Of a stretch of DNA of 64,000 nt, positions 1 through 64,000 are shown piece after piece. This stretch comes from Thermoanaerobaculia bacterium (GTDB lineage: Bacteria; Acidobacteriota; Thermoanaerobaculia; Multivoradales; UBA5704), in NCBI GenBank assembly GCA_038250865.1, contig JBBSBW010000025.1, positions 11,809 through 75,808 on the forward strand, read 5' to 3'. The translations under genes were made by a program, and so were the position numbers. Numbering within the stretch: position 1 is the stretch's first letter; every line of letters starts with the position of its first letter. The notes below the pieces were generated by a model, which was not told the origin of the DNA, searched no databases, and worked only from the letters and a program-made list of their open reading frames with translations.

Positions 1-715
1 GTCGTCCACCAGCTGAAAGCAGGTGCCGAGCGCCCGGCCATAGCGGGCAAGCACGGCCCCCGCTTCGGGACGGCAGGGGGGGATCAGGCTCGGCAGCGAG
101 CAGGCTGCGGCGAACAGGTGGGCAGTCTTCCGGTCGACGATCTCGAAATACTCGTCGCGGGTGAGATCCGCGGCACCGAGCCGCGCGAGCGCCAGCAACT
201 CCCCCTCGGTCATCTTGAGCGTCGCGTCGCACAGCCGCTGGACCGGTTCGAGATGGCCGTGCGAGAGCGCCATGCGCATCGCCGTGGTGTAGATCCAGTC
301 GCCCAACAAAACGGTCTGGTTGTTGCCCCAGAGATGGTTGAGCGTCGGCTGGCCGCGCCGGAGCGCGGCGTGGTCGATGATGTCGTCGTGGATCAACGTC
401 GCGGTGTGAATGAACTCGACCACCGCGGCGTAGGTGATCTCTTCCGGGCCGTCGTGGCCGAGCAGCCGGGCGCAGAGCAGCAGCAGGGCGGGACGCACCC
501 GCTTTCCCCCGCCATCGGCGATGTAGACGCCGGCCTGGTGGATGAACGGCACGTCGGAGCCTAAGTGGAGGCGGAACACCTCTTCGGTCGCGGCCAGCTT
601 GTCGGCGACAAGGCTTAAGAAACGGGCCGGCGAGACCGGCGGGCCGGACGCCGTTCGAGGAACGTCGCGGGCCAACGGATCGGCCGCCAAGTCGAGCAGG
701 TGAGGATCGGTCGCC
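1..715 (-). CDS. Polyprenyl diphosphate synthase (trans-isoprenyl diphosphate synthase family); 3' end runs off the window
   Basis: Minus-strand translation gives ...LIHDDIIDHAALRRGQPTLNHLWGNNQTVLLGD... and ...GTCFQLVDD at the window edge; these are the two DDxxD motifs of polyprenyl synthases. GTG start near 715, immediately after the stop of the next gene. Not in the ORF track because there is no stop in the window. Confidence 0.8.
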
Positions 716-743
716 ACGTCGGGGCCTCTCTTGGGTCTGCGGC

Positions 744-1412
744 TCAAAACTTCCGGATCGGATCGAAGGGGATGACCTGGACCAATCGTCCGGATTCGAA
801 TCGGTACGCGCGGCCGGCCTCGAAATACCACCAGGTCGACTCGCGCCGGTCGGGGTACTCGACGATCCGCACCTCTTCGGGCTGGCCCAGCTCGGCGAAG
901 ACCCGGCGCTCGTCGTCGGTCTTCACCTGAGTCTCAAACGAGCGGAGCTTGGCCAATCGATCGCCCTCGCGGATGATCACGGGGACGGTGACCACCCCGG
1001 CCTCCAGTTGGCGAACCGAAAGGCTCTGGCGCTCGAACACTTCGAACTTTTCTTCCTTGCCCCGGCGAATCGCCACGCCGGCTTGGAGCTCGAACCGGTT
1101 GAAGTACGGGTCCCAGGGCCAGGAGATCGTATACGACCCTAAAGCGTCGGTGCTCGCCGCGACCCGCCGCACCTCGTTCTCGCCGCGCCGCAAGCTCTTG
1201 CGTGAAGCTTCGAGCACGATGCGCAGACCAGCGAGCGGATGCCCCCCGGTGTCGGTCACCCTGCCGGAGATCGCCACGGGATCGCCGGTCGAGAGAGCGA
1301 AAGAGGTCGCCGGAACGAGGCTCGCCACGCAGCCCAAGACCAGGCTCAAGCCGCAGGCGAGCCCACGAACCGGGCGCACAAGATGCCCTCGGAGCGGGCG
1401 GAGGCTGCTCAC
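744..1412 (-). CDS. Secreted hypothetical protein with a carboxypeptidase-regulatory-like (CarbopepD_reg) beta-sandwich segment
   Basis: 222-aa ORF with N-terminal signal-like hydrophobic segment, then ISGRVTDTGGHPLAGLRIVLEA, typical of CarbopepD_reg domains. 4-nt overlap with the upstream yajQ-like gene. Confidence 0.55.
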   Translation of the reverse strand: MSSLRPLRGHLVRPVRGLACGLSLVLGCVASLVPATSFALSTGDPVAISGRVTDTGGHPLAGLRIVLEASRKSLRRGENEVRRVAASTDALGSYTISWPWDPYFNRFELQAGVAIRRGKEEKFEVFERQSLSVRQLEAGVVTVPVIIREGDRLAKLRSFETQVKTDDERRVFAELGQPEEVRIVEYPDRRESTWWYFEAGRAYRFESGRLVQVIPFDPIRKF

Positions 1413-1915
1413 AGCGAACGGTAATTGGTAAAGGTGAGTGGAACGTCCAAGACGTCCGGATCGAGGCCGCGCAGCATGGCGATCACGGTCTGCAGATCGT
1501 CGCGCGCCTTGCCCGAGACCCGCACGGTGTCGCCCTGAATCGAAGACTGGACCTTGATCTTCCGCGCCTTGATCTCGGCGACGATCTTCTTCGCGGTCTC
1601 GATCGGGATGCCCTGCTGGAAGGTGATCTTCTGCTTCGCCCGGCCGCCGCCCGAGGGCTCGACCTTGCCGTAGCGCGCCGACTTCAAGTTGATGCCGCGC
1701 TTGACCAGCTTCGTCTGGAGCACTTCAAGCGCCTGGGCGACGCTGAAATCGTCGGAGGCCTCAAGCACGATCTCCTCGCCTTCCAGCTCCAACGACGCCC
1801 CGGCATGCTTCAAATCGTACCGGGTGGAGATCTCTTTGGCGGCCTGCTGCACCGCGTTCTTGATCTCCTGAAAATCTACGGTGGAGACGATGTCAAAAGA
1901 GTTTTCGGCGGCCAT
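1409..1915 (-). CDS. yajQ: YajQ family (UPF0234) nucleotide-binding protein
   Basis: MAAENSFDIVSTVDFQEIKNAVQQAAKEISTRYDLK... is diagnostic of YajQ/UPF0234. The longer ORF upstream of this Met overlaps the neighbouring gene and is not needed. Confidence 0.85.
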   Translation of the reverse strand: MAAENSFDIVSTVDFQEIKNAVQQAAKEISTRYDLKHAGASLELEGEEIVLEASDDFSVAQALEVLQTKLVKRGINLKSARYGKVEPSGGGRAKQKITFQQGIPIETAKKIVAEIKARKIKVQSSIQGDTVRVSGKARDDLQTVIAMLRGLDPDVLDVPLTFTNYRSL

Positions 1916-1983
1916 GATTCGAGGGGGTCCTCTCGCGGAGGAAGTATACCCGCTTGCTTGTGCCAACGCGAACAAGCGGCTTC

Positions 1984-2676
1984 CTACCGCTCGTCGTCCC
2001 ATTTGATGCCGGAGGGCGCGGAGAAGGTGGTGCCGCGGCGGGGGATTTCGCGGTAGTCGGTCAGGTCGAAACGAGTCTGGTTCCCCTCGGAGTCGCGGTA
2101 GGAGAGCTGGACCAGGCGGCGGTTTCCGGCGGCGCCTTCGACGACCAGGATCGCATCTTTGATCGGCGAGATCTTGGCTTTCGGCGCGAGCGAGATCTCG
2201 ATCCGGCCGCCGTCGAGCGGCCGGGCCGCCGCCTTGTAGCGGGTTTTCAAGTCTTCGACCCCGAGCAGCAGCAGGTCGAGCCCCGGCTCGGTCTTGCGGT
2301 CGACGCCGTAGCGGCGCCCGGTCTTGTCCTTCGGATTCCAGGCCCAGGCGTTTCCGCCGCAGAGGAGGAAACTCTTCGGATACGGGTCGGAATAGTCCCA
2401 GCGCAGGCAGTCGGGGAGCGCGAGCGCGAGTTTGCCCGACTCTTTCTCGCCCGAGCTAAAGCCCGCCGGCACGTAGGTCTGGGTGAAAATCGCCTGCAAC
2501 GTTCCGGCCTCGACCAGATCGGCACGGACGGCGCGGAGAGACTCCCACGCATCGGGGCTCGGGGCGGACTCGCTTTCGAGCTGTTTCGGCTGGCGGTCTG
2601 GAGTCGGTTTCTGGGCCGAGAGGGTGGCCGGCGCGATCAGCGCCAAGATCAAAAAGAGGTGGCAACCTCGGGTCAT
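1984..2676 (-). CDS. LolA-like outer-membrane lipoprotein carrier / DUF-type periplasmic protein
   Basis: 230-aa product starting MTRGCHLFLILALIAPATLSA (signal peptide) with LolA-like length and composition. The ORF-track N-terminal extension (to 2829) is a spurious in-frame read-through. Confidence 0.6.
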   Translation of the reverse strand: MTRGCHLFLILALIAPATLSAQKPTPDRQPKQLESESAPSPDAWESLRAVRADLVEAGTLQAIFTQTYVPAGFSSGEKESGKLALALPDCLRWDYSDPYPKSFLLCGGNAWAWNPKDKTGRRYGVDRKTEPGLDLLLLGVEDLKTRYKAAARPLDGGRIEISLAPKAKISPIKDAILVVEGAAGNRRLVQLSYRDSEGNQTRFDLTDYREIPRRGTTFSAPSGIKWDDER

Positions 2677-2731
2677 CTGGTCTCCGTTCGGTCTCATCTT
2701 TAAGCTCACGGGCGGGTTAGACTGCCGCGCC

Positions 2732-4714
2732 GTGAGACGTCTGCTCGTTTCTTCTCGCTCCAAAGGTCGGGTCGCCTTTTTCGTCGGCGTCGGCCTTTGC
2801 GTCCTCGGCGTCCTCGGGCAGGCTTGCAAGCCGCGGACCGCAGCGGCTCCAGACGCCTGGGAGCGGGTCGATCTTTGGTCGTTGCGGCCGGAGGTCGAGG
2901 TTACCCCAGTCGCGAACCGATGGTTTCATCCGACGACCCCTAGAATCTCGTTTCTCGGCGCGGCCGAGGTGCGCGACATGTCGCGCGTGCCCGCGGCGCA
3001 GCTGGTCAACTTCCCCCACCGTCCCGCCGGGCAGATCCGGGCGATCGAACAGGTCGCGGCTTCGCGGGTCCGCTGGCGGGTGCGGCTGGGCAGGTCTCCC
3101 TACCTCTCGTTCGTGCCGCTCGGCTTCGAGCGGCCATGCGCGTGTAGCTTCCGGGTGACGGTGAGTCCCGCGGGTGGAACCGCCGCTCCCGTCGAGGTCT
3201 ACCGCGCCGAGGCGCCTCCCATCCGGACCTTCGCTCCGCCGACCGTGACAATCGACCTGGCGCGCTGGGCGCCTCCCGCGGTGGCCGAGGCGGATCTCCG
3301 CTTCGAGGTGCTCGGGACCGGCGAACGCTCCGGCGGAAAGCTTCCCGCGCTGCTCTGGGGAAGCCCCGCGGTCTATGGCCGGCAGGCCTTGCCGGCTCCC
3401 GCCACGCGTACAGCGGAGAAACGGCCGAACATCCTGCTCATCGGGATCGACACCCTGCGCGCCGAGGCGGTCGGCGCCTGGGGGAGGAAGCCAAGCGTCA
3501 CGCCCGAGATCGACGCCTTCTCCGCCGAATCCGACGTCTACTTGGACACCTACACCGCGTTCAATGTCACGAACCCGAGCTTCATCTCGATCATGACCGG
3601 TCTGTACGGCAAGAACCACGGGGTCTACGACCTGGTGACCCCCCTCCCGCGGACGCAGATCACCCTCGCCGAGCACCTGCGCCAGGCAGGGTATGCCACG
3701 ATGGCCATTCTCTCCGCGAGCCATCTTCAGGACGTCAATTCCGGGTTGGGCCAAGGGTTCGAAGAGATGACCCGGGCGGGCGAGCATTTCGCGGGCGAAC
3801 TGCCCGTCGACATGACGATCGATTGGCTCGCCGCGCGCGCGAATCCCCACCCGGACCCAAAAGCCCCGGCTGCTCCGCCGAAGCCGTTCTTCGTCTGGCT
3901 TCACCTGTTCGACCCGCACACCCCTCACACTCCGCCCGAACCGTTCGCTTCCGGCTACGAACCGAGTGCCCCGTCCGGCCTCTCCCCCATCGCCACCTGG
4001 ATTCCCTACCGGACGCCCGGACCGCGCGCGTTCGAGGAGCAGGTCTTGGGGGCGAACAAGGACCTGTATTACGGCGAGGTCGCCTACCTCGACCACCAAG
4101 TCGGCCGGCTGCTCGATTTCCTGCGCAGCCGGAACCTGCTCGACGACACGATCGTGGTCCTCGTCGCCGACCATGGCGAGAGTTTGGGCGAGCACGGCAT
4201 CTCGTTCCGGCACGTGGGACTTCACGACACCACCACCCACGTGCCGATGATGATCCGCTGGCCGGGCCGGGAGCGGACCGGCCGGGCGATCCACGGCCTG
4301 GTGCAGTCGATCGACCTGTTCCCCACCCTGCTCGGCGCTCTCGATCTGCCGATCCCGCCAGAGGACGGCGAAGATTTGGGCAAGCTCACCGGCGAGGGAC
4401 GCACCGGCCGCCGCGCGGTGTTCGCCGAGCACGCCGGGAAGCTGGGGCTGATGGTCCGGACCGCCGACTGGAAATACATCCTGTCGAGCGGCAACACCCG
4501 CTTCTTCCCCGATGGCGCTTCGCTATTCGACCTGCGCGCCGACCCGGGCGAAAACGTCAACCGCGCGGGCCAGGGTCTGCCGCAGGAGGCCGAGCTCGAA
4601 CGGCTGATCCAGCGCTTCCTCGCCGACCGGCGGGACCTGCCAAAACCGACAAAGCGCGGCGACCTCACCCCGGAGGAAGAGAGTCGCCTGCGCGGTTTGG
4701 GGTACGTGCGGTAA
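2732..4714 (+). CDS. Sulfatase-family (alkaline-phosphatase superfamily) lipoprotein with a ~230-aa N-terminal domain of unknown function
   Basis: GTG start gives MRRLLVSSRSKGRVAFFVGVGLCVLGVLGQAC (lipoprotein-type signal). Sulfatase N-terminal domain motifs NILLIGIDTLRAEAVGAWG and MTGLYGKNHG. The ORF-track start at 2483 overlaps the LolA-like gene and is rejected. Confidence 0.75.
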   Translation: MRRLLVSSRSKGRVAFFVGVGLCVLGVLGQACKPRTAAAPDAWERVDLWSLRPEVEVTPVANRWFHPTTPRISFLGAAEVRDMSRVPAAQLVNFPHRPAGQIRAIEQVAASRVRWRVRLGRSPYLSFVPLGFERPCACSFRVTVSPAGGTAAPVEVYRAEAPPIRTFAPPTVTIDLARWAPPAVAEADLRFEVLGTGERSGGKLPALLWGSPAVYGRQALPAPATRTAEKRPNILLIGIDTLRAEAVGAWGRKPSVTPEIDAFSAESDVYLDTYTAFNVTNPSFISIMTGLYGKNHGVYDLVTPLPRTQITLAEHLRQAGYATMAILSASHLQDVNSGLGQGFEEMTRAGEHFAGELPVDMTIDWLAARANPHPDPKAPAAPPKPFFVWLHLFDPHTPHTPPEPFASGYEPSAPSGLSPIATWIPYRTPGPRAFEEQVLGANKDLYYGEVAYLDHQVGRLLDFLRSRNLLDDTIVVLVADHGESLGEHGISFRHVGLHDTTTHVPMMIRWPGRERTGRAIHGLVQSIDLFPTLLGALDLPIPPEDGEDLGKLTGEGRTGRRAVFAEHAGKLGLMVRTADWKYILSSGNTRFFPDGASLFDLRADPGENVNRAGQGLPQEAELERLIQRFLADRRDLPKPTKRGDLTPEEESRLRGLGYVR

Positions 4715-4726
4715 TGGGACCCGCCC

Positions 4727-5584
4727 CTACTTCTTCGCGTGGTCGTAAAAGCCGCGGCCGCTCTTGCGCCCCAAGCGGCCGGCGAGCACCATCTGCTTGA
4801 GCAACGGCGGCGGGGCGAAGCGCTTTTCGCGGTACTCCTCGAACATGATGTCAGCGATGAAGAGGGTCGTGTCCAGCCCGACGAAATCGAGCAGGGTGAA
4901 CGGCCCCATCGGGTAGCCGCAGCCGAGCTGCATCCCCTTGTCGATGTCCTCGACCGAACCCACCCCCTCTTCGAGCGCGCGGATCGCGTCGAGCAGGTAG
5001 GGGACGAGCAGCCGGTTGACGATGAAGCCCGAGTTGTCGCGCGCCGCGATCGGCTCTTTGCCGACCTTCCGGGCGAACTCGAACGCTGCGTCGAACGCCT
5101 CGTCGGAGGTGAGGATCGTGCGCACCACCTCGACCAGCTTCATCACCGGCACCGGGTTGAAGAAATGGAGGCCTACGAAGCGGTCCGGCCGCTTCGTGCT
5201 CATCGCGAGCTGGGTAATGGTGAGCGACGAGGTGTTGGAGGCGAAGATCGCCTCAGGTTTGACGATCTCGTCGAGCGCCGCGAAGGTCTTCTTTTTCTCC
5301 TCGACGTTTTCGACGATCGCTTCCACCACCAGATCGCAATCGGCGAGGTCGGAAAACTCGGTGGTGCCGGTCAAGTTGGCAAGCGCCGCATCGCGCGCAG
5401 CCGCGTCGAGCTTCCCCTTCTCGACCGCCTTGCCGAGGGAGCCTTGGATCCGCGCGAGCCCCTTGTCCAGGAACCCTTGGTTCACCTCGCGCACCACCGT
5501 CGTACAACCCGCTTTCGCCGCAATCTCGGCGATCCCGGCGCCCATCAGGCCGCAGCCCAGGACGCCCACCTTCTGAATAGCCAT
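4727..5584 (-). CDS. hbd: 3-hydroxybutyryl-CoA / 3-hydroxyacyl-CoA dehydrogenase
   Basis: MAIQKVGVLGCGLMGAGIAEIAAKAG (NAD-binding), ASNTSSL and GFIVNRLL motifs. GGAGGA RBS 5 nt upstream of the ATG at 5584. Confidence 0.9.
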   Translation of the reverse strand: MAIQKVGVLGCGLMGAGIAEIAAKAGCTTVVREVNQGFLDKGLARIQGSLGKAVEKGKLDAAARDAALANLTGTTEFSDLADCDLVVEAIVENVEEKKKTFAALDEIVKPEAIFASNTSSLTITQLAMSTKRPDRFVGLHFFNPVPVMKLVEVVRTILTSDEAFDAAFEFARKVGKEPIAARDNSGFIVNRLLVPYLLDAIRALEEGVGSVEDIDKGMQLGCGYPMGPFTLLDFVGLDTTLFIADIMFEEYREKRFAPPPLLKQMVLAGRLGRKSGRGFYDHAKK

Positions 5585-5654
5585 ATCCATCCTCCGGAAA
5601 GAATCCGGGCAGCGCCCGGGGAGAGCGGACTCTACCCGGGCGACGCTCCGTCCG

Positions 5655-7406
5655 CTACTTTTTGGGCTCCGGCTCCGGCACCGGCGCCTCTCCGATGGCG
5701 CCGGTCGCCCCGGTCGCCCCGGTCGAATACCCCGCCCGGTCGGAGACCGCCCACATCGAATCGACCATTGTGAGGCCGTTGAAAATGCCGTTGCTCGATT
5801 GGAAGGTCTCGAGCGCGTTCGGATTCGGCGGGTTCGCCTGGAGATAGCTCGACGCCCGGCCGGCGTCCGGCTTCTGACCGGGGTTCAACGGCGGCCAGGC
5901 GGCCCGGTGGTGGCAGTTCATGCAGTTGGTGGTGATCGGGTGCGAGGCGGCCAGCTCGATATAGGGGTTGTAGGCGACCGGCCACGCCGGTCCTTTGGTT
6001 CCCGGGGGAACGTAATAGTTTTCGTTCCCTTGCTGCTGCGTCGTTCCGTACGTCGTGGTGATCATGTAGTTCTTGTACGTCGTGTCGCCGCCGGGCACCG
6101 CGTTAGGACGATGCTTGCAGTAACGGCTGCTGGAGGGATCGGTGCAGGCGAAAGCGTCCGGATGCCACCAGGCCGACTGGAAGGTCCAATCCGACTGCTC
6201 TTTGGTGATCATGTGCATGGCGACCAGCGCCAGCGAGTCGCCCGCTTGAAACGCTCGGTTGTAGGTCCAATAGGCCGAGGCGTCGAGGATCGCGCGGTCG
6301 CAGGTCGACAGCTTGCCCAGATCGATGTCCGAATATTTTCGGCTGTAAAAGCGGTCGAGGGTGACCCGATCGCCATCGTAGGAATTCGGGCCGAGCGGCT
6401 TGCCGTTGGGGTCGAGCACGCCGTAAAGGAATTGCACCCTTTTTCGGTCCGGCGGTCCGGGAGGGCCGCTGGAGATCGCGACCGCCCGGGTCCACAGGTT
6501 CTGCATCTCGAAGCCGGCGTATTTGCCGTCGGCCGGCGAACCCGGCTTGTTGGCGTCCCAATCCCAGATGGGCAGGGCGGTGACGCTGGTGTATGTGGTG
6601 CCGCCGCCCGCGACCGGCCAAAGCATGACCTTGAGGACGATCGACGTGGCGGGAAACTGCTGAATGCTCGTCGACGGGCTCGTCTTCGGTGGCAACTGGG
6701 AGTCGAGAGCCGCGGCGTTGTACAGGTTCTTCAGGAGGATGTTATTCAGCGCGGACTGGTTGTAGCTCACGGCCGCTACCATGATGTCGCCGTTACTCTG
6801 AAAATTCTGGCCGTCCTTGAGGTTGTAAAGCTGCGGATTGGTGCCGGGGATCCTCTGTAGACAGTCCTTATAATTGCGGTTGTTGACGATCGCTTGATTC
6901 ACGCCATAGATCGGTGCCGGGTTGTTGATCGCGCCCACCCCGCCGATCGCCGCGTTGGCCTGGTTCTTGGCGTTGAGCGTCACCGGACGCAGGACCTCGG
7001 GCGCGGCCTCTCCCCCTTCGGCCAGCGAAGGTTTCCAGGGGTTGTATTGGAAGGGGAAGGCTTGGGTCGAAGTCCCCCAAGTCCGCCAGGTGGGGTCCTT
7101 CGCCGCGTTCGCCGCCTGGTTCAGACCCGCGAACAGGCAATAAGCGTGGAAGCGCATCCGAGGGCCCTGTCCTGGAGTCACCCAAGATTGAATCGTGCCG
7201 GAAGACTGCGGATAGTCGAAACCCGCGGGAAACTGCGCGGTGGGAGGCGGGGTCAAGTTGTCGCAAGCCACCGGGTCCGCCACCCTTTCGACCTTGGCAG
7301 CGGGGGGAGCCTCCTCCGCAACCGGCGGAACGGATTCTTTCGGGGCACAGGCGATCAACACGGCAAAAGTCGAGGCCACGGCGGCAACGCGGAGCAGGGA
7401 ATGCAT
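5655..7406 (-). CDS. Large secreted lipoprotein of unknown function with a single C-terminal CxxCH motif
   Basis: 583 aa. N-terminal MHSLLRVAAVASTFAVLIAC (lipobox-like LIAC). Gln/Asn/Pro-rich. ...TTNCMNCHHRAAWPP carries a CxxCH heme-c-type motif about 90 aa from the C-terminus. Confidence 0.6.
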   Translation of the reverse strand: MHSLLRVAAVASTFAVLIACAPKESVPPVAEEAPPAAKVERVADPVACDNLTPPPTAQFPAGFDYPQSSGTIQSWVTPGQGPRMRFHAYCLFAGLNQAANAAKDPTWRTWGTSTQAFPFQYNPWKPSLAEGGEAAPEVLRPVTLNAKNQANAAIGGVGAINNPAPIYGVNQAIVNNRNYKDCLQRIPGTNPQLYNLKDGQNFQSNGDIMVAAVSYNQSALNNILLKNLYNAAALDSQLPPKTSPSTSIQQFPATSIVLKVMLWPVAGGGTTYTSVTALPIWDWDANKPGSPADGKYAGFEMQNLWTRAVAISSGPPGPPDRKRVQFLYGVLDPNGKPLGPNSYDGDRVTLDRFYSRKYSDIDLGKLSTCDRAILDASAYWTYNRAFQAGDSLALVAMHMITKEQSDWTFQSAWWHPDAFACTDPSSSRYCKHRPNAVPGGDTTYKNYMITTTYGTTQQQGNENYYVPPGTKGPAWPVAYNPYIELAASHPITTNCMNCHHRAAWPPLNPGQKPDAGRASSYLQANPPNPNALETFQSSNGIFNGLTMVDSMWAVSDRAGYSTGATGATGAIGEAPVPEPEPKK

Positions 7407-7552
7407 ATCGTTTTCTCCCGGTCACGGATTTTGCCGCAGCATAGCGTAATGGGCTGAGGGGAGGGCGCGCGGGGAGATCACGCCGCGAGGGATTGAAATC
7501 GCTCGCTTCATCTTCTCGTGGCGGCTAACTTAGAGGAAAACGCCTAACACTT

Positions 7553-7581
7553 TTGACGCAGCGCACACAGATGACTAGACT
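7553..7581 (+). promoter_or_regulatory. Putative sigma70-type promoter for the phd-vapC operon (would give a leaderless or near-leaderless mRNA)
   Basis: TTGACG - 17 nt - TAGACT, ending 6 nt before the ATG at 7588. Confidence 0.35.
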
Positions 7582-7587
7582 AGTCCG

Positions 7588-7881
7588 ATGGACATGACCG
7601 AGAAAACCGTTTCCGTCTCAGAGCTCAAAGCCCACCTCTCCGAGTGCCTCCGCAGGGTGAAGGATGGCGAACGTTGGATAGTTACCGAGCGCGGCCGACC
7701 AGTTGCCATTCTTGGCCCCTCCCCGAACCACGGCGACGATCTCGACGGGCTCGCTGCTGCGGGCGCAGTTCGCCTGGGGAGTCGCCGTATGCCTGCAAAG
7801 CTCTGGGATCTTCCTCAACCTGAAGACCCTGGCGACACCGTCCGCCGAGCGGTTCTCGAAGAGCGAGCTGGGGGATGGTGA
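7588..7881 (+). CDS. Phd/YefM-family type II antitoxin
   Basis: TVSVSELKAHLSECLRRVKDGERWIVTERGRPVAIL is the Phd/YefM fold signature. Overlaps the downstream PIN gene (ATGGTGA). Confidence 0.8.
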   Translation: MDMTEKTVSVSELKAHLSECLRRVKDGERWIVTERGRPVAILGPSPNHGDDLDGLAAAGAVRLGSRRMPAKLWDLPQPEDPGDTVRRAVLEERAGGW

Positions 7882-8333
7882 TTTTCTGGGATACCTCCGC
7901 CGTCGTTCCCCTCCTGGTCGCTGAGAGCACTTCGCCGGCCATCACCGAGTTGGCCCGCCTCACCACGCTTCTCGTCTGGTGGGGCACGCCGATCGAGTGC
8001 CTGTCAGCCATCGCGCGCAGGGAGGGCGAGGCGAAGCTCACCCCAGAGGGTGCCGACCAAGCGCGTCGGCGACTGACTCTTTTGCGTGAAAATTGGAGCG
8101 AGATCCTTCCTTCGGAACTTGTGCGCGAAAACGCCGAACGCGCTTTGCTGCGGCATCCGCTCCGAGCGGCAGATGCCTTACAGCTCGGAGCGGCGCTCCG
8201 CTGGGCCGAGAACAGCCCACGAGGTCATCGCTTTCACTCCTTGGACGACAGGCTGACCGAAGCAGCGCGCAAAGAGGGTTTCGAGCTGGTCGACGCAACG
8301 AACTTCATCGTCGAACACCCTGCTGACTCGTGA
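7875..8333 (+). CDS. vapC: VapC-type PIN-domain toxin
   Basis: MVIFWDTSAVVPLLVAES... and a conserved acidic residue pattern typical of PIN ribonucleases. Coupled to the upstream antitoxin. Confidence 0.8.
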   Translation: MVIFWDTSAVVPLLVAESTSPAITELARLTTLLVWWGTPIECLSAIARREGEAKLTPEGADQARRRLTLLRENWSEILPSELVRENAERALLRHPLRAADALQLGAALRWAENSPRGHRFHSLDDRLTEAARKEGFELVDATNFIVEHPADS

Positions 8334-8349
8334 ACTCTGATCGCCGCGG

Positions 8350-8748
8350 CTAGGGCAACGCCGGCAGCGAGTACTCGAAGTCGTACCCGTGCTTCCCACC
8401 TTCAATCAAGATGTGGAGGGTGCCGGAGATCCCCGCCAATTCGCCGGTGCCGGAATCGGGCACCACGTGTACCGCGAGGTCCGGCGTGCCGCGGGTCATG
8501 ATCCCGCGGTGATAGAGCGCGAACGTGCCTTGCCGCCCGGCGAGGGTGGCGGTCACCGTTTCGATAGCGACGTAGACCCCCGAACCCTCCGCGGCACCCG
8601 CGGTCAGCATCTGCCCGTTGCCGGTGCCTACGAGATCGCCGTGAAATTCTTTCTCGATCGACATGCGACCGAGGGTCGCGTCCTCCGCCGGACCGGCCAG
8701 CGGCAGCGGGTTGACCTTGACGTCGAATGCGCCCTTGGCGTGCTCCAT
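8350..8748 (-). CDS. DUF3224-family protein
   Basis: 132 aa, MEHAKGAFDVKVNPLPLAGPAEDATLGRMSIEKEFHGDLVGTGNGQM... Strong RBS GAGAGGAGAGGAAG before the ATG. The longer upstream ORF is rejected. Confidence 0.65.
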   Translation of the reverse strand: MEHAKGAFDVKVNPLPLAGPAEDATLGRMSIEKEFHGDLVGTGNGQMLTAGAAEGSGVYVAIETVTATLAGRQGTFALYHRGIMTRGTPDLAVHVVPDSGTGELAGISGTLHILIEGGKHGYDFEYSLPALP

Positions 8749-8962
8749 CTTCCTCTCCTCTCGGGGTGTCGTACGGCGTTCCCCTCCGTACAGTGGGGAT
8801 GCTATCAGGCGCACTTCAACCGGGATTTTTCGGCGCAGGGTCGGAAGATCATCCACGGAGTACGAGAAGGGATCGCGAGGCCGGCGACGGGACGAAGAGC
8901 AAGGGTTCGAATCACCGGAGGGCGACGACGGCGGGAGCGCCGACCGGCTAAGATGCCGTTCC

Positions 8963-9955
8963 ATGAACCGAGCACACCTTCTCGCCGGGGCGCTCGCGGT
9001 CGCCGCCTGGGTCGCACCGCTCGTGGCCCAAACTTCGGCGGTGGCTCCGGAGGCAACAGCCCAACCGACCGCCACACTTCAGATCACGCTGCTCGGTACC
9101 GGCAATCCGCGGCCTAGCCTGGAGCGATTCGGCCCGTCGATCCTGGTCGAAGCCGGCGCGCAGCGGGTGTTGATCGATGCCGGACGCGGCGCCTCGCAGC
9201 GGCTGTTCCAGATCGGCGGGCGCGATGCGTTGGTGAACATCGACGCGGTCTTCTTCACCCACCTGCACTCCGACCATGTGGTGGGCCTGCCGGACCTTTG
9301 GCTCACCAGCTGGATTTTCGGCCGCGCCAAGGCGCTCGAAGTGATCGGGCCTCCCGGAACGGCGGAAATGGCCGGCCATCTCGAACAGGCCTACGCCTGG
9401 GACATCGACGCCCGCGCCAAGGACGAGGGCCATCCCCGCGAAGGCGTTCGCCTGGCGGCGAAGAACGTGCAGCCGGGCGTCGTGTACGACCGGGACGGCT
9501 TGAAGGTGACCGCCTTCGCGGTCGATCACGGCAACCTTCTCAAGCCGGCCTACGGCTTCCGTATCGATTACCGAGGGCGTTCGGCGGCGTTTTCGGGCGA
9601 CACCCGATTCTTCGAGCCGCTCGTCGAGCAGGTCCAAGGCGTCGACGTGCTGGTCCACGAGGTGGTGAGCCCCGAGGTCGAACTCAAGCGCACGCTTGTC
9701 GAAGACCCGCACGCCGTGGAGGCGATCATCGCCCACCACACCACCCCCGAGCAGGCGGGCACGATCTTCAGCCGGGTCAAGCCGCGCCTGGCCGTCTATT
9801 CGCACATCGTCCCCTCGCCCACCACGGCGGAAGACCTGATCGGTCTGACGCGCCGCACCTACGCCGGACCGCTAGCGGTGGGCTACGACCTGATGACGAT
9901 CGTGATCGGCGACACGATCGAGGTCTATCCGCGAAAGACCACGGGCGACAACTAA
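8963..9955 (+). CDS. Secreted metallo-beta-lactamase-fold hydrolase
   Basis: Signal peptide MNRAHLLAGALAVAAWVAPLVAQ. MBL motif THLHSDHVVGL and later HxxD/H pattern. Confidence 0.8.
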   Translation: MNRAHLLAGALAVAAWVAPLVAQTSAVAPEATAQPTATLQITLLGTGNPRPSLERFGPSILVEAGAQRVLIDAGRGASQRLFQIGGRDALVNIDAVFFTHLHSDHVVGLPDLWLTSWIFGRAKALEVIGPPGTAEMAGHLEQAYAWDIDARAKDEGHPREGVRLAAKNVQPGVVYDRDGLKVTAFAVDHGNLLKPAYGFRIDYRGRSAAFSGDTRFFEPLVEQVQGVDVLVHEVVSPEVELKRTLVEDPHAVEAIIAHHTTPEQAGTIFSRVKPRLAVYSHIVPSPTTAEDLIGLTRRTYAGPLAVGYDLMTIVIGDTIEVYPRKTTGDN

Positions 9956-9969
9956 CCGGAGGTTCATAC

Positions 9970-10467
9970 GTGGCCTTGCCGACCGATTTGCTGAACGAAC
10001 TGGAAGAGATGCCGCAACAGTTGGAGCGAGCCCTTCGCCAATTACCGAGCGACCGGCTCGCCTGGAGTCCGGAGTCATGGGGCGGCTGTCCCAGCGAAAC
10101 GCTCTCGGCGCTCGAACAGGTATGCCACCTGCGCGACATCGAACAAGTCGGCTACCACCTGCGCATCCGGCGGATGCTGGACGAATCGAACCCCTCGCTC
10201 GAGTCCCTGGACAGCTACGAGATCGCCCAAGAGAGGCGCTACGGTTCCGACAACCTAGAAACAGCGCTCGAAGCCTTCCGCAGCGCAAGGCAGGCCACCG
10301 TCGAGCAGCTGCAAAACCTGACCGACGCTCAGCTCGCCCGAACCGGCGAGTTCGCCGAATACGGCCGGCTTACGCTACGGTCGCTGGTCCACTACCTGCG
10401 TAGCCACGACCAGCAACACCTGGCCGGAATCCAGTGGCTGGCGGGGAAGATCGCATCGCCCGAGTAG
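9970..10467 (+). CDS. DinB_2 / DinB-like (damage-inducible, four-helix bundle) family protein
   Basis: GTG start after a GGAGG RBS. LAWSPESWGGCPSETLSALEQVCHLRDIEQVGYHLRIRRML... fits DinB_2. Stop codon 1 nt before the tRNA-fragment repeat. Confidence 0.7.
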   Translation: MALPTDLLNELEEMPQQLERALRQLPSDRLAWSPESWGGCPSETLSALEQVCHLRDIEQVGYHLRIRRMLDESNPSLESLDSYEIAQERRYGSDNLETALEAFRSARQATVEQLQNLTDAQLARTGEFAEYGRLTLRSLVHYLRSHDQQHLAGIQWLAGKIASPE

Positions 10468-10468
10468 G

Positions 10469-10524
10469 GGTGCCGGAGGCGGGACTCGAACCCACATGAC
10501 CTTGCGGCCGAAAGATTTTAAGTC
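10469..10524 (-). repeat. attR-like partial copy of the 3' 56 nt of tRNA-Leu (direct repeat of 18071..18126; 4 mismatches)
   Basis: The minus-strand sequence GACTTAAAATCTTTCGGCCGCAAGGTCATGTGGGTTCGAGTCCCGCCTCCGGCACC matches the anticodon-loop-to-3'-end of the intact tRNA at 18072..18156 and lacks the 5' half. Confidence 0.85.
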
Positions 10525-11321
10525 TCGACACCGGAACAACCTAGCACAAGTGGGGAAAAACAAGCATAGGAAAACCTCAAGCGGGATAAGGGTTTTCTTG
10601 CGCCGGTGTTTTCTGGGCTGCTCTCATTTGTACCGTCTCAGGGGCACTCGAAAGGCACCTGCGGCACCTGAAAGGCACCTGGGAGGCACCCAGGGAATCG
10701 AGAGGAATCGGAACCCGGGGAAGGTATCCCGAGATCGGGAATCGCTCTCGACCACTGCCCAAGGGTGCCAAGAATGCCAAGGGTGCCAAGTTCTCCAAGG
10801 CACTGCGCGTGGCATCCTTGGCGCCTATCGGCTATGGGGCAAGCCCCGTGGAGCCATCGATCCGCCCAGAAGCGGCTAGTGGGAGGCGGAAGGGGGCGCG
10901 AGCGCCGGGGATAGGCTCGCGGGGACGACGAATGCTGCTCTGGCAGCGGAAGCAAAAGGCGGAGCAACCGGTTTCCCTTCCGGGTCATAGTGGGAACGGC
11001 GACGACGGTTCAAAGATGCTGGGAACCTCTCCCCCCTGGCGAATCGTCGCCACGGCGCGGACCTATCTCCAAGCGAAGCAGGGAGCTTTGGACATCGGCC
11101 CGCCTCTGTTTTGGAACGAATAGAGGCGCCGAAGCCCGCCGAGCTTGCGAGGCGAGCGTGCGTACCCCCCGGGTGGGGCTTCCTCTGCCCGACCCTCTCT
11201 TTCCTCATTTTCGCTATGCTTCTGGCGTTCAAGCGCGGCTAGGTCTGGCCACCGAACGCCGGTTCCCGTACCGGAGCGCCGCGCTGTTGTTCTCTTCTGC
11301 GGGGCGCCTTCGGGGGGTGCT

Positions 11322-12044
11322 ATGGCCAAGAAATGGTTCAGTGAGTGGTGGCAATCCTTCTCCCTCGGCGTGGGTGTCACCGTGGCGGTAGGCATTATCG
11401 CTGCCGCCTGGAAGTCTTGCCCCTACCTTTGGAGATGGCTACACGAAGGGGACGGAGAAGTAGCTCACCGGGCGGTTTTCATGTTGGCCGCACTACTCTT
11501 CTGTTTGGGGTTTTTTCAGTTCTTTAGGCCGCTGCGAGTTCGAGTAGTGCCAATACCAATCCCAGCGAATGAGACTCATCTGATAGTTCAAAACCTCGGA
11601 GGAATGAACGCATTTCGAGCGACGATTGAAATTCTGGAGATTCGTCTAGGTCTGGTCAAGCATAATCCTCGGCGAACCATTTGGAATCTTGGTTGGGCGA
11701 GAAACGAAGACCGCTCGAAATATCTCCAAGCCCACCAGAGCGGCAACCTAAATATAGCTACAGCATATGTTCGGCCTGCTCAGTATAGTCATGAAAGCTC
11801 TCAAATAGTCGGCGTTTATTTAATGCCGGCAAATGGCGAAGAGGGTGAGCTTGTTATGTATTCGGGAGATGTGGGCCAAACAGATATTGACATAAAGGTT
11901 ACCGTAATCTCAGATGATCCCAAGATAGTGTCATTTCTGTTACAACCTGTTCGCCCTTTCGTTGGACGTTTCACTATTAAGGGGAGCAAGGAGGACGGCC
12001 TTTCGATTCATCACTTCGTGCGCAAAAAGAAGACTAAGCCGTGA
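11322..12044 (+). CDS. Hypothetical membrane protein (2 N-terminal TM helices + ~170-aa soluble domain), island cargo
   Basis: MAKKWFSEWWQSFSLGVGVTVAVGIIAAAW ... FMLAALLFCLGFFQFF, then a soluble domain. Lower GC than the surroundings. The upstream ORF-track extension is rejected. Confidence 0.5.
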   Translation: MAKKWFSEWWQSFSLGVGVTVAVGIIAAAWKSCPYLWRWLHEGDGEVAHRAVFMLAALLFCLGFFQFFRPLRVRVVPIPIPANETHLIVQNLGGMNAFRATIEILEIRLGLVKHNPRRTIWNLGWARNEDRSKYLQAHQSGNLNIATAYVRPAQYSHESSQIVGVYLMPANGEEGELVMYSGDVGQTDIDIKVTVISDDPKIVSFLLQPVRPFVGRFTIKGSKEDGLSIHHFVRKKKTKP

Positions 12045-12170
12045 GCCGATCAGGGCTTCCGAGCAATCTCTGTTGCCATGGCCGGAGTGCAACGAAGCGC
12101 CGAGTGCATCCAAGTGAATCTGTAGCTCGCAACGAACAGGGCGACCACCGAAGGTTCCGACCCTCGCCGG

Positions 12171-13280
12171 TTAACTCTCCCCACCCGTCTTTGAGTCCCC
12201 CGGCCCTATTTGGGGCCATGTCCAACTGGAGGAGCCGGTGGGCCTGAAAGCCTTGAAACCGAGCTTCTCCTTTCCTCTCCAGAGTGTTCGCTTCGCCACC
12301 CCAGCCGCATTAGCCTCTTCAAGGATTTCAGCTGTTGGGCGCGGCCCGTCTGCGAGCGTCACGCGGAGGAAATCGATCGCTTCATCGAGCGCGCCCGGAC
12401 TTTCGGGCGTAGGTGAAGGGGCCGGCTCCGCTAGCAGATCGGCGGCTGTCAGATCGCTCTCTCCGTCTTTCCAGGCAAAGCTACCGGCGGAGTCGATCTC
12501 GAATTCAAGCGAAGCGGACTTGGTTGGTCCGATGTTCGACTTGTGAAGGACCAGCCCCGAGCGCGAACCATCGGGAGTGCGACCGACGAGCATTACCGTC
12601 CGCGCAATCGCCGTGAACGCTACGGAGCCCGAACCGCGATACCCGACCTTGGCACTTCCTCCGCCTTTGTTTAGGTGCCGAATAATGCAGACCGAGCAGT
12701 CATTGCGAGCCGCAATCTGAACAAGCAGCCCGACCGCTTCGCGTACGTGATTATCTCGGAACAGATCGACTTTCGACGGCAGTAGCGAAGTTATCGGGTC
12801 AACGAGAAAAAACTTTGCCTCGATCCGTTTGATTTCTGCTTCGATCAAACCCGCGCCGTGCGAGTCGAGAGTGAGTCCGGCACCCGCTTCGCAGTCGATC
12901 ACGTGGACGCGGGAGAGGTCCGCGCCCATGCCCTCCATACGTGGTCGCATGGTGTCGCCGGCTCCGTCTTCGAGCGACAGCAGAAGGCTTGAACAGGGCT
13001 CGAACGGTTCGGCGCCTGGCAGGCCATCTCCGCGCGAAAGTGCCGCAGCGATGGCGGCACCGATGAATGATTTCCCGCAGCCGGGATCGCCTTCAAGGAT
13101 CGAGAGCTTGCCTAGTGCCAAGCGAAATTCCCAGAGCCAGCGAATCGGCTCCGCAGTGACGGTATCGAGGGATCGCGCTAGGTGTGGGCAAGGTTCCACC
13201 TCCCCAAGGCACTGCTCGGACTCCGGGGCCGCCATAGTGGTTCGCGATCGTGCGGTTTCTCGGGCGGTGCATTTCGTCAC
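12171..13280 (-). CDS. AAA_25/RecA-like (RepA / P4-primase-associated type) replication ATPase with C-terminal wHTH-like tail
   Basis: Walker A LSILEGDPGCGKSFIGAA, Walker B FFLVDPITSL, CIIRHLNKGG... 4-nt overlap with the upstream HTH gene. Start may be the internal Met at 13235. Confidence 0.7.
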   Translation of the reverse strand: MTKCTARETARSRTTMAAPESEQCLGEVEPCPHLARSLDTVTAEPIRWLWEFRLALGKLSILEGDPGCGKSFIGAAIAAALSRGDGLPGAEPFEPCSSLLLSLEDGAGDTMRPRMEGMGADLSRVHVIDCEAGAGLTLDSHGAGLIEAEIKRIEAKFFLVDPITSLLPSKVDLFRDNHVREAVGLLVQIAARNDCSVCIIRHLNKGGGSAKVGYRGSGSVAFTAIARTVMLVGRTPDGSRSGLVLHKSNIGPTKSASLEFEIDSAGSFAWKDGESDLTAADLLAEPAPSPTPESPGALDEAIDFLRVTLADGPRPTAEILEEANAAGVAKRTLWRGKEKLGFKAFRPTGSSSWTWPQIGPGDSKTGGES

Positions 13281-13555
13281 TTCGAGCCCCGCTTAGCCCC
13301 GCCACCGTTGCGCGCGCTGATGATTTCGAAGAATTTGCCAGAATCGATGAGAACGCGGCGGCCGAGTCGTAAAAAAGCCGGTCCGAACCCGTTCGCGGGA
13401 ATCATGTTTCGCCGAACTCCGACAAGACGAGATCGAGGCTCGCAGTCAAAAATCAGGGCTCTCAGAGCGCTTTCAGAAAACGCCGGGTGCCGCTCAGAAA
13501 ACTGCCGCACGGTCAACAGGTCCGGGGTGGGGGTGTAGTTCTCTGCCACTGGCAT
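13277..13555 (-). CDS. Small HTH DNA-binding protein, AlpA/excisionase-like
   Basis: 92 aa, MPVAENYTPTPDLLTVRQFSERHPAFSESALRALIFD... AAGGAGG RBS directly before the ATG. First gene of a coupled pair with the replication ATPase. Confidence 0.5.
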   Translation of the reverse strand: MPVAENYTPTPDLLTVRQFSERHPAFSESALRALIFDCEPRSRLVGVRRNMIPANGFGPAFLRLGRRVLIDSGKFFEIISARNGGGAKRGSK

Positions 13556-13702
13556 TACCTCCTTGCTCCTAGGGGCCGAATGGCGCCCCGAGCTTGGCTT
13601 TCGAACTGCCCGCGGATTGCGGGACAATTCCTCCGAATGCCCGACTATGGGAGAACCTCGAAGCGGCGACAACTACAAGAACGTCCTTGCAGTTTTTTCG
13701 GC

Positions 13703-14416
13703 CTACGCCTTGGAGTGCTCTGGCGAATAGGTCGCCAGTACAGCGAGCATGGGCTCCGTTAGCGGAGGGAAAGGCACGGTACGCGCTGGAAGCTTCAGAG
13801 AAGGGGGAACCCGCCACAGCTCGGCCGACTTGATTAGCCGATGCTTCTCGACCGAGTGCCGGATTGCTTCCGCATAGGCTAGAAACTCCTCGAAGTGTTT
13901 TGAGACAAAGACAAAGGGATCGAACTGCGCAGGGTCTTGAGCGATATTTCTGGGTACACCGTGGGCATTCGCCAACGAGGAAACGGCAAGGTCGAGATGA
14001 GCCACAGGACGAAATCTCTTCCAAATATTCTGAAGAGTGGTCGGCGATGCGGAGCCAGGCTTTAATGTGGCAATGATCCCGAATGCGTGTTTGGCTTTCA
14101 TTTTCACCTGCGGATGGTGCTCCGCGGCACTGAGCAGGATCGCGAGAGTTGTTGTCGCTACCCAAGTACTCTGAACGGCTCGCTGCACATCCTCCTCCAG
14201 CACCTTCGGACCTGGCGCCGTCTGCAAGTAAGGGGCAAGGAATCCAATGGACGATAGGTCGAGGTTCTCCGGGTTCTTCAATATGCCCACAAGGTAACTG
14301 GCGACAAACTCTAAACGCGCTCTTTCGTCATCGGGGTAGGTCATAATCGCCAGCGTGAGCACGGGGGCCACTGAAGCCAGTTTTCCATCACGCCCGAGAA
14401 TTGGAAGCTCCGGCAT
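13703..14416 (-). CDS. Hypothetical protein (island cargo, low GC)
   Basis: 238-aa ORF starting MPELPILGRDGKLASV... No recognisable motif. Confidence 0.4.
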   Translation of the reverse strand: MPELPILGRDGKLASVAPVLTLAIMTYPDDERARLEFVASYLVGILKNPENLDLSSIGFLAPYLQTAPGPKVLEEDVQRAVQSTWVATTTLAILLSAAEHHPQVKMKAKHAFGIIATLKPGSASPTTLQNIWKRFRPVAHLDLAVSSLANAHGVPRNIAQDPAQFDPFVFVSKHFEEFLAYAEAIRHSVEKHRLIKSAELWRVPPSLKLPARTVPFPPLTEPMLAVLATYSPEHSKA

Positions 14417-14580
14417 ACGCACGCCCTCCCGCAAGTGCCCGCAAAGGACGAGGGAGATGCACGGCGGGCCGGTGCGGGGGCCGGCTATTCGGGGATCAGG
14501 CTAGCCGCGCGAGCTTGATTCTATACTGTCCCGCACAGGTGGGAATCTTGCCGGCGTGATTCAGCATAGGGAGAGATGCA

Positions 14581-15555
14581 ATGAGAACGGGAAAGCTCTT
14601 TCTTATTCTCGGCCTTTTCTGCGCACCACTCGGCGCGCAGTCTCCAAAGGATCGAGCAGAGAACCTCGGAACTTGTCTCTCGGGCAAGTACCCTTCGCTT
14701 TGTCGATATGAACTGCTTTCCCCGGAAGATCTCGCGCGTGCTAGAGGTGCCGAGAGGCTGCAAAATCTTGAAACTTGTCTGACGGGCCTCTACCCTAGCC
14801 TGTGCAAACACGGCTTGCTCTCGGCCGATGAGACAGCCCGGGTTGACGAAGCCGAACGCCGAGAGAACCTTAAAACCTGTCTGACGGGCCTCTACCCTAG
14901 CCTGTGCAAAAGGAGTCTCCTCTCACCAACCGAGCACGCCAAAGTAACAGAGGCTGAGCGAATTGAATACCTTAAAACTTGCTTGTCAGGCCAGTTCCCG
15001 TCACTGTGCGACCATTCAAGGTTGTCGGCGGAAGAACTGAGCCGAGCTGTTCAGGCTGAGCAGACAGCTGCTGCTGACAAGAAAAGCGAGAGCCAAAGGT
15101 CAGTCCAAGCACCTCGTGCGGCGCAGCCCTGCGAAGAAGGACATTGGATTGCCAGTATCTCCGACGATGGCGAGATCGTCATTCTGGACGATAGGAGCAT
15201 CTGGGAAGTCGATTCGCTCGGCACAATAGCCTCATCGCTATGGCTCCCATATACGGCGATCTTGGTTTGTGAAGGAAGACTCATTAACACTGACGACAAT
15301 GAAGTGGTGTCTGCCGAACGCATTGAGCCTGATTCCCGTCATTCAGGCAATGGCCGCCGATTTGAAGTTCAGGCTGCTATAGATGACGAGACTTTCGTTA
15401 TCAACGGTAAAATATTCAAGGCACAGACGGCCTGCTATGGAATTTCAAGGGGAGACGAGGTTCTCTTTGTTCAGGGAAACGCAAGCGTAGATTGCGCTAC
15501 AGCAGCCTTCGTGGTGCTACCTAACTCGGAGAAATGCGAGGTCTGGTGCGAGTAA
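14581..15555 (+). CDS. Secreted protein with four tandem ~30-aa Cys-containing repeats (TCL[ST]G.[YF]PSLC...) and a C-terminal ~150-aa Cys-containing domain
   Basis: Signal peptide MRTGKLFLILGLFCAPLGAQS. Repeats ENLGTCLSGKYPSLCRYELLSPEDLARARGAERLQ / NLETCLTGLYPSLCKHGLLSADETARVDEAERRE / NLKTCLTGLYPSLCKRSLLSPTEHAKVTEAERIE / YLKTCLSGQFPSLCDHSRLSAEELSRAVQAEQ. 33-nt exact DNA repeats at 14786 and 14879. Confidence 0.6.
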   Translation: MRTGKLFLILGLFCAPLGAQSPKDRAENLGTCLSGKYPSLCRYELLSPEDLARARGAERLQNLETCLTGLYPSLCKHGLLSADETARVDEAERRENLKTCLTGLYPSLCKRSLLSPTEHAKVTEAERIEYLKTCLSGQFPSLCDHSRLSAEELSRAVQAEQTAAADKKSESQRSVQAPRAAQPCEEGHWIASISDDGEIVILDDRSIWEVDSLGTIASSLWLPYTAILVCEGRLINTDDNEVVSAERIEPDSRHSGNGRRFEVQAAIDDETFVINGKIFKAQTACYGISRGDEVLFVQGNASVDCATAAFVVLPNSEKCEVWCE

Positions 15556-16020
15556 GACCGGCTATAGGGCGGGCACCCCTATGAGAATCCATTCCAGGCG
15601 CGTCTTTTTGCTCGTCCGCTGAGGGCGGAATAGGAGCAGGTGGTTTCGTTTCTCGGTCGGCTTCGGATCGGGTTAGGGTCGAAAAAACCTCTGCGAGTTG
15701 GAGTGGGGTCTCATGTTATCTGGGAGGCGGCGCCGAATCCGAACGGGGCGGGGGGGCACCTCGCGGAGTCGGTGGGCCTTGGACTTACCTATCCCCCGGG
15801 AGGGCAGTCGGCGAATTAGACGTGGGCACCCGGTCTCTGCTCGGCTCGATACTCGGGGAGCAGAGCGTCTCTTACCCGGCCACCTAATATACCTGCGCTC
15901 TCGACGCTCGCCGGGAACTGAGAATGCCAGATCAATAAGTCTTTTCCGCTCGTCCCCTCGCGCGTACTTCCTTGAGTCTGAGATCTTTTCCCGGCGCTCG
16001 TAGTCACGAGGGGGTCAGTC

Positions 16021-17151
16021 TCAGTTAACCGGAGAGTTAACCGTGGGCGCACCCGATCCGCCCCCGGCTTCCTTCCCTCCGAAGGGGCCGGCGATCGTCT
16101 CAGGATCAATCGGGCCGAATGTAGCAATCGCCGCCCGCTCGACCACCTGGCGCGCGCGGGTAGAGCCCAGGTGCGTATAGCGGGCAACCATCGCCAGGGT
16201 CTTGTGCCCGAGCAGCTCGCGCAGCTCGCCGAGCGTTCCGCCCGCTTCGAGAAACGCACTCGCGGCAAGGTGGCGGAGATCATGGAACCGGAGCCCCGGG
16301 AGCCCCGCGCGTTGGCAGGCCGACAGCCACGCCCTCCGCGGGAAATCCGGAAACCGATCCGGCGATTCCCCGGGGATTGCGAACAGGAACACCGTACCGG
16401 GGGCCAGCGCTTCGAGCCGGGCGCGAACGATCTCTAACGCCGGCCCGACAAGGTGCAGCCGGCGGCGGTCGCCGTTCTTCGTGTTCTCGGCGATGGCCAC
16501 GCCCCACGCGAGTTCAAGATCGCCGCGACGGAGCCCGAGTAGCTCGCCCTGGCGCCCACCGGTAGCGAGTGCGAGCGTAGCGAGATCGGCGAGCCTTGGA
16601 TCGACCGCCCGGCAGGCGGTGAGCAGCCGCGCCCGTTCCTCGCTCGATACCTTAGGGAGCCGTCCCCGTGGCTCCCGCGGTCGGCGCACCTTGCGGCAGG
16701 GGTTCGCCGAGATCAAACCCGCGTCGCGCTCGCAGTAGGAGAAGAACCGCGACAGGCTCGCCAGGAACCGAACGCGAGTCGCGGGGCCAAGGGGCTTGCC
16801 GCTTGGGGAGTCACCCTCGGCGAGTGCGCCGACCGCCGCCGAGATCTCGCGGGGTGTCACCCTTTCCAGGTCAATCCCTTTGAATCGATCGGTCCACCAT
16901 TCCAGCTTGCGGATATCGAGCGGACTCCGGAGAACCGCGGCACGATAGGCGGCGATCGCATTCTCGAAGCTCACGGGACCGCCAGCCGGTAGTTTCCCGA
17001 GCTTGCGCACCTCGGTCTCGACTTCCGCCGCCCATGCCTTCGCCTCTGCGAGGGTCGAGAACTGCCGCGCCCGGTCTCGGCCCGCGACGCGACACCGCGC
17101 GAGCCATGCAACGGTGCCGCCTTTGAGGAGTCGCTTTCGATATTGGGCCAT
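16021..17151 (-). CDS. int: Tyrosine-type site-specific integrase/recombinase
   Basis: C-terminal catalytic motifs ...HDLRHLAASAFLEAGGTLGELRELLGHKTLAMVARYTHL (R..HxxR..Y). N-terminal SAM-like arm/core-binding region. Downstream of and co-oriented with tRNA-Leu. Confidence 0.9.
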   Translation of the reverse strand: MAQYRKRLLKGGTVAWLARCRVAGRDRARQFSTLAEAKAWAAEVETEVRKLGKLPAGGPVSFENAIAAYRAAVLRSPLDIRKLEWWTDRFKGIDLERVTPREISAAVGALAEGDSPSGKPLGPATRVRFLASLSRFFSYCERDAGLISANPCRKVRRPREPRGRLPKVSSEERARLLTACRAVDPRLADLATLALATGGRQGELLGLRRGDLELAWGVAIAENTKNGDRRRLHLVGPALEIVRARLEALAPGTVFLFAIPGESPDRFPDFPRRAWLSACQRAGLPGLRFHDLRHLAASAFLEAGGTLGELRELLGHKTLAMVARYTHLGSTRARQVVERAAIATFGPIDPETIAGPFGGKEAGGGSGAPTVNSPVN

Positions 17152-17273
17152 GGTTCAGAGTCCTTTCCTCGTTCTAGGTTGCGCCCAAAAAGGAACAGGG
17201 GGCAACCGTGCCAAAGCCTTGGGTCCCGGAAACTTGGCATCCTTGGCACGCTTGGCACGGTTGCCCGAAAACC

Positions 17274-17486
17274 TCATGCGTCCGCCTCTGTGCTCGGGGT
17301 GGGGTGGGAGAAATACTTGCGGACGTAGACCCGCGCCAAGTCGCGGAGCCACGTCCCGACGTCCGGCCGGTTTTGGTGCTCGGCCATCGCTTCGAAGGCC
17401 CGCTGTTCGTCCGCACTGGTGACCGTGACCGGGTAACACTTTGGCCCGGTCGGCGGCGGTGGCGGTTCCTTCCTCGGTCGTCCCAT
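17274..17486 (-). CDS. Ribbon-helix-helix (CopG/MobC-like) DNA-binding protein
   Basis: MGRPRKEPPPPPTGPKCYPVTVTSADEQRAFEAMAEHQNRPDVGTWLRDLA: beta-strand then two helices. GGAGGT RBS 5 nt after the stop of the upstream ORF. Confidence 0.5.
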   Translation of the reverse strand: MGRPRKEPPPPPTGPKCYPVTVTSADEQRAFEAMAEHQNRPDVGTWLRDLARVYVRKYFSHPTPSTEADA

Positions 17487-17490
17487 GGCT

Positions 17491-17817
17491 CTAGACCTCC
17501 GCCATGCTGAGAACGCCCCGGGGCGATGCTGAGACCGTCACCAGCTCCCATAGGTCGCGCTCGGTCGGGTTCTCCGGCGGATCGGCGAGCCTCCAGAGCA
17601 CGAACCATCGGCCGAGCAGATACTCGACCCGGAGCCCTGCTTCCTCTGGCGTTCGGGTCTCGGCGAAGTCGCCCCGGGCGATCACGTCTACGATCGTGCG
17701 CGGATCGGGGCTGAAGTGTTCCTCGGCGATCCGATCGTAGAGCCGGCGGCGAGTCGCTTCGGAGTAGCGGGAAAGGTCCAACGGCGGGGACAGGATAGGA
17801 TTCTGGCGGTCGTGCAT
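17491..17817 (-). CDS. Hypothetical protein translationally coupled to the RHH gene
   Basis: 108 aa from MHDRQNPILSPPLDLSRYSEATRRRLYDRIAEEHF... No known motif recognised. Confidence 0.4.
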   Translation of the reverse strand: MHDRQNPILSPPLDLSRYSEATRRRLYDRIAEEHFSPDPRTIVDVIARGDFAETRTPEEAGLRVEYLLGRWFVLWRLADPPENPTERDLWELVTVSASPRGVLSMAEV

Positions 17818-18071
17818 GGGATTGTTCCCCTTGCTCGGCAAGGCGTCGGGGGAGGGCTGTTATCCCTTCTCCGGCGCCGTTTTTGTTTCAGGGGGGGCGG
17901 AGCCAATCTCCGCCGCCGTCCCTGTTCTGCGGGCGGCAAGTCGAAAACCGGATCGGGGGACCGCGCGGGGAGGCGGTAGTAAGACGCAATCCTTCCCTCT
18001 GCGGCACCTGAAAGGCACCTGGAAGGAAAAGCAGGGAGGGAAGGATTAGGCTAAGTGTATGAATCCAAAAG

Positions 18072-18156
18072 GTGCCGGAGGCGGGAATTGAACCCGCATG
18101 ACCTTGCGGCCGAAGGATTTTAAGTCCTCTGCGTCTGCCATTTCGCCACTCCGGCA
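18072..18156 (-). tRNA. tRNA-Leu (anticodon UAA), class II with long variable arm
   Basis: Minus-strand GCCGGAGTGGCGAAATGGCAGACGCAGAGGACTTAAAATCCTTCGGCCGCAAGGTCATGCGGGTTCAATTCCCGCCTCCGGCACC. 7-bp acceptor stem, anticodon loop CTTAAAA, 17-nt variable arm, T-arm GGGTT/CCCGC. Confidence 0.85.
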
Positions 18157-18261
18157 AGGAGGAAGGCGTGGAGGGATTGTAGGAGAGATGGCCGCCCCTG
18201 CGCCGAGTATCTTCAGAGAGCGCCCGCGCGGAGCTTCTCGAATGAGCCTCTACGATGAGGC

Positions 18262-19059
18262 ATGATGTCGCCCATGCGAACACCGATCTTCCAGGTTGAC
18301 GCCTTCACGACCCGCCGATTCGCCGGCAACCCCGCCGCCGTGATGCCGATGGCCGGCTTTCTGGCGGATGCGACGATGCAGGCCATCGCGGCCGAGAACA
18401 ATCTCTCCGAGACCGCTTTCCTGGTGCCCGAAGGGGGCGACTATCGTCTCCGCTGGTTCACGCCCGCCGCCGAGGTGCCGCTCTGCGGCCATGCGACGTT
18501 GGCCAGCGCCGCGGTGGTCCTGGAGCGCCTGGAGCCCGAACGCCGCCAGGTGGTCTTCCACACGGCGAGCGGGCCGCTCACCGTCCGCCGCGCCGAAACG
18601 GGTTACGTCATGGACTTCCCCGCCCGCCCCGCCGAGCCGGTCCCGACTCCGCCCGAGTTCAGCGAAGCGCTGGGCGTCGTTCCGCTCGAGGTCCGGGTCA
18701 ACGACTTCAACTACCTGGCGGTGCTCGACAGCCCGCAGATCGTGCGCAACCTGGCCCTCGATTTCGCGGCGATCACCCGCCTGGATCGCCCCGGAATGAT
18801 CGTCACCGCGGCGGGCGACGAGGGCTACGACTTCATCAGCCGCTACTTCGCCCCCGCCAAGGGAGTCCCGGAAGATCCGGTGACCGGCTCAGCGCACTGC
18901 GTCCTGGCGCCCTACTGGGCTCACAGGCTAAACAAGACGGAGTTTCGCGCCTATCAGGCCTCGCGGCGCGGCGGCGAGGTGGGCTGTCGGCTGGTTGGGG
19001 ATCGGGTCGAGCTGGCAGGGAGTTGCGTGTTCTATATGGAGGGGGAGGTGGAGGTCTGA
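18262..19059 (+). CDS. PhzF-family (phenazine biosynthesis-like) isomerase
   Basis: [24 protein letters not shown]...[21 protein letters not shown]...CGHATLASA is the PhzF/DAP-epimerase-like signature. Confidence 0.85.
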
Positions 19060-19138
19060 GGAGGGCTGTCGGGGTCGCTCCCAAGCGCCTGGGTTACACT
19101 GTCGCGACTTTAGACCCCAGAATCGAAGAGGAGGACGG

Positions 19139-21139
19139 ATGGACGCTCCCGAATCGAAGTCTCTTCCGGAGAACGCCTACCAACCGCTGGCCCCCGGCGA
19201 AACGTATTCGCCGATGGTGCCCGCTACCTCGGCTCCGCCCGAGGCGACCTGGCGGTCGGTCGGTTGGGGCCTGGCGCTCTGTATCTTGTTTACCGTCGCC
19301 TCGGCTTATTCGGGGTTGAAAGTCGGCCAGGTGATGGAGGCGTCCATCCCCATCTCAATTCTGGCGATCGGCTTGGCGCGGGTCTACTCGCGGCGCTCCA
19401 CGGTGCTTGAAAACGTCATCATGTCGGGCATCGGCGGCACTTCGGGCGCGATGGTTGCGGGCGCGATCTTCACCCTTCCCGCCCTCTATATCTTGAATCT
19501 CGACCCCCATCCGGTGCAGACGACGTTCATCTGCCTGGCGGGCGGCGCGCTCGGTGTGCTGTTCCTGATTCCACTTCGCCGCTACTTCGTGCGCGAGATG
19601 CACGGCCAGCTGCCCTATCCGGAGGCCACCGCGATCACCGAGGTTCTCGTGACCGGCGAGAAGGGGGGTTCGCAGGCTGCGTTGCTGCTCCAGGCCACGG
19701 GGATCGCGGCGGTTTACGACTTTTTCGTCACCACCTTCCAGGTCTGGAAAGAGACCCTCGATTTCCAGTTCATCGGGGTGGTGAAGGCGATCGGCGACAA
19801 GGCCAAGGCGGTGCTTCGGTTCGACGCGATCGCGTTCATCCTCGGCCTCGGCTACGTGATGGGCCTGCGCTCCTCAATGATCCTGTGCGCCGGGGGCGTG
19901 GTGTCGAACTTGGTGCTGGTGCCGTTGATCTGGATGATCGGCCGCCATTTCCCCGACGTGGTCTATCCGGGGACCAAAGCGATCGCCGAGATGTCCGCCA
20001 ATGAGATCTTCCGCAGCTACGTCCGGTTCATCGGGGTCGGCGCGATCGCGACCGCGGGGATCATCGGAATCATCAAGTCGCTGCCGATCGTGGTCGGCTC
20101 GTTCTCGATCGCGGCGCGCGCGTTTAGGAAGGGCGAAGATGCGAGCCAGGAGCGCACCGACCGCGACATCTCGGTGGGCCTCATGCTCGCCGGAGTGATC
20201 GTCTCGGCTCTTGCCGCGGGGATCTTCTTCAACTCGCTTGGCGCCTCGCTGCTGGTCGTCGTCATCGGCCTTGGGCTCACGCTCCTCTTCTCGTTCTTCT
20301 TTGCCTCGGTCGCGGCCAACGCCATCGCCACCACGGCGCGGAATCCGGTCTCCGGCATGACGATGCTGACCATCATCATTTCCTCCGTCGTGCTGCTCCG
20401 CTTCGGTCTCACCGGCACCACCGGCATGTTCTTCGTCATGGCGATCGCGGGCGTCGTCTGCACCGCGCTGTCGGTCTCGGGGCAGACGATCACCGACTTG
20501 AAGACCGGCTACTGGCTCGGCTCAACTCCCGCCACCCAGGAGAAGGTCAAGTTCTTGGGCGTGTTCGTCTCGGCAATCACCGTGGCGGCGACCATCATGC
20601 TGCTCGCCAAGGCGTTCCAGTTCGGCGAGGCGATACCGGGCGATCCGCGCCAGGTGCTGGTCTCGCCGCAGGCCTCGATCATGAAGGCGCTGGTCGAAGG
20701 CTTCATGAGCCACCAGCCGATCGCCTACATTCTGTTCGGCGCGGGCGCGATGATTGCGCTCGCGATGGAGATGCTCGGCGTGCCGGCGCTGATCTTCGCG
20801 CTCGGCATGTACCTGCCGCTGGAGCTGAACTCCCCCGCTCTCGTCGGCGGCTTCCTCGCCCATTTCATCGAGAAGCGCTCGCGCACCGTGGGCGGCGAGG
20901 GAGGGAGGTCGATGCGCGAGCGCGGCGTGATCATCGCCTCGGGCCTGATGGCGGGCGGCGCGCTCGGAGGGGTGTTCGGCGCGGCGTTCCGGCTGTTTCC
21001 CTGGTACTCGGAGGACAAGATCAAGCTGCCGTTCTACGACAACGACCCGGTGTCGCAATCCGTTTCGGCGCTACTCTTCATCGCCCTCTGCGTCTACGTC
21101 TGGGTGAGCGCCGTGCGCGAGAAGAAAGTGGCCAAATGA
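19139..21139 (+). CDS. OPT-family oligopeptide transporter
   Basis: 666-aa polytopic membrane protein with OPT-family length and composition. GAGGAGGA RBS before the ATG at 19139. The upstream ORF-track extension is rejected. Confidence 0.8.
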   Translation: MDAPESKSLPENAYQPLAPGETYSPMVPATSAPPEATWRSVGWGLALCILFTVASAYSGLKVGQVMEASIPISILAIGLARVYSRRSTVLENVIMSGIGGTSGAMVAGAIFTLPALYILNLDPHPVQTTFICLAGGALGVLFLIPLRRYFVREMHGQLPYPEATAITEVLVTGEKGGSQAALLLQATGIAAVYDFFVTTFQVWKETLDFQFIGVVKAIGDKAKAVLRFDAIAFILGLGYVMGLRSSMILCAGGVVSNLVLVPLIWMIGRHFPDVVYPGTKAIAEMSANEIFRSYVRFIGVGAIATAGIIGIIKSLPIVVGSFSIAARAFRKGEDASQERTDRDISVGLMLAGVIVSALAAGIFFNSLGASLLVVVIGLGLTLLFSFFFASVAANAIATTARNPVSGMTMLTIIISSVVLLRFGLTGTTGMFFVMAIAGVVCTALSVSGQTITDLKTGYWLGSTPATQEKVKFLGVFVSAITVAATIMLLAKAFQFGEAIPGDPRQVLVSPQASIMKALVEGFMSHQPIAYILFGAGAMIALAMEMLGVPALIFALGMYLPLELNSPALVGGFLAHFIEKRSRTVGGEGGRSMRERGVIIASGLMAGGALGGVFGAAFRLFPWYSEDKIKLPFYDNDPVSQSVSALLFIALCVYVWVSAVREKKVAK

Positions 21140-21179
21140 GCGGACTGATGGGCCAATCGAATGATAGGATCCAACGATC

Positions 21180-21728
21180 ATGACAGACGATCTGACAGCG
21201 AAGATCCTGGACGAGCTCGTTGCCCTGCGCCGCACGTCCGAAGGGGTGGAGGCCAAGCAGGACAATCTGCAGAGAGCCTTCGTGGGGTTGGAGGCGAAAT
21301 TTGAAGGGCTGGACGCGAAATTCGAAGGGCTGGACGCGAAATTCGGGGGGCTGGACGCGAAATTCGGGGGGCTGGAGGCGAAATTCGAAGGGCTGGACGC
21401 GAAATTCGAAGGGCTGGACGCGAAATTCGAAGGGCTGGACGCGAAATTCGGGGGGCTGGACGCGAAATTCGAAGGGCTGGACGCGAAATTCGAAAAGCTG
21501 GACGAGAAGCAGGACGACCTGCACCGCTACTTCGGCGTCGTGTCCGAGAGTCTCCGGACGGACATTCAGCAAGTTGCCGAAGGCGTGGCCTTGGCGAACG
21601 AGCGGCTCGATCGTCACCAAGAGGAAAACACTCGGGAGTTCTCCGAGGTCCGCTCGATGATTCGTCTTTCCTATACCGAGCTGGAGCGGCGCATCCGGAC
21701 GCTCGAAGAGCACGCGACCCCCAACTGA
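21180..21728 (+). CDS. Coiled-coil protein with ~11 perfect heptad repeats (AKFEGLD) encoded by a 21-bp tandem array
   Basis: MTDDLTAKILDELVALRR...EAKFEGLDAKFEGLDAKFGGLDAKFGGLEAKFEGLDAKFEGLDAKFEGLDAKFGGLDAKFEGLDAKFEKLDEKQDDL... followed by a helical C-terminal segment. Confidence 0.6.
   Translation: MTDDLTAKILDELVALRRTSEGVEAKQDNLQRAFVGLEAKFEGLDAKFEGLDAKFGGLDAKFGGLEAKFEGLDAKFEGLDAKFEGLDAKFGGLDAKFEGLDAKFEKLDEKQDDLHRYFGVVSESLRTDIQQVAEGVALANERLDRHQEENTREFSEVRSMIRLSYTELERRIRTLEEHATPN
21288..21512 (+). repeat. 21-bp near-perfect tandem repeat (~10.7 copies) inside the heptad-repeat gene
   Basis: ggacgcgaaattcgaagggct repeated with G/A variants (gggggg vs gaaggg). Confidence 0.9.
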
Positions 21729-21791
21729 CCCCCAACTGATCCCCAACTAGGGGCGCCGAGGTCATCGGGGAGGCACCGCCTCCCCGGCCGT

Positions 21792-24722
21792 TTACCGCAA
21801 TTTGAACCGCACCCCCAGCCGCAGGATGCGCGCTCCCAGAACCTCCAGCACGTGATCCGAGGTGTTGCGCCCGAGCAACGCCTGACGCTGGAGCACGGTC
21901 GAGCGGTTGAGCGCGTTGAAACAATCGAGGCTGACCGTCGTCGCGAGATCGCGGAAGCGAATCTCTTTCTGGATCCGCAGGTCGAGCACGTGGAGGTCGG
22001 GATACCTCGAAAGGTTCGAGGTCGCCGGCAGGTAGGTGAGGCGGCTCTCGTCGAGTTCCTGGCGGAACAGCTGCGCGGCATACCGTATCGGGTAGCCCTG
22101 GTGCCCCGTCGCCGAGGCGGCGAGGTCGAAGCCCCAGCGCCGCTCGGGGGCGATCTGCACCAGACCGGAGAGGGCGTACGACCAGCGGCTGTTCAAGAAC
22201 ACGTTCCCTTTGACCCCGCCGGGGAAGTTCGCCCCGGAAAGCACCTCGCTGCCGTCGATCACGCCGCCCGCGACCGAATCGGTCGGATCTTCATTTTCGG
22301 CGTCGGGAATACGCCAGCGCCAGTCCTGCACGCCGACGTTGCCGCGTAGCATCCAGCCGTGCCCGAGCCTTTTGTCGAGGGTGAGGAAGGCTCCCCGGTA
22401 TTCCTGCTCGCGGTCGCCGTTTTCGAGCCGGGCGCCGCCGCGCGTCGAGATCCCGTCGCGGAGCGTCCAGTACGGGGTCGCGAAGCTCCGCCCGTTCGGC
22501 AGCGTGCCCCGGAGGACACCCGCTTGTACGTAGTCATCGCGCCGGTGCGGCCGGCCGCGTACGCCAAGATTTTCCGGTGAGCGGGGGTCCGGATCGTCGA
22601 ACACCAGCAGCTCGCGCTCCAAGAGATTCGTCAGGCGCCGCCAGGTCACCCGCAGGCCGATGACCAGATCGGGACGGAGCGCGCGTTCTACGCCGAGCAA
22701 AAGCTCGTCGGTGATCGGCGCCCCTAGCTGCGGATCGATCTCGTTCGACACCAGCGGGCCGAAGGTGAACGGGTCGATGCCGCCCGAGGGCGGTCCCGCC
22801 GACTCGATCAGCTCGTCGGGCTCAAACGTCGGACCGCCGTTGTTGCTGGTGTAAAAGAAGAGGTATTGCTGCGTGGCGAACGGGCTGATAAATGCCGCCG
22901 TGTCGGTGCCGAGCTGATCGGCGTAGCGCGAATACGAGGCGCGCACGAGCGTGTCGCGCTCCTTGCCGAACGCCCAGGTCGCCCCGAGGCGCGGCACGAC
23001 GTTCCCCCATTCGAAACCCGCGTCGCCCCCCGGGATGGAAACCGCCGGCAGCAGGTCGGGGAAAGCGGGATTCGCGCGCACCTCGGTCGGCAGATTGCGC
23101 CCCCCCTGGCGGTCGTACCGCAGACCGGCGTTGAACGTCAGCCGGCCCACCGTCGCGGTGTCCGAGAGGAAGGCGTCGGCATAGCGGCCGCGGAAACGGA
23201 CCAGGCCGTCGCGGGAGAGCGAGGCGAACCCGTCGCAGCACTCCCAGCCGCCGCCGGGGGTCCGGCTGAGCGACGATTCGAGGGCCGTGCGGTAGCCGAC
23301 GCCGAAGCGCAGCTCATGGCTCAACTTCCGGGTATCGACGAACGCGCTTCCCTCCACCCGGGTTTGCTGCTGGGCGCGTTCGGAGCGGGTGAGGAAGAAG
23401 CTGTTGTGCCAGACCAGGTCGTCGTCGAGGACCGGCACCTGATCGCCCCCGGCGGGAACGAGTTGAAAGCCGCCGTTGACCCGCGAGGCGAGCACGGAGA
23501 GATTCAGCCGGGAACCGAACTGCTGCGCGTCTTCAAACTTCCAAGCGGTGGGCACGGGGCCGAATCGGGACTGGTTCCAGTCGGTCTCGGGCGGTCTTTG
23601 CGGACTTGCGCCGAAGCCCTGACGCGACTTGTCGTCGTGCCAGAAGAACAGGGTGGCCGAATTGCCGTCAGCGAGCTTCGCATCGAGTTTGAGGTTGCCG
23701 GCCGGCAGTTCGGTCGACTCGGCGAAGTCGTCGATCGTCCGCCGCTCGACCTTCGGATCGCCGTACGAGCCCCAGACCCATAGACGGTCGCGGAGAAGCG
23801 GCCCGCCCAGCTCGATCCCGCGATCGGTCAGACGCTCGACCCGGTTGCCGGCGTGGAACGCCGCCTGCGCGTGGTTGCGATTCCACGCTCCGGCCTGGCC
23901 GAGATCCTTCGCGTCGAAGTTGAGCCCCGAGCGCAGCGAGGAGTCCGAATAGAAGTAGCGCCCGCTCCCCCGCCAAACGTCGGTGCCGCGCCGGGTGACC
24001 AGGTTGACCACCACGCCGCCGGTCGAAATCGCCGCGTCGTTGCCGCCGGTCGTCACCTGAATCTCCTCGAAGGCGTCGAAATCGAACTGCCCCGGCGAGC
24101 TGCCGAGCGCGGTCATATCGGTGATCACCATGCCGTCGAGCGCCCAGACGGTCTGTTCGCCTGACGATCCCGGGCCGACGATTCGCGACTGGAGGCCGGT
24201 CTCCGTGCCGCCGACGTTCACGCGGTCGGCGAGCACCCCGGGGGTCGTCCGCAAAATCGCCCAGGGATCGCGCGTCGTGGGCACCGCGTCGAGTTCCTCC
24301 CGCACGACCGAAGTACCGGTCGAAAAGCGCCGCTCGTCGAGCGGCGGCGCCTCGGCCGTAACAGTCAGGGTCTCGCTTTCCGCGGGAGTCAACGTCACCT
24401 CCAGATCGACATTTCGACCGACGCCGATTGAAAGCTCGGGGACGGTAAACGGCGAGCGGCCGGCAAGGGTCACCTCCAGGCGATAGACGCCCGGAGCGAG
24501 GCCGAGGAAGCGAAAGCGCCCTTGGGCATCGCCGGTGCGCACCTCCGGTCCGCCGCCGCCCGAGAGGGTCGCGACCGCACCGGCCAGCGGCGCGCCCCCG
24601 GGATCGATCACCTTGCCATACAGGTTGCCGCTCCGAAGCTGAGCGGCGAGCGGCAGGGCCGAAGCCCAAAGTGCCACGGCGAAAGGCAAACAAAGTCCGA
24701 GCCGACGAAAGCGGAAGCGCAT
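21792..24722 (-). CDS. TonB-dependent receptor with N-terminal carboxypeptidase-regulatory-like domain
   Basis: Signal peptide, GKVIDPGGAPLAGAVATLSGG...GRFRFLGLAPGVYRL (CarbopepD_reg), then plug (TTRDPWAILRTTPGV) and a long beta-barrel. 976 aa. Confidence 0.85.
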   Translation of the reverse strand: MRFRFRRLGLCLPFAVALWASALPLAAQLRSGNLYGKVIDPGGAPLAGAVATLSGGGGPEVRTGDAQGRFRFLGLAPGVYRLEVTLAGRSPFTVPELSIGVGRNVDLEVTLTPAESETLTVTAEAPPLDERRFSTGTSVVREELDAVPTTRDPWAILRTTPGVLADRVNVGGTETGLQSRIVGPGSSGEQTVWALDGMVITDMTALGSSPGQFDFDAFEEIQVTTGGNDAAISTGGVVVNLVTRRGTDVWRGSGRYFYSDSSLRSGLNFDAKDLGQAGAWNRNHAQAAFHAGNRVERLTDRGIELGGPLLRDRLWVWGSYGDPKVERRTIDDFAESTELPAGNLKLDAKLADGNSATLFFWHDDKSRQGFGASPQRPPETDWNQSRFGPVPTAWKFEDAQQFGSRLNLSVLASRVNGGFQLVPAGGDQVPVLDDDLVWHNSFFLTRSERAQQQTRVEGSAFVDTRKLSHELRFGVGYRTALESSLSRTPGGGWECCDGFASLSRDGLVRFRGRYADAFLSDTATVGRLTFNAGLRYDRQGGRNLPTEVRANPAFPDLLPAVSIPGGDAGFEWGNVVPRLGATWAFGKERDTLVRASYSRYADQLGTDTAAFISPFATQQYLFFYTSNNGGPTFEPDELIESAGPPSGGIDPFTFGPLVSNEIDPQLGAPITDELLLGVERALRPDLVIGLRVTWRRLTNLLERELLVFDDPDPRSPENLGVRGRPHRRDDYVQAGVLRGTLPNGRSFATPYWTLRDGISTRGGARLENGDREQEYRGAFLTLDKRLGHGWMLRGNVGVQDWRWRIPDAENEDPTDSVAGGVIDGSEVLSGANFPGGVKGNVFLNSRWSYALSGLVQIAPERRWGFDLAASATGHQGYPIRYAAQLFRQELDESRLTYLPATSNLSRYPDLHVLDLRIQKEIRFRDLATTVSLDCFNALNRSTVLQRQALLGRNTSDHVLEVLGARILRLGVRFKLR

Positions 24723-25109
24723 GGATCCCCTCCTGGAAGTTGGAAACTACGTCGTCGAGGACGTTAGCTCCAGCTTGGAGAGCATGCGATTGTGTTGACG
24801 TGAAAGCGCCCGAGGTTGGGACCGCGGGCCGGTTTTGGAGGACCAACGAAGGCGCCGCTTCCGTCCTCTACCGCACCAGCTCAGCCACCCGCAAGCCGAT
24901 CACGGTCAACAGAGGGGGCGACGGTCACACCAAGCAGCACGAACAGACCGTGGCGGGTGACGCCGAGGCTATCAAACCCGCCGAATTCGAAGATCCATCC
25001 CAGGGCGTTGCCCTGGGCTACCGTGGGTAGCGCCGTTGGCGCTCAAAAACACCCACGCCCGCCTTTTGGGGCCGATCCGCCGCCAACGCCTCGGATAAAC
25101 TCCCCCACC

Positions 25110-26489
25110 ATGCACCCCTCGTTCCGCGTCGTTCCGTTCGCCCTCCTCCTCGCCCTCGCCGTTCCCGGGCATCTTTTTGCCCATGAGGAACCCGGCGTCT
25201 CGCCGATCCTCGCCGGGCCGATGGTCGGCCTGTCCGACGTCGGCGAGGTCGAGCTTTGGCTTCAGACCCAGCAGCCTGCGCGGGCGCAGCTGCGGTTTTG
25301 GCTCGCGGGGGCGGAGGTCTCCTCCCGGTTGTCGCGCGAAATCGCGACCACCGACGAGGGCGATCGGATCGCCCGGTTCCGTTTGGTCAACTTGGTTCCG
25401 GGGGTCAAGTACGAGTACGAGGTCTACGTCGACGGCCGGCGCGTGGGGCTTCCCTACGCCACCTCATTCAAGACGCAGGAGATCTGGCGCTGGCGCACCC
25501 CGGCGCCCGACCTGCGGGCGGCGTTCGGTTCGTGCGCCTACATCAACGATCCCGCGGCGGATCGACCCGGTCCGGAGTACGGCGGCGGCTACGAGATCTT
25601 CAACGCGATCCTGGCGCAGAAACCCGACCTGATGCTCTGGCTGGGCGACGACATCTACTACCGCGAATCCGACGTCGGCACCGAAGAGGGAATGCGCCGT
25701 CGCTGGGCGCGCGACCGGTCGATTCCGGAGCTGCAGCCGCTGTTCGGCTCGGTCCACCAGTACGCGATCTGGGACGACCACGACTTTGGCCCGAACGATT
25801 CGGACCGCTCGTTTTCCGGCCGCGAAACCTCGCTGCGCGTGTTTCGCGACTATTGGGCGAACCCCCAGTACGGCACCGCGGAGATTCCCGGCGTGTTCGG
25901 CCGGTTCATGTGGGGCGACGTCGAGTTCTTCCTCCTCGACGACCGCTACTACCGGACGCCGGACAACTTCCCCGACGACGCCTCGAAGCGCATGTTTGGA
26001 CGGGAACAATTGCGCTGGCTCGAAGAGGCGCTGGTCTCTTCCGACGCCACGTTCAAGATCGTCGCCTCCGGCAATCAGATGTGGAACCCGCTCGCATTCT
26101 ACGAGGCGCTCGGCCGCTATCCGGCGGAACAGCGCGAGCTGCGCGATTTCCTGGTGAAGGCGAAGATCCCCGGGCTGGTCTTTTTAACCGGCGATCGGCA
26201 CGAATCGGAGCTGCTTAAAGTGGACGTGCCGGGTCTCTATCCGTTCTATGAATTTACTTCGAGCCCGCTCACTTCGAGCATGGTTTCCTCGACCGACCGC
26301 GAAACGAACAATCCCGCCCGAGTGCCAGGCACCTGGGTGACCGACCGGCGCAGCTTCGGCCTGCTCGACGTCACCGGCCCGCCCGAGGACCGAATGCTGA
26401 CGCTGCGCGCGATCGACGCCAAGGGCACCGAGCTGTGGAAACGGGAAATTCGGGCGAAGGAACTTCAAGCGCCGGCCAGCGCAAAATAG
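25110..26489 (+). CDS. phoD: PhoD-family alkaline phosphatase / phosphodiesterase
   Basis: Signal peptide MHPSFRVVPFALLLALAVPGHLFA. PhoD metallophosphatase motifs LWLGDDIYY, YAIWDDHDFGPND, GDRHESEL. Confidence 0.85.
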   Translation: MHPSFRVVPFALLLALAVPGHLFAHEEPGVSPILAGPMVGLSDVGEVELWLQTQQPARAQLRFWLAGAEVSSRLSREIATTDEGDRIARFRLVNLVPGVKYEYEVYVDGRRVGLPYATSFKTQEIWRWRTPAPDLRAAFGSCAYINDPAADRPGPEYGGGYEIFNAILAQKPDLMLWLGDDIYYRESDVGTEEGMRRRWARDRSIPELQPLFGSVHQYAIWDDHDFGPNDSDRSFSGRETSLRVFRDYWANPQYGTAEIPGVFGRFMWGDVEFFLLDDRYYRTPDNFPDDASKRMFGREQLRWLEEALVSSDATFKIVASGNQMWNPLAFYEALGRYPAEQRELRDFLVKAKIPGLVFLTGDRHESELLKVDVPGLYPFYEFTSSPLTSSMVSSTDRETNNPARVPGTWVTDRRSFGLLDVTGPPEDRMLTLRAIDAKGTELWKREIRAKELQAPASAK

Positions 26490-26547
26490 CGAAAAGCAAA
26501 CGGCCGACCGACGCGTTTTCTGGAGTCGATTCCTTAAGTACAACGCC

Positions 26548-26880
26548 TCAGGCGTGATTCTTGATCGTCGTGCTCGAACCGTTCGTCTTCACCGAGGCGA
26601 TGCCGTTCTCGCAAGCGCCGGGCGAGGAATACATCTCGCTCGTGCCGATCACTTGATGGTTGCCGGCCCTGAGGTTGAAATAGGGCTTGCCATTGCTGGA
26701 AGTCTTCTGGACGAAGCGCTTGTCGTTGCCGCTGTTTTTCTGCACCGACGCGATGCCCTTGGACGCCGAGGAGCGCGACCGGTACAGCTCGCTGGTGAGG
26801 ATGATCTCTCCGTTACCCGCCTTCAACACGAAACGAAACTGACCGTCTTTGCTCTTGCTGAGCTCGAACCAACCGGACAT
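26548..26880 (-). CDS. YegP/DUF1508 (UPF0339) tandem-repeat family protein
   Basis: MSGWFELSKSKDGQFRFVLKAGNGEIILTSELYRSRSSASKGIASVQKN... and second repeat YFNLRAGNHQVIGTSEMYSSPGACENGIASVK. Confidence 0.8.
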   Translation of the reverse strand: MSGWFELSKSKDGQFRFVLKAGNGEIILTSELYRSRSSASKGIASVQKNSGNDKRFVQKTSSNGKPYFNLRAGNHQVIGTSEMYSSPGACENGIASVKTNGSSTTIKNHA

Positions 26881-26939
26881 CGCGGTCTCCTCCTAGGAAA
26901 GAAGTGGAACTTGACGCTAAAGCGCATCGAGCGGCGTTG

Positions 26940-27797
26940 TCAATGCGGCTTTTCGAACCGAGCCTCGAACATCTTGGGCCAGAGTTTGCCGGTGACGTAG
27001 AAGAACTTCTTCTCCGGGTTCCAGGCGATGCCGTTCAAGACCTCGGCGCCCGCCAGCCGCTCCTGCGGGGTGATCAGGCCCGAGGCATCGATCGAGGCGG
27101 TCACCTCGCCGGTCGCGGCGTCGATGCGCACGATTTCGTCGGTCTGGTAGACGTTGGCGTAGACCTCTGATCCGACGCACTCCAGCTCGTTTAAGTAGAA
27201 CACCGGCTGGCCGGCCCGGCGCACCGAGAGCCGGCCGGTCTCGGCAAACGTCGTGGGGTCGTGGAAGGTCAGCACGTCCGTGCCATCGCTCCGGACCAGG
27301 CGCTTGCCGTCGTAGCAGAGGCCCCACCCTTCGCCCGCGTAGTGAAACTCGGGGCCTTTGGCGAAACTCGCCAGATCCCACGAGAACGCGACGCCCTCGC
27401 GCCAGGAGAGCTGGAACAGCCGGGTTCCGGCGAGGGCGAGCCCTTCGCCGAAGATGTTGCCCGGCAGCGCCTCTTTGCGGAGCACCTTGCCGGTTGCAGG
27501 GTCGACCTCGCGCAGGTCCGAACGGCCGTATTGGCCGGCGCTTTCGTAGAGCTTGCCCTGGTACCAGAGCAGCCCCTGGGTGTAGGAGGCCGCATCGTGC
27601 GGGTGCGTTCCTAGCACGTGGACCCCGAGGTGCTCGATCGGCCGGGCGGGAGCGGCAACGACAAGTGGGGCTGCCGCGACAGGCCGGGGCGCAACGCTCG
27701 CTGGCGCCGTCTTACCGGGAGCGCTCGGCGCGCAGGTTCCGGAGAGCAACAGCAGCGGCAGAGCCCGGACGAGCGAGACCGCCAACGAGCTTGCCAT
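26940..27797 (-). CDS. Glutaminyl-peptide cyclotransferase (plant/bacterial-type beta-propeller glutamine cyclotransferase), secreted
   Basis: Signal peptide MASSLAVSLVRALPLLLLSGTC. YTQGLLWYQGKLYESAGQYGRSDLREVDPATGKV...EGWGLCYDGKRLVRSDG...LNELECVGSEVYANVYQTDEIVRID matches the bacterial glutamine cyclotransferase family. The 773-aa ORF in the track is a frame read-through antisense to the protease gene. Confidence 0.8.
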   Translation of the reverse strand: MASSLAVSLVRALPLLLLSGTCAPSAPGKTAPASVAPRPVAAAPLVVAAPARPIEHLGVHVLGTHPHDAASYTQGLLWYQGKLYESAGQYGRSDLREVDPATGKVLRKEALPGNIFGEGLALAGTRLFQLSWREGVAFSWDLASFAKGPEFHYAGEGWGLCYDGKRLVRSDGTDVLTFHDPTTFAETGRLSVRRAGQPVFYLNELECVGSEVYANVYQTDEIVRIDAATGEVTASIDASGLITPQERLAGAEVLNGIAWNPEKKFFYVTGKLWPKMFEARFEKPH

Positions 27798-27802
27798 AGG
27801 GG

Positions 27803-30397
27803 TCAACGCTCCCCTTCGAGCGAGCAGCCGTCGAGGGAGTCCGGCATCCCCTGGCCGAGCGCGCGACCGGCGGCCGGCTGGCCGATCGGCTGACCGGGCG
27901 GAATCTCCGGCGCCGATTCGACCGGCCGGTCGAGCGTTTCGGCACGGTGGAAGAACCGTTCGATCTCGCGCACCAGATGGCCGAAATAGGCGCGCTCCTC
28001 GGCCGGGTCGCTTCCCGGGATCGGCCGGCGCGCCAGGTTGGAAAGGGCCGCTTCGACCCGCGCCCTCACTCCCGTAGGAGCGGCAGGATTGCCCGCGAGG
28101 CCGATCAGACGCGCCACGGCGACCCCTTCGACCGTCCGTTGAATCTCCGCCAGGCGCGGCGAGCCGCCGCCGGAAAAACTCGCGGCGATGATTTTGTCCA
28201 TCACCTCTTCGAGGCCCGGTAACGACGGATCGCGGCGGTGCTGATCGACCAGGCGCGCGGCCCGTTCGGGCGCAAGCAGGTCGCTGAGGGCGAAATCCGC
28301 CGCGGTGGCCGCCGCGCCGAGCGGATCGAAGATCGGCGAGGAATCGCCGCGGAAGGTCTCGACCGATGCCCTCACTTCGGGGGGGCGCGGCGGCAGCAGG
28401 GCGAGGATCGAATCCGGCAGATCCAGCTCGACGGGCGCAATCGCCGAAAGCACCGCGGCGAGCGCCCGCCGTTGATCGACCGCCGGCACCGGCCGAACGG
28501 GTGCCTGGCCGTCGCCCGGCACGACGTATTCGTAGGTGGCGCCGCCGACGCTTTTCGCCGCCGCTTCGAGCTGATAGCGGGGGTGGAAGTAGACCGGGGC
28601 GAGGACGTCGTTGAGCAGGGCGAGCGGCCGGTCGGCGCCCAGGTTGCCGAGCCCGAAATGCGCCAGCGCGATCCGCCGCACCTTCACCGCATTTTCCAGG
28701 CCGGCGATCGGATCGGCGCCGTTGTCCCAAAGGTTCGCGAGCGGGTGGGACGAACCGAGCGGACGCGCGTCCTGATCGGAGAGGTAAACCATGCCGCGCG
28801 AGAGCGTCTCGGCAACGATTCCAGAAAGTCCCGCGTCCTCCTGCTCGGGCGTGAACTCCGAGTAGAGATACTTGATCGCCTGAATGTCCCAGGCGCCGAT
28901 CCCCTTCGCATAGGCGTCCGAAAGATCGAGGTCGCCCGTCGGGGTGACCTTCACCTGCGGCGCCGGGTAGTCCATCACCGAAGCCCGGCCGTAGGTCGAG
29001 GCGGCGAAGTTGTGCGACAACCCCAAGGAGTGGCCGACCTCGTGCGCCGCGAGCTGGCGAATGCGGGCGAGCGACAGCTGGATCGGATCGGCGGCCCCTC
29101 CGCTTCCGGTACCCGAGGCGCCGATCAGGCCCTCGAACAGCAGCCGGTCCTGGCGCACCCGCTGCGAACCGAGCAGGACGTGACCATTGATCATCTCTCC
29201 TGTGCGCGGGTCGATCGCGCCGCCGCCGTACGACCAGCCGCGGGTCGAGCGATGGACCCACTGGATCACGTTGTAGCGCGCGTCGAGCGGGTCGATGCCC
29301 TCGGGCAGCACCTCGACCCGGAATCCATCGATGAATCCCGCCGCCTCAAACGCCTCCTTCCACCAGCTCGCCCCTTCGACCAACGCGCTCCGCACCGGCT
29401 CCGGCGCGCCGTTGTCGACGTAGTAGACGAGCGGCTCTTTCACCTTCGAGCGCGCCGCGGTCGGGTCGATCTTCTGCAGCCGGTGGCGTGCGGCGAAGTT
29501 GCCTTCAAGCGGGCTCCCAAGCGGCACGGCGAAGTCGAAAAAGTCGACCGAGAAGTGACCCATCCGGGGATCGAATTTGCGCGGCCGAAACCCCGCATCC
29601 GGAAGGGCGACCAGCGACTGGTGGGCGGTGAGAGTGACGGCGCGATCCCCCTGCGGGCCGGGGCTCACCTCGCGGACGAGCGGGCCCGCGCCACTCGACT
29701 GGAAGGTCAGCAGCGCGGACAGCTCGACGTTCTTCTCGAACACCTTGCAGCCGTCGAGATCGACCGCGCTCCGCCCCGCATCGAGCGACCAGGAGCCTTG
29801 CCGTGCGACCGCCATCGTGGCCGCTGCGCCGTGCGAGTCGCGTAACAGGAAACCGGTAAGGTCGATCAACGTCCGGCCGTCTTTATCTTCCGCTTCGATC
29901 GGCGCGGCCCAGAGCACCGACGTGGCGAACGACTCGGCGACCGCCCGCCGTTCCGCCGGGTTGTCGGAGGGGACGAGAGCCCCGGCGCGGAACTGAAAGT
30001 TCGGCAGCTCGAACAGAATCCGGCCGCCGACGCGCCGGATGTCCAAAATCTGAGCATCCGAGACCTGGCCGCGATCGAGACCGACCGGATTCGAACCGAG
30101 CCCCGAGCCGAGCGATTCGACATAGAGATAACCGCCGACCCGGCCACCCGGACCGCTGGGAGCGGGCAGCACGAGCCAGACCTTGCCCGTCTTCTTGTCG
30201 AGATAGAGGTCGAGCAGGCCCGCGCGAGGGTCCAGGCCGGCGATCTTGGCAGCGACAGGCGAGGCCGGGGGAGACGCGGCGGGCGATACGGGAGGAGCGG
30301 TCTGGGCCGGAGGCGCCGCGGTGGCGCAGGCACCGCCCCCCAGCACGGAGAGAAGAACGGCGGCGGGAGCGAGGGATGGGAAAAGGCGTCGGACCAA
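27803..30397 (-). CDS. Secreted zinc-dependent metalloprotease (DUF4953/DUF5117-type, HEXXH)
   Basis: 864 aa, signal/lipobox MVRRLFPSLAPAAVLLSVLGGGAC, zincin motif LAAHEVGHSLGLSHNF, large N-terminal beta-rich region. Confidence 0.8.
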   Translation of the reverse strand: MVRRLFPSLAPAAVLLSVLGGGACATAAPPAQTAPPVSPAASPPASPVAAKIAGLDPRAGLLDLYLDKKTGKVWLVLPAPSGPGGRVGGYLYVESLGSGLGSNPVGLDRGQVSDAQILDIRRVGGRILFELPNFQFRAGALVPSDNPAERRAVAESFATSVLWAAPIEAEDKDGRTLIDLTGFLLRDSHGAAATMAVARQGSWSLDAGRSAVDLDGCKVFEKNVELSALLTFQSSGAGPLVREVSPGPQGDRAVTLTAHQSLVALPDAGFRPRKFDPRMGHFSVDFFDFAVPLGSPLEGNFAARHRLQKIDPTAARSKVKEPLVYYVDNGAPEPVRSALVEGASWWKEAFEAAGFIDGFRVEVLPEGIDPLDARYNVIQWVHRSTRGWSYGGGAIDPRTGEMINGHVLLGSQRVRQDRLLFEGLIGASGTGSGGAADPIQLSLARIRQLAAHEVGHSLGLSHNFAASTYGRASVMDYPAPQVKVTPTGDLDLSDAYAKGIGAWDIQAIKYLYSEFTPEQEDAGLSGIVAETLSRGMVYLSDQDARPLGSSHPLANLWDNGADPIAGLENAVKVRRIALAHFGLGNLGADRPLALLNDVLAPVYFHPRYQLEAAAKSVGGATYEYVVPGDGQAPVRPVPAVDQRRALAAVLSAIAPVELDLPDSILALLPPRPPEVRASVETFRGDSSPIFDPLGAAATAADFALSDLLAPERAARLVDQHRRDPSLPGLEEVMDKIIAASFSGGGSPRLAEIQRTVEGVAVARLIGLAGNPAAPTGVRARVEAALSNLARRPIPGSDPAEERAYFGHLVREIERFFHRAETLDRPVESAPEIPPGQPIGQPAAGRALGQGMPDSLDGCSLEGER

Positions 30398-30522
30398 GGG
30401 GTGTACCTCCTAGAAAACGGGCCGGGCGACTCTATCAGCGGCGCGTTTGACAGCGCGGCGGCCATTGGCCAGAATCGCCGAAATACCCTTCGACATCTTC
30501 CGACGTGCCGCCAGGAGATCGA

Positions 30523-31119
30523 ACCATGAAAATTCGGACCTGCACCCTCGCCGCCTTGCTGATCGCCATCCCCGCCATGGCGCAAAAGGACACCGTCCGT
30601 TCCGGTGCCGCCGCGACCCCGACGATCCGGGCGAGCGAGAACACGGTGATCACCTACACCGGAACGGTCCCGGCGATCTTCACCGGAGCGCTCGACGCTG
30701 ACGACACGACCTACAACCGGCCGGTCGGCGGCTGCACTACGCTCTCCGGCGTCGGCACCGCGGTCCCGGTCGATACGGTGACGATCACCAACAGCTCCCC
30801 CGGCACGGCGAACGTGGTGATCTTTTCGAGCCTGGTCGGCGGCGCGGTCTGCGGCGACGCGAACGACACCTTTTTTACGCTCTACAACGGCGCGTTCAAC
30901 CCGGCCTCGTCGCTCACCAACTGCGTGGCGGTCAACGACGACATCGCGGCTGCCGCCAACCGCTGCAGCACGCTCTCGTTCTCGATCCCGGTCGGCGAAA
31001 CGCGCACCGTGGCGGTCGCCGGCTTCAACAACGCGACGGACCCTACCGGCCTGTTCACCTACCAGATCAACTTCACCGGCACGACGCCGGTCGAGCTCAC
31101 CGACTATTCGGTGAACTAA
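30523..31119 (+). CDS. Secreted hypothetical protein
   Basis: MKIRTCTLAALLIAIPAMAQ signal peptide. Thr/Gly/Asn-rich 198-aa product. Confidence 0.5.
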   Translation, partial: TMKIRTCTLAALLIAIPAMAQKDTVRSGAAATPTIRASENTVITYTGTVPAIFTGALDADDTTYNRPVGGCTTLSGVGTAVPVDTVTITNSSPGTANVVIFSSLVGGAVCGDANDTFFTLYNGAFNPASSLTNCVAVNDDIAAAANRCSTLSFSIPVGETRTVAVAGFNNATDPTGLFTYQINFTGTTPVELTDYSVN

Positions 31120-32200
31120 GCGCGGCGGCCACGCCCTCGCACGCCGCCGGTTTATCGCGTAAGACGTCGCGTAAGACCTCGCGCAAAGCATCGAGCAGGG
31201 CGTCGAGCGCCTCGGGAGCGTGTTCTCCCATCCAGCAGATCTGGAGCCAGTTGCGCCGCACCAGGTAGCCGCTGCGGTAGGAGAGCAGGAACCCCTCACC
31301 CTCCAGCCGCTCGCCGAGGGCGAAGGCGTTCATCCCGGCGGGCGGCAGCAGCGTGAGAACCCAGGGCGCCGCGGTTTCCACCGGCGCCAGGCAAGAGAAA
31401 CCGAGCCGCTCGACGCGCGGTCGAAGATCCGCGGCCAGCCGGGCGCGCTGTCCGTCCTCCGTACCGCCAATCTCCAGCGCGGACCCAAGCGCCGCGAGCA
31501 GGTTGGACGACGCGGTAAACGGCACCCCGCCCTCGCGCGCCCAGAGCCCCAGATCGAGATAGCGCGGCAGGCGTTGCGACGGAGCGATCTCCTCTCGATG
31601 GAACACCAGGCCCAAGCCGGGATAGGCCGCGAGCCCCTTGCCCGAGGTGGCGGTCGCGAGCCAGGCGCCGGAGAGATCGACCGAAGCGTTTCCCACCGAG
31701 CTGATCGCATCGACGCAGAGTTTCGCCCCCCGCCCGCGAGCGAGATCCGCCAACCGGGGAAGGTCGTTCAATACGCCGGTCGAAGTCTCGCAGTGGACCG
31801 CCCAGATCCATTCGATCGGCTCTAGGGTCCGCGACGCCTCGTCGAGCGGCAACGGCTCGCCCCAGTCGGAGCGCAGGGAGGTGAAGGCGAGGCCGAACCG
31901 GCCGGCCTGCTCGATCAGCCGCTCGCCGAACTCGCCGTTGGAAAGCACCAGGCCGCGCCCGGGGAGGAGCGACAGCTGGGCGCCGACGGCATCGTTGGCA
32001 AGCGTTCCGGAACCCACCAGCAGCTGCACGTTCGGCAGGTTGACGAGAGTGCAGAGGCGACGCCGCACCTGGGCCATCTGCGCGTGGAAAGCGGCCGAAC
32101 GGTGGGAGATCGCCGGACCGGCGAACGCCCTCGAAACCTCAGGGTGCACCGGCACGGGACCTGGAAGAAACGAGACGCGGGCGTCCAAGGCGTCGCTCAC
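31097..32200 (-). CDS. Class V aminotransferase (AGXT / serine-pyruvate / 2-aminoethylphosphonate-pyruvate aminotransferase family)
   Basis: GTG start in a GTGA overlap with the upstream GNAT stop. SFLPGPVPVHPEV..., PLP-Lys region TSGKGLAAYPGLGLV. Confidence 0.8.
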   Translation of the reverse strand: MSDALDARVSFLPGPVPVHPEVSRAFAGPAISHRSAAFHAQMAQVRRRLCTLVNLPNVQLLVGSGTLANDAVGAQLSLLPGRGLVLSNGEFGERLIEQAGRFGLAFTSLRSDWGEPLPLDEASRTLEPIEWIWAVHCETSTGVLNDLPRLADLARGRGAKLCVDAISSVGNASVDLSGAWLATATSGKGLAAYPGLGLVFHREEIAPSQRLPRYLDLGLWAREGGVPFTASSNLLAALGSALEIGGTEDGQRARLAADLRPRVERLGFSCLAPVETAAPWVLTLLPPAGMNAFALGERLEGEGFLLSYRSGYLVRRNWLQICWMGEHAPEALDALLDALREVLRDVLRDKPAACEGVAAALSSPNSR

Positions 32201-32760
32201 GGCGCCCCTTCCCCAAGCTTCCTGGCCGAAGGCGCCAGGTCGTCCCAGGTGACGTACATCGCCCGATAGGGAGCCTTGGGGGTGCCGATCGGCGGCCCGA
32301 ACGTTTGGAACCCAAGATGGCGGTACAGCTTCCCCTGGCGCTCGGTGCCGGAGATTACCGCCAGATCGATCCCCTCGGACCGGCCGTGCTCGATCACGCA
32401 GCCCAGCAGCCCGCCGAACACCGCGCCTTGCCGCCGTTCTGGCTCGACGCAGAGCAGCCGGACTTCGCAAGCCCGGGCGTGAGGCGGCAGGTACGAGTCG
32501 AGATCCGGCACCTTGCCATCGAGCGAAAACGGCCGCTTCGAGGAGATCGCCACCATCCCGACCACCCGCTCTTCCGCCACCGCCACGAACGCGACGCTGT
32601 CGGCCAAGCGGGCATCGATCAGACGGCGGTCGGGCCGTTCGGCATGTTGCGGAATCTCTTCGGCAAAGGTTCGATGGTTGAGCCGATACACCTGATCAAG
32701 CTCCCAAGGCTCGGTCAGGCGCTTCCAGATCACACCGGGCGGGGCGGCGATCAGGCTCAT
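32197..32760 (-). CDS. GNAT-family N-acetyltransferase
   Basis: VAFVAVAEERVVGMVAI...RLLCVEPERRQGAVFGGLLGCVIEHGRSEG is the acetyl-CoA-binding motif region (R/Q-x-x-G-x-G/A). Confidence 0.75.
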   Translation of the reverse strand: MSLIAAPPGVIWKRLTEPWELDQVYRLNHRTFAEEIPQHAERPDRRLIDARLADSVAFVAVAEERVVGMVAISSKRPFSLDGKVPDLDSYLPPHARACEVRLLCVEPERRQGAVFGGLLGCVIEHGRSEGIDLAVISGTERQGKLYRHLGFQTFGPPIGTPKAPYRAMYVTWDDLAPSARKLGEGAP

Positions 32761-32829
32761 GGTCGGTCCCTCAGTATAGCCTGCCGGTTCCTTGTCGGAT
32801 CGACCGATTTGTTCTATAAATGGCCTGGA

Positions 32830-34035
32830 ATGCAGAGTTTCGCCATACCCCAACATCCCGTAGCCACCACCGACAAGCCATTTTCGTCCCTGGGGCTCTC
32901 CCCCTCGATCCTCAAGATTGTCGAGCAGATCGGGTTCCTCTACCCGACGCCGATTCAGTCCGAGGTCATCCCGCTCGCGCTCTCCGGACGCGACCTGATC
33001 GGCCTTGCCGCGACCGGCTCGGGCAAAACCGCCGCGTTCAGCCTGCCGCTCGCCGAAAGGCTCTCGCACGGCAAGGGCTTGCGCGGGTTGATCCTCTCGC
33101 CCACCCGCGAGCTGGCGCTCCAGACCAAGGCGTTCATGGACCTGTTCGGCCAGGACCGGCACCTCGACACCGCCTGCCTGATCGGCGGCGTCCGCATGGG
33201 GCCGCAGTTCGAGGCGCTGAAACGCGGTCCCGACGTGGTGGTCGCAACGCCCGGCCGCCTGCTCGACCACATCGAACGTCGAACCCTCAAGCTCGACGCG
33301 ATCGAAGAGCTGGTGCTCGACGAAGCCGACCACATGCTCGATCTCGGCTTTCTGCCGCAGGTGCAGGAGATCCTCTCCCTGCTGCCGAAGGAGCGTCACA
33401 CGATGCTCTTTTCGGCCACCATGCCGCCGCCGATCGAACGCCTGACCAAGATGTTCCTCTCCGATCCGCTGCGGGTGGACATCCTGCCCGAAGGGGGCGC
33501 CGCGACCGGCCTCACCCACCGGGTCTACATGGTGGCGGACGAAGACAAGAAGGCCTGCCTCTACGCGCTGCTCCACCTGAACCTCGGCCGGACCCTGATC
33601 TTCATCCGCCGGAAGAGCGACGCCGAGTGGCTGACCTCCGTCCTCGAACGCGAAGGCTTCAGCGTCGGAAGAATCCACGCCGACCTGACCCAGGGCCAGC
33701 GGGTCCTCGAACTAAAGAGCTTCCGCGAAGGCAAGACTCGAATCCTGGTCGCCACCGGAGTGGCAGGCCGCGGAATCGACATCCCGGAAATCGAGCACGT
33801 CATCCACTTCGACCTGCCCGAAAAAGTCGACGACTACATCCACCGAGCCGGCCGGACCGGCCGCGGAGCCATGACCGGCCTGGTCTCCTCGATCGTCACC
33901 TGGCAAGACAAGCCGACGATCAAAGAGATCGAGAGCACGATCGGCTTGGAGATCCCCCGCTGCACCCTGCCCGGCGTGGAACCGTGGGTGGAGCTGAAGC
34001 CGAAAACGACGATCCGGCGGCGGATGTTGCGGTAG
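32830..34035 (+). CDS. DEAD-box ATP-dependent RNA helicase
   Basis: Q-motif FSSLGLSPSILK, AATGSGKTAAF, PTRELA, DEAD (VLDEADHMLD), SAT, HRAGRTGR. Confidence 0.9.
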   Translation: MQSFAIPQHPVATTDKPFSSLGLSPSILKIVEQIGFLYPTPIQSEVIPLALSGRDLIGLAATGSGKTAAFSLPLAERLSHGKGLRGLILSPTRELALQTKAFMDLFGQDRHLDTACLIGGVRMGPQFEALKRGPDVVVATPGRLLDHIERRTLKLDAIEELVLDEADHMLDLGFLPQVQEILSLLPKERHTMLFSATMPPPIERLTKMFLSDPLRVDILPEGGAATGLTHRVYMVADEDKKACLYALLHLNLGRTLIFIRRKSDAEWLTSVLEREGFSVGRIHADLTQGQRVLELKSFREGKTRILVATGVAGRGIDIPEIEHVIHFDLPEKVDDYIHRAGRTGRGAMTGLVSSIVTWQDKPTIKEIESTIGLEIPRCTLPGVEPWVELKPKTTIRRRMLR

Positions 34036-34253
34036 GTCGTTTCCCACCCGCCAGCGTCGGCAAGCCCCACACACACACAAGCCGAGCCGTCCTCCCCCCT
34101 CGTCAGCCCGAGCGAGAGCGAGGGATCTGCGTGGGCGGGCGGCCTTGAATCCCTTCGCCGCCATGGGATCTGCGCCACCCGCCTCCCAGATTCCTCGCTC
34201 ACGCTCGGAATGACGGATGAAGGAACTCCCTTATTTCCGGGGTATCCTTCCCT

Positions 34254-34425
34254 TTATGTAGCTCGTCGCGAGAAATCCGTTTTTTTGAGGAACGCGATCA
34301 CCTGTTCGCGAGAAACCGTCGGAAAGCCTTCGAGGAAATCGTCGATCGACTCACCGGCCTCAATATAGTCGAGCGCGGTCTGAACCGGCACTCGCGTCCC
34401 AGTAAAAACGGGAACTCCTCCCATG
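34254..34425 (-). CDS. Short DUF433-family protein (orphan antitoxin-like)
   Basis: MGGVPVFTGTRVPVQTALDYIEAGESIDDFLEGFPTVSREQVIAFLKK matches the DUF433 core. 56 aa, in-frame upstream stop at 34459. Not in the ORF track (below the length cut-off). Confidence 0.45.
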
Positions 34426-34559
34426 ACGTCGGGACTACATAGAGACGGTCGGCTGCTTCATGGGCGAAGATTAGCGTCGAAGGACCAGCCCGCGCAACGC
34501 GAATGCTGGAGAGCAATGGCAAGAGCAGCTGGCGAGAGCACCGGAGAACAAACGACGCC

Positions 34560-34850
34560 ATGACGATTGAGATATCCGCCTACATCGAAGAGAGCCTTCG
34601 TGACCTCGCCGATCGCCAGGGCCGGGACATGCACGACCTAGTGGAAGAAGCCCTTCGAGATTACGTCGAGGCTGCCCACATCACAGACCCGACGAGCGCA
34701 GAGGTTGCCGAGACTCAGCTTGCACTACTCGGCGAGCTTAAGGGGATTCCGGAGTGGAAAGACGACGGTGACTCCAAGCAATTGGCGGGCGGCGAGCAGG
34801 CCACGGATGACGTAACTCCCCCCTTGACACCGCCCCCACCCCAGGGGTAG
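34560..34850 (+). CDS. Small RHH/CopG-like protein (putative)
   Basis: MTIEISAYIEESLRDLADRQGRDMHDLVEEALRDYVEAAH. The low-complexity C-terminal tail overlaps the antisense repeat ORF. Confidence 0.4.
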   Translation: MTIEISAYIEESLRDLADRQGRDMHDLVEEALRDYVEAAHITDPTSAEVAETQLALLGELKGIPEWKDDGDSKQLAGGEQATDDVTPPLTPPPPQG

Positions 34851-35408
34851 CGTTTCTTCCGTCATGTCCCGGTTCCGTCTCTCCGCTTTGCGGGGGGCTC
34901 CGGGGGAGTCGCTGGCGCTTTCCGTGATTCGATGGTTGTTGTCCGTCGCTTCGCGCAAACCGCTCGCCCATTCCTCCAGCCTGTCCGCCTTTTTCTGGAA
35001 GCCTTCCTCGGCTTCGCGGAAGCCGTGCGCGTTAACGCGGAACGTTTCCGCGGACTCGCAATTCGATTCCGCGAATCGGCGGACGGCTTTCGTGAATTGC
35101 CGGACGGCTTTCGCCGATCGCCGGAAGCCGTTCGACAGTTGCCGGACGCTGTCCGCCGCTTGCTGGAAGCTCTCCGACATTCGCCGGATGCCTTTCGACA
35201 TTCGCCGGATGCCTTTCGACAATCGGCGGACGCCTTCCGTCGATTGCTGGAAGGCGTCCGCGGATCGTCGCGGGCCTTCCACGGATCGCTTTTTCTTCCT
35301 GCCTACCACCGCTCGGCCACCGCCGACGGCCACGGATAATCCTCTTCCCTGTCCGCAACTCTCGCCCCGTGGCACCGCTCGGCGCGTGGCGCGTCGAGCC
35401 TCATTCAA
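34725..35408 (-). CDS. Possible repeat protein (9-aa units, ..KGIRRMS / ..FRxAxEx) encoded by a 27-nt imperfect tandem array; coding strand uncertain
   Basis: Minus frame gives FQQSTEGVRRLSKGIRRMSKGIRRMSESFQQAADSVRQLSNGFRRSAKAVRQFTKAVRRFAES... (amphipathic-helix-like). The plus frames are also open (ORFs 34864..35496, 34932..35339). Confidence 0.3.
   Translation of the reverse strand: MNEARRATRRAVPRGESCGQGRGLSVAVGGGRAVVGRKKKRSVEGPRRSADAFQQSTEGVRRLSKGIRRMSKGIRRMSESFQQAADSVRQLSNGFRRSAKAVRQFTKAVRRFAESNCESAETFRVNAHGFREAEEGFQKKADRLEEWASGLREATDNNHRITESASDSPGAPRKAERRNRDMTEETLPLGWGRCQGGSYVIRGLLAARQLLGVTVVFPLRNPLKLAE
34990..35290. repeat. 27-nt imperfect tandem repeat array (~11 units)
   Basis: ttgccggacggctttcg.. 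/ ttcgccggatgcctttcgaca units; two exact 27-nt copies at 35174 and 35201. Confidence 0.8.
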
Positions 35409-35422
35409 AAGGAGATACGACC

Positions 35423-35818
35423 GTGTCCTACAAGAACTTTGCCTCTTCCCTACTCTCCTGCGGCGACCTGCTCGCGGGTTTGCAAAAGAACCGTGAGGAG
35501 CTGCAGTTCCTCGTCGAAGCGACGGATCGCCTGGCCGCGAGCGTCACCGAAATGCGGGATCTGGAATCGCGCAAACAGCAGCTCCAGTCCGAGCTGGCGA
35601 TGGCGACCCATCGCCGTCAAGAACTCGAAGCGACGAGCGTCGACGAACACCGCCGGCTCGTTCGCATCCTGCAGGGGCATTTCACCCTCTACTCCGACCG
35701 CCTGCGGGAGTTCGGTCTGCGGCCGCGGACGAAGTCGGCTCGCAAAACCGCCACACCCGCACCGACCCCGCCTAAACTGGCGCCGACGAGCCCGACGGTT
35801 GCGGAAGCCGAGGCGTAA
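35423..35818 (+). CDS. Hypothetical coiled-coil protein
   Basis: GTG start after AAAAGGAGATACGACC. VSYKNFASSLLSCGDLLAGLQKNREELQFLVEATDRLAASVTEMRDLESRKQQLQSELAMATHRRQELE. Confidence 0.45.
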   Translation: MSYKNFASSLLSCGDLLAGLQKNREELQFLVEATDRLAASVTEMRDLESRKQQLQSELAMATHRRQELEATSVDEHRRLVRILQGHFTLYSDRLREFGLRPRTKSARKTATPAPTPPKLAPTSPTVAEAEA

Positions 35819-35865
35819 GGGGAACTACGTTTAGGGATATAGGGGCGGCAGCGCGGCGGCCGCCC

Positions 35866-38319
35866 CTATGTTTCTGAACCGCTTTGAGGCAATCCCGGAA
35901 TGGCATCCCAGCGCACCGGCACCGCCCGGCGGCGGTAGCCCCAGAGGCCATCGAGGCGCTCGGTGCCGGTGGTTTTTTCGAGCCCCTCGGCGACCATGCG
36001 AAAGGCTTCGACCACCCCGGGGACGACCAGGATGTGGCCGTTGTCGTCGCGCGGCATCTGCCAGCGGAAATCTTGCAGTGACCCCAGCTCCAGCATCGCT
36101 TCGCGCAGCTCGACGTAGAGCGCTCCCAGCCGCGCGGTGAGCGCCGCGAGGCCGCAGGTGGCGAAGAACGAATAGGGCTCGATCCGATCGATCGCGGAGA
36201 GAAGCTCTGGTTCGCCCTGGCAGCGGAAGACCTGCTCGGAAAGATCTTCCCGGTCGGTGCGCGCGGTGGTCAAGATCGCTCCAGGGCGGACATCTACGAA
36301 GCCGCCGGTCGCGAGGTGAAAGTCGCGAAAGTCCGCGAGCGTTCCGCCGCTTCCCCGTGCGTGACTCTGCTCAATGTGTTCGGCGATCCGGTCCGTTCCG
36401 TCGAACAGGATTTCAAACGGCGCAACAAAGAATCCCGTGCGCACGAAAGTGACCCCGTCCCGTTCGAAGACGATCGGCGAGCCGAGCGAGGGGATCGCCC
36501 AGACTGCCTCCAGGGCGCGGCGGAAAATTCGGCTCTGCGCCTGGTTTTTCTTGGGAAACAAGCCGCCATGGCGCCCGGGGTTCAAGACCGCGAGATCCTC
36601 TTCCGTGTCCGCGCCGACGAGGATCTGCATCTCACGCGCGAGGTCGGGCAACGGCCAATGGGCGAGATCCTCGAAGGTGAGCGGCTTGGACCGTTCGAGC
36701 AGGAAGCGCTCCGGATCGAAGCGGTCGAGATCGACGTACGGGTCGATCGCGTCGATGTCCACCGTGCGCAACCGATGGAGCAAGATCAGCAACGACAGGG
36801 CGTGCAGCTCCCCCTGGTGCTTGGCCGAGCCGAGATCTTGGAGCGCCATCGGTTCGAGGCCCGAAACCTGCGCCGCGAGCAGCGGCGGCTGATTCAGCAG
36901 GTCGAACACCTGACGCGAGTTGTCGGTCTCGGTGTAATAGCAGACGTTGTTCTCGGAAGCGGGAAACCAGGGGGCGTTGCCGTCGTCGCCCAGCACCCCC
37001 ACCGAGGCGAGGACCAGGGCCAGCTCGGAGGCACTCGCCACCCGCATCGTCCGATAGAGCGCGTCGGCGTTGGCGACGCTGAAGAAGCCGTTTTCGCCGC
37101 TTCGGATCGAATAGGCCGGACGGAGCGGCTCGCCCGCTTCGAAGAGCGCGCGGCCGGCAGAGGGATTTTCGAGCGGGACGGTGAGCGGCGGCGCCACGCG
37201 CACCATGTGGCGCACGGGTTTGCCGTCCGAACCGATTCTTTGGGCCCCGGGGAAGATCTCCTCCGCGGCATCGTGGATCAGGTGCGACGGCCGGGCGTGG
37301 AGCGGAATCGGCTCGCGCAGGCGAACCTCGTCGATGCCGATCGCGGCGGCGGTGATCAGGATCTTCAAGCCGAGCTGGCCGTACTCGTGGGCCAGCTCCT
37401 CGGCGAAGCGCTGCTTGTCGACCAGGAACTCGTCCTTCGCACTGTGGGCGAAGCCGAGCCGGATGCTCCTCTTCTTGCCGCTTTCCACCGAGCTTTCGTC
37501 GTACATCCCGCCGACCGCCGTGGTGTGGGCGATCAACACCTCGTCGGCCAGGCCGCGGACCTCGGCGAGGTCGTCGCGGAAGGACCCGACGAACGCCTCC
37601 TGAAGCTCGTCCCCCGCGTCGGCAGACGCGTCGAGGTGGCTCACCACCTGCCGCAGGTGGTGCTGGTGGTAGGCGATCAGGCTCGGGATCGGGATGCCTA
37701 GGGTGACCGAACGGAAGCGCCCCATCGCTTGGCCCTCGAAATGCTTTTCGAGGTAGCCGCGGAGAAAGGTCGCCACCGGCCGCGCCGCGCCGATCGCTTC
37801 GAGCAGCGTCGCGATCGGTTTTTGGCCGCCGCCGGGCGCCAGCTTTTCGATGAACGAATGGACGAAGGCGCGGCGCTCGTCGATCGCCACTTCCTGGATC
37901 GCGCCGAGACCCGGCAACACGTTCAGCCGGAAACGCTCGAAGGCGACGAACACGCCGCTTGCGGTGAGATACCCGGATCCGACCTTCCTGGGATGCAACG
38001 CTTCGCCGTGGCGCGTCTCGACGTAGCGGAACAGGCGCCGGGTGAAGGCCCGGATGTCGTCCCGGCCCAGGCCGGTCGCGAGCAGGATCGGCACGTCGTC
38101 CGCTCCGGGGGTGGCGACCGTCATCATCTCTTCGTACATCGAGAGCATTTGAAGCAAAGCCGTACCGCCGACCGCCCCGGTACCGCCGATGATCGCGTGA
38201 AGATCCCGCCACCGCTCGCCCGAACGCGCAGCCTGGGCCAGGCGCGGGCCGAGCCGCTGCTTCTTATAGCTTCGAGTCATAGAGGGGGCAACGTACTTCT
38301 CGCAACGGCTGCGCGTCAA
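35866..38319 (-). CDS. Large (817 aa) uncharacterised cytoplasmic protein with N-terminal Rossmann-like GGTGAVGG motif, last gene of the ECF sigma operon
   Basis: LHAIIGGTGAVGGTALLQML... near the N-terminus, then >700 aa with no motif I can name. TTG/ATG start in a 4-nt overlap with the anti-sigma stop. Confidence 0.65.
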   Translation of the reverse strand: MTRSRCEKYVAPSMTRSYKKQRLGPRLAQAARSGERWRDLHAIIGGTGAVGGTALLQMLSMYEEMMTVATPGADDVPILLATGLGRDDIRAFTRRLFRYVETRHGEALHPRKVGSGYLTASGVFVAFERFRLNVLPGLGAIQEVAIDERRAFVHSFIEKLAPGGGQKPIATLLEAIGAARPVATFLRGYLEKHFEGQAMGRFRSVTLGIPIPSLIAYHQHHLRQVVSHLDASADAGDELQEAFVGSFRDDLAEVRGLADEVLIAHTTAVGGMYDESSVESGKKRSIRLGFAHSAKDEFLVDKQRFAEELAHEYGQLGLKILITAAAIGIDEVRLREPIPLHARPSHLIHDAAEEIFPGAQRIGSDGKPVRHMVRVAPPLTVPLENPSAGRALFEAGEPLRPAYSIRSGENGFFSVANADALYRTMRVASASELALVLASVGVLGDDGNAPWFPASENNVCYYTETDNSRQVFDLLNQPPLLAAQVSGLEPMALQDLGSAKHQGELHALSLLILLHRLRTVDIDAIDPYVDLDRFDPERFLLERSKPLTFEDLAHWPLPDLAREMQILVGADTEEDLAVLNPGRHGGLFPKKNQAQSRIFRRALEAVWAIPSLGSPIVFERDGVTFVRTGFFVAPFEILFDGTDRIAEHIEQSHARGSGGTLADFRDFHLATGGFVDVRPGAILTTARTDREDLSEQVFRCQGEPELLSAIDRIEPYSFFATCGLAALTARLGALYVELREAMLELGSLQDFRWQMPRDDNGHILVVPGVVEAFRMVAEGLEKTTGTERLDGLWGYRRRAVPVRWDAIPGLPQSGSET

Positions 38320-39113
38320 GGCGTCAGCCGAAACTTGAGCGGCGGAGAGCCCGCGAGCCGCTTCCCCGCGGCGTCCTTCGCCTCGACCGACCAGGCGTAG
38401 ACCACGGCGGTTTGCAGCTTAGCCGCGGCCTCCGCGGGGAGGGTGAGCGGCGAGGCCTTGGCCGTGCCGCTCCAGATCTCCTCACCGAGCGGATCGACGA
38501 TCCGCACCCGGTAGGTGGCGGCCCCCGCGACCGCTTCCCATTCGAGCGCGGAGGGCGCTTGGGGCTGCTCCCCTTCCGGGCCGCGCAGCAGGACGGTCGA
38601 GCCGCGGTAGGTCTCGGCTCCCTGCGGCGGAGGGGGAAGCGCCGGCAGGTCTCGCTGGCGCAACTCGATCGCCAAGCCGATTCCCAGCGCGAGCAACGCG
38701 GCCAGGGCGAGGCCCCATCCCGCAAAGGATCGGCCCGGCCGGCGCACCGGCAGGCTCTGCGGAACGGCGACCGGCTCGCTCCTCTGCGCCGTACGGCCGA
38801 CCGGGAACGGCACGACGTTCGAACGGACGGGCGGAGCCTGCTGGCCTTGAGCCTCTTCGATCCGCCCGACGACGAAGGCCAGGTCCTCGTCCGAGACGTC
38901 GCCGGCATCGAAGGGGAGATCCCACAGGCCGGCCAGATCGCGCTCCGCCGCGCAGGCCGGGCAGGACGCGGCATGGGCTTCGATCCGCTGCCGTTCCGCC
39001 GCCGGCAGCTTCACCCACTCGGCTTCGACGAACAGCTTGGGCGCCGGGCACCCTTCCTCGAACGCTCCGCGCAGGTGGTCGGCGAACGTTTCTTCCCGAG
39101 GGTCACGGCTCAT
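38316..39113 (-). CDS. Zinc-finger-type anti-sigma factor, single-pass membrane protein
   Basis: N-terminal ...IEAHAASCPACAAERDLAGLW (HxxxCxxC), TM segment GWGLALAALLALGIGLAI, periplasmic C-domain. ATGA overlap with the sigma gene. Confidence 0.7.
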   Translation of the reverse strand: MSRDPREETFADHLRGAFEEGCPAPKLFVEAEWVKLPAAERQRIEAHAASCPACAAERDLAGLWDLPFDAGDVSDEDLAFVVGRIEEAQGQQAPPVRSNVVPFPVGRTAQRSEPVAVPQSLPVRRPGRSFAGWGLALAALLALGIGLAIELRQRDLPALPPPPQGAETYRGSTVLLRGPEGEQPQAPSALEWEAVAGAATYRVRIVDPLGEEIWSGTAKASPLTLPAEAAAKLQTAVVYAWSVEAKDAAGKRLAGSPPLKFRLTP

Positions 39114-39859
39114 GACGCGCTCCTTCCGGCGTTGCCCGCCTCGCGGCGGGCGAAACCCCCTTTGAGCTTGCGCAGGGCGGCGACGATATAGGCCTTGGCA
39201 CCCGATTTATTGGTCAGGCCGAGCACGGCGCCGATCCGGGGGAGGGTCAAACCGTGGACGTAATGCAGGATCAGGACCCGCGACTCCAGCGGCTCGAGGT
39301 CGTTCGTCACCGCCTCGCGCAGCCGAGCGTGAATCTCAGCGGCCTCGAGGTCGTCCGAGATCGCGGGCAGCTCGTCCGCCACCTCGGGCGCGCCCTCCTC
39401 GTCGAGCGACTGGGTCTTCCGGCGCGACTGGTATTCGGCGCGGTTGAGCGCAACGCTGCGGGTCACCTGGTAGAGCCAGGTCGAAAAGCGGCTGTCGCCG
39501 CGGAACGAGTCGAGCCGCGAATGGATGCGCAGGAACACGTCCTGCGCGACGTCGGCGGCCTCTTCGCGATCCCCCGCGATGCGCAGGCACCAGGCGGCGA
39601 CTTTCGGGCGGTAGCGCCGGTAGAGTTCGCCGAAACAGGCGTCGGCCGAACCCGGCTCGCGCCGCGCCCGGGCGATCAGCTCCTCGTCGCTCGCTTGGCC
39701 GAAGCTCAAGGCCGAACTCCGCGACGGCTGGTCGGTTCGGTGGAAGGAAGGGGCATCGGCGCGATCGGAACGGTAGGAGCGGGATCGCCGCCGGGGACGA
39801 CCCGACGGAGCCTGAAGCCTACTCGAAGAACGCGGCGCGGGGGGAGAGAGGGCGAGCAT
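39110..39859 (-). CDS. ECF-family RNA polymerase sigma-70 factor
   Basis: Region 2 ADVAQDVFLRIHSRLDSFRGDSRFSTWLYQVTRSVALNRAEYQ and region 4 LESRVLILHYVHGLTLPRIGAVLGLTNKSGAKAYIVAALRKL. The N-terminal ~60 aa may be an overcall. Confidence 0.85.
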   Translation of the reverse strand: MLALSPPAPRSSSRLQAPSGRPRRRSRSYRSDRADAPSFHRTDQPSRSSALSFGQASDEELIARARREPGSADACFGELYRRYRPKVAAWCLRIAGDREEAADVAQDVFLRIHSRLDSFRGDSRFSTWLYQVTRSVALNRAEYQSRRKTQSLDEEGAPEVADELPAISDDLEAAEIHARLREAVTNDLEPLESRVLILHYVHGLTLPRIGAVLGLTNKSGAKAYIVAALRKLKGGFARREAGNAGRSAS

Positions 39860-39887
39860 ACGTCCTAAGACAGCCCGGCGGCCTCAG

Positions 39888-39913
39888 CGGAACAGGAATC
39901 CCCCAGGCCGTTC
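39888..39913 (-). promoter_or_regulatory. Candidate ECF-type promoter (GGAAC - 16 nt - GTTCC) upstream of the ECF sigma gene
   Basis: Minus strand reads GGAACggcctgggggattcctGTTCCg, 30-55 nt upstream of the start codon. Resembles the GGAAC...GTC/CGT autoregulated ECF promoter architecture. Confidence 0.3.
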
Positions 39914-39989
39914 CGGCGCCGACGGAATCGGAGGCGTGGTGGGCTCGGCCCTGTTTCGTCACCTTTTGATGCGGACTCCGCCCCGGCTT

Positions 39990-40282
39990 TCAGGGCTCGA
40001 CGCCCAGCAATTCTCGAAACGATCCGAACGGCATCTTGAACCGTCGTGTTTCAAGGCTCGCCTTGTCAGCGTCCGCATCTTCTATATTGATCAGCCCTCC
40101 GCGAATCGCACGAATGTAGAGATCGGCAGTACCGATGATGCGGCGCTCCCCAATCCGGTTGACCGCCTCGCGCCAAAACCCCCGCAGAAATCCAATCTCG
40201 CCACATGGATCAAATTGATGAGGACATTGGCATCGGCAACAACGATCCGATACGGCCGAACTGTCATAGAGCCTCGGCTCAA
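39990..40282 (-). pseudogene. PIN-like nuclease gene (DUF4411-like) with a +1 frameshift in a G5/T4 run; coupled to the ImmA/IrrE gene
   Basis: Frame A (40282..40091) starts in a TTGA overlap with the ImmA stop and gives MTVRPYRIVVADANVLINLIHVARLDFCGG (PIN-like N-terminus). Frame B (to 39990) continues ...FWREAVNRIGERRIIGTADLYIRAIRGGLINIEDADADKA... Joining at ccccc/aaaa (40171..40183) restores ...LDFCGGFWREAV, which matches the FDxCPxFW motif of DUF4411. Confidence 0.5.
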
Positions 40283-41511
40283 AGGTCGCCGAGACCCACG
40301 TCATCAATCAGGCTGGCAATTCGATTTCGGTCGAATCCAAGCATTGATGCCAATTCATTGAGTTTCCCGCGCGATATCTCTTCTCGCCGAAACGCTTCCA
40401 GCGCGAGCCCCAAGATGCGATGTTGGAAACCGTCGCGACCTTCGGCAGTATCGGACTCCGCGAGGCCCAGATGCTCCGCGATCTGTTTGCCTCTACCTGA
40501 GTCGTCGAGAGCTTTCAAGCGATCGAAATCGCCTCTGGAGAGCAGCCGAAGGTTGCGTAGGCGATAGAGCGCGGCAATGCGGCTGACGCCGAAATGGTGA
40601 GCGAGCTGAATGACGTCGTAGAGCTGGACCACCTGGCTTCCGGGCGCCGTACGTCCTTCGGCCTCAAGACTATCGGCCCCGTCAAAGACATCGGCGTAGG
40701 TGCGGCTCGGCATTCCTTTTCCCAGGCCGGCGATGAATTGTCGGACGCCGTCTTGGGGCATCAATAAGCTGGCTCCAAAGGCGTTCGCCCGCACCTCGAT
40801 GAGGTTGTCGCTCTCGGAAGATCGGCTCACGAGGCCAAAGCGGTCTCGATCTGCAAGAACATGCGCATACTCATGGGCCAGAGAGAACCGACGCCTGAGG
40901 AGGTGGTGGCTCCGGTTGGCAACGACAAAGAATCCCACTGCTCGGTCGTTCAGAGTGAGCCCCGAAACATCGGCCGGAAGATCAATGACGCCTGTACGAA
41001 GGCCCTGCGTCTCCAGTAGCTCCCCGATGTCCGGAAGAGCTGCATCGCCGAGTCCGAGTCGCCGTCGTTCCTCCCCGGCGAGCCTTTCGCCTTGCTGGAT
41101 CGCCCCCCAACGGTTGGCGGGAAGCGGCATCGCGTAAGTCACCGTCGCCGCTACGCCCCGATCGATGCCGAGCAGAAACTCGAGGTTAGTGATCTCTCGA
41201 CCGAGAGTCATACATTCGCGCAGGGCGTCAGCTACCCCGGGCTGCGCCAAAACATCCGGTTGTGCGCGGAAAAGAGCTGCCAGCGAATCTGCTTCGTCAA
41301 AGGACTCCGAGAAAAAGCCGCGAATATCGCGACCAAAAAGGTGCGCGAGCTTGTCGAGCTCAAGGCTTGAGACGGAGCGATTGCCGGCCTCAACTTGAAC
41401 GACGGTTGGGCGGGAAACCCCTAGCTGCTCCGCAACCTGATCTTGGGTCAGGCGACAGGCCTCCCTCGCGCTTCGAATCCGGCGTCCGAGCTCTTGTTGC
41501 GTCACCAGCAT
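40279..41511 (-). CDS. XRE-family HTH fused to ImmA/IrrE-type (COG2856) zinc metallopeptidase domain
   Basis: N-terminal LVTQQELGRRIRSAREACRLTQDQVAEQLGVSRPTVVQVEAG (HTH_XRE). Central HEXXH: RRRFSLAHEYAHVLAD and downstream E. C-terminal helical region. Confidence 0.8.
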   Translation of the reverse strand: MLVTQQELGRRIRSAREACRLTQDQVAEQLGVSRPTVVQVEAGNRSVSSLELDKLAHLFGRDIRGFFSESFDEADSLAALFRAQPDVLAQPGVADALRECMTLGREITNLEFLLGIDRGVAATVTYAMPLPANRWGAIQQGERLAGEERRRLGLGDAALPDIGELLETQGLRTGVIDLPADVSGLTLNDRAVGFFVVANRSHHLLRRRFSLAHEYAHVLADRDRFGLVSRSSESDNLIEVRANAFGASLLMPQDGVRQFIAGLGKGMPSRTYADVFDGADSLEAEGRTAPGSQVVQLYDVIQLAHHFGVSRIAALYRLRNLRLLSRGDFDRLKALDDSGRGKQIAEHLGLAESDTAEGRDGFQHRILGLALEAFRREEISRGKLNELASMLGFDRNRIASLIDDVGLGDL

Positions 41512-41981
41512 CCTCCTTCCCTACACCGTCAGGGTCCAAGCTACAACCAGAAGAGGCCCCCGATCCGCGACTGACGTTAGTATTTCTTACTCGCCCCGTC
41601 AATCTAAGGCTTGCGACCAGACGGAACTCAGGGCAAAAAAGGCTCCCTTTTTGCCCGGACCGAACGAGATGTCCACCTCCAATGCGGCAAGAACAGGATC
41701 CTGAAACTTTCTGAAGCGATCGGGTCCTGTTCTTGGGCCCAGGCCGCACTATCGCTATTGAGGATCCCGTCCGTCTTTACGATCGGCGCGTGCGCTTGTC
41801 GCCCACTTCCGATCCGCTTTTGCTTTTTTCCCGGAAACCTACCGTTTCCGGTGGGTCGTCTTGGAATCGAGTTCGCTGCCTCGATCCCGCCGCTCGTCCG
41901 GGTCTCGATTCCTCATCGGGAGGGTCGGTCCTTTTTGGGCGGCGCCCAGATTCAGCGAAAATTGTTTGGAGGATTGGTCGA

Positions 41982-42821
41982 ATGCGGAACGGAAGCATGA
42001 AGTTTGCCCTGGCCTTGTCTTGCGGTGTATTGACGCTCGCCTCCATCGCCGCGAACGCGGCAGGCAGGAACCCGATCGTCTACACCCCGGCTCGCGGGCA
42101 CGAATCGAAGGTCGTCAGGGCCGTGAACCTGACCTACCACGGCGGACCGGTCATCACCTCGGCCAAGGTGGTCTACATCTTCTGGGGCGCGGCCTTTTGC
42201 ACCGGGGGTAGCGATCACACCTACGCAACGACCCTCCAGGCCTACCGGAACCAGTTCGGCACGACCCCGGAGTACAACACCATCACCCAGTACTCGGGCA
42301 TTCAGCTCGCGAACCTCGGCACCGGCAGCCCCGACCTGTTCGATTGCACGAACCCGGTGGCCAAGGTGACCGACGCCAAGGTCCAAGCCAAGGTCAATTC
42401 CTACATCGCCTCGTTCGGCTTCAACGCCAGCACGATCTACGAAGTGGTCATCCCGAGCACCTCGTACTCTTCGAGCGGCGGCAGCTCCTCGTGCGGCGGC
42501 CCGCACCTCTCCTACTGTGCGTACCACAGCTGGATCGGCTCCGGCGCGAACGCCACGAAGTACTCCATTCAACCCTATCCGAGCTGCTCCGGCTGCCAGG
42601 TTGCGGGTTGGACCTCGGTCCAAAACCAGGAGCACTTCGTTTGCCACGAGACCCGCGAAGCGGTGACCGACCCGACCGGCCTCGGCTGGTTCGACTCCTC
42701 GGGCGCGGAAGCCGACGACAAGTGCGCCTGGACCCCCTCGCCTTTCATCGGCACCGGCGGCTACGGCTATCAGTACCAGTGGTCGAACGCGGCGAGCGCC
42801 TGCGTGAAGACCGTTCCCTGA
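41982..42821 (+). CDS. Secreted hypothetical protein (Cys-containing, Ser/Gly/Thr-rich)
   Basis: MRNGSMKFALALSCGVLTLASIAANAAG signal. GGAGGA RBS. 8 Cys. No motif assigned. Confidence 0.55.
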   Translation: MRNGSMKFALALSCGVLTLASIAANAAGRNPIVYTPARGHESKVVRAVNLTYHGGPVITSAKVVYIFWGAAFCTGGSDHTYATTLQAYRNQFGTTPEYNTITQYSGIQLANLGTGSPDLFDCTNPVAKVTDAKVQAKVNSYIASFGFNASTIYEVVIPSTSYSSSGGSSSCGGPHLSYCAYHSWIGSGANATKYSIQPYPSCSGCQVAGWTSVQNQEHFVCHETREAVTDPTGLGWFDSSGAEADDKCAWTPSPFIGTGGYGYQYQWSNAASACVKTVP

Positions 42822-42850
42822 CCTGCACAAGCTGCGATGAAAGACCGAAA

Positions 42851-42881
42851 GCCCCGGCGGAGGAGCCGGGGCTTTTTGTTT
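42851..42881 (+). terminator. Rho-independent terminator
   Basis: gccccggc-ggagga-gccggggc followed by TTTTTGTTT, 30 nt after the stop of the secreted-protein gene. Confidence 0.75.
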
Positions 42882-42974
42882 GCAGCCGAAGTACCCGAAA
42901 GGTCGCCGCCTCTCCGACCGCCCTTCCCCCAAGTGTTACAATGTCATACGTCGTAACACGAAGCCGGAGACATC

Positions 42975-43400
42975 ATGTCCAGAAGCGCCATGCTCTCGAT
43001 TCGAATGCCCGATCAGACCCGGGAAGCGCTGGAAGCGACGGCCGAGGCCCGCGGGGAAACCCGCTCCGCCCTGATGCAGCGCTACATTGAGGAGGGTCTC
43101 CGGATGGACCGACACCCCGGCATCGTGTTCCGTCCCGGACCGGCCGGACGACGCCCCGGTCTGGCCGGGGACCCCGACGTTTGGGAAGTCGTGAGGGTAG
43201 TCCGGAACGTTGAAGCGGAAGGCGACTCGGCGATCACCGAAGCGGCGAAATGGTTGGGGCTTTCGACCGCCCAAGTTCGCATTGCCGTCGATTACTACGC
43301 CGATTATCCGGACGAGATCAACAGGTGGGTCGCGAGGCTCGACGCGCAAGCGGTCGCGGCAGAGGAACAGTTCAGGCGGCGCCAGGAAATTCTTCGTTGA
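42975..43400 (+). CDS. Fused RHH + DUF433 antitoxin-like protein
   Basis: SIRMPDQTREALEATAEARGETRSALMQRYIEEGL (RHH), then HPGIVFRPGPAGRRPGLAGDPDVWEVVRVVRNVEAEGDSAITEAAKWLGLSTAQVRIAVDYYADYPDEI (DUF433). Confidence 0.7.
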   Translation: MSRSAMLSIRMPDQTREALEATAEARGETRSALMQRYIEEGLRMDRHPGIVFRPGPAGRRPGLAGDPDVWEVVRVVRNVEAEGDSAITEAAKWLGLSTAQVRIAVDYYADYPDEINRWVARLDAQAVAAEEQFRRRQEILR

Positions 43401-43768
43401 AGCTGCTGCTCGACGAGCACTACCCGCCGATCATCGCTCACGAGTTAAGAGATCGAGGGCACGATGCCGTATCGGTCCAAGAGGTGCCGGCGCTCCGTGG
43501 GTTGACCGATCCGGACCTTTTCGCCGAGGCACAACGTCGAGAAAGAGCGATCCTGACCGAAAACGTCGCGGACTACCTGGCCCTGGACGCCGAGTACCGC
43601 AGCCGGCGTTTGTCCCATTGGGGTCTGATCCTCACGAGCAACCGAACCTTTCCCAGGGGACTGGCCGCGACACTCGGCGCCTTGGTGAAGGCGCTCGATG
43701 AACTGCTGGCCCAGATGGCTCAGGACGACCGGGACAGCAAAATCGCTTGGTTGCAGCGATCGAAATAA
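43397..43768 (+). CDS. DUF5615 (Mut7-C/PIN-like) putative toxin
   Basis: TTG start in a TTGA overlap with the upstream stop. LKLLLDEHYPPIIAHELRDRGHDAVSVQEV...AILTENVADY matches the DUF5615 N-terminal motif (LLLDENLP...L...GHD). Confidence 0.7.
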   Translation: MKLLLDEHYPPIIAHELRDRGHDAVSVQEVPALRGLTDPDLFAEAQRRERAILTENVADYLALDAEYRSRRLSHWGLILTSNRTFPRGLAATLGALVKALDELLAQMAQDDRDSKIAWLQRSK

Positions 43769-43848
43769 GGGTCAACGCCGCGGACGGCAAGCCTTGCCGC
43801 CCGCGATTTCGGCGGGCAATTTCTTCCCAGGCGGAGGCCAGCCGCCGC

Positions 43849-44400
43849 TCAGGCCCGTTCGTTCGGCTTCGTCACGTCGGGGACGTCCTCGCCGAGGGCG
43901 CTGGCGAGGTCCATCTGGTGCTCCTGCTCCTGCTTCAGGATCTCGCGGAGGTGCTCGGAGAGGGCGTATTCGCCCAGCTGCTCCGCTTGGCGGACGCGCT
44001 CGCGGTAGTTACGGATCGTCTCGTTCTCGTTGGCGAGGTCGAAGCGCAGCATGTCGGTGGCCTTGTCCGAAGTCTTGACCGGCTTCGGCGTCACCGTCGG
44101 CATGCCGCCCAGGTAATCGATCTGCTTGGCGATCTCGATCGCATGGGCCAGCTCTTCCCCGGCATGGACTTCGAGTTCCTTGGCGATCGTCATGTAGGCG
44201 GCCCCTTTGAGGACCTGGGAATAGACGACATAGGCGATGATCGCCTGAAATTCGCGGGCGAGGTCTTCGTTCAGCAGCTCGACCATCCGCTGGCGGGTGA
44301 TCGGGGCTTCGGTGTTCTGGTCTGGCGCGGGGGTAGATTTCGCGGTTTTGGCGGGCTTGGCGGGCTTGGCGAGTTTGGCGGGCTTGTTCTTCGTGGGCAC
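43849..44400 (-). CDS. Ferritin-like (Dps/bacterioferritin-like four-helix-bundle) protein with Lys/Ala/Pro-rich N-terminal tail
   Basis: GTG start 7 nt after AGAGGAGGAGCC. Tail VPTKNKPAKLAKPAKPAKTAKSTPAP, then ELLNEDLAREFQAIIAYVVYSQVLKG...EVHAGEELAHAIEIAKQIDYLGG (ferritin-like di-iron ligand pattern E..H / E..H). Confidence 0.7.
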   Translation of the reverse strand: MPTKNKPAKLAKPAKPAKTAKSTPAPDQNTEAPITRQRMVELLNEDLAREFQAIIAYVVYSQVLKGAAYMTIAKELEVHAGEELAHAIEIAKQIDYLGGMPTVTPKPVKTSDKATDMLRFDLANENETIRNYRERVRQAEQLGEYALSEHLREILKQEQEHQMDLASALGEDVPDVTKPNERA

Positions 44401-44504
44401 GATGGCTCCTCCTCTAAGACAGAGCATAGCTGCAAGATCCGGTCCGGGCAGAGCCCCCCGGTCGGACACTCGCCCGCGCGGCGGGTGGATCCCCGAGGGC
44501 CGGA

Positions 44505-45383
44505 TTAGGCGCACTGCATCAGGCGCACATAGCCATCCTCGAGCCCAGGCTTTGCCGGCTTGGCATCTGGAAAGCTCGCGGGCCGCGGCCCGACCAGCCG
44601 GTATTGGATGCCGTCGGCGAGATGCAGCATCGAAACGATGGCCAGCCCCGGCTCCGGCTCTTCGAGGCGCTGGCTCGTTGCGGTCCAGACGTGACCTTCG
44701 GCGGCTTCGATCAGCTGCGCGGGACTGCCGCGAAAGAGGATTTTTCCGCGGGCGAGCACCGCGAGATCGCGACAAGTCTGGCCGATGTCTTCGACGATGT
44801 GGGTGGAAAGAATCACCGTCCGGTCCGCCGCCAGATGAACTAAAAGGTTGCGAAAGCGAATGCGCTCCTCCGGATCGAGGCCCGCCGTCGGCTCGTCGAC
44901 GATCAGTATCCGCGGATCGTTCACCAGGGCTTGGGCGATACCCACGCGGCGCTTCATGCCGCCCGAGAAACCTTTGATCTTCCGGTCCGCCGCAGGGCCA
45001 AGAGCCACCATGTCCAGAACCTCTGCGACGCGCCGGGCTCGCTCGCGCGGCTCGTCCAGACCTTTCAGGATCGCCATGTAATCGACGAACTGCGCGGCGG
45101 AAAGCTCAGGGTACATCCCGAGATCCTGCGGCAGGTACCCCAGGATCGATTTGACTCTTCGCTTTCCGCTCTCCGTCCGCAGGTCGTGCCCGGCGACGCG
45201 GAGAGTGCCGCCGCTCGGGTTCACGATCCCCGCGAGGATGCGCATCAGCGTGGTCTTCCCCGCGCCGTTCGGTCCCAGCAGACCGAACATTCCGGAGGGA
45301 ATCTGAAGGTCGATGCCCGACAGGGCGCGGGCGGCTTTCTTACCGCGGCCATAGGTCTTGGTGAGACCGATAATTTCGATCAC
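44505..45383 (-). CDS. ABC transporter ATP-binding protein (ABC-2 exporter type)
   Basis: GTG start. VIEIIGLTKTYG, Walker A GLLGPNGAGKTT, signature FSGGMKRR, Walker B LIVDEPTAGLD, H-loop LSTHIV. The ORF-track N-terminal extension is rejected. Confidence 0.85.
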   Translation of the reverse strand: MIEIIGLTKTYGRGKKAARALSGIDLQIPSGMFGLLGPNGAGKTTLMRILAGIVNPSGGTLRVAGHDLRTESGKRRVKSILGYLPQDLGMYPELSAAQFVDYMAILKGLDEPRERARRVAEVLDMVALGPAADRKIKGFSGGMKRRVGIAQALVNDPRILIVDEPTAGLDPEERIRFRNLLVHLAADRTVILSTHIVEDIGQTCRDLAVLARGKILFRGSPAQLIEAAEGHVWTATSQRLEEPEPGLAIVSMLHLADGIQYRLVGPRPASFPDAKPAKPGLEDGYVRLMQCA

Positions 45384-45397
45384 TGGAGGCTCCCGAT

Positions 45398-46057
45398 CTA
45401 AAGGTAACGTTCTTGACGCCGTAGCAGTACAGAAGAGAGGCCGAGCAGGATCACCGCCCCCGCCAGAAGCACGCTTTGGTTTGCGGCCAGATCCCGATGG
45501 TTGGGGGAAAACACGCCCATGAAAAGGAACAGGTGCCGGGCGTTCGATTCGAACCACCCCTTCATCATCAATTGCACCAGCCAGACCCCGCCGACGCCAA
45601 AGGCGCCCGTCAGGGTCTGCGCCCCGGCTAGAGATCCGGCGCAACCCAAAGCCATCAACGCGAGCGTCGGCACCAGCCAGACGAGCTGAACGCCGAAGAA
45701 CCCGCCGAGCGGAGAAAGGTCGCCACCGAGCGCTCGGGAGAAGAGTTGAAAAGCGAGCGCACAGGCGGTCTCTACGATGAGGATCAGTCCCAAACGCGCG
45801 GCGAGCGTCCGCTCCGCCCGCACGGGAGTCGAGAAGAGCAACTCCAGCGCCGGATCGTCCAGGACGGCGTAGGCCGCGAGAATGCCGCCGATCAACGGCA
45901 CGATGAAGGCGAGATAGGCGCGCGCGATGCCGTAGCGGATCGCAGGGTTAGGGAGGATCGAGAGGATCACGACAAAGAGCGCCAGGAACGCGAGAGGAAA
46001 CCACAACACATCGCGCCGGTAGGTGAGCCAGGAGTACTTCCACGCCGCGCTCTTCAT
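45398..46057 (-). CDS. ABC-2-type transporter permease (membrane protein)
   Basis: MKSAAWKYSWLTYRRDVLWFPLAFLALFVVIL..., six hydrophobic segments. GAGGAA RBS. Confidence 0.6.
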   Translation of the reverse strand: MKSAAWKYSWLTYRRDVLWFPLAFLALFVVILSILPNPAIRYGIARAYLAFIVPLIGGILAAYAVLDDPALELLFSTPVRAERTLAARLGLILIVETACALAFQLFSRALGGDLSPLGGFFGVQLVWLVPTLALMALGCAGSLAGAQTLTGAFGVGGVWLVQLMMKGWFESNARHLFLFMGVFSPNHRDLAANQSVLLAGAVILLGLSSVLLRRQERYL

Positions 46058-46067
46058 CGTCGATTCC

Positions 46068-46862
46068 TCAAGCGCGCTCCGAACGGAATTTGAGCAGGCG
46101 TTCGAGCAGCACCAGGACCCCAAAGATCGCCGAAGCCAAAACCCCCAAGTTCAGCCACGCTTGAACCGGAGTGAAGTGCGCCGCCCCCTGGATCGAGAGA
46201 GATGCGGGAACGCCGAAGAAAGCCTGAAGAGCGAAGATGCCGCTCGGCGTGAGCAGCGTGCCGTTCAAGGTAGGAAAAAGAGCCGGAGGGATGAAGTTGG
46301 CCCAGAACCAATAGCCGACGAACAAAATCTGGTAGATGGGAAGCGGCATCACCATCGGACAGGCGAGCGAAAACGCCACGACGAAGGCGAACGCCGGAAC
46401 GGTGATCGCAAGAAACGCCGCCGGCAAGGCGAGCAGGATCGATACATCCGACTTGCCGAAGGTGGTCATCGCAACTCCGATCGCCATCACCCAAAGGAAC
46501 ACGGGAAAGAGCGACGACGCGAGAGCGCCGAAGTATTTCGCCCCGACGTAGCTCGAACGGGAAAGCGGGGTGCTCTCCTGAAGCTCTCGCACCCCAAGCC
46601 GAACGTCGCGCCTCATCCGATCCGCCGACAGAATCCCGGCCACCACCGGAAAGAACACGTTGACCGCGACCAGGAACCGCCCTGCCACCGACCAGACTTG
46701 GGCGCGCGAAATCACCTCACCTCGGATCATCTCGCCCAGGGGAGGAGGAGAAAACAACAGCACGGTGTAGAAGACGAACAGCAGGCCATAGGCCACCCAC
46801 AGCCCTCTGCGGCGAAGCGACATGCCGATTTCATGACGAAGGGCTCCGTTCCAGCGGGGCAT
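46068..46862 (-). CDS. Polytopic membrane protein, probable second permease subunit
   Basis: 264 aa with multiple TM helices. 10 nt upstream of the next permease. Confidence 0.6.
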   Translation of the reverse strand: MPRWNGALRHEIGMSLRRRGLWVAYGLLFVFYTVLLFSPPPLGEMIRGEVISRAQVWSVAGRFLVAVNVFFPVVAGILSADRMRRDVRLGVRELQESTPLSRSSYVGAKYFGALASSLFPVFLWVMAIGVAMTTFGKSDVSILLALPAAFLAITVPAFAFVVAFSLACPMVMPLPIYQILFVGYWFWANFIPPALFPTLNGTLLTPSGIFALQAFFGVPASLSIQGAAHFTPVQAWLNLGVLASAIFGVLVLLERLLKFRSERA

Positions 46863-46986
46863 CCGAAATCTCCAAGGAAAGAATCGCCGTCAGCGGCTGG
46901 TGGTCAAACGACGGCGGGGGCCGATTCTTACCTGGGGTCGGCCGATCGCGCGCGGGGGCGCCTCCTGCGCACCATAGAATGACCGG

Positions 46987-47367
46987 ATGAACGACCGACC
47001 GAACCCGCTCCTGCTGGGCAGCGCCGTCCTCTACTTCGCGGCGGCCCTGCCTCTCTTGTTCGCCCCCGACGAGCTGCTCAGCTACGCGGGCGCCGCGCCA
47101 TCGGCTCTGGATTCCGTATTGCTCCAAGTGATCGGCAGCGCGATCTTCGGCTTCGCCATGCTCAACTGGATGAACCGTTTTGGACCGATCGGCGGCATTT
47201 ACGGGCGACCGGTCGTCATCGCCAACTTTAGCCACGCCGCGATCGCGGCGCTGTCCCTGGGTCACATCGCGCTGCGCTCGGCTTTTTCGGCTCCGCTGGC
47301 GGTGGTCCTCGCCGCTTATGGCGTGCTCGCCGCGGCATTCGGTTTCAAACTTTTGGCCAGGCGTTGA
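46987..47367 (+). CDS. Small hydrophobic membrane protein
   Basis: 126 aa, four predicted TM helices. Confidence 0.45.
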   Translation: MNDRPNPLLLGSAVLYFAAALPLLFAPDELLSYAGAAPSALDSVLLQVIGSAIFGFAMLNWMNRFGPIGGIYGRPVVIANFSHAAIAALSLGHIALRSAFSAPLAVVLAAYGVLAAAFGFKLLARR

Positions 47368-47395
47368 GAATTCGGATCGTGGTGGCTCTTGCCAC

Positions 47396-49021
47396 CTAGC
47401 GGTTTCTTTGGAGCAGCCGGATCAGCTCGGAGTCTCGGTGGTAGACGTCCCGACCGAGCCGCAGCATGCCGTCGTCGTCGATCCAGGCGGTCCAGTAGGC
47501 GACGTGGACCTGGACGGTCTCGGGCAGCGGCACCAGGCGCTCCTTGCCGGCATCGATTCCGGCGCGGATCGCTTCCGGAGTCCACTTCGGATCGCCCCGG
47601 AACACCCAGACCGCCAGGTCGAACGGCTTCTCGATCCGAATGCAGCCATGGCTGAAAGCGCGCAGCGTCCGGCCGAACAGCGCAGGAGCCGGCGTGTCGT
47701 GCAGGTAGACGTCAAACCGGTTGGGGAAGACGAATTTGATTCGGCCCAGGGCGTTTCCCGGACCTGGGAGCTGGCGCAGCCGGGTGGCGGAAAGGACCCC
47801 GTACCTCTCGCGCCGCAGGTAGCCAGGGTCTTTCGCCGCCTTGGGGAGGATCTCCTCCACCGCGATCTTTTTTGGCACGTACCACGAGGGATTCAAGAGA
47901 ACGGCGTTCATGGCGCTGGAAAACATCGGCGTCTTGGTGAACGGCTTGCCGACGATGACCCGCATGTCGAGTGCGACGCGGCCCTCTTCGACCGCCTCCA
48001 GGCGAAACGCCGCGATGTTGACCAGGACATGGCGTTTCCCCAGGTCGTGCGGCAGCCAGCGCCAGCGCTCCAGGTTCGCCTCGATCTGCCGGACGTGATC
48101 TTCCGCCCGCTGATTCAGCTCGGCGAGCGTCGCCTTGCCCACCACCCCGTCGTCCGCGAGGCCGTGCCGCTCCTGGAAGCGGCGCACGCCCTCGGCCAAC
48201 ATCTCGTCGAACAGGTCCGGAACCAGGCTCGGCGGAAGAGGGGCAGCGGCATCGGCCTCCGCCGCCTCGGCAAGGCGAGCCCGAAGCGAGGCGACGCGCT
48301 CGCTCCGATCGCCCAGGCGAAGGGTCGGTCCCGGCGGCACGAGTTCGGGATCGCCGGCCAGGGCCAGCTCGCGGTAGCGATGGAGCGCTTCGCGCAGAAG
48401 TCGGTACGCCTTTTGAGGCGGCGTGAGGTCGGCCAGCGCGGCGCGGAGGCGGTTCGCGCCAAGCGCCGCTTCGAGCACCGCCGCCAGGTCGGCCGCATCC
48501 GGCACCAGGGCGCAGTCGGAGTAGATCGATTCTGGATTCACCTTGCCGTGTCGCAAATCCGCGGCGAAGGAGAGAAAGGCGTCGCTCAGCAGGAGATCCA
48601 GATCGGCGCGAGAAAGAGCCTCCGGGTTGACCCGAACCGCCTCGACGAAGGCTCGAAGCTGAACGACTCGATAATCCTCGGACCGGAGTCCCTCGTCCCC
48701 CGCCGCATCGAGCGCCGCGAGCAGATCTTCGACGATCGGCAGGGGGCCGCGATCGTCGCTCCAGGCCGGGCTGAACCCGCGGCGATCGTAGAAGCATGCG
48801 AGGTCCGGGGCGGCGCGAAACCGCCGGCCTTCGATTTCCAATTGGGGCCTAGACCTACCGACGGAGAGGCGAGCCCGCAGGATGATCGGAACCCGCTCCG
48901 AAACCGGCGCTTCCTGGCCTACGAGACGAAGGCTCGACGGCCCGGCGAGTGCAAGTGCGGTAAGAGCGAGGATCTGGACGAGGATCTGAACGTAGCGGGT
49001 CCGAGCGGGCCGAGTCTGCAC
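47396..49021 (-). CDS. L,D-transpeptidase (YkuD/YcbB-like) with peptidoglycan-binding domain
   Basis: FQERHGLADDGVVGKATLAELN (PG_binding_1) and catalytic RAFSHGCIRIEKPFDLAVW (HGCIR motif). Confidence 0.8.
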   Translation of the reverse strand: MQTRPARTRYVQILVQILALTALALAGPSSLRLVGQEAPVSERVPIILRARLSVGRSRPQLEIEGRRFRAAPDLACFYDRRGFSPAWSDDRGPLPIVEDLLAALDAAGDEGLRSEDYRVVQLRAFVEAVRVNPEALSRADLDLLLSDAFLSFAADLRHGKVNPESIYSDCALVPDAADLAAVLEAALGANRLRAALADLTPPQKAYRLLREALHRYRELALAGDPELVPPGPTLRLGDRSERVASLRARLAEAAEADAAAPLPPSLVPDLFDEMLAEGVRRFQERHGLADDGVVGKATLAELNQRAEDHVRQIEANLERWRWLPHDLGKRHVLVNIAAFRLEAVEEGRVALDMRVIVGKPFTKTPMFSSAMNAVLLNPSWYVPKKIAVEEILPKAAKDPGYLRRERYGVLSATRLRQLPGPGNALGRIKFVFPNRFDVYLHDTPAPALFGRTLRAFSHGCIRIEKPFDLAVWVFRGDPKWTPEAIRAGIDAGKERLVPLPETVQVHVAYWTAWIDDDGMLRLGRDVYHRDSELIRLLQRNR

Positions 49022-49090
49022 GGCCTCAAAGTGGCACTTTCCGCATCCGCGCGCTACACCCTGCCGGGTGGGAAGGGAAAACGGTCCTCT

Positions 49091-49549
49091 CTATCGTCCG
49101 CGCAACGCCCGACTAACCACCCGGTCGAGCGCCACGGCGAACGACTGCCGGTCTTTCGGCCCATAGGGGCGCGGCCCGCCGCCCACCATCCCGGCGCTCC
49201 GCAGCTCGGTCATCAGGTCGCGCCCGGCCAGCTTTTCGCCCACGTTGTCCTCGGTGTACTCCAGGCCGCGCGGATCGAGGACGAAAACCCCCTTGTCGAC
49301 CAGCCGCGCGGCGAGCGGAATGTCCGCCGTCACCGCCACATCCCCCGCCTCGGCATGGTCCGCGATGTACTGATCCGCCACGTCGAGCCCTCCCGCCACC
49401 CGGACGGACGAGACGTACGGATGATCCCAAGGAGCGGACAGCGGCTGATTGGCGATCAGGAGCGTCTCGACCTTCAGGCGTCGCGCGAGGCGAAACACCA
49501 CGTCTTTGACGTCGCGAGGCGCGGCGTCGGCATCGATCCAGAGCTTCAA
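49091..49549 (-). CDS. YaiI/YqgE-like UPF0178 (DUF188) family protein
   Basis: TTG start. LKLWIDADAAPRDVKDVVFRLARRLKVETLLIAN... is the UPF0178 N-terminal signature. The in-frame ORF-track extension to 50440 runs through the repeat array and REP elements and is rejected. Confidence 0.65.
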   Translation of the reverse strand: MKLWIDADAAPRDVKDVVFRLARRLKVETLLIANQPLSAPWDHPYVSSVRVAGGLDVADQYIADHAEAGDVAVTADIPLAARLVDKGVFVLDPRGLEYTEDNVGEKLAGRDLMTELRSAGMVGGGPRPYGPKDRQSFAVALDRVVSRALRGR

Positions 49550-49639
49550 GAGGGAAATCCAGAGGGCGACGTGAGATAGCTCATCGGTGAGGGGAGGATA
49601 TCCGGCCCGAGCTGAGGGCTCAATCGGCACGCCCCTTAA

Positions 49640-50120
49640 AGCAGCATGTCGGAACTGGTGTGCGAGGTCCAGGGACCGGTGCTCGGCTTCTCGCACCTGC
49701 TGTGCGGGCGCTCCGGGACCGCTAGGCAGAATGCCGGAACCGGTGGGCGACCTCCCGGCACCGCTTCGCAACATGCCCAAACTGCCGGGCGGCGTCGCGG
49801 CACCGCTTCGCAACTTCCCCGAGGTGCTGGGCGGCATCCCGGCACCGCTTAGCAACGTACCCGAAGTGCTGGGCGGGATCCCAACACCGCTTGGCAGGGT
49901 GCCCGAAGCGGTGTGCGGCCTCACGACACCGGTGCGCAGAGCGCCGGAAGGGGTGGACGGCACCTGGAGACAGGTGCGCCGAGTGCGCGAAGTGGTGTGC
50001 AGCGTCTCGGGACCGGTGCGCGGCATGTCGGAAGGAGTGCGCGGAGCCGGTAGACCGGTTCGCGGAGCCGGGAGAGCGGAGGGCGGATCCCGGAGAGCGG
50101 TGCACGGGATCTGCCCAGCG
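49640..50120. repeat. Degenerate 39-bp tandem repeat array (~12 units), open in three frames
   Basis: Units such as caccgcttcgcaacatgcccaaactgccgggcggcgtcgcgg / caccgcttcgcaacttccccgaggtgctgggcggcatcccgg / caccgcttagcaacgtacccgaagtgctgggcgggatccc... Confidence 0.8.
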
Positions 50121-50227
50121 GTGCGCGGTACCGAGGAAGCACCCCCGGGACCCGACGAACCGCTTACGCGACGCCACCCAGCGGGCTCGCGCACCGAAAC
50201 ATCCCTCGGGAGCCTCTGATCGCCCCC

Positions 50228-50283
50228 AGTTTGGAGTGCGCCGACATGTCGGCGCTTTGGTCGCGGCGACGTGTCGCCGCAGG
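50228..50283. repeat. REP-like palindromic element, copy a (variant)
   Basis: tttggagtgcgccgacatgtcggcgc...ggcgacgtgtcgccgc. Confidence 0.6.
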
Positions 50284-50339
50284 CCGGGCAAGCAGTCCCG
50301 ATTCCAAGGAGTTCTTCTAGGCCAGGTCTTCGTGCTTCG

Positions 50340-50410
50340 GGAGCGCCGACGCGTCGGCGCTCGGAAAGCGGCGACACGTCGCCGCACTCCAAGGGGTTTA
50401 CCCCTCCCCG
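50340..50410. repeat. REP-like palindromic element, copy b
   Basis: gcgccgacgcgtcggcgc (18-bp perfect palindrome) + tcggaaagcggcgacacgtcgccgcactcc + gggg-ttta-cccctcccc. About 90% identical to copy c. Confidence 0.7.
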
Positions 50411-50472
50411 ACCGCCGAGAACAACGCCGGCCGAGGTCAAACCCCTCGACCGGCTCCGCCTAGTGGCCTGGT

Positions 50473-50625
50473 CTAGGTCAATTCGCAGGTGGCGGTGTTG
50501 GTCTTACAGTTGTTCGAACATCCACATGACGCACCCGCAGATGCACCCTGAACGACAATGGCGGTCTCCGTGCTCAAGGCGTACAGCGTCTCGCGTCCCA
50601 ACTTGATCTTCATCGACTTTTTCAT
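50473..50625 (-). CDS. 50-aa Cys/Ser/Thr-rich peptide with double-Gly-like leader (candidate RiPP/bacteriocin precursor)
   Basis: MKKSMKIKLGRETLYALSTETAIVVQGA | SAGASCGCSNNCKTNTATCELT. AAGGAGAGGG RBS 5 nt before the ATG. Leader LSTETAIVVQGA resembles the LSxxELxxIxGG/GA motif. Core has 4 Cys, 4 Ser, 4 Thr. Confidence 0.5.
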   Translation of the reverse strand: MKKSMKIKLGRETLYALSTETAIVVQGASAGASCGCSNNCKTNTATCELT

Positions 50626-50779
50626 CGCCCTCTCCTTTGAAAGATTCCCCACCTCCAGTCGTCGAGGCCCGATCTCCCGACAAGCACGCCTCGCCAGGTA
50701 GGCCAAACTCGCAACTAAAAGCGGATCATCAAAGAAGGTGCGCAGAGGGAGCGAATGCGAGCCGAACATGGGACTCCCC

Positions 50780-50858
50780 AAGTTTGGAGTGCGCCGACGC
50801 GTCGGCGCTCGGAAAGAGGCGACACGTCGCCGCACTCCATAGGGCTTATCCCTCCCCC
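50780..50858. repeat. REP-like palindromic element, copy c
   Basis: tttggagtgcgccgacgcgtcggcgctcggaaagaggcgacacgtcgccgcactccatagggcttatccctcccc. Confidence 0.7.
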
Positions 50859-52411
50859 GCCGCCCGTGCCCGTTCGAGCCGGGTTGCTTCATCGTGACCT
50901 AGGGTGCGCGCGGCCAGCAGGAAGAAACCGAGCGCGATCACGTTCGCGATCAGGGCGAGCGAGAGGGCGACGCGCAGATCTCCGGTCGCCATGCTCAGGC
51001 GGCCGATCGTGTAGGGACCCATGGCGAGGCCGATCAGGGTGTTGACGAGGAGGAACGCGGCCGAGGCCATGGCGCGCATGCGGGGGAGGACGAGATCCTG
51101 GATGGTCGAGGTGCCGGGGCCAAGCCAGAGGGCGGAGGCGGCGTAGAGCGGCAGGGCGAGGCAGAGGGCGATCGTCTTGTTCGGCGTCCAGGCCACGGCG
51201 AGGACGAGAGGAATGACGAGAACCGCGTTCATCATCCCGACATGGAGCCGCCCGCGGGGCGAGGTCCGCCGCAAGCGGTCGGCGAGCACTCCTCCCGAGG
51301 TCACCCCGATCCATCCCCCCAGCGCGGCAGCTCCGCCGACGATCAGCCCCAGTTGGTCGAGCGGCATGCCGTGGACGCGGGCGAAGAACGGCGCGAGCCA
51401 AAAGCCGAAGCCGTAGCCGTTGAAAGAGAGGAACGCAAAGCCGAGGATCGAGTAGATCATCGAGGGGGTGCGGAAGATCAGCGCCGCCGCCGGCCGATCG
51501 CGTAGAGCGAGCGACTGCCCCCACGAGACCGCGGCGTAGAGGCCCAAAGCGAGCGAGGCCCATTGCGCCGGGTTGCCGAAGGCGCTGGTGAGCAGGAACG
51601 CCGCGCCGATCAGCGCACCGGCCGCCCCGATGTTGGCGGCGATCATCGTGCCCGAAGCGCCGAGACGGACGAGGTTCCAGATCGTAAACGGCGGGATCAC
51701 CGAAGAGAGCTCGGCCAGAAACGCGGGGAGCGGCTTCGGCCCGGCGGCGCTTACCAAACCGTCGCTGATGCCCCGTTTCGGTTCGCGCAGCGAGGCCGCC
51801 CAAAGCGCGAGCGGAATCCCGGGAAGTCCGACGAGGAAGAACGCCGCCTGCCACCCATGGAGCCCGAACGGCGCGCCGCCTGCGGCGCCCCCTGGGAACG
51901 CCAGATCCCAGCGATTGACCACCAAGCCGCCGAGGAACAGACCGAGGCCTGAACCGATGTAGATGCCGCTCGAATAGATCGCGAGCACGGTCGCCCGTCG
52001 GGCGCGGGGGAAGTAGTCCGAGAGAAGAGAGTAAGCGGCCGGGGAGGCGCTCGCCTCGCCGACCCCGACGCCGACTCGTGCGAGTGCGAGCTGAGCAAAG
52101 GAGCGGGCCATTCCCGAAACCGCGGTCATGACGCTCCAAAAGCCGAGGCCGATCGAGATCAGCTTGCGGCGATCCCAGACGTCCGCCAGGCGCCCGAGCG
52201 GCAGGCCGAACAGGGCGTAGAACACGGCGAACGCGGTGCCGTAGAGATAGCCGAGCTGCGCATCCGTGGCGCCCAGATCGGCTTTGATCCGTTCGGCCAG
52301 GATCGACAGGATCTGGCGATCGAGGAAATTGAAGACGTAGACCAGCACCAGCACCGCGAGCACGTAGCGCGCGTACGGCCCGCCGATTTCGTCTCTCTTG
52401 TCTTCCGCCAT
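50846..52411 (-). CDS. MFS transporter
   Basis: 521 aa, 12-14 TM. MAEDKRDEIGGPYARYVLAVLVLVYVFNFLDRQILSILAER (MFS motif region). GAGGAGAGGGAG RBS. Confidence 0.85.
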   Translation of the reverse strand: MAEDKRDEIGGPYARYVLAVLVLVYVFNFLDRQILSILAERIKADLGATDAQLGYLYGTAFAVFYALFGLPLGRLADVWDRRKLISIGLGFWSVMTAVSGMARSFAQLALARVGVGVGEASASPAAYSLLSDYFPRARRATVLAIYSSGIYIGSGLGLFLGGLVVNRWDLAFPGGAAGGAPFGLHGWQAAFFLVGLPGIPLALWAASLREPKRGISDGLVSAAGPKPLPAFLAELSSVIPPFTIWNLVRLGASGTMIAANIGAAGALIGAAFLLTSAFGNPAQWASLALGLYAAVSWGQSLALRDRPAAALIFRTPSMIYSILGFAFLSFNGYGFGFWLAPFFARVHGMPLDQLGLIVGGAAALGGWIGVTSGGVLADRLRRTSPRGRLHVGMMNAVLVIPLVLAVAWTPNKTIALCLALPLYAASALWLGPGTSTIQDLVLPRMRAMASAAFLLVNTLIGLAMGPYTIGRLSMATGDLRVALSLALIANVIALGFFLLAARTLGHDEATRLERARAAGEG

Positions 52412-52524
52412 CTCCCTCTCCTCACAGATCCGAGCCCCGGAGGATTGCGCTGCGGGCGGCGCTCAAAACTCGCCCTTCGGGCTCAAACAGTTTCGCGCCG
52501 TCCTCGCGCAATCTTCCGGGGCTC

Positions 52525-53538
52525 TCAGAGAATGAACGCAGTACCGGCCTGGTTGTAGCCGACGCCCGAGCCGAGCAGCACCACCAAGTCGCCCGGCCCG
52601 GCCTTGCCCGCTTCGAGCGCGTCGTGGAGCGCCATCGGAATGCAGGCCGAGCCGGTGTAGCCCCACTTTTCCATCACCATGTGCGCTCGCTCGACGGGGA
52701 CCCCTAAGTCGGCCATGACGATCTCGATCGACGGCTTCCTCACCTGGGTGAAGATCCAGAGCTTCACCTCATCGAGCGCGAAGCCGCCCTCTTGGGCCAG
52801 CTTTCGTGCGAGACGCGGCCAACCTTCATGGTTCACCTCGGCGGGATAGCGCTCGTACGACTTGACGGTCGTGCGCCCCGCTTCGATCGCCTCCACTGAG
52901 GCCGGCTCGACCGTGCCGCCCGCAAGGATCGCCCACCGGCGGGCAAAGGCGCCGTCGGCCTGGAACGCCGCGGCGACAAACCCGGGAGAATCCCCCGCGA
53001 CCAAAACCGCCGCGCCCGCGCCGTCGCCATAAAAAAAACGCGTCGGTTCGTCCGGTGCCGCGAGCCTCTGCATGAGGTAGGCGCCGACCACCAGCACGAC
53101 GTTCAGGCTTGGGTTCGAAGCGATCATCCCGGCCGCCGCGGCGAGGCCGGTTGGAAACGAGGCACAGGCACAGCCGACATCGAAAGTTCCCGCGTTCATT
53201 GCGCCGAGCTTGTGCTGGAGCACGACCGAGGTCGCCGGGGTGATGTAGTCCGGCGAATCGGTACCGAGCACGATCAGGTCGACTTCTTCTGGCTGCTTCC
53301 CCGCCCGGTCGAGCGCCTGACGCGACGCTTCGAGCGCGAGATCCGAAGTCGCTTGGGTCTCGCGCGCCCAATAGCGGCGGACGATGCCGGTCGAGGCTTG
53401 CATCTTGTCGACGTACTCGGGCGCGGTCGCCGCGAGCATCGTCCGCAGCTCGTCGTTGCCGACCTCGCGCTCCGGAAGATACATACCGGTCGAGGCGATG
53501 CGGGCGTAGCGTGCGGGTCGGACCGAGGATTCGATCAA
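52525..53538 (-). CDS. KAS-III-like (FabH/OleA/thiolase-superfamily) condensing enzyme or acyltransferase
   Basis: TTG start in a TTGA overlap. ARIASTGMYLPEREVGNDEL, active-site Cys DVGCACASF, C-terminal GYTGSACIPMAL. The usual His in the HQAN position appears to be replaced (IFTQVRKPS). Confidence 0.75.
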   Translation of the reverse strand: MIESSVRPARYARIASTGMYLPEREVGNDELRTMLAATAPEYVDKMQASTGIVRRYWARETQATSDLALEASRQALDRAGKQPEEVDLIVLGTDSPDYITPATSVVLQHKLGAMNAGTFDVGCACASFPTGLAAAAGMIASNPSLNVVLVVGAYLMQRLAAPDEPTRFFYGDGAGAAVLVAGDSPGFVAAAFQADGAFARRWAILAGGTVEPASVEAIEAGRTTVKSYERYPAEVNHEGWPRLARKLAQEGGFALDEVKLWIFTQVRKPSIEIVMADLGVPVERAHMVMEKWGYTGSACIPMALHDALEAGKAGPGDLVVLLGSGVGYNQAGTAFIL

Positions 53539-54449
53539 GGAGGGCCGTCCAGGGCCTCTGCCGCCGGTTTCGCGGCGGGCTCGGCAGGTGGCTTCTCCGG
53601 TGTCTTCTCCGGTGTCTTCTCCATTGGGATCGCCCGCTCGACCGCGCTCTCGATCCGCGCCGCCGCGTCGTCCGGATGTTCGATCACGAAACCGTGAGAG
53701 GCACCCGGGACGACCACCAGTTGAGAGCCCGGGATCGCCTTTTGCAGCTCTTCGGAGAGCGGCACGGGAAACGTGACGTCTTTTTCTCCGGCGATGATCG
53801 TAATCGGCGTCACCGGCACGCGGATCTTCGCGAGGTAAGGCGCCAAGTTCATGGTCTCCAACGCGCCGAGGATGGCATCGACTCCCGCGAACCAACCTTT
53901 GGGAAGCGCGGCCACCTGTTTGCGCCGGAGCGGCAGCACCTCCTTGTTCGCCTCGATCCACTCCGGCGAGTAGGTGGTCGGCACGATCGTATCGAGCACC
54001 TTGCCGCCGTCACCTCCCGCCATCCCCTCCTGCGCGAATCGGCGCAGCAGCTTCGTCCCCTCGACGTTTTCGGGGCTCAATCGCGCGGTTGAGTTGAGCG
54101 CGACGACGGAGGCGACCCGATCCGGGTATTCGGCCGCCATCACCAGCGCCACCAGTGAGCCGAACGAGGTCCCGGCGATGTGCGCTTTCCGGATTCCCAA
54201 CTCGTCGAGCGCCGCCACCACGTCGCGCGCGTGGCCGGCGAGATCCTTGGGCGCCGGTGCTTCCGGCGTGATCGGCGATTGGAGCTGGCCGCGGAAGTCG
54301 AGCAGGATCACGCGATATTTGCCGCGCAGCTTCGCGGCCACCGGCTCCCAGTGAAACGTCGTCATCATCCCGCCGTTCAGTAGGACGATCGGGTCGGCGG
54401 CCGGGTCTCCTTGGACGACGTAGTGGATCGCGGGTGGTGCGTCGATCAT
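53535..54449 (-). CDS. Alpha/beta-fold hydrolase
   Basis: IVLLNGGMMTTFHWEPV, nucleophile elbow IAGTSFGSLVAL, ...PGASHGFVIEHPD. Lys/Pro/Glu-rich C-terminal tail. Confidence 0.8.
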   Translation of the reverse strand: MIDAPPAIHYVVQGDPAADPIVLLNGGMMTTFHWEPVAAKLRGKYRVILLDFRGQLQSPITPEAPAPKDLAGHARDVVAALDELGIRKAHIAGTSFGSLVALVMAAEYPDRVASVVALNSTARLSPENVEGTKLLRRFAQEGMAGGDGGKVLDTIVPTTYSPEWIEANKEVLPLRRKQVAALPKGWFAGVDAILGALETMNLAPYLAKIRVPVTPITIIAGEKDVTFPVPLSEELQKAIPGSQLVVVPGASHGFVIEHPDDAAARIESAVERAIPMEKTPEKTPEKPPAEPAAKPAAEALDGPP

Positions 54450-56017
54450 GAGGCTTCTCCTCCGGTCGGATCCTTCAAGTAGCGCTCGCGAAGCTCACCT
54501 TTGACGACCTTGCCGTACGCGGTGCGCGGCAAAGCATCGACGAAGACGAACACGCTTGGATGTTTGTAGCGGGCAAGGCGGCTCCCGAGAAACTCTAACA
54601 GCTCTTCCCGAGTCGGCCGGCGCTCGCCCGCGACCAGGAACGCCACGCCCGCCTCGCCCCATTTTTCGTCCGGCACGCCGATCACCGCGGCGTCGCGCAC
54701 CAGAGGGTGCAGCAGCAGCTCCCCTTCGATCTCGGCCGGATAGACGTTGACACCGCCGCGGATCAGCAGATCCTTGGCGCGCCCGGCAATCGTGTAGAAG
54801 CCGTCCGCGTCGCGCCGAGCGAGGTCGCCGGTCCGCCACCAGCCGTCGGCATCGAGCGCCTCTGCCGTCGCTTGCGGGTTGCCCCAATAGCCGAGGGAGA
54901 CGTGCGGACCGCGAAGGCACAGCTCGCCCACTTCGCCGTCCGCAACCTCGAAGCCTCTCGCATCGATCAGCTTCCCCTCCGTAAATAGTAGCGGCTTGCC
55001 GATCGATCCTGCTTTCGCGATCGACTCCTCGACCGTCATCGTAAAGCAGTTGACCCCCACTTCCGTGAGGCCGTATCCCTGCTTGAACACGATGCCGCGC
55101 TCCTGGTAGCGGTCGATCAGAAAGCGCGGCAGCGGCGCGCCGCCCGAGACCAGCCAGCGCACGCTTGAAAGATCCGCCGTCGCGAAACTCGGGTGTTCGG
55201 AAAGCCGCTCCCAGATCGTCGGCACGCCGAGCACCACGGTGCAACGATTCCGCTCGATCGAGGTCCAGATCTCTCCGGCATCGAACCCCGAATGAAGGAC
55301 AATCGTGCCGCCGATCGTGACGATCGGCACCAGAAACGCGAACAGTCCGCCCGCGTGGTAGAGCGGCAGGAAGATGGGCGTCACGTCGTCCTCGCGCAGC
55401 TGCCAGGAGACGGCCGTGTTATAGCCGTTCCACAGCACCTGGCGGTGCGGGATCATCACGCCCTTCGGCTTGCCCGTGGTGCCGCTGGTGTAGAGGAGCG
55501 CCCAGAGATCTTCGGGCTCGAGCTTTTCCGGCTGGAACGGCGCTTCGGCAAGCGCGGCGATTTCGGCGATTGCAGCCGGGAGGTCGATATCGTCGGGGCG
55601 CGCTTTCGTGTCGGCATCGAGCGCCACCGCGGTGAGCAACGGCGCGAGGTTCGCCAACTCTCGAACGTGCTCGGCGTGGTCGCCGTCGTAGAGCAGGACG
55701 TCGAGGCCGCTGTCTTGGATCACATGGGCGATCTCTGCCGCGGTGAGCCGGGTGCCGATCGGCACCAGCACCGTGCCCGCCTTGGCGCAGGCGAAGAAGA
55801 CGTCGAGGAACTCCACCCGATTGGCGGACAGCAGGCCCACGCGATCGCCTTTTGCGAGGCTGAGTCGCTCGCGCAAAACCCGTGCGGTCTGGTTTGCCCG
55901 GCGATCGAGCGCGGCGTAGGTGAGCCGCTCCGCCCCGGGCGTCTCCGGCACGGTGACCAGCGCGAGCTTCTCCGGCGTCAGCCGGGCGCGCTCACCCAGG
56001 AGATCTCCTGCGATCAC
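54446..56017 (-). CDS. ANL-superfamily AMP-dependent synthetase/ligase (fatty-acyl-CoA ligase / OleC-like)
   Basis: GTG start in a GTGA overlap. A3 YTSGTTGKPKGV, A5 GYGLTEV, A7/A8 WRTGDLARRDADGFYTIAGRAKDLLIRGGVNVYPAEIE, A10 PRTAYGKVVKGEL. The ORF-track N-terminal extension is rejected. Confidence 0.85.
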   Translation of the reverse strand: MIAGDLLGERARLTPEKLALVTVPETPGAERLTYAALDRRANQTARVLRERLSLAKGDRVGLLSANRVEFLDVFFACAKAGTVLVPIGTRLTAAEIAHVIQDSGLDVLLYDGDHAEHVRELANLAPLLTAVALDADTKARPDDIDLPAAIAEIAALAEAPFQPEKLEPEDLWALLYTSGTTGKPKGVMIPHRQVLWNGYNTAVSWQLREDDVTPIFLPLYHAGGLFAFLVPIVTIGGTIVLHSGFDAGEIWTSIERNRCTVVLGVPTIWERLSEHPSFATADLSSVRWLVSGGAPLPRFLIDRYQERGIVFKQGYGLTEVGVNCFTMTVEESIAKAGSIGKPLLFTEGKLIDARGFEVADGEVGELCLRGPHVSLGYWGNPQATAEALDADGWWRTGDLARRDADGFYTIAGRAKDLLIRGGVNVYPAEIEGELLLHPLVRDAAVIGVPDEKWGEAGVAFLVAGERRPTREELLEFLGSRLARYKHPSVFVFVDALPRTAYGKVVKGELRERYLKDPTGGEAS

Positions 56018-56796
56018 GTGCCGATCACCAGACCGCCGTCGACCGAAAGCACGGCGCCGTTGACGAAGCTCGCGGCGTCCGAGGCCAGCCACAGATAAGC
56101 GGCGGCGACCTCTTCGGTGCGGCCGAGGCGGCCCAGAGGGGTCTTTCCCGCGATGCCGTCGATCACCTTCCGCGGCATCTTTTCGACCATCTCGGTGGCG
56201 ATATAGCCGGGGGCCACGGCGTTCACCCGGATGTTGTAGCGGCCCAGCTCTCGCGCCCAGGTGCGGGTCATCGCGATCACGCCCGCCTTGGTCGCCGAGT
56301 AGTTGGTCTGGCCGAAGTTGCCGTAGAGCCCGACGACCGAGCTGGCCGAGAGGATCACCCCGCCGCCCTGCTCGATCATCCCCGGCACCACCGCCCGCGT
56401 GGGCAGGAAGACGCCGCGCAGATTGACCGCCAGCACGGCGTCGAAATCGATCAACGGCATCGATCCCACCAGCGCGCCCTCTTTCCATTTAGCTAGCTGC
56501 GCATCACGGGTGATGCCGGCGTTGTTGATCAATACGTCGATCTGCCCCTCCCGGGAGAGCGCCCGTTCGACCGCCGCGGTCACCTCCGCTTCGAGCGAGA
56601 CGTCCACGCAATCGAAAACCGCCGCGCCGCCCGCCGCTGCGATCTCCGCGACGGCCGCCTCCCCCGCTTCCACCGAGCGATCCCACAGCACCAACCGCGC
56701 GCCCTCGGCAGCGAAGCGCAGCGCCGTGGTCTTGCCGATTCCTGCGGCGCCCCCGGTGACGATCACCACTTTCCCGGCCAGTCCAGTCTCGATCAC
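56014..56796 (-). CDS. Classical short-chain dehydrogenase/reductase (FabG-like)
   Basis: VIVTGGAAGIGKTTALRF (TGxxxGxG), NNAG, YSATKAG (YxxxK), PG..AT. Confidence 0.85.
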   Translation of the reverse strand: MIETGLAGKVVIVTGGAAGIGKTTALRFAAEGARLVLWDRSVEAGEAAVAEIAAAGGAAVFDCVDVSLEAEVTAAVERALSREGQIDVLINNAGITRDAQLAKWKEGALVGSMPLIDFDAVLAVNLRGVFLPTRAVVPGMIEQGGGVILSASSVVGLYGNFGQTNYSATKAGVIAMTRTWARELGRYNIRVNAVAPGYIATEMVEKMPRKVIDGIAGKTPLGRLGRTEEVAAAYLWLASDAASFVNGAVLSVDGGLVIGT

Positions 56797-56869
56797 AAAT
56801 CAATCCTTTGAAGGAAAGGCGAATGCCGCCGCCAACCGCGACGGCATCCGCCGAGATGCAATATAAAGC

Positions 56870-59152
56870 CTAGAAGAACTTGTAGTCGATCGTCGCGAGC
56901 ACCGTCCGCGGCGCGCCGTAGGAGCCGACCAGAATGCCGAGCGCCGGGATGTTGTAGCCGTTGGTCACGTAACCTTTGTCGGCCAGGTTCTTGCCGTTGA
57001 TCCCGAAGCGCCACTTGGCGTTCGGCGACAGCCAGCCGATCGAGGCGTCCCACAGGCTGAACGACGGCTGGATGATCGGCAGCAGCGGCTGGCCCGGACG
57101 GCCGGGGTACGGTCCGCCTTCGTTCGTCAACACCGAGTCGTCGCGATAGGAGACGCCGACCGAACCGGTGATCAGGCCCTTGGAGATCGGGAAACTCAAG
57201 TTGGCGTGGAGTGCGCCGGTGAATTCCGGAGCGTTGGTGATCACCTGGGTGTCGACGAATCCGTCATGGTTCGCATCCAGGAAGTCGTCGGGTTTGGCGG
57301 AGAGGTAGCTGACGTTGCCGACCAGCCGAAGCCAGCTCACCGAATGCGGCGAGCCGTCGAACTCGACCTCGACCCCCTTCATCGTCGCGTCGCCCGCGTT
57401 GATGAAGTTTCCGAAGAAAGCGTCTTCCACTCCGTCGCCGTTCGAGTCGTAGGCGGTGAAGGTACTGACCTGAATATCCTTGTACTTGCCCCAGAACGCC
57501 GCCGTGTTCAACACCAACTGACGATCGAAAAGAACAGTCTTCAAGCCGACCTCGGCGACGTCGAGCACCTCGTCTTTGAACGGCAGCGCCGAGGCGGGAA
57601 AGACCGTCGCCTGAGCGCGGACGTTGAAGCCGCCGCTCTTGAAGCCACGGGAGAGGGTGACGTAGGCGAGCACGTTCGGATTCACCTGATAATCCAATCC
57701 AAGCTTCGGCGCCAGTGAGTTGAAGGTCTCGGTCTTGTCGTAGTTGGATGTCACCGCGTTGACCACGGTGAAGGTGTCGTTGGTGAAACCGCGGTTCAAC
57801 GCGATGCCGTTCTTTTTCTCGCGCGTCGCCCGGAGGCCGAGGTTCAGCCGCAGCTTCGGGTTCAGCTGGTAGCTGCCATCGCCGAAGAGCGCGATCGAAT
57901 CGGTGTTGGTCTCGCCTTCGGTGGTGCCGAAGATCCGGTTCAAGAAGATGTTCTTGACCAGACCGCCCGCCTTGCCCTTGAAGTAATACGCGCCGAATAC
58001 TCCCGTCAGTTTGCCGCCGTCGTCGTAGTTGAGCTGTAGCTCTTCGGAGGTCTGCTTGTCGAAGTAGGTCGCGATGACGTCGGTGATTCGTGCCGGAGTG
58101 GTGTCGAAGTCGATGTTGTTGTCCGAGTCGGACTTGCGATGCGCGGTGATCGACTTGAACTGCCATGGGTCGCTGATCTTCCAACTGACGACGAGCGACG
58201 TACCGTCGGCGTCCGTGCTGTTCTTGGGCGCCAAACCGCTTTCGGTGTCAAAATTGTTCGAGAGCGGCGGGCAGGTGCGGCCGAGGAACAGCGGGCAGAG
58301 GGGGTTCGCCGCCAACCGGCGATAACCTTTCGGTTCCGCGCTGTCTTTGGTTTTATCGTAACTCACCTGGACCTTCACCCGGTCGGAGGCGAGCCAATCG
58401 AGCGCGGCGCGAACCGCCTGGGTGTCTTTGTCCGACACGTCGCGGCCGGTCAGCTGGTTGGTGCCGTAGCCATCGTGCTTCAAGGCGGCGGCGGCGATCT
58501 TCGCGCGCAGCTTGCCGGGGATCAGAGCGCCCGAGACGCTCGCGCGGAAATCTTCGTTCGAAAAGCTACCCGGCGAGATCGACAGCCGGCCGTCCAACTT
58601 GTCGGTCAGCTCGCGGCTCACGTACTTGATGGCCCCGCCGATCGTGTTCTTGCCGTAGAGCGTCCCCTGCGGCCCGCGCAGCACCTCGATCCGCTGCACG
58701 TCGTAGACGTCGAGCAGCGCCCCCTGCGGCCGGGCGATGTACACGTCGTCCAAGTAGAGTCCGACGCCGGGATCGACGCCCCAGAGCGGATCGGCCTGGC
58801 CGATGCCGCGCATGAACGCGGTGAGCGTGGTCGTCTGGTTGCGCCCTTGATAGATCGACAGGTTTGGCACTGAGGATTGCAGCTCGGAGATGTCCGACGC
58901 GGCAGTCTCCTGAAGCGCTTCGCCGCCGACCACGGTGACGGCGACCGGTACCTCTTGTACGTTTTCTTCGCGCTTCCGGGCGGTGACGATGATCTCGTCG
59001 GAGACCGTCGGCGTCTCGTCATCGGCGGCTTTCGCCTCGGGCTTCTCCTCGGCGGCCGGTTCGCCGGCGGGCGCCTGAGCGAGCGCCGGAACGCTCCACA
59101 GAACGAGCCCAGCGAGGATCAAATACATAAAAGACCTAAGTCGACGATTCAT
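56870..59152 (-). CDS. TonB-dependent outer-membrane receptor
   Basis: Signal MNRRLRSFMYLILAGLVLWSVPALA. TonB-box/plug DEIIVTARKREENVQEVPVAV...VLRGPQGTLYGKNTIGGAIKY. C-terminal ...TIDYKFF. ATGA overlap with the TetR stop. Confidence 0.85.
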   Translation of the reverse strand: MNRRLRSFMYLILAGLVLWSVPALAQAPAGEPAAEEKPEAKAADDETPTVSDEIIVTARKREENVQEVPVAVTVVGGEALQETAASDISELQSSVPNLSIYQGRNQTTTLTAFMRGIGQADPLWGVDPGVGLYLDDVYIARPQGALLDVYDVQRIEVLRGPQGTLYGKNTIGGAIKYVSRELTDKLDGRLSISPGSFSNEDFRASVSGALIPGKLRAKIAAAALKHDGYGTNQLTGRDVSDKDTQAVRAALDWLASDRVKVQVSYDKTKDSAEPKGYRRLAANPLCPLFLGRTCPPLSNNFDTESGLAPKNSTDADGTSLVVSWKISDPWQFKSITAHRKSDSDNNIDFDTTPARITDVIATYFDKQTSEELQLNYDDGGKLTGVFGAYYFKGKAGGLVKNIFLNRIFGTTEGETNTDSIALFGDGSYQLNPKLRLNLGLRATREKKNGIALNRGFTNDTFTVVNAVTSNYDKTETFNSLAPKLGLDYQVNPNVLAYVTLSRGFKSGGFNVRAQATVFPASALPFKDEVLDVAEVGLKTVLFDRQLVLNTAAFWGKYKDIQVSTFTAYDSNGDGVEDAFFGNFINAGDATMKGVEVEFDGSPHSVSWLRLVGNVSYLSAKPDDFLDANHDGFVDTQVITNAPEFTGALHANLSFPISKGLITGSVGVSYRDDSVLTNEGGPYPGRPGQPLLPIIQPSFSLWDASIGWLSPNAKWRFGINGKNLADKGYVTNGYNIPALGILVGSYGAPRTVLATIDYKFF

Positions 59153-59841
59153 GACGGACCTCCCTTTTTCGGTCGAAGATTTTTCGCGGCGCCGAGACCT
59201 GCGGGCCGCTTGATTGGATCGATGCGAGGCAGCAGGCCGAGCCTTAGGATGCGGCAAAACTCGGCGACGGCGGTTTTCGAATCGAGGCCGAGGTGCATCG
59301 GCACGCCGAAGCATTTCTCGACCGTGAAGTAATAGAAGAACCAGCGGGTGGCCATCATCACGCCGAACAGCGGGCTCGGCTCGCCCAACTCGCCGCGCTC
59401 CTGGCGCTCTTTCAGGTTGTCCTCGTAGGTGGCGGAGAAACGTTCCGCCATCCGCCGGTAGAACTCGTGGATATGCTTGCCTTTGAACTCGATGACGTCG
59501 ATGTAGATCAAGAGGATCGAATGCGAGTTGCGGTCGACCACCTGTTCGATCGCCGCCGCCAGCTCTTCAAGGTCGTCGGGGAATCGATTCGCGGCAAAGA
59601 CTTTGTTGAGCGGCAGCTCGGGATCGGTCAGCTCCTGCCAGTAGTGATCGATCAAGACCGCGAGGATCTGCTCCTTGCCGCCGAAGTGGTGGTAGAGGTT
59701 GCCCACCGACAGGTTCGACTTCTTGGCGATCTGACGCATCGTGGTGGCGCGAAACCCCTGGCGCGAAAAGAGCGCCAACGCCGCCTTCAATACCTTCTTG
59801 GTCGCCGCGTCGCTGCGGTCAGCCTGGGTTCTTTTGCGCAT
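59149..59841 (-). CDS. TetR/AcrR-family transcriptional regulator
   Basis: MRKRTQADRSDAATKKVLKAALALFSRQGFRATTMRQIAKKSNLSVGNLYHHFGGKEQ is the TetR HTH signature. Confidence 0.8.
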   Translation of the reverse strand: MRKRTQADRSDAATKKVLKAALALFSRQGFRATTMRQIAKKSNLSVGNLYHHFGGKEQILAVLIDHYWQELTDPELPLNKVFAANRFPDDLEELAAAIEQVVDRNSHSILLIYIDVIEFKGKHIHEFYRRMAERFSATYEDNLKERQERGELGEPSPLFGVMMATRWFFYYFTVEKCFGVPMHLGLDSKTAVAEFCRILRLGLLPRIDPIKRPAGLGAAKNLRPKKGGPS

Positions 59842-59921
59842 CGTCCCTCGCGCCTGATTCCCGAACGAACGTTCGGTTTGTTTTGCGCGGATCGTAGGGA
59901 CGCCCCGCCGGCCGGTCAAGC

Positions 59922-59975
59922 CGCACTGCGGCGTAATCTCTTTGGAGTGCGGCGACGCGTCGCCGCTTTCCGAGG
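59922..59975. repeat. REP-like palindromic element, copy d (partial/variant)
   Basis: tttggagtgcggcgacgcgtcgccgctttccgagg shares the ggagtgcg / cgacgcgtcg / ttccgag modules with copies a-c. Confidence 0.55.
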
Positions 59976-60004
59976 ACCGACGAAACTACCGCCGGCAACA
60001 GGCC

Positions 60005-61012
60005 TCAATCGAATAGAAGGAGTCGCTCCTCGATCCACGCCCGTATTTCCGAAGAACACCCGATCCGTTTTAGCACCTGCCGAAACTGCTCCCGGTACCG
60101 CTCCTCGGCCAGGTAGTGATAATGCAAAAGGATCGGCGCCGAGCCCTCCTTGAGCGGCCACGATCGACCGGGGTCGACCAACAGGTGGAGCGGGATGTTG
60201 TACCGCTCATCGTAGAGAACGACGTCGGAAGTCTTACTCCAGATCGCGACGGAGAGTGCGGCCTGGCTCGATCCCCACCACTCGCTCGCCGCACGCCCGA
60301 CGAAACCGGTGGAGGCCAAGATGTCGAGCGCCGCGCCGGCCCACGGCCGCAGCTGGATCGCCCGCGATGCGAAGAAGACCTCCCGCGTCCGTTCAAGAAT
60401 CCCGAGATCGCGCCGGACGACGGAGAGTCCGCCGTTGTAGGAGGCGCGGATCGACACGCCGTCGATCGTCGTCGCCAAGCGCGGCAGGCGGGCGAGGTCG
60501 ATGCCGCCGAACGAGCAGATGCGCGCCCAATAGGCGTCCAGCGGATCGCCCTCGCCGCTCGAAGCCGAGCCTTTGAGGTCGACCGGGCGGACCCCGGCGC
60601 CGGCTCGCGCGAAGACCGGTTCGCCCACCACCACCATGTCGGTATCCAGCAAGACGAGGTAGGGACTGGGAGAGAATCTCTCGGCCCAGGCACCGGCGAC
60701 GATGCGATTGATCGAACCGTAAGCGCTCGCGGTCTCGTTCAGCGGCTCGGCGACATAGGTAACGTCGAGCGCTTCGAGGCGCGACCGGACCGTCCGCCCG
60801 AGCGCGAGATGAGGCCGCGGCGAGATCGCAAGAATCGGAGCGTTCCGGTAACGGCCGCCGAAGGTCCGCAAGCTTTCGCACAAGAGAAGTGCCTGAGGCG
60901 CGAGGCGATTCGCTTCAACGCAGATCAGGAACGAAACCTCGTTCTCTAAGAGCGAGTCGTCGAAACTCGGCGCGGCGATTTCTCTTCCACCTATCATCTT
61001 CGGGTGGAGCAT
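60005..61012 (-). CDS. Hypothetical protein, possibly nucleotide-diphospho-sugar (GT-A-like) transferase fold
   Basis: 335 aa. ...SPYLVLLDTDMVVVGEP contains a DxD-like motif preceded by a hydrophobic strand. Confidence 0.4.
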   Translation of the reverse strand: MLHPKMIGGREIAAPSFDDSLLENEVSFLICVEANRLAPQALLLCESLRTFGGRYRNAPILAISPRPHLALGRTVRSRLEALDVTYVAEPLNETASAYGSINRIVAGAWAERFSPSPYLVLLDTDMVVVGEPVFARAGAGVRPVDLKGSASSGEGDPLDAYWARICSFGGIDLARLPRLATTIDGVSIRASYNGGLSVVRRDLGILERTREVFFASRAIQLRPWAGAALDILASTGFVGRAASEWWGSSQAALSVAIWSKTSDVVLYDERYNIPLHLLVDPGRSWPLKEGSAPILLHYHYLAEERYREQFRQVLKRIGCSSEIRAWIEERLLLFD

Positions 61013-61053
61013 AATCTCGCCCCGCGTCGGGTGGTCCTTTTTCGGAGGAATTC

Positions 61054-62226
61054 ATGTCGTACCCGTTGGTCATCTGCGGCATGCACCGCTCAGGAACCTC
61101 GCTGGTCGCAAGCGTGCTGCAAAAAGCCGGTCTCGCGATCGGCTGCGAGGCGCCGGCCCCCGGTCTTGGCAATCCGCGCGGCCACTTCGAGGACCCGGAT
61201 TTCCTGGAACTGCACGAAGAGATGCTCGCCGCGGAGGGTGAGAGCTGCTTTTCGATCGGCGAAAACTTCGTCCCGCCGGTGGACGGCAAATTCGCCCGGC
61301 GCGCCGAGGAGCTGGTCGCGGAGCGGCGCGCGCTGCCGCTTTGGGGATGGAAGGACCCCCGCACCTGCCTGTTTCTCGATTTCTGGGAAACGATCCTGCC
61401 GGAGGCGCGCTATCTCTTCCTCTACCGCCGCCCGATCGACGTGGCCCTTTCCCTCTGGCGAAGGAACGGCGACCTGGAGCTGCGCGAGGACCCTTGGCGG
61501 ACGATCCGCTCCTGGGAGGCCTACAACCGCCGCCTCCTGGAATTCCGTGACCGCCACCCGGAACGCTGTTTCCTGGCGCAGGTGCCCGCCCTCTCCGCCG
61601 ACCTGGGCGGCTTGGTACACCGCCTGCGCGAAGAGCTTCAACTCCCGCTCGACGCGGTTGCCCTGGCCGAGGTCTACGCCCCCGAAGAGCTGACGCCCCA
61701 GGCACCGTCGAATTCGGCCTGGGAGAGCCTGATCCCCGAGGCCCTGGATTTGTACCGCCGCCTCGATCGGTCCGCGAACCTGGCCGAGCAGAAACCGCCC
61801 GAGGCGGGCGCGGAAATCCCGCCGCCCACCGCCCGCGACCTGGCCCTGCTGCGCGCGAGCGAAACGCTGCTCTACGTGCTGTTGGAAAAATGCGACCGTG
61901 AGGGAACCGCCGCCACGCCCACGCTCGAACAGCGCAAGGCTTACCACCGCATCCGGATGGAGGACGAAGCCGCGGTGGCGCTCGAATTCACCCTGGAGAC
62001 CGGTCCGCCGCAGGTCGGGGAGTTGACCGCCGCCCTACTGCGCGAACGGGAGCGGATCAAGGAGTTGATCGAACACCTGATCGAAGAGCGCGAGCGATGC
62101 GCCGCGGCCGAAGAGCGCGCCGCGGAGCTGGGTCGAACGATCTACGGCATCGAACGGTCGTGGAGCTTCGCCCCGATCCGCGCCTGGTGGTGGCTGAGAA
62201 GCCGAGGGGGCGGGTCGAAAGGGTAA
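61054..62226 (+). CDS. Sulfotransferase-family protein
   Basis: MSYPLVICGMHRSGTSLVASVL is the PAPS 5'-phosphosulfate-binding loop (..RSGT[ST]). Later ...RR..D...S..RRNGD region. 390 aa. Confidence 0.65.
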   Translation: MSYPLVICGMHRSGTSLVASVLQKAGLAIGCEAPAPGLGNPRGHFEDPDFLELHEEMLAAEGESCFSIGENFVPPVDGKFARRAEELVAERRALPLWGWKDPRTCLFLDFWETILPEARYLFLYRRPIDVALSLWRRNGDLELREDPWRTIRSWEAYNRRLLEFRDRHPERCFLAQVPALSADLGGLVHRLREELQLPLDAVALAEVYAPEELTPQAPSNSAWESLIPEALDLYRRLDRSANLAEQKPPEAGAEIPPPTARDLALLRASETLLYVLLEKCDREGTAATPTLEQRKAYHRIRMEDEAAVALEFTLETGPPQVGELTAALLRERERIKELIEHLIEERERCAAAEERAAELGRTIYGIERSWSFAPIRAWWWLRSRGGGSKG

Positions 62227-62371
62227 CGACCGGGGCTCTTCCGCAGGGGACAGAGATTGCAGGAGCGCCGCTTGCCCTCCCCTTCGCTCTGCCTTACCCT
62301 TCCTCGCGACGCCCTCCCCCTAAAAAGTTACGCACCACCGCCGGCCCCCCGGCCTGGAAGGATCTTTTCCA

Positions 62372-62983
62372 ATGAGCGACCTTTCCGAGACGATCGCCGA
62401 AGCGGTAGACAGCGCCGGGGACGACTCCGGCTTCTCCCTAAACTCCGTGATCGCCCTGATGGTGGCTCTGATCGCGACGTTCATGGCGGTCTGCAACATC
62501 AAAGACGGAAACATCTGCCAGACCATGGCGCAACAGCAGGCGAAAGCCGTCGATTCCTGGTCGTATTACCAGGCTAAGAGCATGAAGCAGAACCTCGCGG
62601 AGAGTGTGCTCGACCAACTAACCTTCCAGAAGGAATCCACCGGGGAGCACCTCTCTCCCTCGATCGCGATCCTCCTCGACCAGAAGATCGAGACCTACGC
62701 GGCCAAGGCGAAGAAATACGGCTCGGAAAAGGACGAAATCAAAGCCCAGGCCGAAGCCGCGGAGGCCGAATACGACCGCCTGGGTGTCCACGACGACCAG
62801 TTCGACATTTCCGAAGCCGCTCTTAGCATCGCGATCGCCCTGCTCGGCGTGAGCGCCTTAACCCGCAAGAAATGGCTCGTCTATCTCGCCCTCTTCTTCG
62901 CACTCAGCGGCCTGTTCTTCGGCATGGCCGGCTTCCTGGGCTGGAATTTCCACCCGGAGGCGGTGGCTAAGGTTTTGACGTAG
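62372..62983 (+). CDS. DUF4337-family membrane protein
   Basis: LNSVIALMVALIATFMAVCNIKDGNICQTMAQQQAKAVDSWSYYQAKSMKQNLAE... and C-terminal TM ALSIAIALLGVSALTRKKWLVYLALFFALSGLFFGMAGF. Confidence 0.65.
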   Translation: MSDLSETIAEAVDSAGDDSGFSLNSVIALMVALIATFMAVCNIKDGNICQTMAQQQAKAVDSWSYYQAKSMKQNLAESVLDQLTFQKESTGEHLSPSIAILLDQKIETYAAKAKKYGSEKDEIKAQAEAAEAEYDRLGVHDDQFDISEAALSIAIALLGVSALTRKKWLVYLALFFALSGLFFGMAGFLGWNFHPEAVAKVLT

Positions 62984-63100
62984 AGGCGGTTCTCATTGCA
63001 CCCAAAACGCCGACGAGACGCCGACGGTCCCAGGGAGAGCCTTCCAAGAAGAAACTTCAAGCCCTCCTGAGGCGTAGTTCACCCCAGGAGGGCCTCTGCG

Positions 63101-63298
63101 ATGTGGACGTTCCTGGCCTGGTTGATCCTCTTCTTGCTCTGCTGGCCGCTCGCGCTGCTGGCTTTGGTGCTTTATCCGTTGGTGTGGCTGATCTCACTGC
63201 CGTTCCGGATTCTGGGCGTCACCCTGGAGGCGGTCTTCGAACTCCTCCGCGCGATTCTCTTCCTACCCGCCAGGGTTCTAGGGGCACGACGGGCTTAG
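63101..63298 (+). CDS. Small hydrophobic membrane peptide (65 aa)
   Basis: GGAGGG RBS. MWTFLAWLILFLLCWPLALLALVLYPLVWLISLPFRILG... Confidence 0.45.
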   Translation: MWTFLAWLILFLLCWPLALLALVLYPLVWLISLPFRILGVTLEAVFELLRAILFLPARVLGARRA

Positions 63299-63360
63299 CG
63301 CTTGCCGGTTCCGAAGCGGAAGAGTTGTTGCGTTCCAAACCGCCTCTTAAGCTGCGAACC

Positions 63361-63756
63361 CTATAGAAGGGTCAGCGCTACGCGCTCGGCGGCGAGAGCG
63401 TTCTGTAGCAGGATGATGGAGGCGAGTGCTTCGCGCTTGATTCCAAGGCCGAGGAAGCCAGTAACTAACTCGTCAATTAGCGGCCGTAGGTCCTGGATGC
63501 GGCCCAGGCGCAAGAGCAGAACGCTATAGTCGAGAGTAACCAGAGCCGCGTGATACTGCATCCCAATAGCAGCGAACGACTGGCGTACGGAAAGATAGTT
63601 GCGTTCCGCAATAGACCAACGTTCCAGGCCGGCGGCTATCTTGGCTTCGATCCAGGCTAACTTTATGCGACTAGTTTCCCCGAAATGACCCTCCAGGTAG
63701 GGTCTTAGCGTTCGCATCATTTCGTCGGCGAATTCAAACCGGCCCAAGTCGACCAT
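63361..63756 (-). CDS. Hypothetical protein
   Basis: 131 aa from MVDLGRFEFADEMMRTLRPYLEGHFGETSRIKLAWIEAKIAAGLERW... Helical. No motif. Confidence 0.4.
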   Translation of the reverse strand: MVDLGRFEFADEMMRTLRPYLEGHFGETSRIKLAWIEAKIAAGLERWSIAERNYLSVRQSFAAIGMQYHAALVTLDYSVLLLRLGRIQDLRPLIDELVTGFLGLGIKREALASIILLQNALAAERVALTLL

Positions 63757-64000
63757 ACGACCCCCCAGAGTCGGGACAAACACACGGCGCTCGATGGGCT
63801 TCTCGTGCGCGCCAAGCAGCTGGACGACGAAGAGGAGCAGTTGCTCGGCCGCCTACGGGAGACCACGGCGCAACGCCGCGAATTGACCGCCGAAGGCTCC
63901 CGCATCCGGCGCGAGCTGGGGGCGGTACTCCAAGCGCATTATGGCTTCGACAACGAGCGGCTGATTCAGTTCGGAATTCGTCCGCAGGCACGCTCCAAGA

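Follow-up and report, generated by a model that had tools for sequence, protein, structure and literature searches.

The locus occupies the minus strand of the window (the whole 64,000-nt stretch of DNA that was analysed) and consists of an intact gene for a 410-aa protein, preceded by a promoter-like element and followed by two remnants of a toxin gene. Its features are as follows.

41574..41602, minus strand: TTGACG-17 nt-TAACGT, a promoter-like element ahead of the antitoxin gene (alignment of orthologous upstream regions)
40279..41511, minus strand: intact antitoxin/regulator gene, 410 aa, with an XRE HTH, an ImmA/IrrE M78 peptidase and a conserved C-terminal helical domain (ORF, Pfam and PADLOC)
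41320..41478, minus strand: XRE-type helix-turn-helix, aa 12-64 of the 410-aa protein (Pfam HTH_3, HTH_31 and HTH_19)
40558..40977, minus strand: Peptidase_M78 (ImmA/IrrE) domain, aa 179-318 of the 410-aa protein (Pfam PF06114)
40297..40428, minus strand: conserved C-terminal helical UPF0175-like segment, aa ~362-405, the proposed toxin-binding part (conserved block ...LGLALEAYRREEISRGKL.ELA.M... and PF03683 matches)
40184..40267, minus strand: 5' part of the PIN toxin gene left after the deletion, codons 1-28, MTVRPYRIVVADANVLINLIHVARLDFC (tblastn query: intact orthologue P0008, 89% identity)
40175..40186, minus strand: deletion junction CTGCGGGGGTTTT, including the G5T4 run (DNA alignments against L007, L008 and L014)
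39990..40184, minus strand: 3' part of the PIN toxin gene left after the deletion, codons 109-172 and the stop codon, no longer in frame with the 5' part (tblastn with P0008, residues 109-172, 72% identity)

The 410-aa protein had initially been described as an N-terminal XRE HTH joined to an ImmA/IrrE domain with an HEXXH motif, and Pfam searches bear this out. HTH_3 was matched at aa 12-64 with an E-value of 2e-12 and Peptidase_M78 (PF06114) at aa 179-318 with an E-value of 2.5e-13, above the family cut-off. The zinc motif of the M78 domain reads HEYAH (40861..40875), and H213, E214 and H217 are invariant among 44 homologues. In PADLOC, the protein matched 15 RmrA models (best E 3e-23), with further matches to capP (E 1.6e-15) and capH (E 1e-4), and the NCBIfam model 'spr1629 family repressor/antitoxin' gave an E-value of 8e-12, far below the family cut-off. 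Homologues number 2401 and are mostly 409-425 aa long; comparison of the gene with its orthologues gave a dN/dS of 0.07. The public gene call of the antitoxin (P0128) begins two codons later than the 410-aa ORF. AlphaFold2 modelled the protein poorly (pLDDT 61). In Foldseek searches with this low-confidence model, the HTH resembled C.BclI, C.AhdI, DdrO and SinR, and the M78 domain weakly resembled IrrE (3dti/3dte). Since nothing beyond the HTH and a weak resemblance to IrrE was recovered, the comparison is silent on the C-terminal domain.

Alignment of orthologous loci revealed the TTGACG-17 nt-TAACGT element as the sole conserved block in an otherwise diverged intergenic region, and a promoter function is likely for it. 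A consensus promoter scan upstream of the antitoxin gene returned no sigma-70 site and missed this block too.

At the other end of the protein, the C-terminus appears to bear a weak resemblance to UPF0175, the usual COG2405 antitoxin. PF03683 (UPF0175) matched 20 of 25 orthologous antitoxin C-termini at E ≤ 0.1, with a best E-value of 7.8e-5 and all matches under the curated 27.9-bit cut-off; the window antitoxin was matched with an E-value of 0.03, also under the curated cut-off. No stand-alone UPF0175 gene is present at the locus, and a profile of the antitoxin C-terminus gave nothing convincing against PDB sequences. The window antitoxin has a C-terminus shorter by 5 codons. This was considered as a possible defect and rejected, given that orthologues with intact toxins vary widely in tail length.

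Next to the antitoxin gene, the initial annotation placed a PIN-like gene of DUF4411 type with a +1 frameshift in a homopolymer, either inactivated or phase-variable by slippage. Two ORF pieces in different frames do meet at a G5T4 run (40183..40175; C5/A4 on the plus strand). A 63-aa ORF at 40091..40282 is opened by a TTG (40282..40280) that overlaps the antitoxin TGA (40281..40279), and a second frame, 39990..40307, encodes ...FWREAVNRIGERRIIGTADLYIRAIRGG.... The overlap of antitoxin stop and TTG at 40282..40279 is thus present as described, but the TTG is not the start of the gene: the orthologous toxin start is the ATG at 40267..40265, and in the window the antitoxin stop falls 11 nt before it.

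Comparison with intact orthologues gave a different account of the run. With P0008 as the query, tblastn gave two separate matches, one of residues 1-28 (40267..40184) and one of residues 109-172 (40184..39993); no match to residues 29-108 was obtained between the two remnants. DNA alignments against the orthologous loci L007, L008 and L014 showed that, instead of a one-base shift, 241 nt are absent from the window exactly at the G5T4 run, which is the deletion junction itself. The missing sequence amounts to codons 29-108 plus one base; among a few G residues, the point of breakage cannot be placed exactly. Without residues 29-108, the remnant is unable to form the PIN fold. Of the four acidic residues that are invariant in the family, E45, E89 and D106 fall inside the deletion, and the window keeps D12 alone. 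Restoring the frame yields a product of ~92-97 aa that lacks 80 residues of the 172-aa protein. The FDxCPxFW signature previously read from it ("FCGGFWREAV") is a chimera, in which residue ~27 is joined to residue ~111 across the deletion. Neither the two ORF pieces nor the repaired 97-aa product gave any match, to PIN or DUF4411 or otherwise, in Pfam (E ≤ 1) or NCBIfam scans; for the repaired product, this is the outcome that had been named in advance as counting against the initial annotation. The DUF4411 identity likewise fails in the intact relatives, PF14367 being matched by none of 45 intact homologues at E ≤ 10. Phase variation is excluded because the deletion removes 80 codons and a functional protein cannot be regained by any ±1 change; what stands of the earlier reading is that the toxin gene is inactivated. 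Judged from its sequence, this gene is a dead pseudogene (39990..40267), destroyed by a 241-nt internal deletion with a frame shift. For the toxin remnant, dN/dS (0.12-0.25) does not exceed the values between intact copies, so that decay after the deletion is invisible and the deletion cannot be dated.

The nature of the lost protein can be read from its intact counterparts. In L007, from a Thermoanaerobaculia MAG, an antitoxin 89% identical to that of the window is followed, with an ATGA overlap, by an intact 172-aa toxin gene; the toxin gene is intact too in L008, from a Holophagales MAG, where the antitoxin is 85% identical. The suggested check for an intact orthologous ORF thus comes out positive, but with 172 and not 97 aa. 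Orthologues of the small gene are PIN-fold proteins of 165-180 aa with the database annotation DUF3368/COG2405. Nearly all of 452 toxin homologues are 164-209 aa long, and the family comprises 2169 representative clusters at E ≤ 1e-3. Each of 45 intact homologues has D12, E45, E89 and D106. The AlphaFold2 model of P0008 reached a pLDDT of 93.2, and its top Foldseek matches in the PDB were all PIN domains, namely 1y82, Utp24, Nob1, the Rrp44 PIN and VapC proteins (E 2e-4 to 1e-2; target-normalised TM up to 0.67); as modelled, P0008 has a PIN fold.

The COG2405/DUF3368 assignment derives from the precomputed PF11848.14 annotation, which is found on all 120 toxin homologues listed, and from the JGI name of the orthologous toxin, 'predicted nucleic acid-binding protein'. 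In loci L001-4 the precomputed PF11848 entry is an unmarked match with E ≤ 1e-5. An hmmscan with PF11848.13 (DUF3368) gave no match in the 45 intact homologues and one faint match (E 0.012) in a distant relative, a negative result attributed to the model version,.13 as against.14 in the precomputed data. Sub-threshold PIN matches were observed in 6 of the 45 by Pfam hmmscan, and an NCBIfam scan of the intact PIN homologues gave nothing. When a PIN-family profile was run against PDB sequences, only spurious eS25 matches were returned, with no PIN and no COG2405 entry 2mdt among them. By database annotation, the lost toxin is a COG2405/DUF3368-type PIN nuclease of ~172 aa.

The association of the two genes is conserved. 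An XRE-M78 gene lies directly upstream of the PIN gene in 71 of 72 PIN-anchored metagenome loci, and it is full-length in 39 of the 42 paired loci with enough sequence. In 41 of 70 loci the antitoxin stop overlaps the toxin ATG or GTG by 4 nt (ATGA/GTGA). Together with the domain matches, the RmrA match and the PIN-fold orthologue, this synteny upholds the initial proposal of an XRE and ImmA/IrrE (COG2856) fusion coupled to a PIN-like toxin gene in a module of TA or abortive-infection type. Among the relatives, no fewer than four further lesions that kill the toxin have arisen independently: a loss of 348 nt in L094, of 222 nt in L005 and of 135 nt in L001-4, where the same 124-aa allele occurs in four samples, and an in-frame TAA in L093.

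With high confidence, therefore, the locus is regarded as a degenerate two-gene module of TA or abortive-infection type, in which the XRE-M78 antitoxin is intact and the PIN toxin has been pseudogenised by the 241-nt deletion. Given that the toxin was lost to this deletion and not to a switchable one-base frameshift, the locus is an ordinary decayed module, and the antitoxin/regulator is now an orphan in this genome. TA modules are expected to decay in this order, with the toxin lost first and the antitoxin retained.

An alternative is that the organism has an intact toxin gene and that the gap reflects mis-assembly or a minority deletion allele. The sequence is metagenome-assembled, and deletion alleles occur side by side in related populations (L001-4 and L005), which makes mixtures plausible. 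Against this, the window and the independent Logan assembly built from SRR19962010 agree at 100% identity over 6150 nt, with a clean junction and no gap or mismatch. Moreover, the intact orthologues contain no long repeat through which 241 nt could have collapsed, possible microhomology being limited to a few bases, and comparable real lesions were found in independent samples of relatives, as for the 124-aa allele. An artefact of this kind is accordingly judged improbable.

It is less probable still that the remnants retain a function, with either the N-terminal peptide of 58-63 aa or a C-terminal fragment limited to DUF3368 serving as a small regulator or dominant-negative antitoxin partner. 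The pieces sit on the operon transcript, in-frame shortened ORFs of 55, 95 and 124 aa occur in relatives, and the dN/dS of the remnant is still low. This low value, however, equals those between intact copies and mostly records the history before the deletion. The C-terminal piece in the window is out of frame and without the orthologous start codon, relatives keep different parts so that no common shortened product is conserved, and no gene is called at the remnants in the Logan record.

Slippage in a DUF4411-type gene has the least claim of all and can practically be set aside: although DUF4411 is documented as an HTH-COG2856 fusion partner (PMC5499597), the frame-restored product lacks E45, E89, D106 and the fold core, a tract of 5 and 4 nt is short for a contingency locus and has the same length in the independent assembly, and relatives whose full length is ~97 aa and which bear the FCGGFW junction are not common or conserved.

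For the decayed module preferred here, the behavior of its intact counterparts can be outlined. Most likely, the HTH would autorepress the operon from the conserved promoter and the C-terminal UPF0175-like segment would keep the PIN toxin inactive. The trigger may be DNA damage or infection by a phage, by analogy with ImmA, IrrE and CapP; the M78 peptidase would then cut the antitoxin, either in cis or in trans, which would free the PIN RNase and lead to growth arrest. A more far-reaching proposal, which we put forward only tentatively and consider doubtful, is that in this acidobacterial subfamily a single polypeptide embodies the three-component logic, with XRE operator binding, an M78 trigger and a UPF0175-derived clamp that is self-cut on infection or damage; orphan XRE-M78 genes would then be kept for anti-addiction, and the recurrent toxin deletions would reflect selection against a costly PIN. 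If this is true, the orphan XRE-M78 gene would protect against incoming homologous modules.

The window locus by itself matters little; its annotation should read as a pseudogenised toxin with an orphan antitoxin, and not as a frameshifted or phase-variable gene. It belongs to a large, tightly syntenic and uncharacterised RosmerTA-like subfamily of about 2000 representative clusters, which pairs a PIN annotated as COG2405-type with an antitoxin bearing a UPF0175-like tail. The natural series of toxin-killing lesions (241, 348, 222 and 135 nt, and a stop codon), with the antitoxin kept, supplies ready-made negative controls.

The type of module is already known. 'Three-component' systems of an XRE-HTH/COG2856 protease with a PIN protein have been described (Makarova 2009; Matelska 2017) and are now grouped with RosmerTA. 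PIN and RelE toxins have been connected with COG2856-Xre fusions (PMC2701414), and COG2405 is among the fusion partners of HTH-COG2856, as in Geobacillus GYMC61_2169 (PMC5499597). The locus shares with these HTH/DUF955(COG2856)/PIN-like systems the HTH-COG2856 fusion upstream of a PIN-like gene. It differs in that the partner is not DUF4411, which is included among those systems, and in that it represents an acidobacterial (Thermoanaerobaculia/Holophagales-like) subfamily in which this copy has decayed.

RosmerTA and RipAB provide validated examples of ImmA-type antitoxins (PMC10440598, PMC12795458), PIN-like partners have been noted among RosmerTA-type modules (PMC10440598), and the precedents for toxicity, neutralisation and phage defence come from other members only (PMC10440598, PMC12795458, bioRxiv 10.1101/2022.05.11.491447). 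With RosmerTA (RmrT/RmrA) and S. pneumoniae RipAB (Spr1630/Spr1629), the locus has in common an antitoxin composed of an XRE HTH and an M78 Zn-peptidase and a two-gene operon with a variable toxin partner. Unlike in RosmerTA, the antitoxin gene comes first and carries an extra conserved UPF0175-like C-terminal segment, and the toxin is by annotation a COG2405-type PIN, whereas RmrT toxins are membrane-depolarising, DnaN-targeting or unknown. The adjacent, co-oriented intact toxin gene of RosmerTA is present in L007 and L008 and absent from the window, where the system is unable to function because the toxin is deleted.

In the pairing of a COG2405 (PF11848/DUF3368) toxin with UPF0175 (COG2886), the toxin corresponds, by annotation, to the ~170-aa PIN-fold orthologue with its conserved acidic residues, and the partner C-terminus appears weakly UPF0175-like here. 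By contrast with the small stand-alone UPF0175 protein, the antitoxin has 410 aa, joins XRE and M78 domains and ends in the UPF0175-like part. UPF0175 is reported to adjoin only COG2405, and COG2405 is also found with HTH-DUF955 fusions (PMC5499597). A UPF0175-like tail on an ImmA-type antitoxin would link both COG2405 partner types, and the sequence resemblance suggests that it is the toxin-binding part.

Finally, ImmR/ImmA, DdrO/IrrE and CapH/CapP share with this locus the XRE repressor and M78 protease domains and, probably, signal-induced cleavage of the repressor. In those systems the two are separate proteins that control an ICE, a DNA-damage regulon or CBASS, whereas the fused XRE-M78 protein described here would control or neutralise a PIN toxin.

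The 410-aa ORF with its HEYAH motif, the TGA/TTG overlap with a 63-aa ORF and the meeting of two frames at a G5T4 run were accurately described in the initial annotation, but the +1 frameshift that it placed there was not confirmed.

Features of the antitoxin gene and toxin remnant in the window (basis in brackets)
41628..41659, minus strand: 15-nt inverted repeat a short way upstream of the promoter-like block (sequence)
41602..41574, minus strand: promoter-like block TTGACG-17-TAACGT, 60-90 nt upstream of the antitoxin gene (orthologue alignment), with an AGTA-N5-TACT dyad inside it (sequence)
41511 to 40279, minus strand: 410-aa antitoxin ORF (ORF call), with an XRE-type helix-turn-helix, HTH_3, at aa 12-64 (Pfam E 2e-12, above cut-off) and an ImmA/IrrE Peptidase_M78 domain at aa 179-318 (Pfam E 2.5e-13, above cut-off)
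40861..40875, minus strand: zinc motif HEYAH of the 410-aa protein (sequence motif)
40091..40282, minus strand: 63-aa ORF opened by a TTG that overlaps the TGA of the 410-aa ORF (ORF call)
39990..40307, minus strand: second frame, reading ...FWREAVNRIGERRIIGTADLYIRAIRGG... (ORF call)
40183..40175, minus strand: G5T4 run, meeting point of the two frames (sequence)

DNA alignment revealed that 241 consecutive nucleotides of the related loci L007, L008 and L014 are missing from the window, exactly at the G5T4 run. Given that 241 nucleotides correspond to 80 codons plus one, the apparent +1 shift is a by-product of this deletion. With the intact orthologous toxin as the tblastn query, residues 1-28 were located at 40267..40184 and residues 109-172 at 40184..39993, and no match to residues 29-108 was found in the window. 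By orthology the toxin gene starts at the ATG of 40267..40265 rather than at the TTG. Across window positions 36279..42428, junction included, the sequence agrees at 100% identity with an independent assembly (Logan, SRR19962010), which argues against an assembler artefact; the Logan record contains no gene call in the remnant region. The dN/dS of the remnant (0.12-0.25) equals that between intact copies, and the deletion therefore cannot be dated. No second copy of the antitoxin or toxin gene was detected within the 64-kb window.

Phase variation through the homopolymer had also been proposed. Of the acidic residues D12, E45, E89 and D106, only D12 is kept in the remnant, the others having been deleted with most of the central sheet. 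With the frame restored, the product would have only about 92 aa and could not act as a nuclease, and phase variation is therefore excluded. The 97-aa product repaired according to the initial annotation matched no Pfam or NCBIfam family. The homologues retrieved with it were a few short proteins and a fragment (P0004) with additional sequence, ...GRGEAACLVLAARYGWTVASDEKRRFRREAV..., between the two halves.

A one-genome-per-species contig scan with the 410-aa protein identified two close orthologous loci, L007 from a Thermoanaerobaculia MAG (antitoxin 89% identical) and L008 from a Holophagales MAG (85%). In both, an intact gene lies directly 3' of the antitoxin gene (in L007 with an ATGA overlap); it encodes ~172 aa, not the 97 aa expected. 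At E ≤ 1e-3, 452 homologues of the intact orthologue were retrieved, nearly all of 164-209 aa, and an exhaustive profile search expanded the family to 2169 representative clusters. All 45 aligned members share D12, E45, E89 (within GRGE) and D106 (within SDEK). The AlphaFold2 model of the orthologue is confident (pLDDT 93.2), and PIN domains account for all of its best PDB matches: 1y82, Utp24, Nob1, the Rrp44 PIN, VapC proteins of archaea and mycobacteria, and HARP RNase P. The predicted PIN fold is thus supported directly by the model. The DUF4411 identity first suggested was never matched in Pfam scans of the ORF pieces, the repaired product or the intact homologues; the FCGGFWREAV sequence, compared with a DUF4411 signature in the initial annotation, is the deletion junction, joining residue ~27 (RLDFC) to residue ~111 (RFRREV).

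Precomputed annotation assigned PF11848.14 (DUF3368) to all 120 homologues among the matches listed (of 452), including P0006 and the intact orthologous PIN, P0008. By contrast, hmmscan with the PF11848.13 model did not detect DUF3368 in the PIN homologues, and PIN profiles gave sub-threshold matches only, in 6 of 45. DUF3368 calls in these proteins depend on the Pfam release, and the putative assignment of the lost toxin to COG2405/DUF3368 rests on the precomputed PF11848.14 annotation. The JGI name for the homologues is "predicted nucleic acid-binding protein", and models of the PADLOC candidate family PDC-S70 match the toxin family at E 3e-8.

The antitoxin gene is intact, retaining the HEXXH motif and every invariant residue, with a dN/dS of ~0.07 against orthologues. 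Its product has 2401 homologues, mostly of 409-425 aa, and is matched by 15 PADLOC models of the RosmerTA antitoxin RmrA (best E 3e-23), by the CapP model (E 1.6e-15) and weakly by the NCBIfam spr1629 repressor/antitoxin family. Relative to L007 the reading frame ends five codons sooner, but tail length varies among orthologues with intact toxins. Given that the TTGACG-17-TAACGT block is the only conserved stretch of an otherwise diverged intergenic region (L007, L014 and L008), the gene is probably still expressed; the block and its dyad are a possible operator for the XRE domain.

With the PIN family as anchor, 80 metagenome loci were fetched. An XRE-M78 gene lies directly upstream on the same strand in 71 of the 72 loci with >150 nt upstream, shares a 4-nt overlap with the PIN gene in 41 of 70 loci, and is full-length in 39 of the 42 loci that extend far enough. 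The other three comprise a frameshifted copy (L064), one disrupted by an IS (L077) and one on a contig that is rearranged or chimeric (L084). In L064 (258..1428) the gene is split between two frames (residues 1-142 and 162-409) beside an apparently intact PIN gene, which could reflect an error of sequencing or a case in which the lesion struck the antitoxin first. L084 (587..2413) carries an intact 169-aa PIN gene, in front of which no more than the final ~16 codons of XRE-M78 remain, with a dnaB-like helicase gene adjoining on the other strand; either a rearrangement has orphaned the toxin here or the contig is chimeric.

UPF0175 proteins are the usual stand-alone antitoxins for COG2405 toxins. 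The last ~50 antitoxin residues (...FRHRFLGLALEAYRREEISRGKL.ELA.M....L..L..D.GL...) are among the most conserved parts of the protein, and 20 of 25 orthologous C-termini matched UPF0175 at E ≤ 0.1 (best 7.8e-5; window protein 0.03), all below the curated cut-off. The mechanistic steps of the intact system we can only infer: in the simplest reading the UPF0175-like segment would bind the toxin, the HTH would act in autorepression and the M78 domain would be a signal-responsive protease, analogous to the ImmA/ImmR, IrrE/DdrO and CapP/CapH systems. For the full-length antitoxin AlphaFold2 gave a poor, uninformative model (pLDDT 61). In L077 (535..2980) most of the XRE-M78 gene has given way to an IS, whose 583-aa transposase is encoded on the opposite strand; what is left is a 70-aa ORF that covers just the UPF0175-like C-terminus (~55-70 aa) and has a GTGA overlap with a PIN gene intact up to the contig end. 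This single case fits a toxin-binding C-terminus, and the ORF is a candidate natural "minimal antitoxin".

Toxin lesions recur in relatives.

Toxin lesions in related loci
L094: in-frame 348-nt deletion at GGAT microhomology, 55-aa product
L005: in-frame 222-nt deletion, 95 aa
L001-4: in-frame 135-nt deletion between CC.TCGAG repeats, 124 aa, four samples
L093: 3-nt insertion creating TAA within GRGE

The antitoxin gene is retained in each, wherever the contig reaches far enough; loss of the toxin first is the expected order of decay of a TA module. The 222- and 135-nt deletions are adjacent and non-overlapping (L001-L005 against L020, 2483..3008), and the sample contigs belong by name to one JGI series (Ga03957xx-Ga03958xx). 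The toxin-dead alleles suggest standing variation within one population. In another metagenome, a 66-aa PIN C-terminal remnant (P0003) lies near a ferritin gene, as does the remnant in the window.

Neighbouring features in the window
35866..38319: 817-aa protein without Pfam match, after the sigma/anti-sigma genes
38316..39859, minus strand: ECF-type sigma factor (Sigma70_r2/r4) and zf-HC2 anti-sigma factor, directly 3' of the toxin remnant
42975..43768, plus strand: second PIN-like TA pair, 1.5 kb away (Pfam)
43849..44775, minus strand: ferritin-like (Dps/ferritin) domain ORF (E 3e-24)

The second pair looks intact: an RHH_1 domain (E 1e-5) lies at the N-terminus of a 141-aa protein, whose gene is followed and overlapped by one for a DUF5615/PIN_10 protein (E 2e-14). 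Two or more TA modules are therefore present in the region. The flanks of the XRE-M78/PIN module are unlike those in L007 and L008, placing it in a variable context. The longest ferritin-like ORF has a ~160-aa low-complexity Arg/Pro/Ala-rich N-terminal extension; its true start is probably much further downstream.

As modest by-products, the analysis yields a UPF0175-like C-terminal segment in this RmrA-like subfamily and a natural deletion series. The XRE-M78 plus PIN architecture is already described: COG2856-Xre fusions were linked to PIN and RelE toxins and a three-component TA system was proposed (Makarova et al. 2009, PMC2701414), HTH-DUF955 fusions were reported to have COG2405 as one of their PIN-like partners, and UPF0175 antitoxins were found next to COG2405 only (Matelska et al. 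2017, PMC5499597), and ImmA-type antitoxins have been validated in RosmerTA and pneumococcal RipAB (PMC10440598, PMC12795458, bioRxiv 10.1101/2022.05.11.491447). The class of module was correctly recognized at the outset, although toxin family, lesion type and phase variation were not, and the feature in the window is a decayed member of this known module type.

What the first reader, a model, noticed from the sequence alone, without database searches (positions are those of the whole stretch)
50473..50625. Orphan 50-aa Cys/Ser/Thr-rich peptide gene with a double-Gly-type leader, bracketed by two near-identical REP-like elements
MKKSMKIKLGRETLYALSTETAIVVQGA-SAGASCGCSNNCKTNTATCELT. Strong RBS (AAGGAGAGGG, 5-nt spacing). 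Leader with L-S at -12/-11, E at -9, hydrophobic residues at -6 to -4, and GA at -2/-1. The 22-aa core has 4 Cys, 4 Ser, 4 Thr, 3 Asn, which is the composition typical of lanthipeptide/thioether RiPP cores or class II bacteriocins. No lanthionine synthetase, radical SAM enzyme or C39-peptidase ABC transporter is present within the window. The gene is precisely flanked by ~90% identical direct copies of a 75-bp palindromic element (50340..50410 and 50780..50858) and sits next to an MFS exporter.
Basis: partly seen in the sequence, partly recalled or inferred. Interest (0 to 1): 0.6.

Follow-up and report, generated by a model that had tools for sequence, protein, structure and literature searches.

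The report
Orphan leader-peptide gene in strain-specific insert
A 50-codon gene in an uncultured soil Acidobacteriota genome (class Thermoanaerobaculia) most likely encodes the precursor of a small secreted, cysteine-bridged peptide, but it is a strain-specific insert with no processing enzymes nearby, so it is a modest new example of a known kind.

Summary
The ORF is real: window 50473-50625 (-), 50 aa, with AAGGAG 6 nt before the ATG and a hairpin 18 nt after the stop.

It is probably a gene. An exhaustive HMMER search of 1.84 billion proteins found one relative, P0002 (48 aa, E 9e-4). It shares both the leader (KLxLxRETLxxL...VQG[GA]) and the core (C-x-SNNCKT-x-T-x-TCE). P0002's leader scores just under the cut-offs of NF038153 (class I lanthipeptide leader) and TIGR04149. 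All three conserved Cys have Ser/Thr at -3, which suggests thioether rings.

A second peptide with the same leader type ending in GA, and a 10-Cys core, lies in a related genome.

The window holds no RiPP enzyme or C39 transporter.

The neighbouring MFS gene belongs to an operon conserved in seven related genomes, none of which has the peptide downstream of it. There they carry unrelated inserts; in the two that keep the palindromes, the insert is bracketed by duplicated [MFS 3' end + palindrome] units.

There are three "REP" copies, not two, and the 81-nt repeat includes the last MFS codons.

Verdict: an orphan GG/GA-leader precursor, likely a lanthipeptide-type RiPP matured in trans, sitting in an insertion hotspot. 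New member of a known kind; modest interest. An independent assembly breaks at the repeat, so placement is unconfirmed.

The parts
50473..50625 (-). 50-codon precursor-peptide ORF including the TAG stop. The leader (aa 1-28) is 50542-50625. The predicted 22-aa core SAGASCGCSNNCKTNTATCELT is 50476-50541.
   Evidence: One homolog, P0002, at E 9e-4 in 1.84e9 proteins. NCBI's annotation called this ORF.
50632..50637 (-). Shine-Dalgarno AAGGAG, 6 nt upstream of the ATG.
   Evidence: The same AAAGGAGAG plus 6-nt arrangement precedes the related peptide in L030.
50426..50454 (-). G+C-rich hairpin (11 pairs) followed by GTTGTTCTCG, 18 nt after the stop codon. It looks like a terminator. It lies inside the degenerate copy of the MFS 3' end.
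   Evidence: one site found; the shuffles also give about one, so this is weak evidence on its own.
50417..50783 (-). Strain-specific insert (cassette), 367 bp, 58% GC. It carries only the peptide gene and its 158-nt upstream region.
   Evidence: GC dip. Absent from seven related genomes at the homologous site.
50784..50864 (.). Repeat copy 3: the last MFS codons and stop, plus a long palindrome TTGGAGTGC...GCACTCCAA. Its outer flank matches that of copy 1, so it looks like a collapsed copy-2/copy-1 pair.
   Evidence: (RNA fold -47.5 kcal/mol, z -3.1).
50336..50416 (.). Repeat copy 2: a degenerate MFS 3' end (GGCGGTCGGGGAGGGGTAA) plus a double hairpin. Its distal flank AAGCACGAAGACCTGG matches the element that directly follows the MFS gene in relatives L040 and L041, so this is the ancestral copy.
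50223..50290 (.). Repeat copy 1, the inverted partner of copy 2. The same pair is present in L040 and L041.
50846..52411 (-). MFS transporter, the last gene of a conserved AMP-ligase/hydrolase/KASIII/MFS operon. It is a neighbour by insertion, not a dedicated exporter.
49713..50101 (.). Array of 42-bp tandem repeats between the palindromes and yaiI. It forms the far boundary of the variable site. It is conserved in relatives and breaks their assemblies.

Best explanation
The ORF is a genuine gene for a ribosomal precursor peptide.

The proposed leader is 28 aa and of the LxLx(K/R)x5L...G-G/A type. This type is used by Bacteroidetes-type class I lanthipeptides and by TIGR04149 radical-SAM peptides. 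The inferred mechanism is that a C39 (double-glycine) peptidase/ABC exporter removes the leader after Gly27-Ala28.

The core is 22 aa. Its three conserved Cys (C36, C40, C47) each pair with a Ser/Thr three residues upstream (S33, S37, T44). The inference is that these form three small (methyl)lanthionine-type thioether rings.

The maturation and export enzymes are not in this 64-kb window and would have to act in trans, as for prochlorosin-type scattered precursors.

The gene reached its present place as a 367-bp, lower-GC, strain-specific insert. The site is a recombination hotspot directly behind a conserved MFS gene. The insert is bracketed by a duplication of the MFS 3' end plus a palindromic element.

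Shown: the ORF, the RBS, the homolog with conserved leader and core, the leader-type match of the homolog, the absence of enzymes in the window, the absence of the gene in relatives, and the duplicated flanks. Inferred: cleavage site, thioether chemistry, maturation in trans, and secretion.
For: - ORF, RBS and stop.
- Exhaustive HMMER search: one relative, P0002, at E 9e-4, 53-57% identical over the full length. Conserved positions are K2 K3 K6 L9 R11 E12 T13 L14 L17 V25 Q26 G27 in the leader and C36 S37 N38 N39 C40 K41 T42 T44 T46 C47 E48 in the core.
- JGI names P0002 'natural product precursor'. Its leader hits NF038153 lant_leader_L1a (E 2.3e-4) and TIGR04149 (E 2.9e-4).
- Walker et al. 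2020 describe the LxLxKx5L leader ending in GG, with a C39 protease, for Bacteroidetes class I LanAs (PMC7268733). All three peptides here fit it with R in place of K.
- A third peptide in a related Thermoanaerobaculia genome (L030 685-893, minus strand) has KLTLARETL...VHGA, a 10-Cys core and the same RBS layout.
- The leader regex hits only these ORFs in the window and in the Thermoanaerobaculia ABC-operon loci. The MFS-homolog loci gave a single chance hit.
- S/T at -3 of every conserved Cys in both homologs. P0002 has an odd Cys count (3), which disfavours a purely disulfide fold.
- Thermoanaerobaculia do run lanthipeptide clusters with C39 peptidases (PMC13083261).
- Insert status: GC 58% against 68% in the flanks. 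Seven relatives with 77-96% identical MFS genes lack the peptide. L040 and L041 show other inserts between duplicated [MFS 3' end + palindrome] units.
Against: - Only one homolog exists among 1.84e9 representatives, at a borderline E-value.
- Nothing was found in the genome, metagenome, viral or plasmid DNA scans.
- The window peptide itself matches no leader HMM even at E<=10.
- It ends in GA rather than GG, and its acidic residue is at -9 rather than -8.
- Core GC3 is only 0.64.
- No LanB/C/M/KC, rSAM, YcaO or C39 transporter is present in 64 kb.
- The gene is not conserved in the closest genomes.
- The independent Logan assembly of the same sample stops 66 nt after the MFS stop, inside the repeat. 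The junctions of the insert therefore rest on one MAG assembly.
- No expression data are available.
Confidence: 0.55

Rival explanations
1. An unmodified, class II-bacteriocin-like or signalling peptide. The same GG/GA leader is cut by a C39 exporter, but the core is only oxidised to disulfides (two in the window peptide), with no dedicated modifying enzyme.
For: - There is no modifying enzyme in the window.
- The window core has four Cys, an even number.
- P0002 also gives a weak hit to the class IIb bacteriocin leader TIGR03949 (E 0.17).
- The leader type says nothing about modification.
Against: - The homolog has three Cys, so only three are conserved.
- Each conserved Cys has a conserved Ser/Thr at -3.
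- P0002's best leader matches are RiPP leader models.
Confidence: 0.17
2. A non-functional relic or chance ORF. A fragment of foreign DNA was dropped into a recombination hotspot, and the ORF is no longer, or was never, expressed or matured in this host.
For: - The ORF is absent from all seven relatives at the site.
- The same hotspot holds a decayed gene remnant in L040.
- Composition is atypical and the GC3 signal is weak.
- No promoter-like site was found.
- No machinery is present in the window.
Against: - The reading frame is intact, with a good RBS identical in layout to that of the L030 peptide.
- A full-length homolog conserves both leader and core.
- NCBI's annotation called the gene.
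Confidence: 0.2
3. An assembly chimera. The peptide segment belongs to another locus or another population genome that carries the same palindrome, and the assembler joined it here through the 81-nt repeat.
For: - The Logan contig of the same run ends inside repeat copy 3.
- Contigs of the nearest relative end in the adjacent tandem repeat.
- The source is a MAG.
Against: - Relatives L040 and L041 independently show the same architecture: an insert between duplicated units.
- The flanks of copies 2 and 3 differ in the way expected for a real duplication.
Confidence: 0.08

Closest known systems
Bacteroidetes-type class I lanthipeptide precursors (pinensin family; leader model NF038153 lant_leader_L1a)
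   Same: The LxLx(K/R)x5L leader motif ending in G-G/A. A Ser/Thr/Cys-rich short core. The homolog P0002 scores 21.3 bits against NF038153.
   Different: The source is Acidobacteriota, not Bacteroidota. The window peptide does not hit the model. No LanB, LanC or C39-LanT is nearby. The core motif SNNCKTxTxTCE was found in only one other protein (P0002), and no Pfam or NCBIfam model matches it.
TIGR04149 GG-leader radical-SAM-modified peptides
   Same: The same broad leader type; P0002 scores 20.7 bits. JGI names P0002 'natural product precursor'.
   Different: The score is below the cut-off of 25. No radical SAM/SPASM gene is present in the window.
Prochlorosins (ProcA/ProcM) and other scattered-precursor systems
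   Same: Precursor genes lie far from the synthetase. The cleavage motif is GG or GA. The leader is conserved while the cores are hypervariable: three peptides here have cores of 20, 22 and 44 aa.
   Different: The leader family is different (Nif11/NHLP for prochlorosins). A trans-acting enzyme is only inferred here.
ThaA/TheA lanthipeptide-thiazole precursors of Thermoanaerobaculia (PMC13083261)
   Same: The same bacterial class. Cys-rich cores with a Gly-Cys motif (P0002 has TGGC; the window peptide has CGC). A C39 peptidase is present in the tha cluster.
   Different: ThaA has a mersacidin-type leader (MKKQQVIRAWKDEEY...), unrelated to this one. No LanM or GMC oxidoreductase is present here.
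Integrative elements that insert into the 3' end of a gene and duplicate it; REP/BIME clusters
   Same: The insert is bracketed by diverged direct copies of the target gene's 3' end plus a palindrome. The same site is used repeatedly in related genomes.
   Different: No integrase lies in or beside the insert. The insert is only 367 bp. The palindrome is low-copy (3.5 copies in 64 kb, 3 of them here).

Membership tests
Double-glycine (GG/GA/GS) leader peptides, substrates of C39 peptidase-ABC exporters | Gly at -2 and Gly/Ala/Ser at -1, about 15-30 aa from the N-terminus | tested here: met
   G27-A28 in the window peptide, G27-G28 in P0002, G23-A24 in the L030 peptide.
Double-glycine (GG/GA/GS) leader peptides, substrates of C39 peptidase-ABC exporters | Hydrophobic residues at -4, -7, -12 and -15, and an acidic residue at -8 | tested here: inconclusive
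   Window peptide: V-4, A-7, L-12, L-15, but E at -9 and T at -8. P0002 fits fully (V-4, L-7, D-8, L-12, L-15).
Double-glycine (GG/GA/GS) leader peptides, substrates of C39 peptidase-ABC exporters | A cognate C39-peptidase ABC transporter encoded in the genome | not testable with these tools
   None in the 64-kb window. The only ABC system is an ABC-2 operon without C39. The rest of the 96.7-kb contig and of the genome could not be reached.
Class I lanthipeptide precursors with L1a leader (NF038153) | Score at or above the curated cut-off (22 bits) against NF038153 | tested here: not met
   The window peptide gives no hit at E<=10. The homolog P0002 scores 21.3 bits, just below the cut-off.
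Class I lanthipeptide precursors with L1a leader (NF038153) | LxLxKx5L leader motif (Walker et al. 2020) | tested here: met
   I7-K-L9-G-R11-ETLYA-L17, with I for L and R for K. P0002 has L-E-L-N-R-ETLRN-L and the L030 peptide has L-T-L-A-R-ETLMP-L.
Lanthipeptides (any class) | The core contains Cys plus Ser/Thr placed so that thioether rings can form | tested here: met
   S33xxC36, S37xxC40 and T44xxC47 are conserved as T30xxC33, S35xxC38 and T42xxC45 in P0002. This is compatible with lanthipeptides but not specific to them.
Lanthipeptides (any class) | A dehydratase/cyclase (LanB+LanC, LanM, LanKC or LanL) encoded with or near the precursor | tested here: not met
   No such domain in any scanned ORF of the window, nor in the 6.7-kb contig of P0002. 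Genome-wide presence is not testable here.
TIGR04149 rSAM-modified GG peptides | Score at or above 25 bits, and an adjacent radical SAM/SPASM maturase | tested here: not met
   The window peptide gives no hit; P0002 scores 20.7 bits. No radical SAM gene is present in the window.
REP (repetitive extragenic palindrome) elements | A short imperfect palindrome, extragenic, present in many dispersed copies per genome | tested here: inconclusive
   It is palindromic and mostly extragenic. However, there are only 3.5 copies in 64 kb, 3 of them at one locus. In relatives it is found only at this same locus. The genome-wide copy number could not be measured.

The most novel reading that the evidence does not exclude
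The palindrome pair behind the MFS gene is an attachment-like site. Very small cassettes, each carrying one gene, are swapped in and out of it, with duplication of the gene's 3' end. Precursor-peptide genes of this leader family (here, and as a roughly 300-bp extra segment in L030) travel as such mini-cassettes. They plug new cores into a resident trans-acting maturation and export system. This would be a mobile 'core library' mechanism for RiPP diversification in Thermoanaerobaculia.
Probability: 0.1. Interest if true: 0.65.

Novelty: new member of a known kind. Interest (0 to 1): 0.3.

Why it matters
If it is expressed and matured, this peptide defines a very rare core family (SNNCKTxTxTCE; two members among billions of predicted proteins). 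The host class, Thermoanaerobaculia, is uncultured and has only just been shown to carry unusual RiPP chemistry. The peptide would also extend the Bacteroidetes-type LxLxKx5L/GG leader to Acidobacteriota.

The locus is also a clear example of one chromosomal site behind a conserved operon receiving different small inserts in closely related genomes, bracketed in the two relatives that keep the palindromes by a duplicated gene end plus palindrome. This bears on how orphan precursor genes spread.

Neither point is surprising to specialists on present evidence.

Tried and rejected
- **MFS as dedicated exporter: rejected.** The MFS closes an AMP-ligase/hydrolase/KASIII/MFS operon kept in seven relatives that lack the peptide.
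- **ABC-2 operon (44505-46862) as LanFEG-like immunity: rejected.** The idea arose because the P0002 contig has the same permease(266)-219 aa-ATPase operon 1 kb from its peptide. But the 219-aa subunit is 68-94% identical across more than 100 Thermoanaerobaculia contigs regardless of any peptide. The MutG match is only 16.6 bits against a cut-off of 117. The shared neighbourhood reflects shared ancestry.
- **Sec or lipoprotein signal peptide: rejected.** There is no hydrophobic h-region; R, E and E interrupt it.
- **Relation to ThaA/TheA: rejected.** The leader is unrelated.
- **Integron attC array: rejected.** Copies 1 and 2 are 45 nt apart with no cassette between them, and the copies are near-identical rather than alike only in structure.
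- **Known RNA family in 49000-51500:** none at E<=1.
- **Searches for more family members all came back empty:**
  - word-indexed protein search;
  - genome, metagenome and viral pattern scans;
  - a specific NNCKTxTxTC DNA pattern in metagenomes, which gave 25 hits, all chance;
  - plasmids.
- **Reaching the rest of the source contig failed**. L001 adds only 1.4 kb.
- **The 139-aa upstream extension of the ORF and the overlapping plus-strand 111-aa ORF** show no coding signal.

Full report
**What is in the sequence**

The minus strand of window 50473-50625 carries an intact 50-codon ORF, MKKSMKIKLGRETLYALSTETAIVVQGASAGASCGCSNNCKTNTATCELT.
- AAGGAG lies at 50632-50637, 6 nt before the ATG.
- A G+C-rich 11-pair hairpin followed by a T-rich stretch lies 18 nt after the stop.
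- The longer 139-aa reading of the same frame and the overlapping plus-strand ORF show no coding signal.
- The ORF is 54% G+C in a 65% G+C window. GC3 is 0.725, against 0.80-0.85 in neighbouring genes. It is higher in the leader (0.79) than in the core (0.64).
- Neither Pfam nor NCBIfam recognises the peptide, even at E<=10.

**Is it a gene?**

The word-indexed search of 5.8 billion proteins returned only the peptide itself, called by NCBI on a 96,708-bp contig. The exhaustive HMMER scan of 1.84 billion representatives found exactly one relative, P0002. It is 48 aa, VKKLKKLELNRETLRNLTSQDLKIVQGGLTGGCFSNNCKTTTNTCEEW, at E 9e-4 for the whole library.

The two align end to end at 53% identity. They have one conserved block in the leader (KK..K..L.RETL..L.......VQG) and another in the core (GC.SNNCKT.T.TCE). 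This is the pattern expected of a leader-plus-core precursor, not of a chance ORF.

JGI names P0002 'natural product precursor'. Its leader matches NF038153 (class I lanthipeptide leader L1a; 21.3 bits, cut-off 22; E 2.3e-4) and TIGR04149 (GG-leader rSAM-modified RiPP; 20.7 bits, cut-off 25; E 2.9e-4).

Walker et al. 2020 report that many Bacteroidetes class I LanAs carry an LxLxKx5L leader ending in Gly-Gly, with a C39 protease in the cluster (PMC7268733). The window peptide (I-K-L-G-R-ETLYA-L ... G-A) and P0002 (L-E-L-N-R-ETLRN-L ... G-G) both fit, with Arg in place of Lys.

While checking relatives I found a third peptide of this leader type. It is in a related Thermoanaerobaculia genome (L030/L031 685-893, minus strand): MNKSKRKLTLARETLMPLHVVHGA followed by a 44-aa core with 10 Cys. 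It has the same AAAGGAGAG plus 6-nt ribosome-binding layout, and its stop overlaps the start of a 128-aa membrane protein gene. A regular expression for the leader core hits only these ORFs in six-frame translations of the window and of the Thermoanaerobaculia ABC-operon loci. Across the 43 MFS-homolog loci it gave a single chance hit.

**Chemistry suggested by the core**

Only three Cys are conserved between the two homologs. In both peptides each has Ser or Thr three residues upstream:
- window peptide: S33/C36, S37/C40, T44/C47;
- P0002: T30/C33, S35/C38, T42/C45.

An odd number of Cys in P0002, together with this regular (S/T)xxC spacing, favours three small thioether rings over disulfides. 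This is inference only.

**Surroundings**

The organism is an uncultured member of the Thermoanaerobaculia (Acidobacteriota). The nearest public genome is GCA_040005235.1, with an ABC-2 subunit 94% identical and an MFS 96% identical.

About 50 of the larger ORFs of the window were scanned with Pfam. No lanthionine synthetase, radical SAM, YcaO or C39-ABC gene is present.

The ABC-2 operon at 44505-46862 looked interesting at first, because the P0002 contig has the same three-gene operon 1 kb from its peptide. However, that operon is conserved at 68-94% identity throughout the class irrespective of any peptide. Its best lantibiotic-immunity match is far below the cut-off. The shared neighbourhood therefore indicates only that P0002 also comes from this lineage.

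The MFS gene next to the peptide is the last gene of an AMP-ligase/hydrolase/KASIII/MFS operon. That operon is present in all seven related genomes retrieved (MFS 77-96% identical). None of them carries the peptide.

**The repeats and the insert**

Three points change the picture.
- There is a third, inverted copy at 50223-50290 and a half copy at 59941-59975.
- The 81-nt repeat includes the last codons and the stop of the MFS gene. Copy 2 therefore carries a degenerate MFS 3' end.
- Copy 2 and its flank (AAGCACGAAGACCTGG) match the element that directly follows the MFS stop in relatives L040 and L041. Copy 3, now next to the MFS gene, has the outer flank of copy 1 and looks like a collapsed copy-2/copy-1 pair.

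The 367 bp between copies 3 and 2 (58% G+C) contain nothing but the peptide gene and its upstream region.

The same site holds different DNA in each relative:
- L041 has a roughly 580-bp lower-GC insert with a different small membrane-protein ORF. It lies between the MFS gene plus palindrome and a diverged second copy of about 110 nt of the MFS 3' end plus palindrome.
- L038, the closest genome, has a 1022-aa hydrolase-NTPase-TPR gene and no palindromes.
- L040 has an internally deleted remnant of that gene, lying between two palindrome pairs each preceded by a short MFS-3'-end-like stretch.
- L039, L042 and L043 hold yet other genes.

The site is thus a recurrent insertion or recombination hotspot. 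It is bounded on the far side by a 42-bp tandem-repeat array that is conserved among relatives. The peptide gene is one of its strain-specific cargoes.

The palindrome occurs only at this locus in the related DNA I could inspect. 'REP' in the sense of a high-copy dispersed element is therefore not shown.

**Caveat on assembly**

An independent Logan assembly of the same sequencing run (SRR19962010) carries the identical MFS operon but ends 66 nt after the MFS stop, inside repeat copy 3. Contigs of the nearest relative end inside the tandem repeat. The junctions of the insert therefore rest on one MAG assembly. The parallel architecture in L040 and L041 argues that such inserts are real.

**Interpretation**

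The best-supported reading (about 0.55) is a genuine GG/GA-leader precursor peptide. It is probably a lanthipeptide-type RiPP whose enzymes and C39 exporter lie elsewhere in the genome, and it was acquired as a small insert.

Thermoanaerobaculia are known to encode lanthipeptide clusters with C39 peptidases. However, the characterised ThaA/TheA precursors use an unrelated mersacidin-type leader (PMC13083261).

The rivals are:
- an unmodified, disulfide-bridged, bacteriocin-like peptide using the same export route (about 0.17);
- an unexpressed relic in a hotspot (about 0.2);
- a mis-joined contig (about 0.08).

**Searches that found nothing**

- Pattern scans of genome, metagenome and viral contigs.
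- A specific NNCKTxTxTC DNA pattern in metagenomes, which gave 25 chance hits only.
- Plasmids.
- Rfam over 49000-51500.
- Attempts to reach the remainder of the source contig.

**Verdict**

The gene is an orphan, very rare, not conserved among close relatives, and without any demonstrated maturation system. It is a new member of a known kind, of modest interest. The insertion hotspot with its duplicated gene end plus palindrome is the more unusual by-product.

Noticed in passing
window 49713-50101: An array of 42-bp tandem repeats (21-bp sub-period) with at least 9 copies at 70-80% matches, between yaiI and the palindromes. All six frames are open and there is no codon-position signal. It is conserved at 73-85% in related genomes, and three contigs of the nearest relative end inside it. 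L040 has a different unit of about 30 bp at the same place.
   Followed up: partly
L038 7625-10693 (-); L040 7760-8232 (-): At the site homologous to the peptide insert, the closest relative carries a 1022-aa alpha/beta-hydrolase + NTPase + TPR (STAND-like, possibly defence) gene. L040 keeps an internally deleted remnant that fuses the gene's N- and C-termini.
   Followed up: partly
L041 7662-8221 and 8222-8330: A lower-GC insert of about 580 bp carrying a small membrane-protein ORF (7755-8261, minus strand). It is followed by a diverged duplicate of about 110 nt of the MFS 3' end plus palindrome. This is the same bracket architecture as around the peptide in the window.
   Followed up: partly
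L030/L031 685-893 (-): An uncalled 68-aa peptide, MNKSKRKLTLARETLMPLHVVHGA followed by a 10-Cys core rich in T-C/S-C pairs. It is translationally coupled (TGATG) to a 128-aa four-helix membrane protein. In relative L033 the gap between the homologous membrane gene and the PQQ-repeat gene is only 96 nt, so this peptide is also an extra segment of about 300 bp.
   Followed up: partly
window 46987-47367 (+): A 126-aa membrane protein with no Pfam or NCBIfam match. It is homologous to the protein coupled to the L030 peptide and has no peptide gene upstream here. Whether this protein family has any link to these peptides, for example in immunity, is unknown.
   Followed up: no
window 59941-59975: A half copy of the palindromic element (one intact hairpin, the second decayed) in the gap between tetR and a 335-aa ORF with no family match. 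It is also present in the Logan contig L001.
   Followed up: partly
window 10000-17200: A tyrosine integrase (16021-17151), an AAA_25 protein (12171-13280) and several ORFs with no family match. This may be an integrated mobile element about 34 kb from the finding.
   Followed up: no
window 35866-39859 (-): An ECF sigma factor, a zf-HC2 anti-sigma factor and an 817-aa protein with no Pfam or NCBIfam match. The trio is conserved in relatives (L027, L035).
   Followed up: no
P0002 contig (JGI 3300071358, 6668 bp), genes at 4544-5371: The only homolog of the peptide is followed 130 nt downstream, on the same strand, by a 182-aa protein with no Pfam hit. Its DNA and sequence could not be retrieved. 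It is a candidate partner protein.
   Followed up: no
window 32197-33678 (-): An ORF with a FeeM-like N-acyl amino acid synthase/GNAT domain lies next to a class-V aminotransferase-like ORF. This may be a small lipid-amide biosynthesis locus, unrelated to the finding.
   Followed up: no
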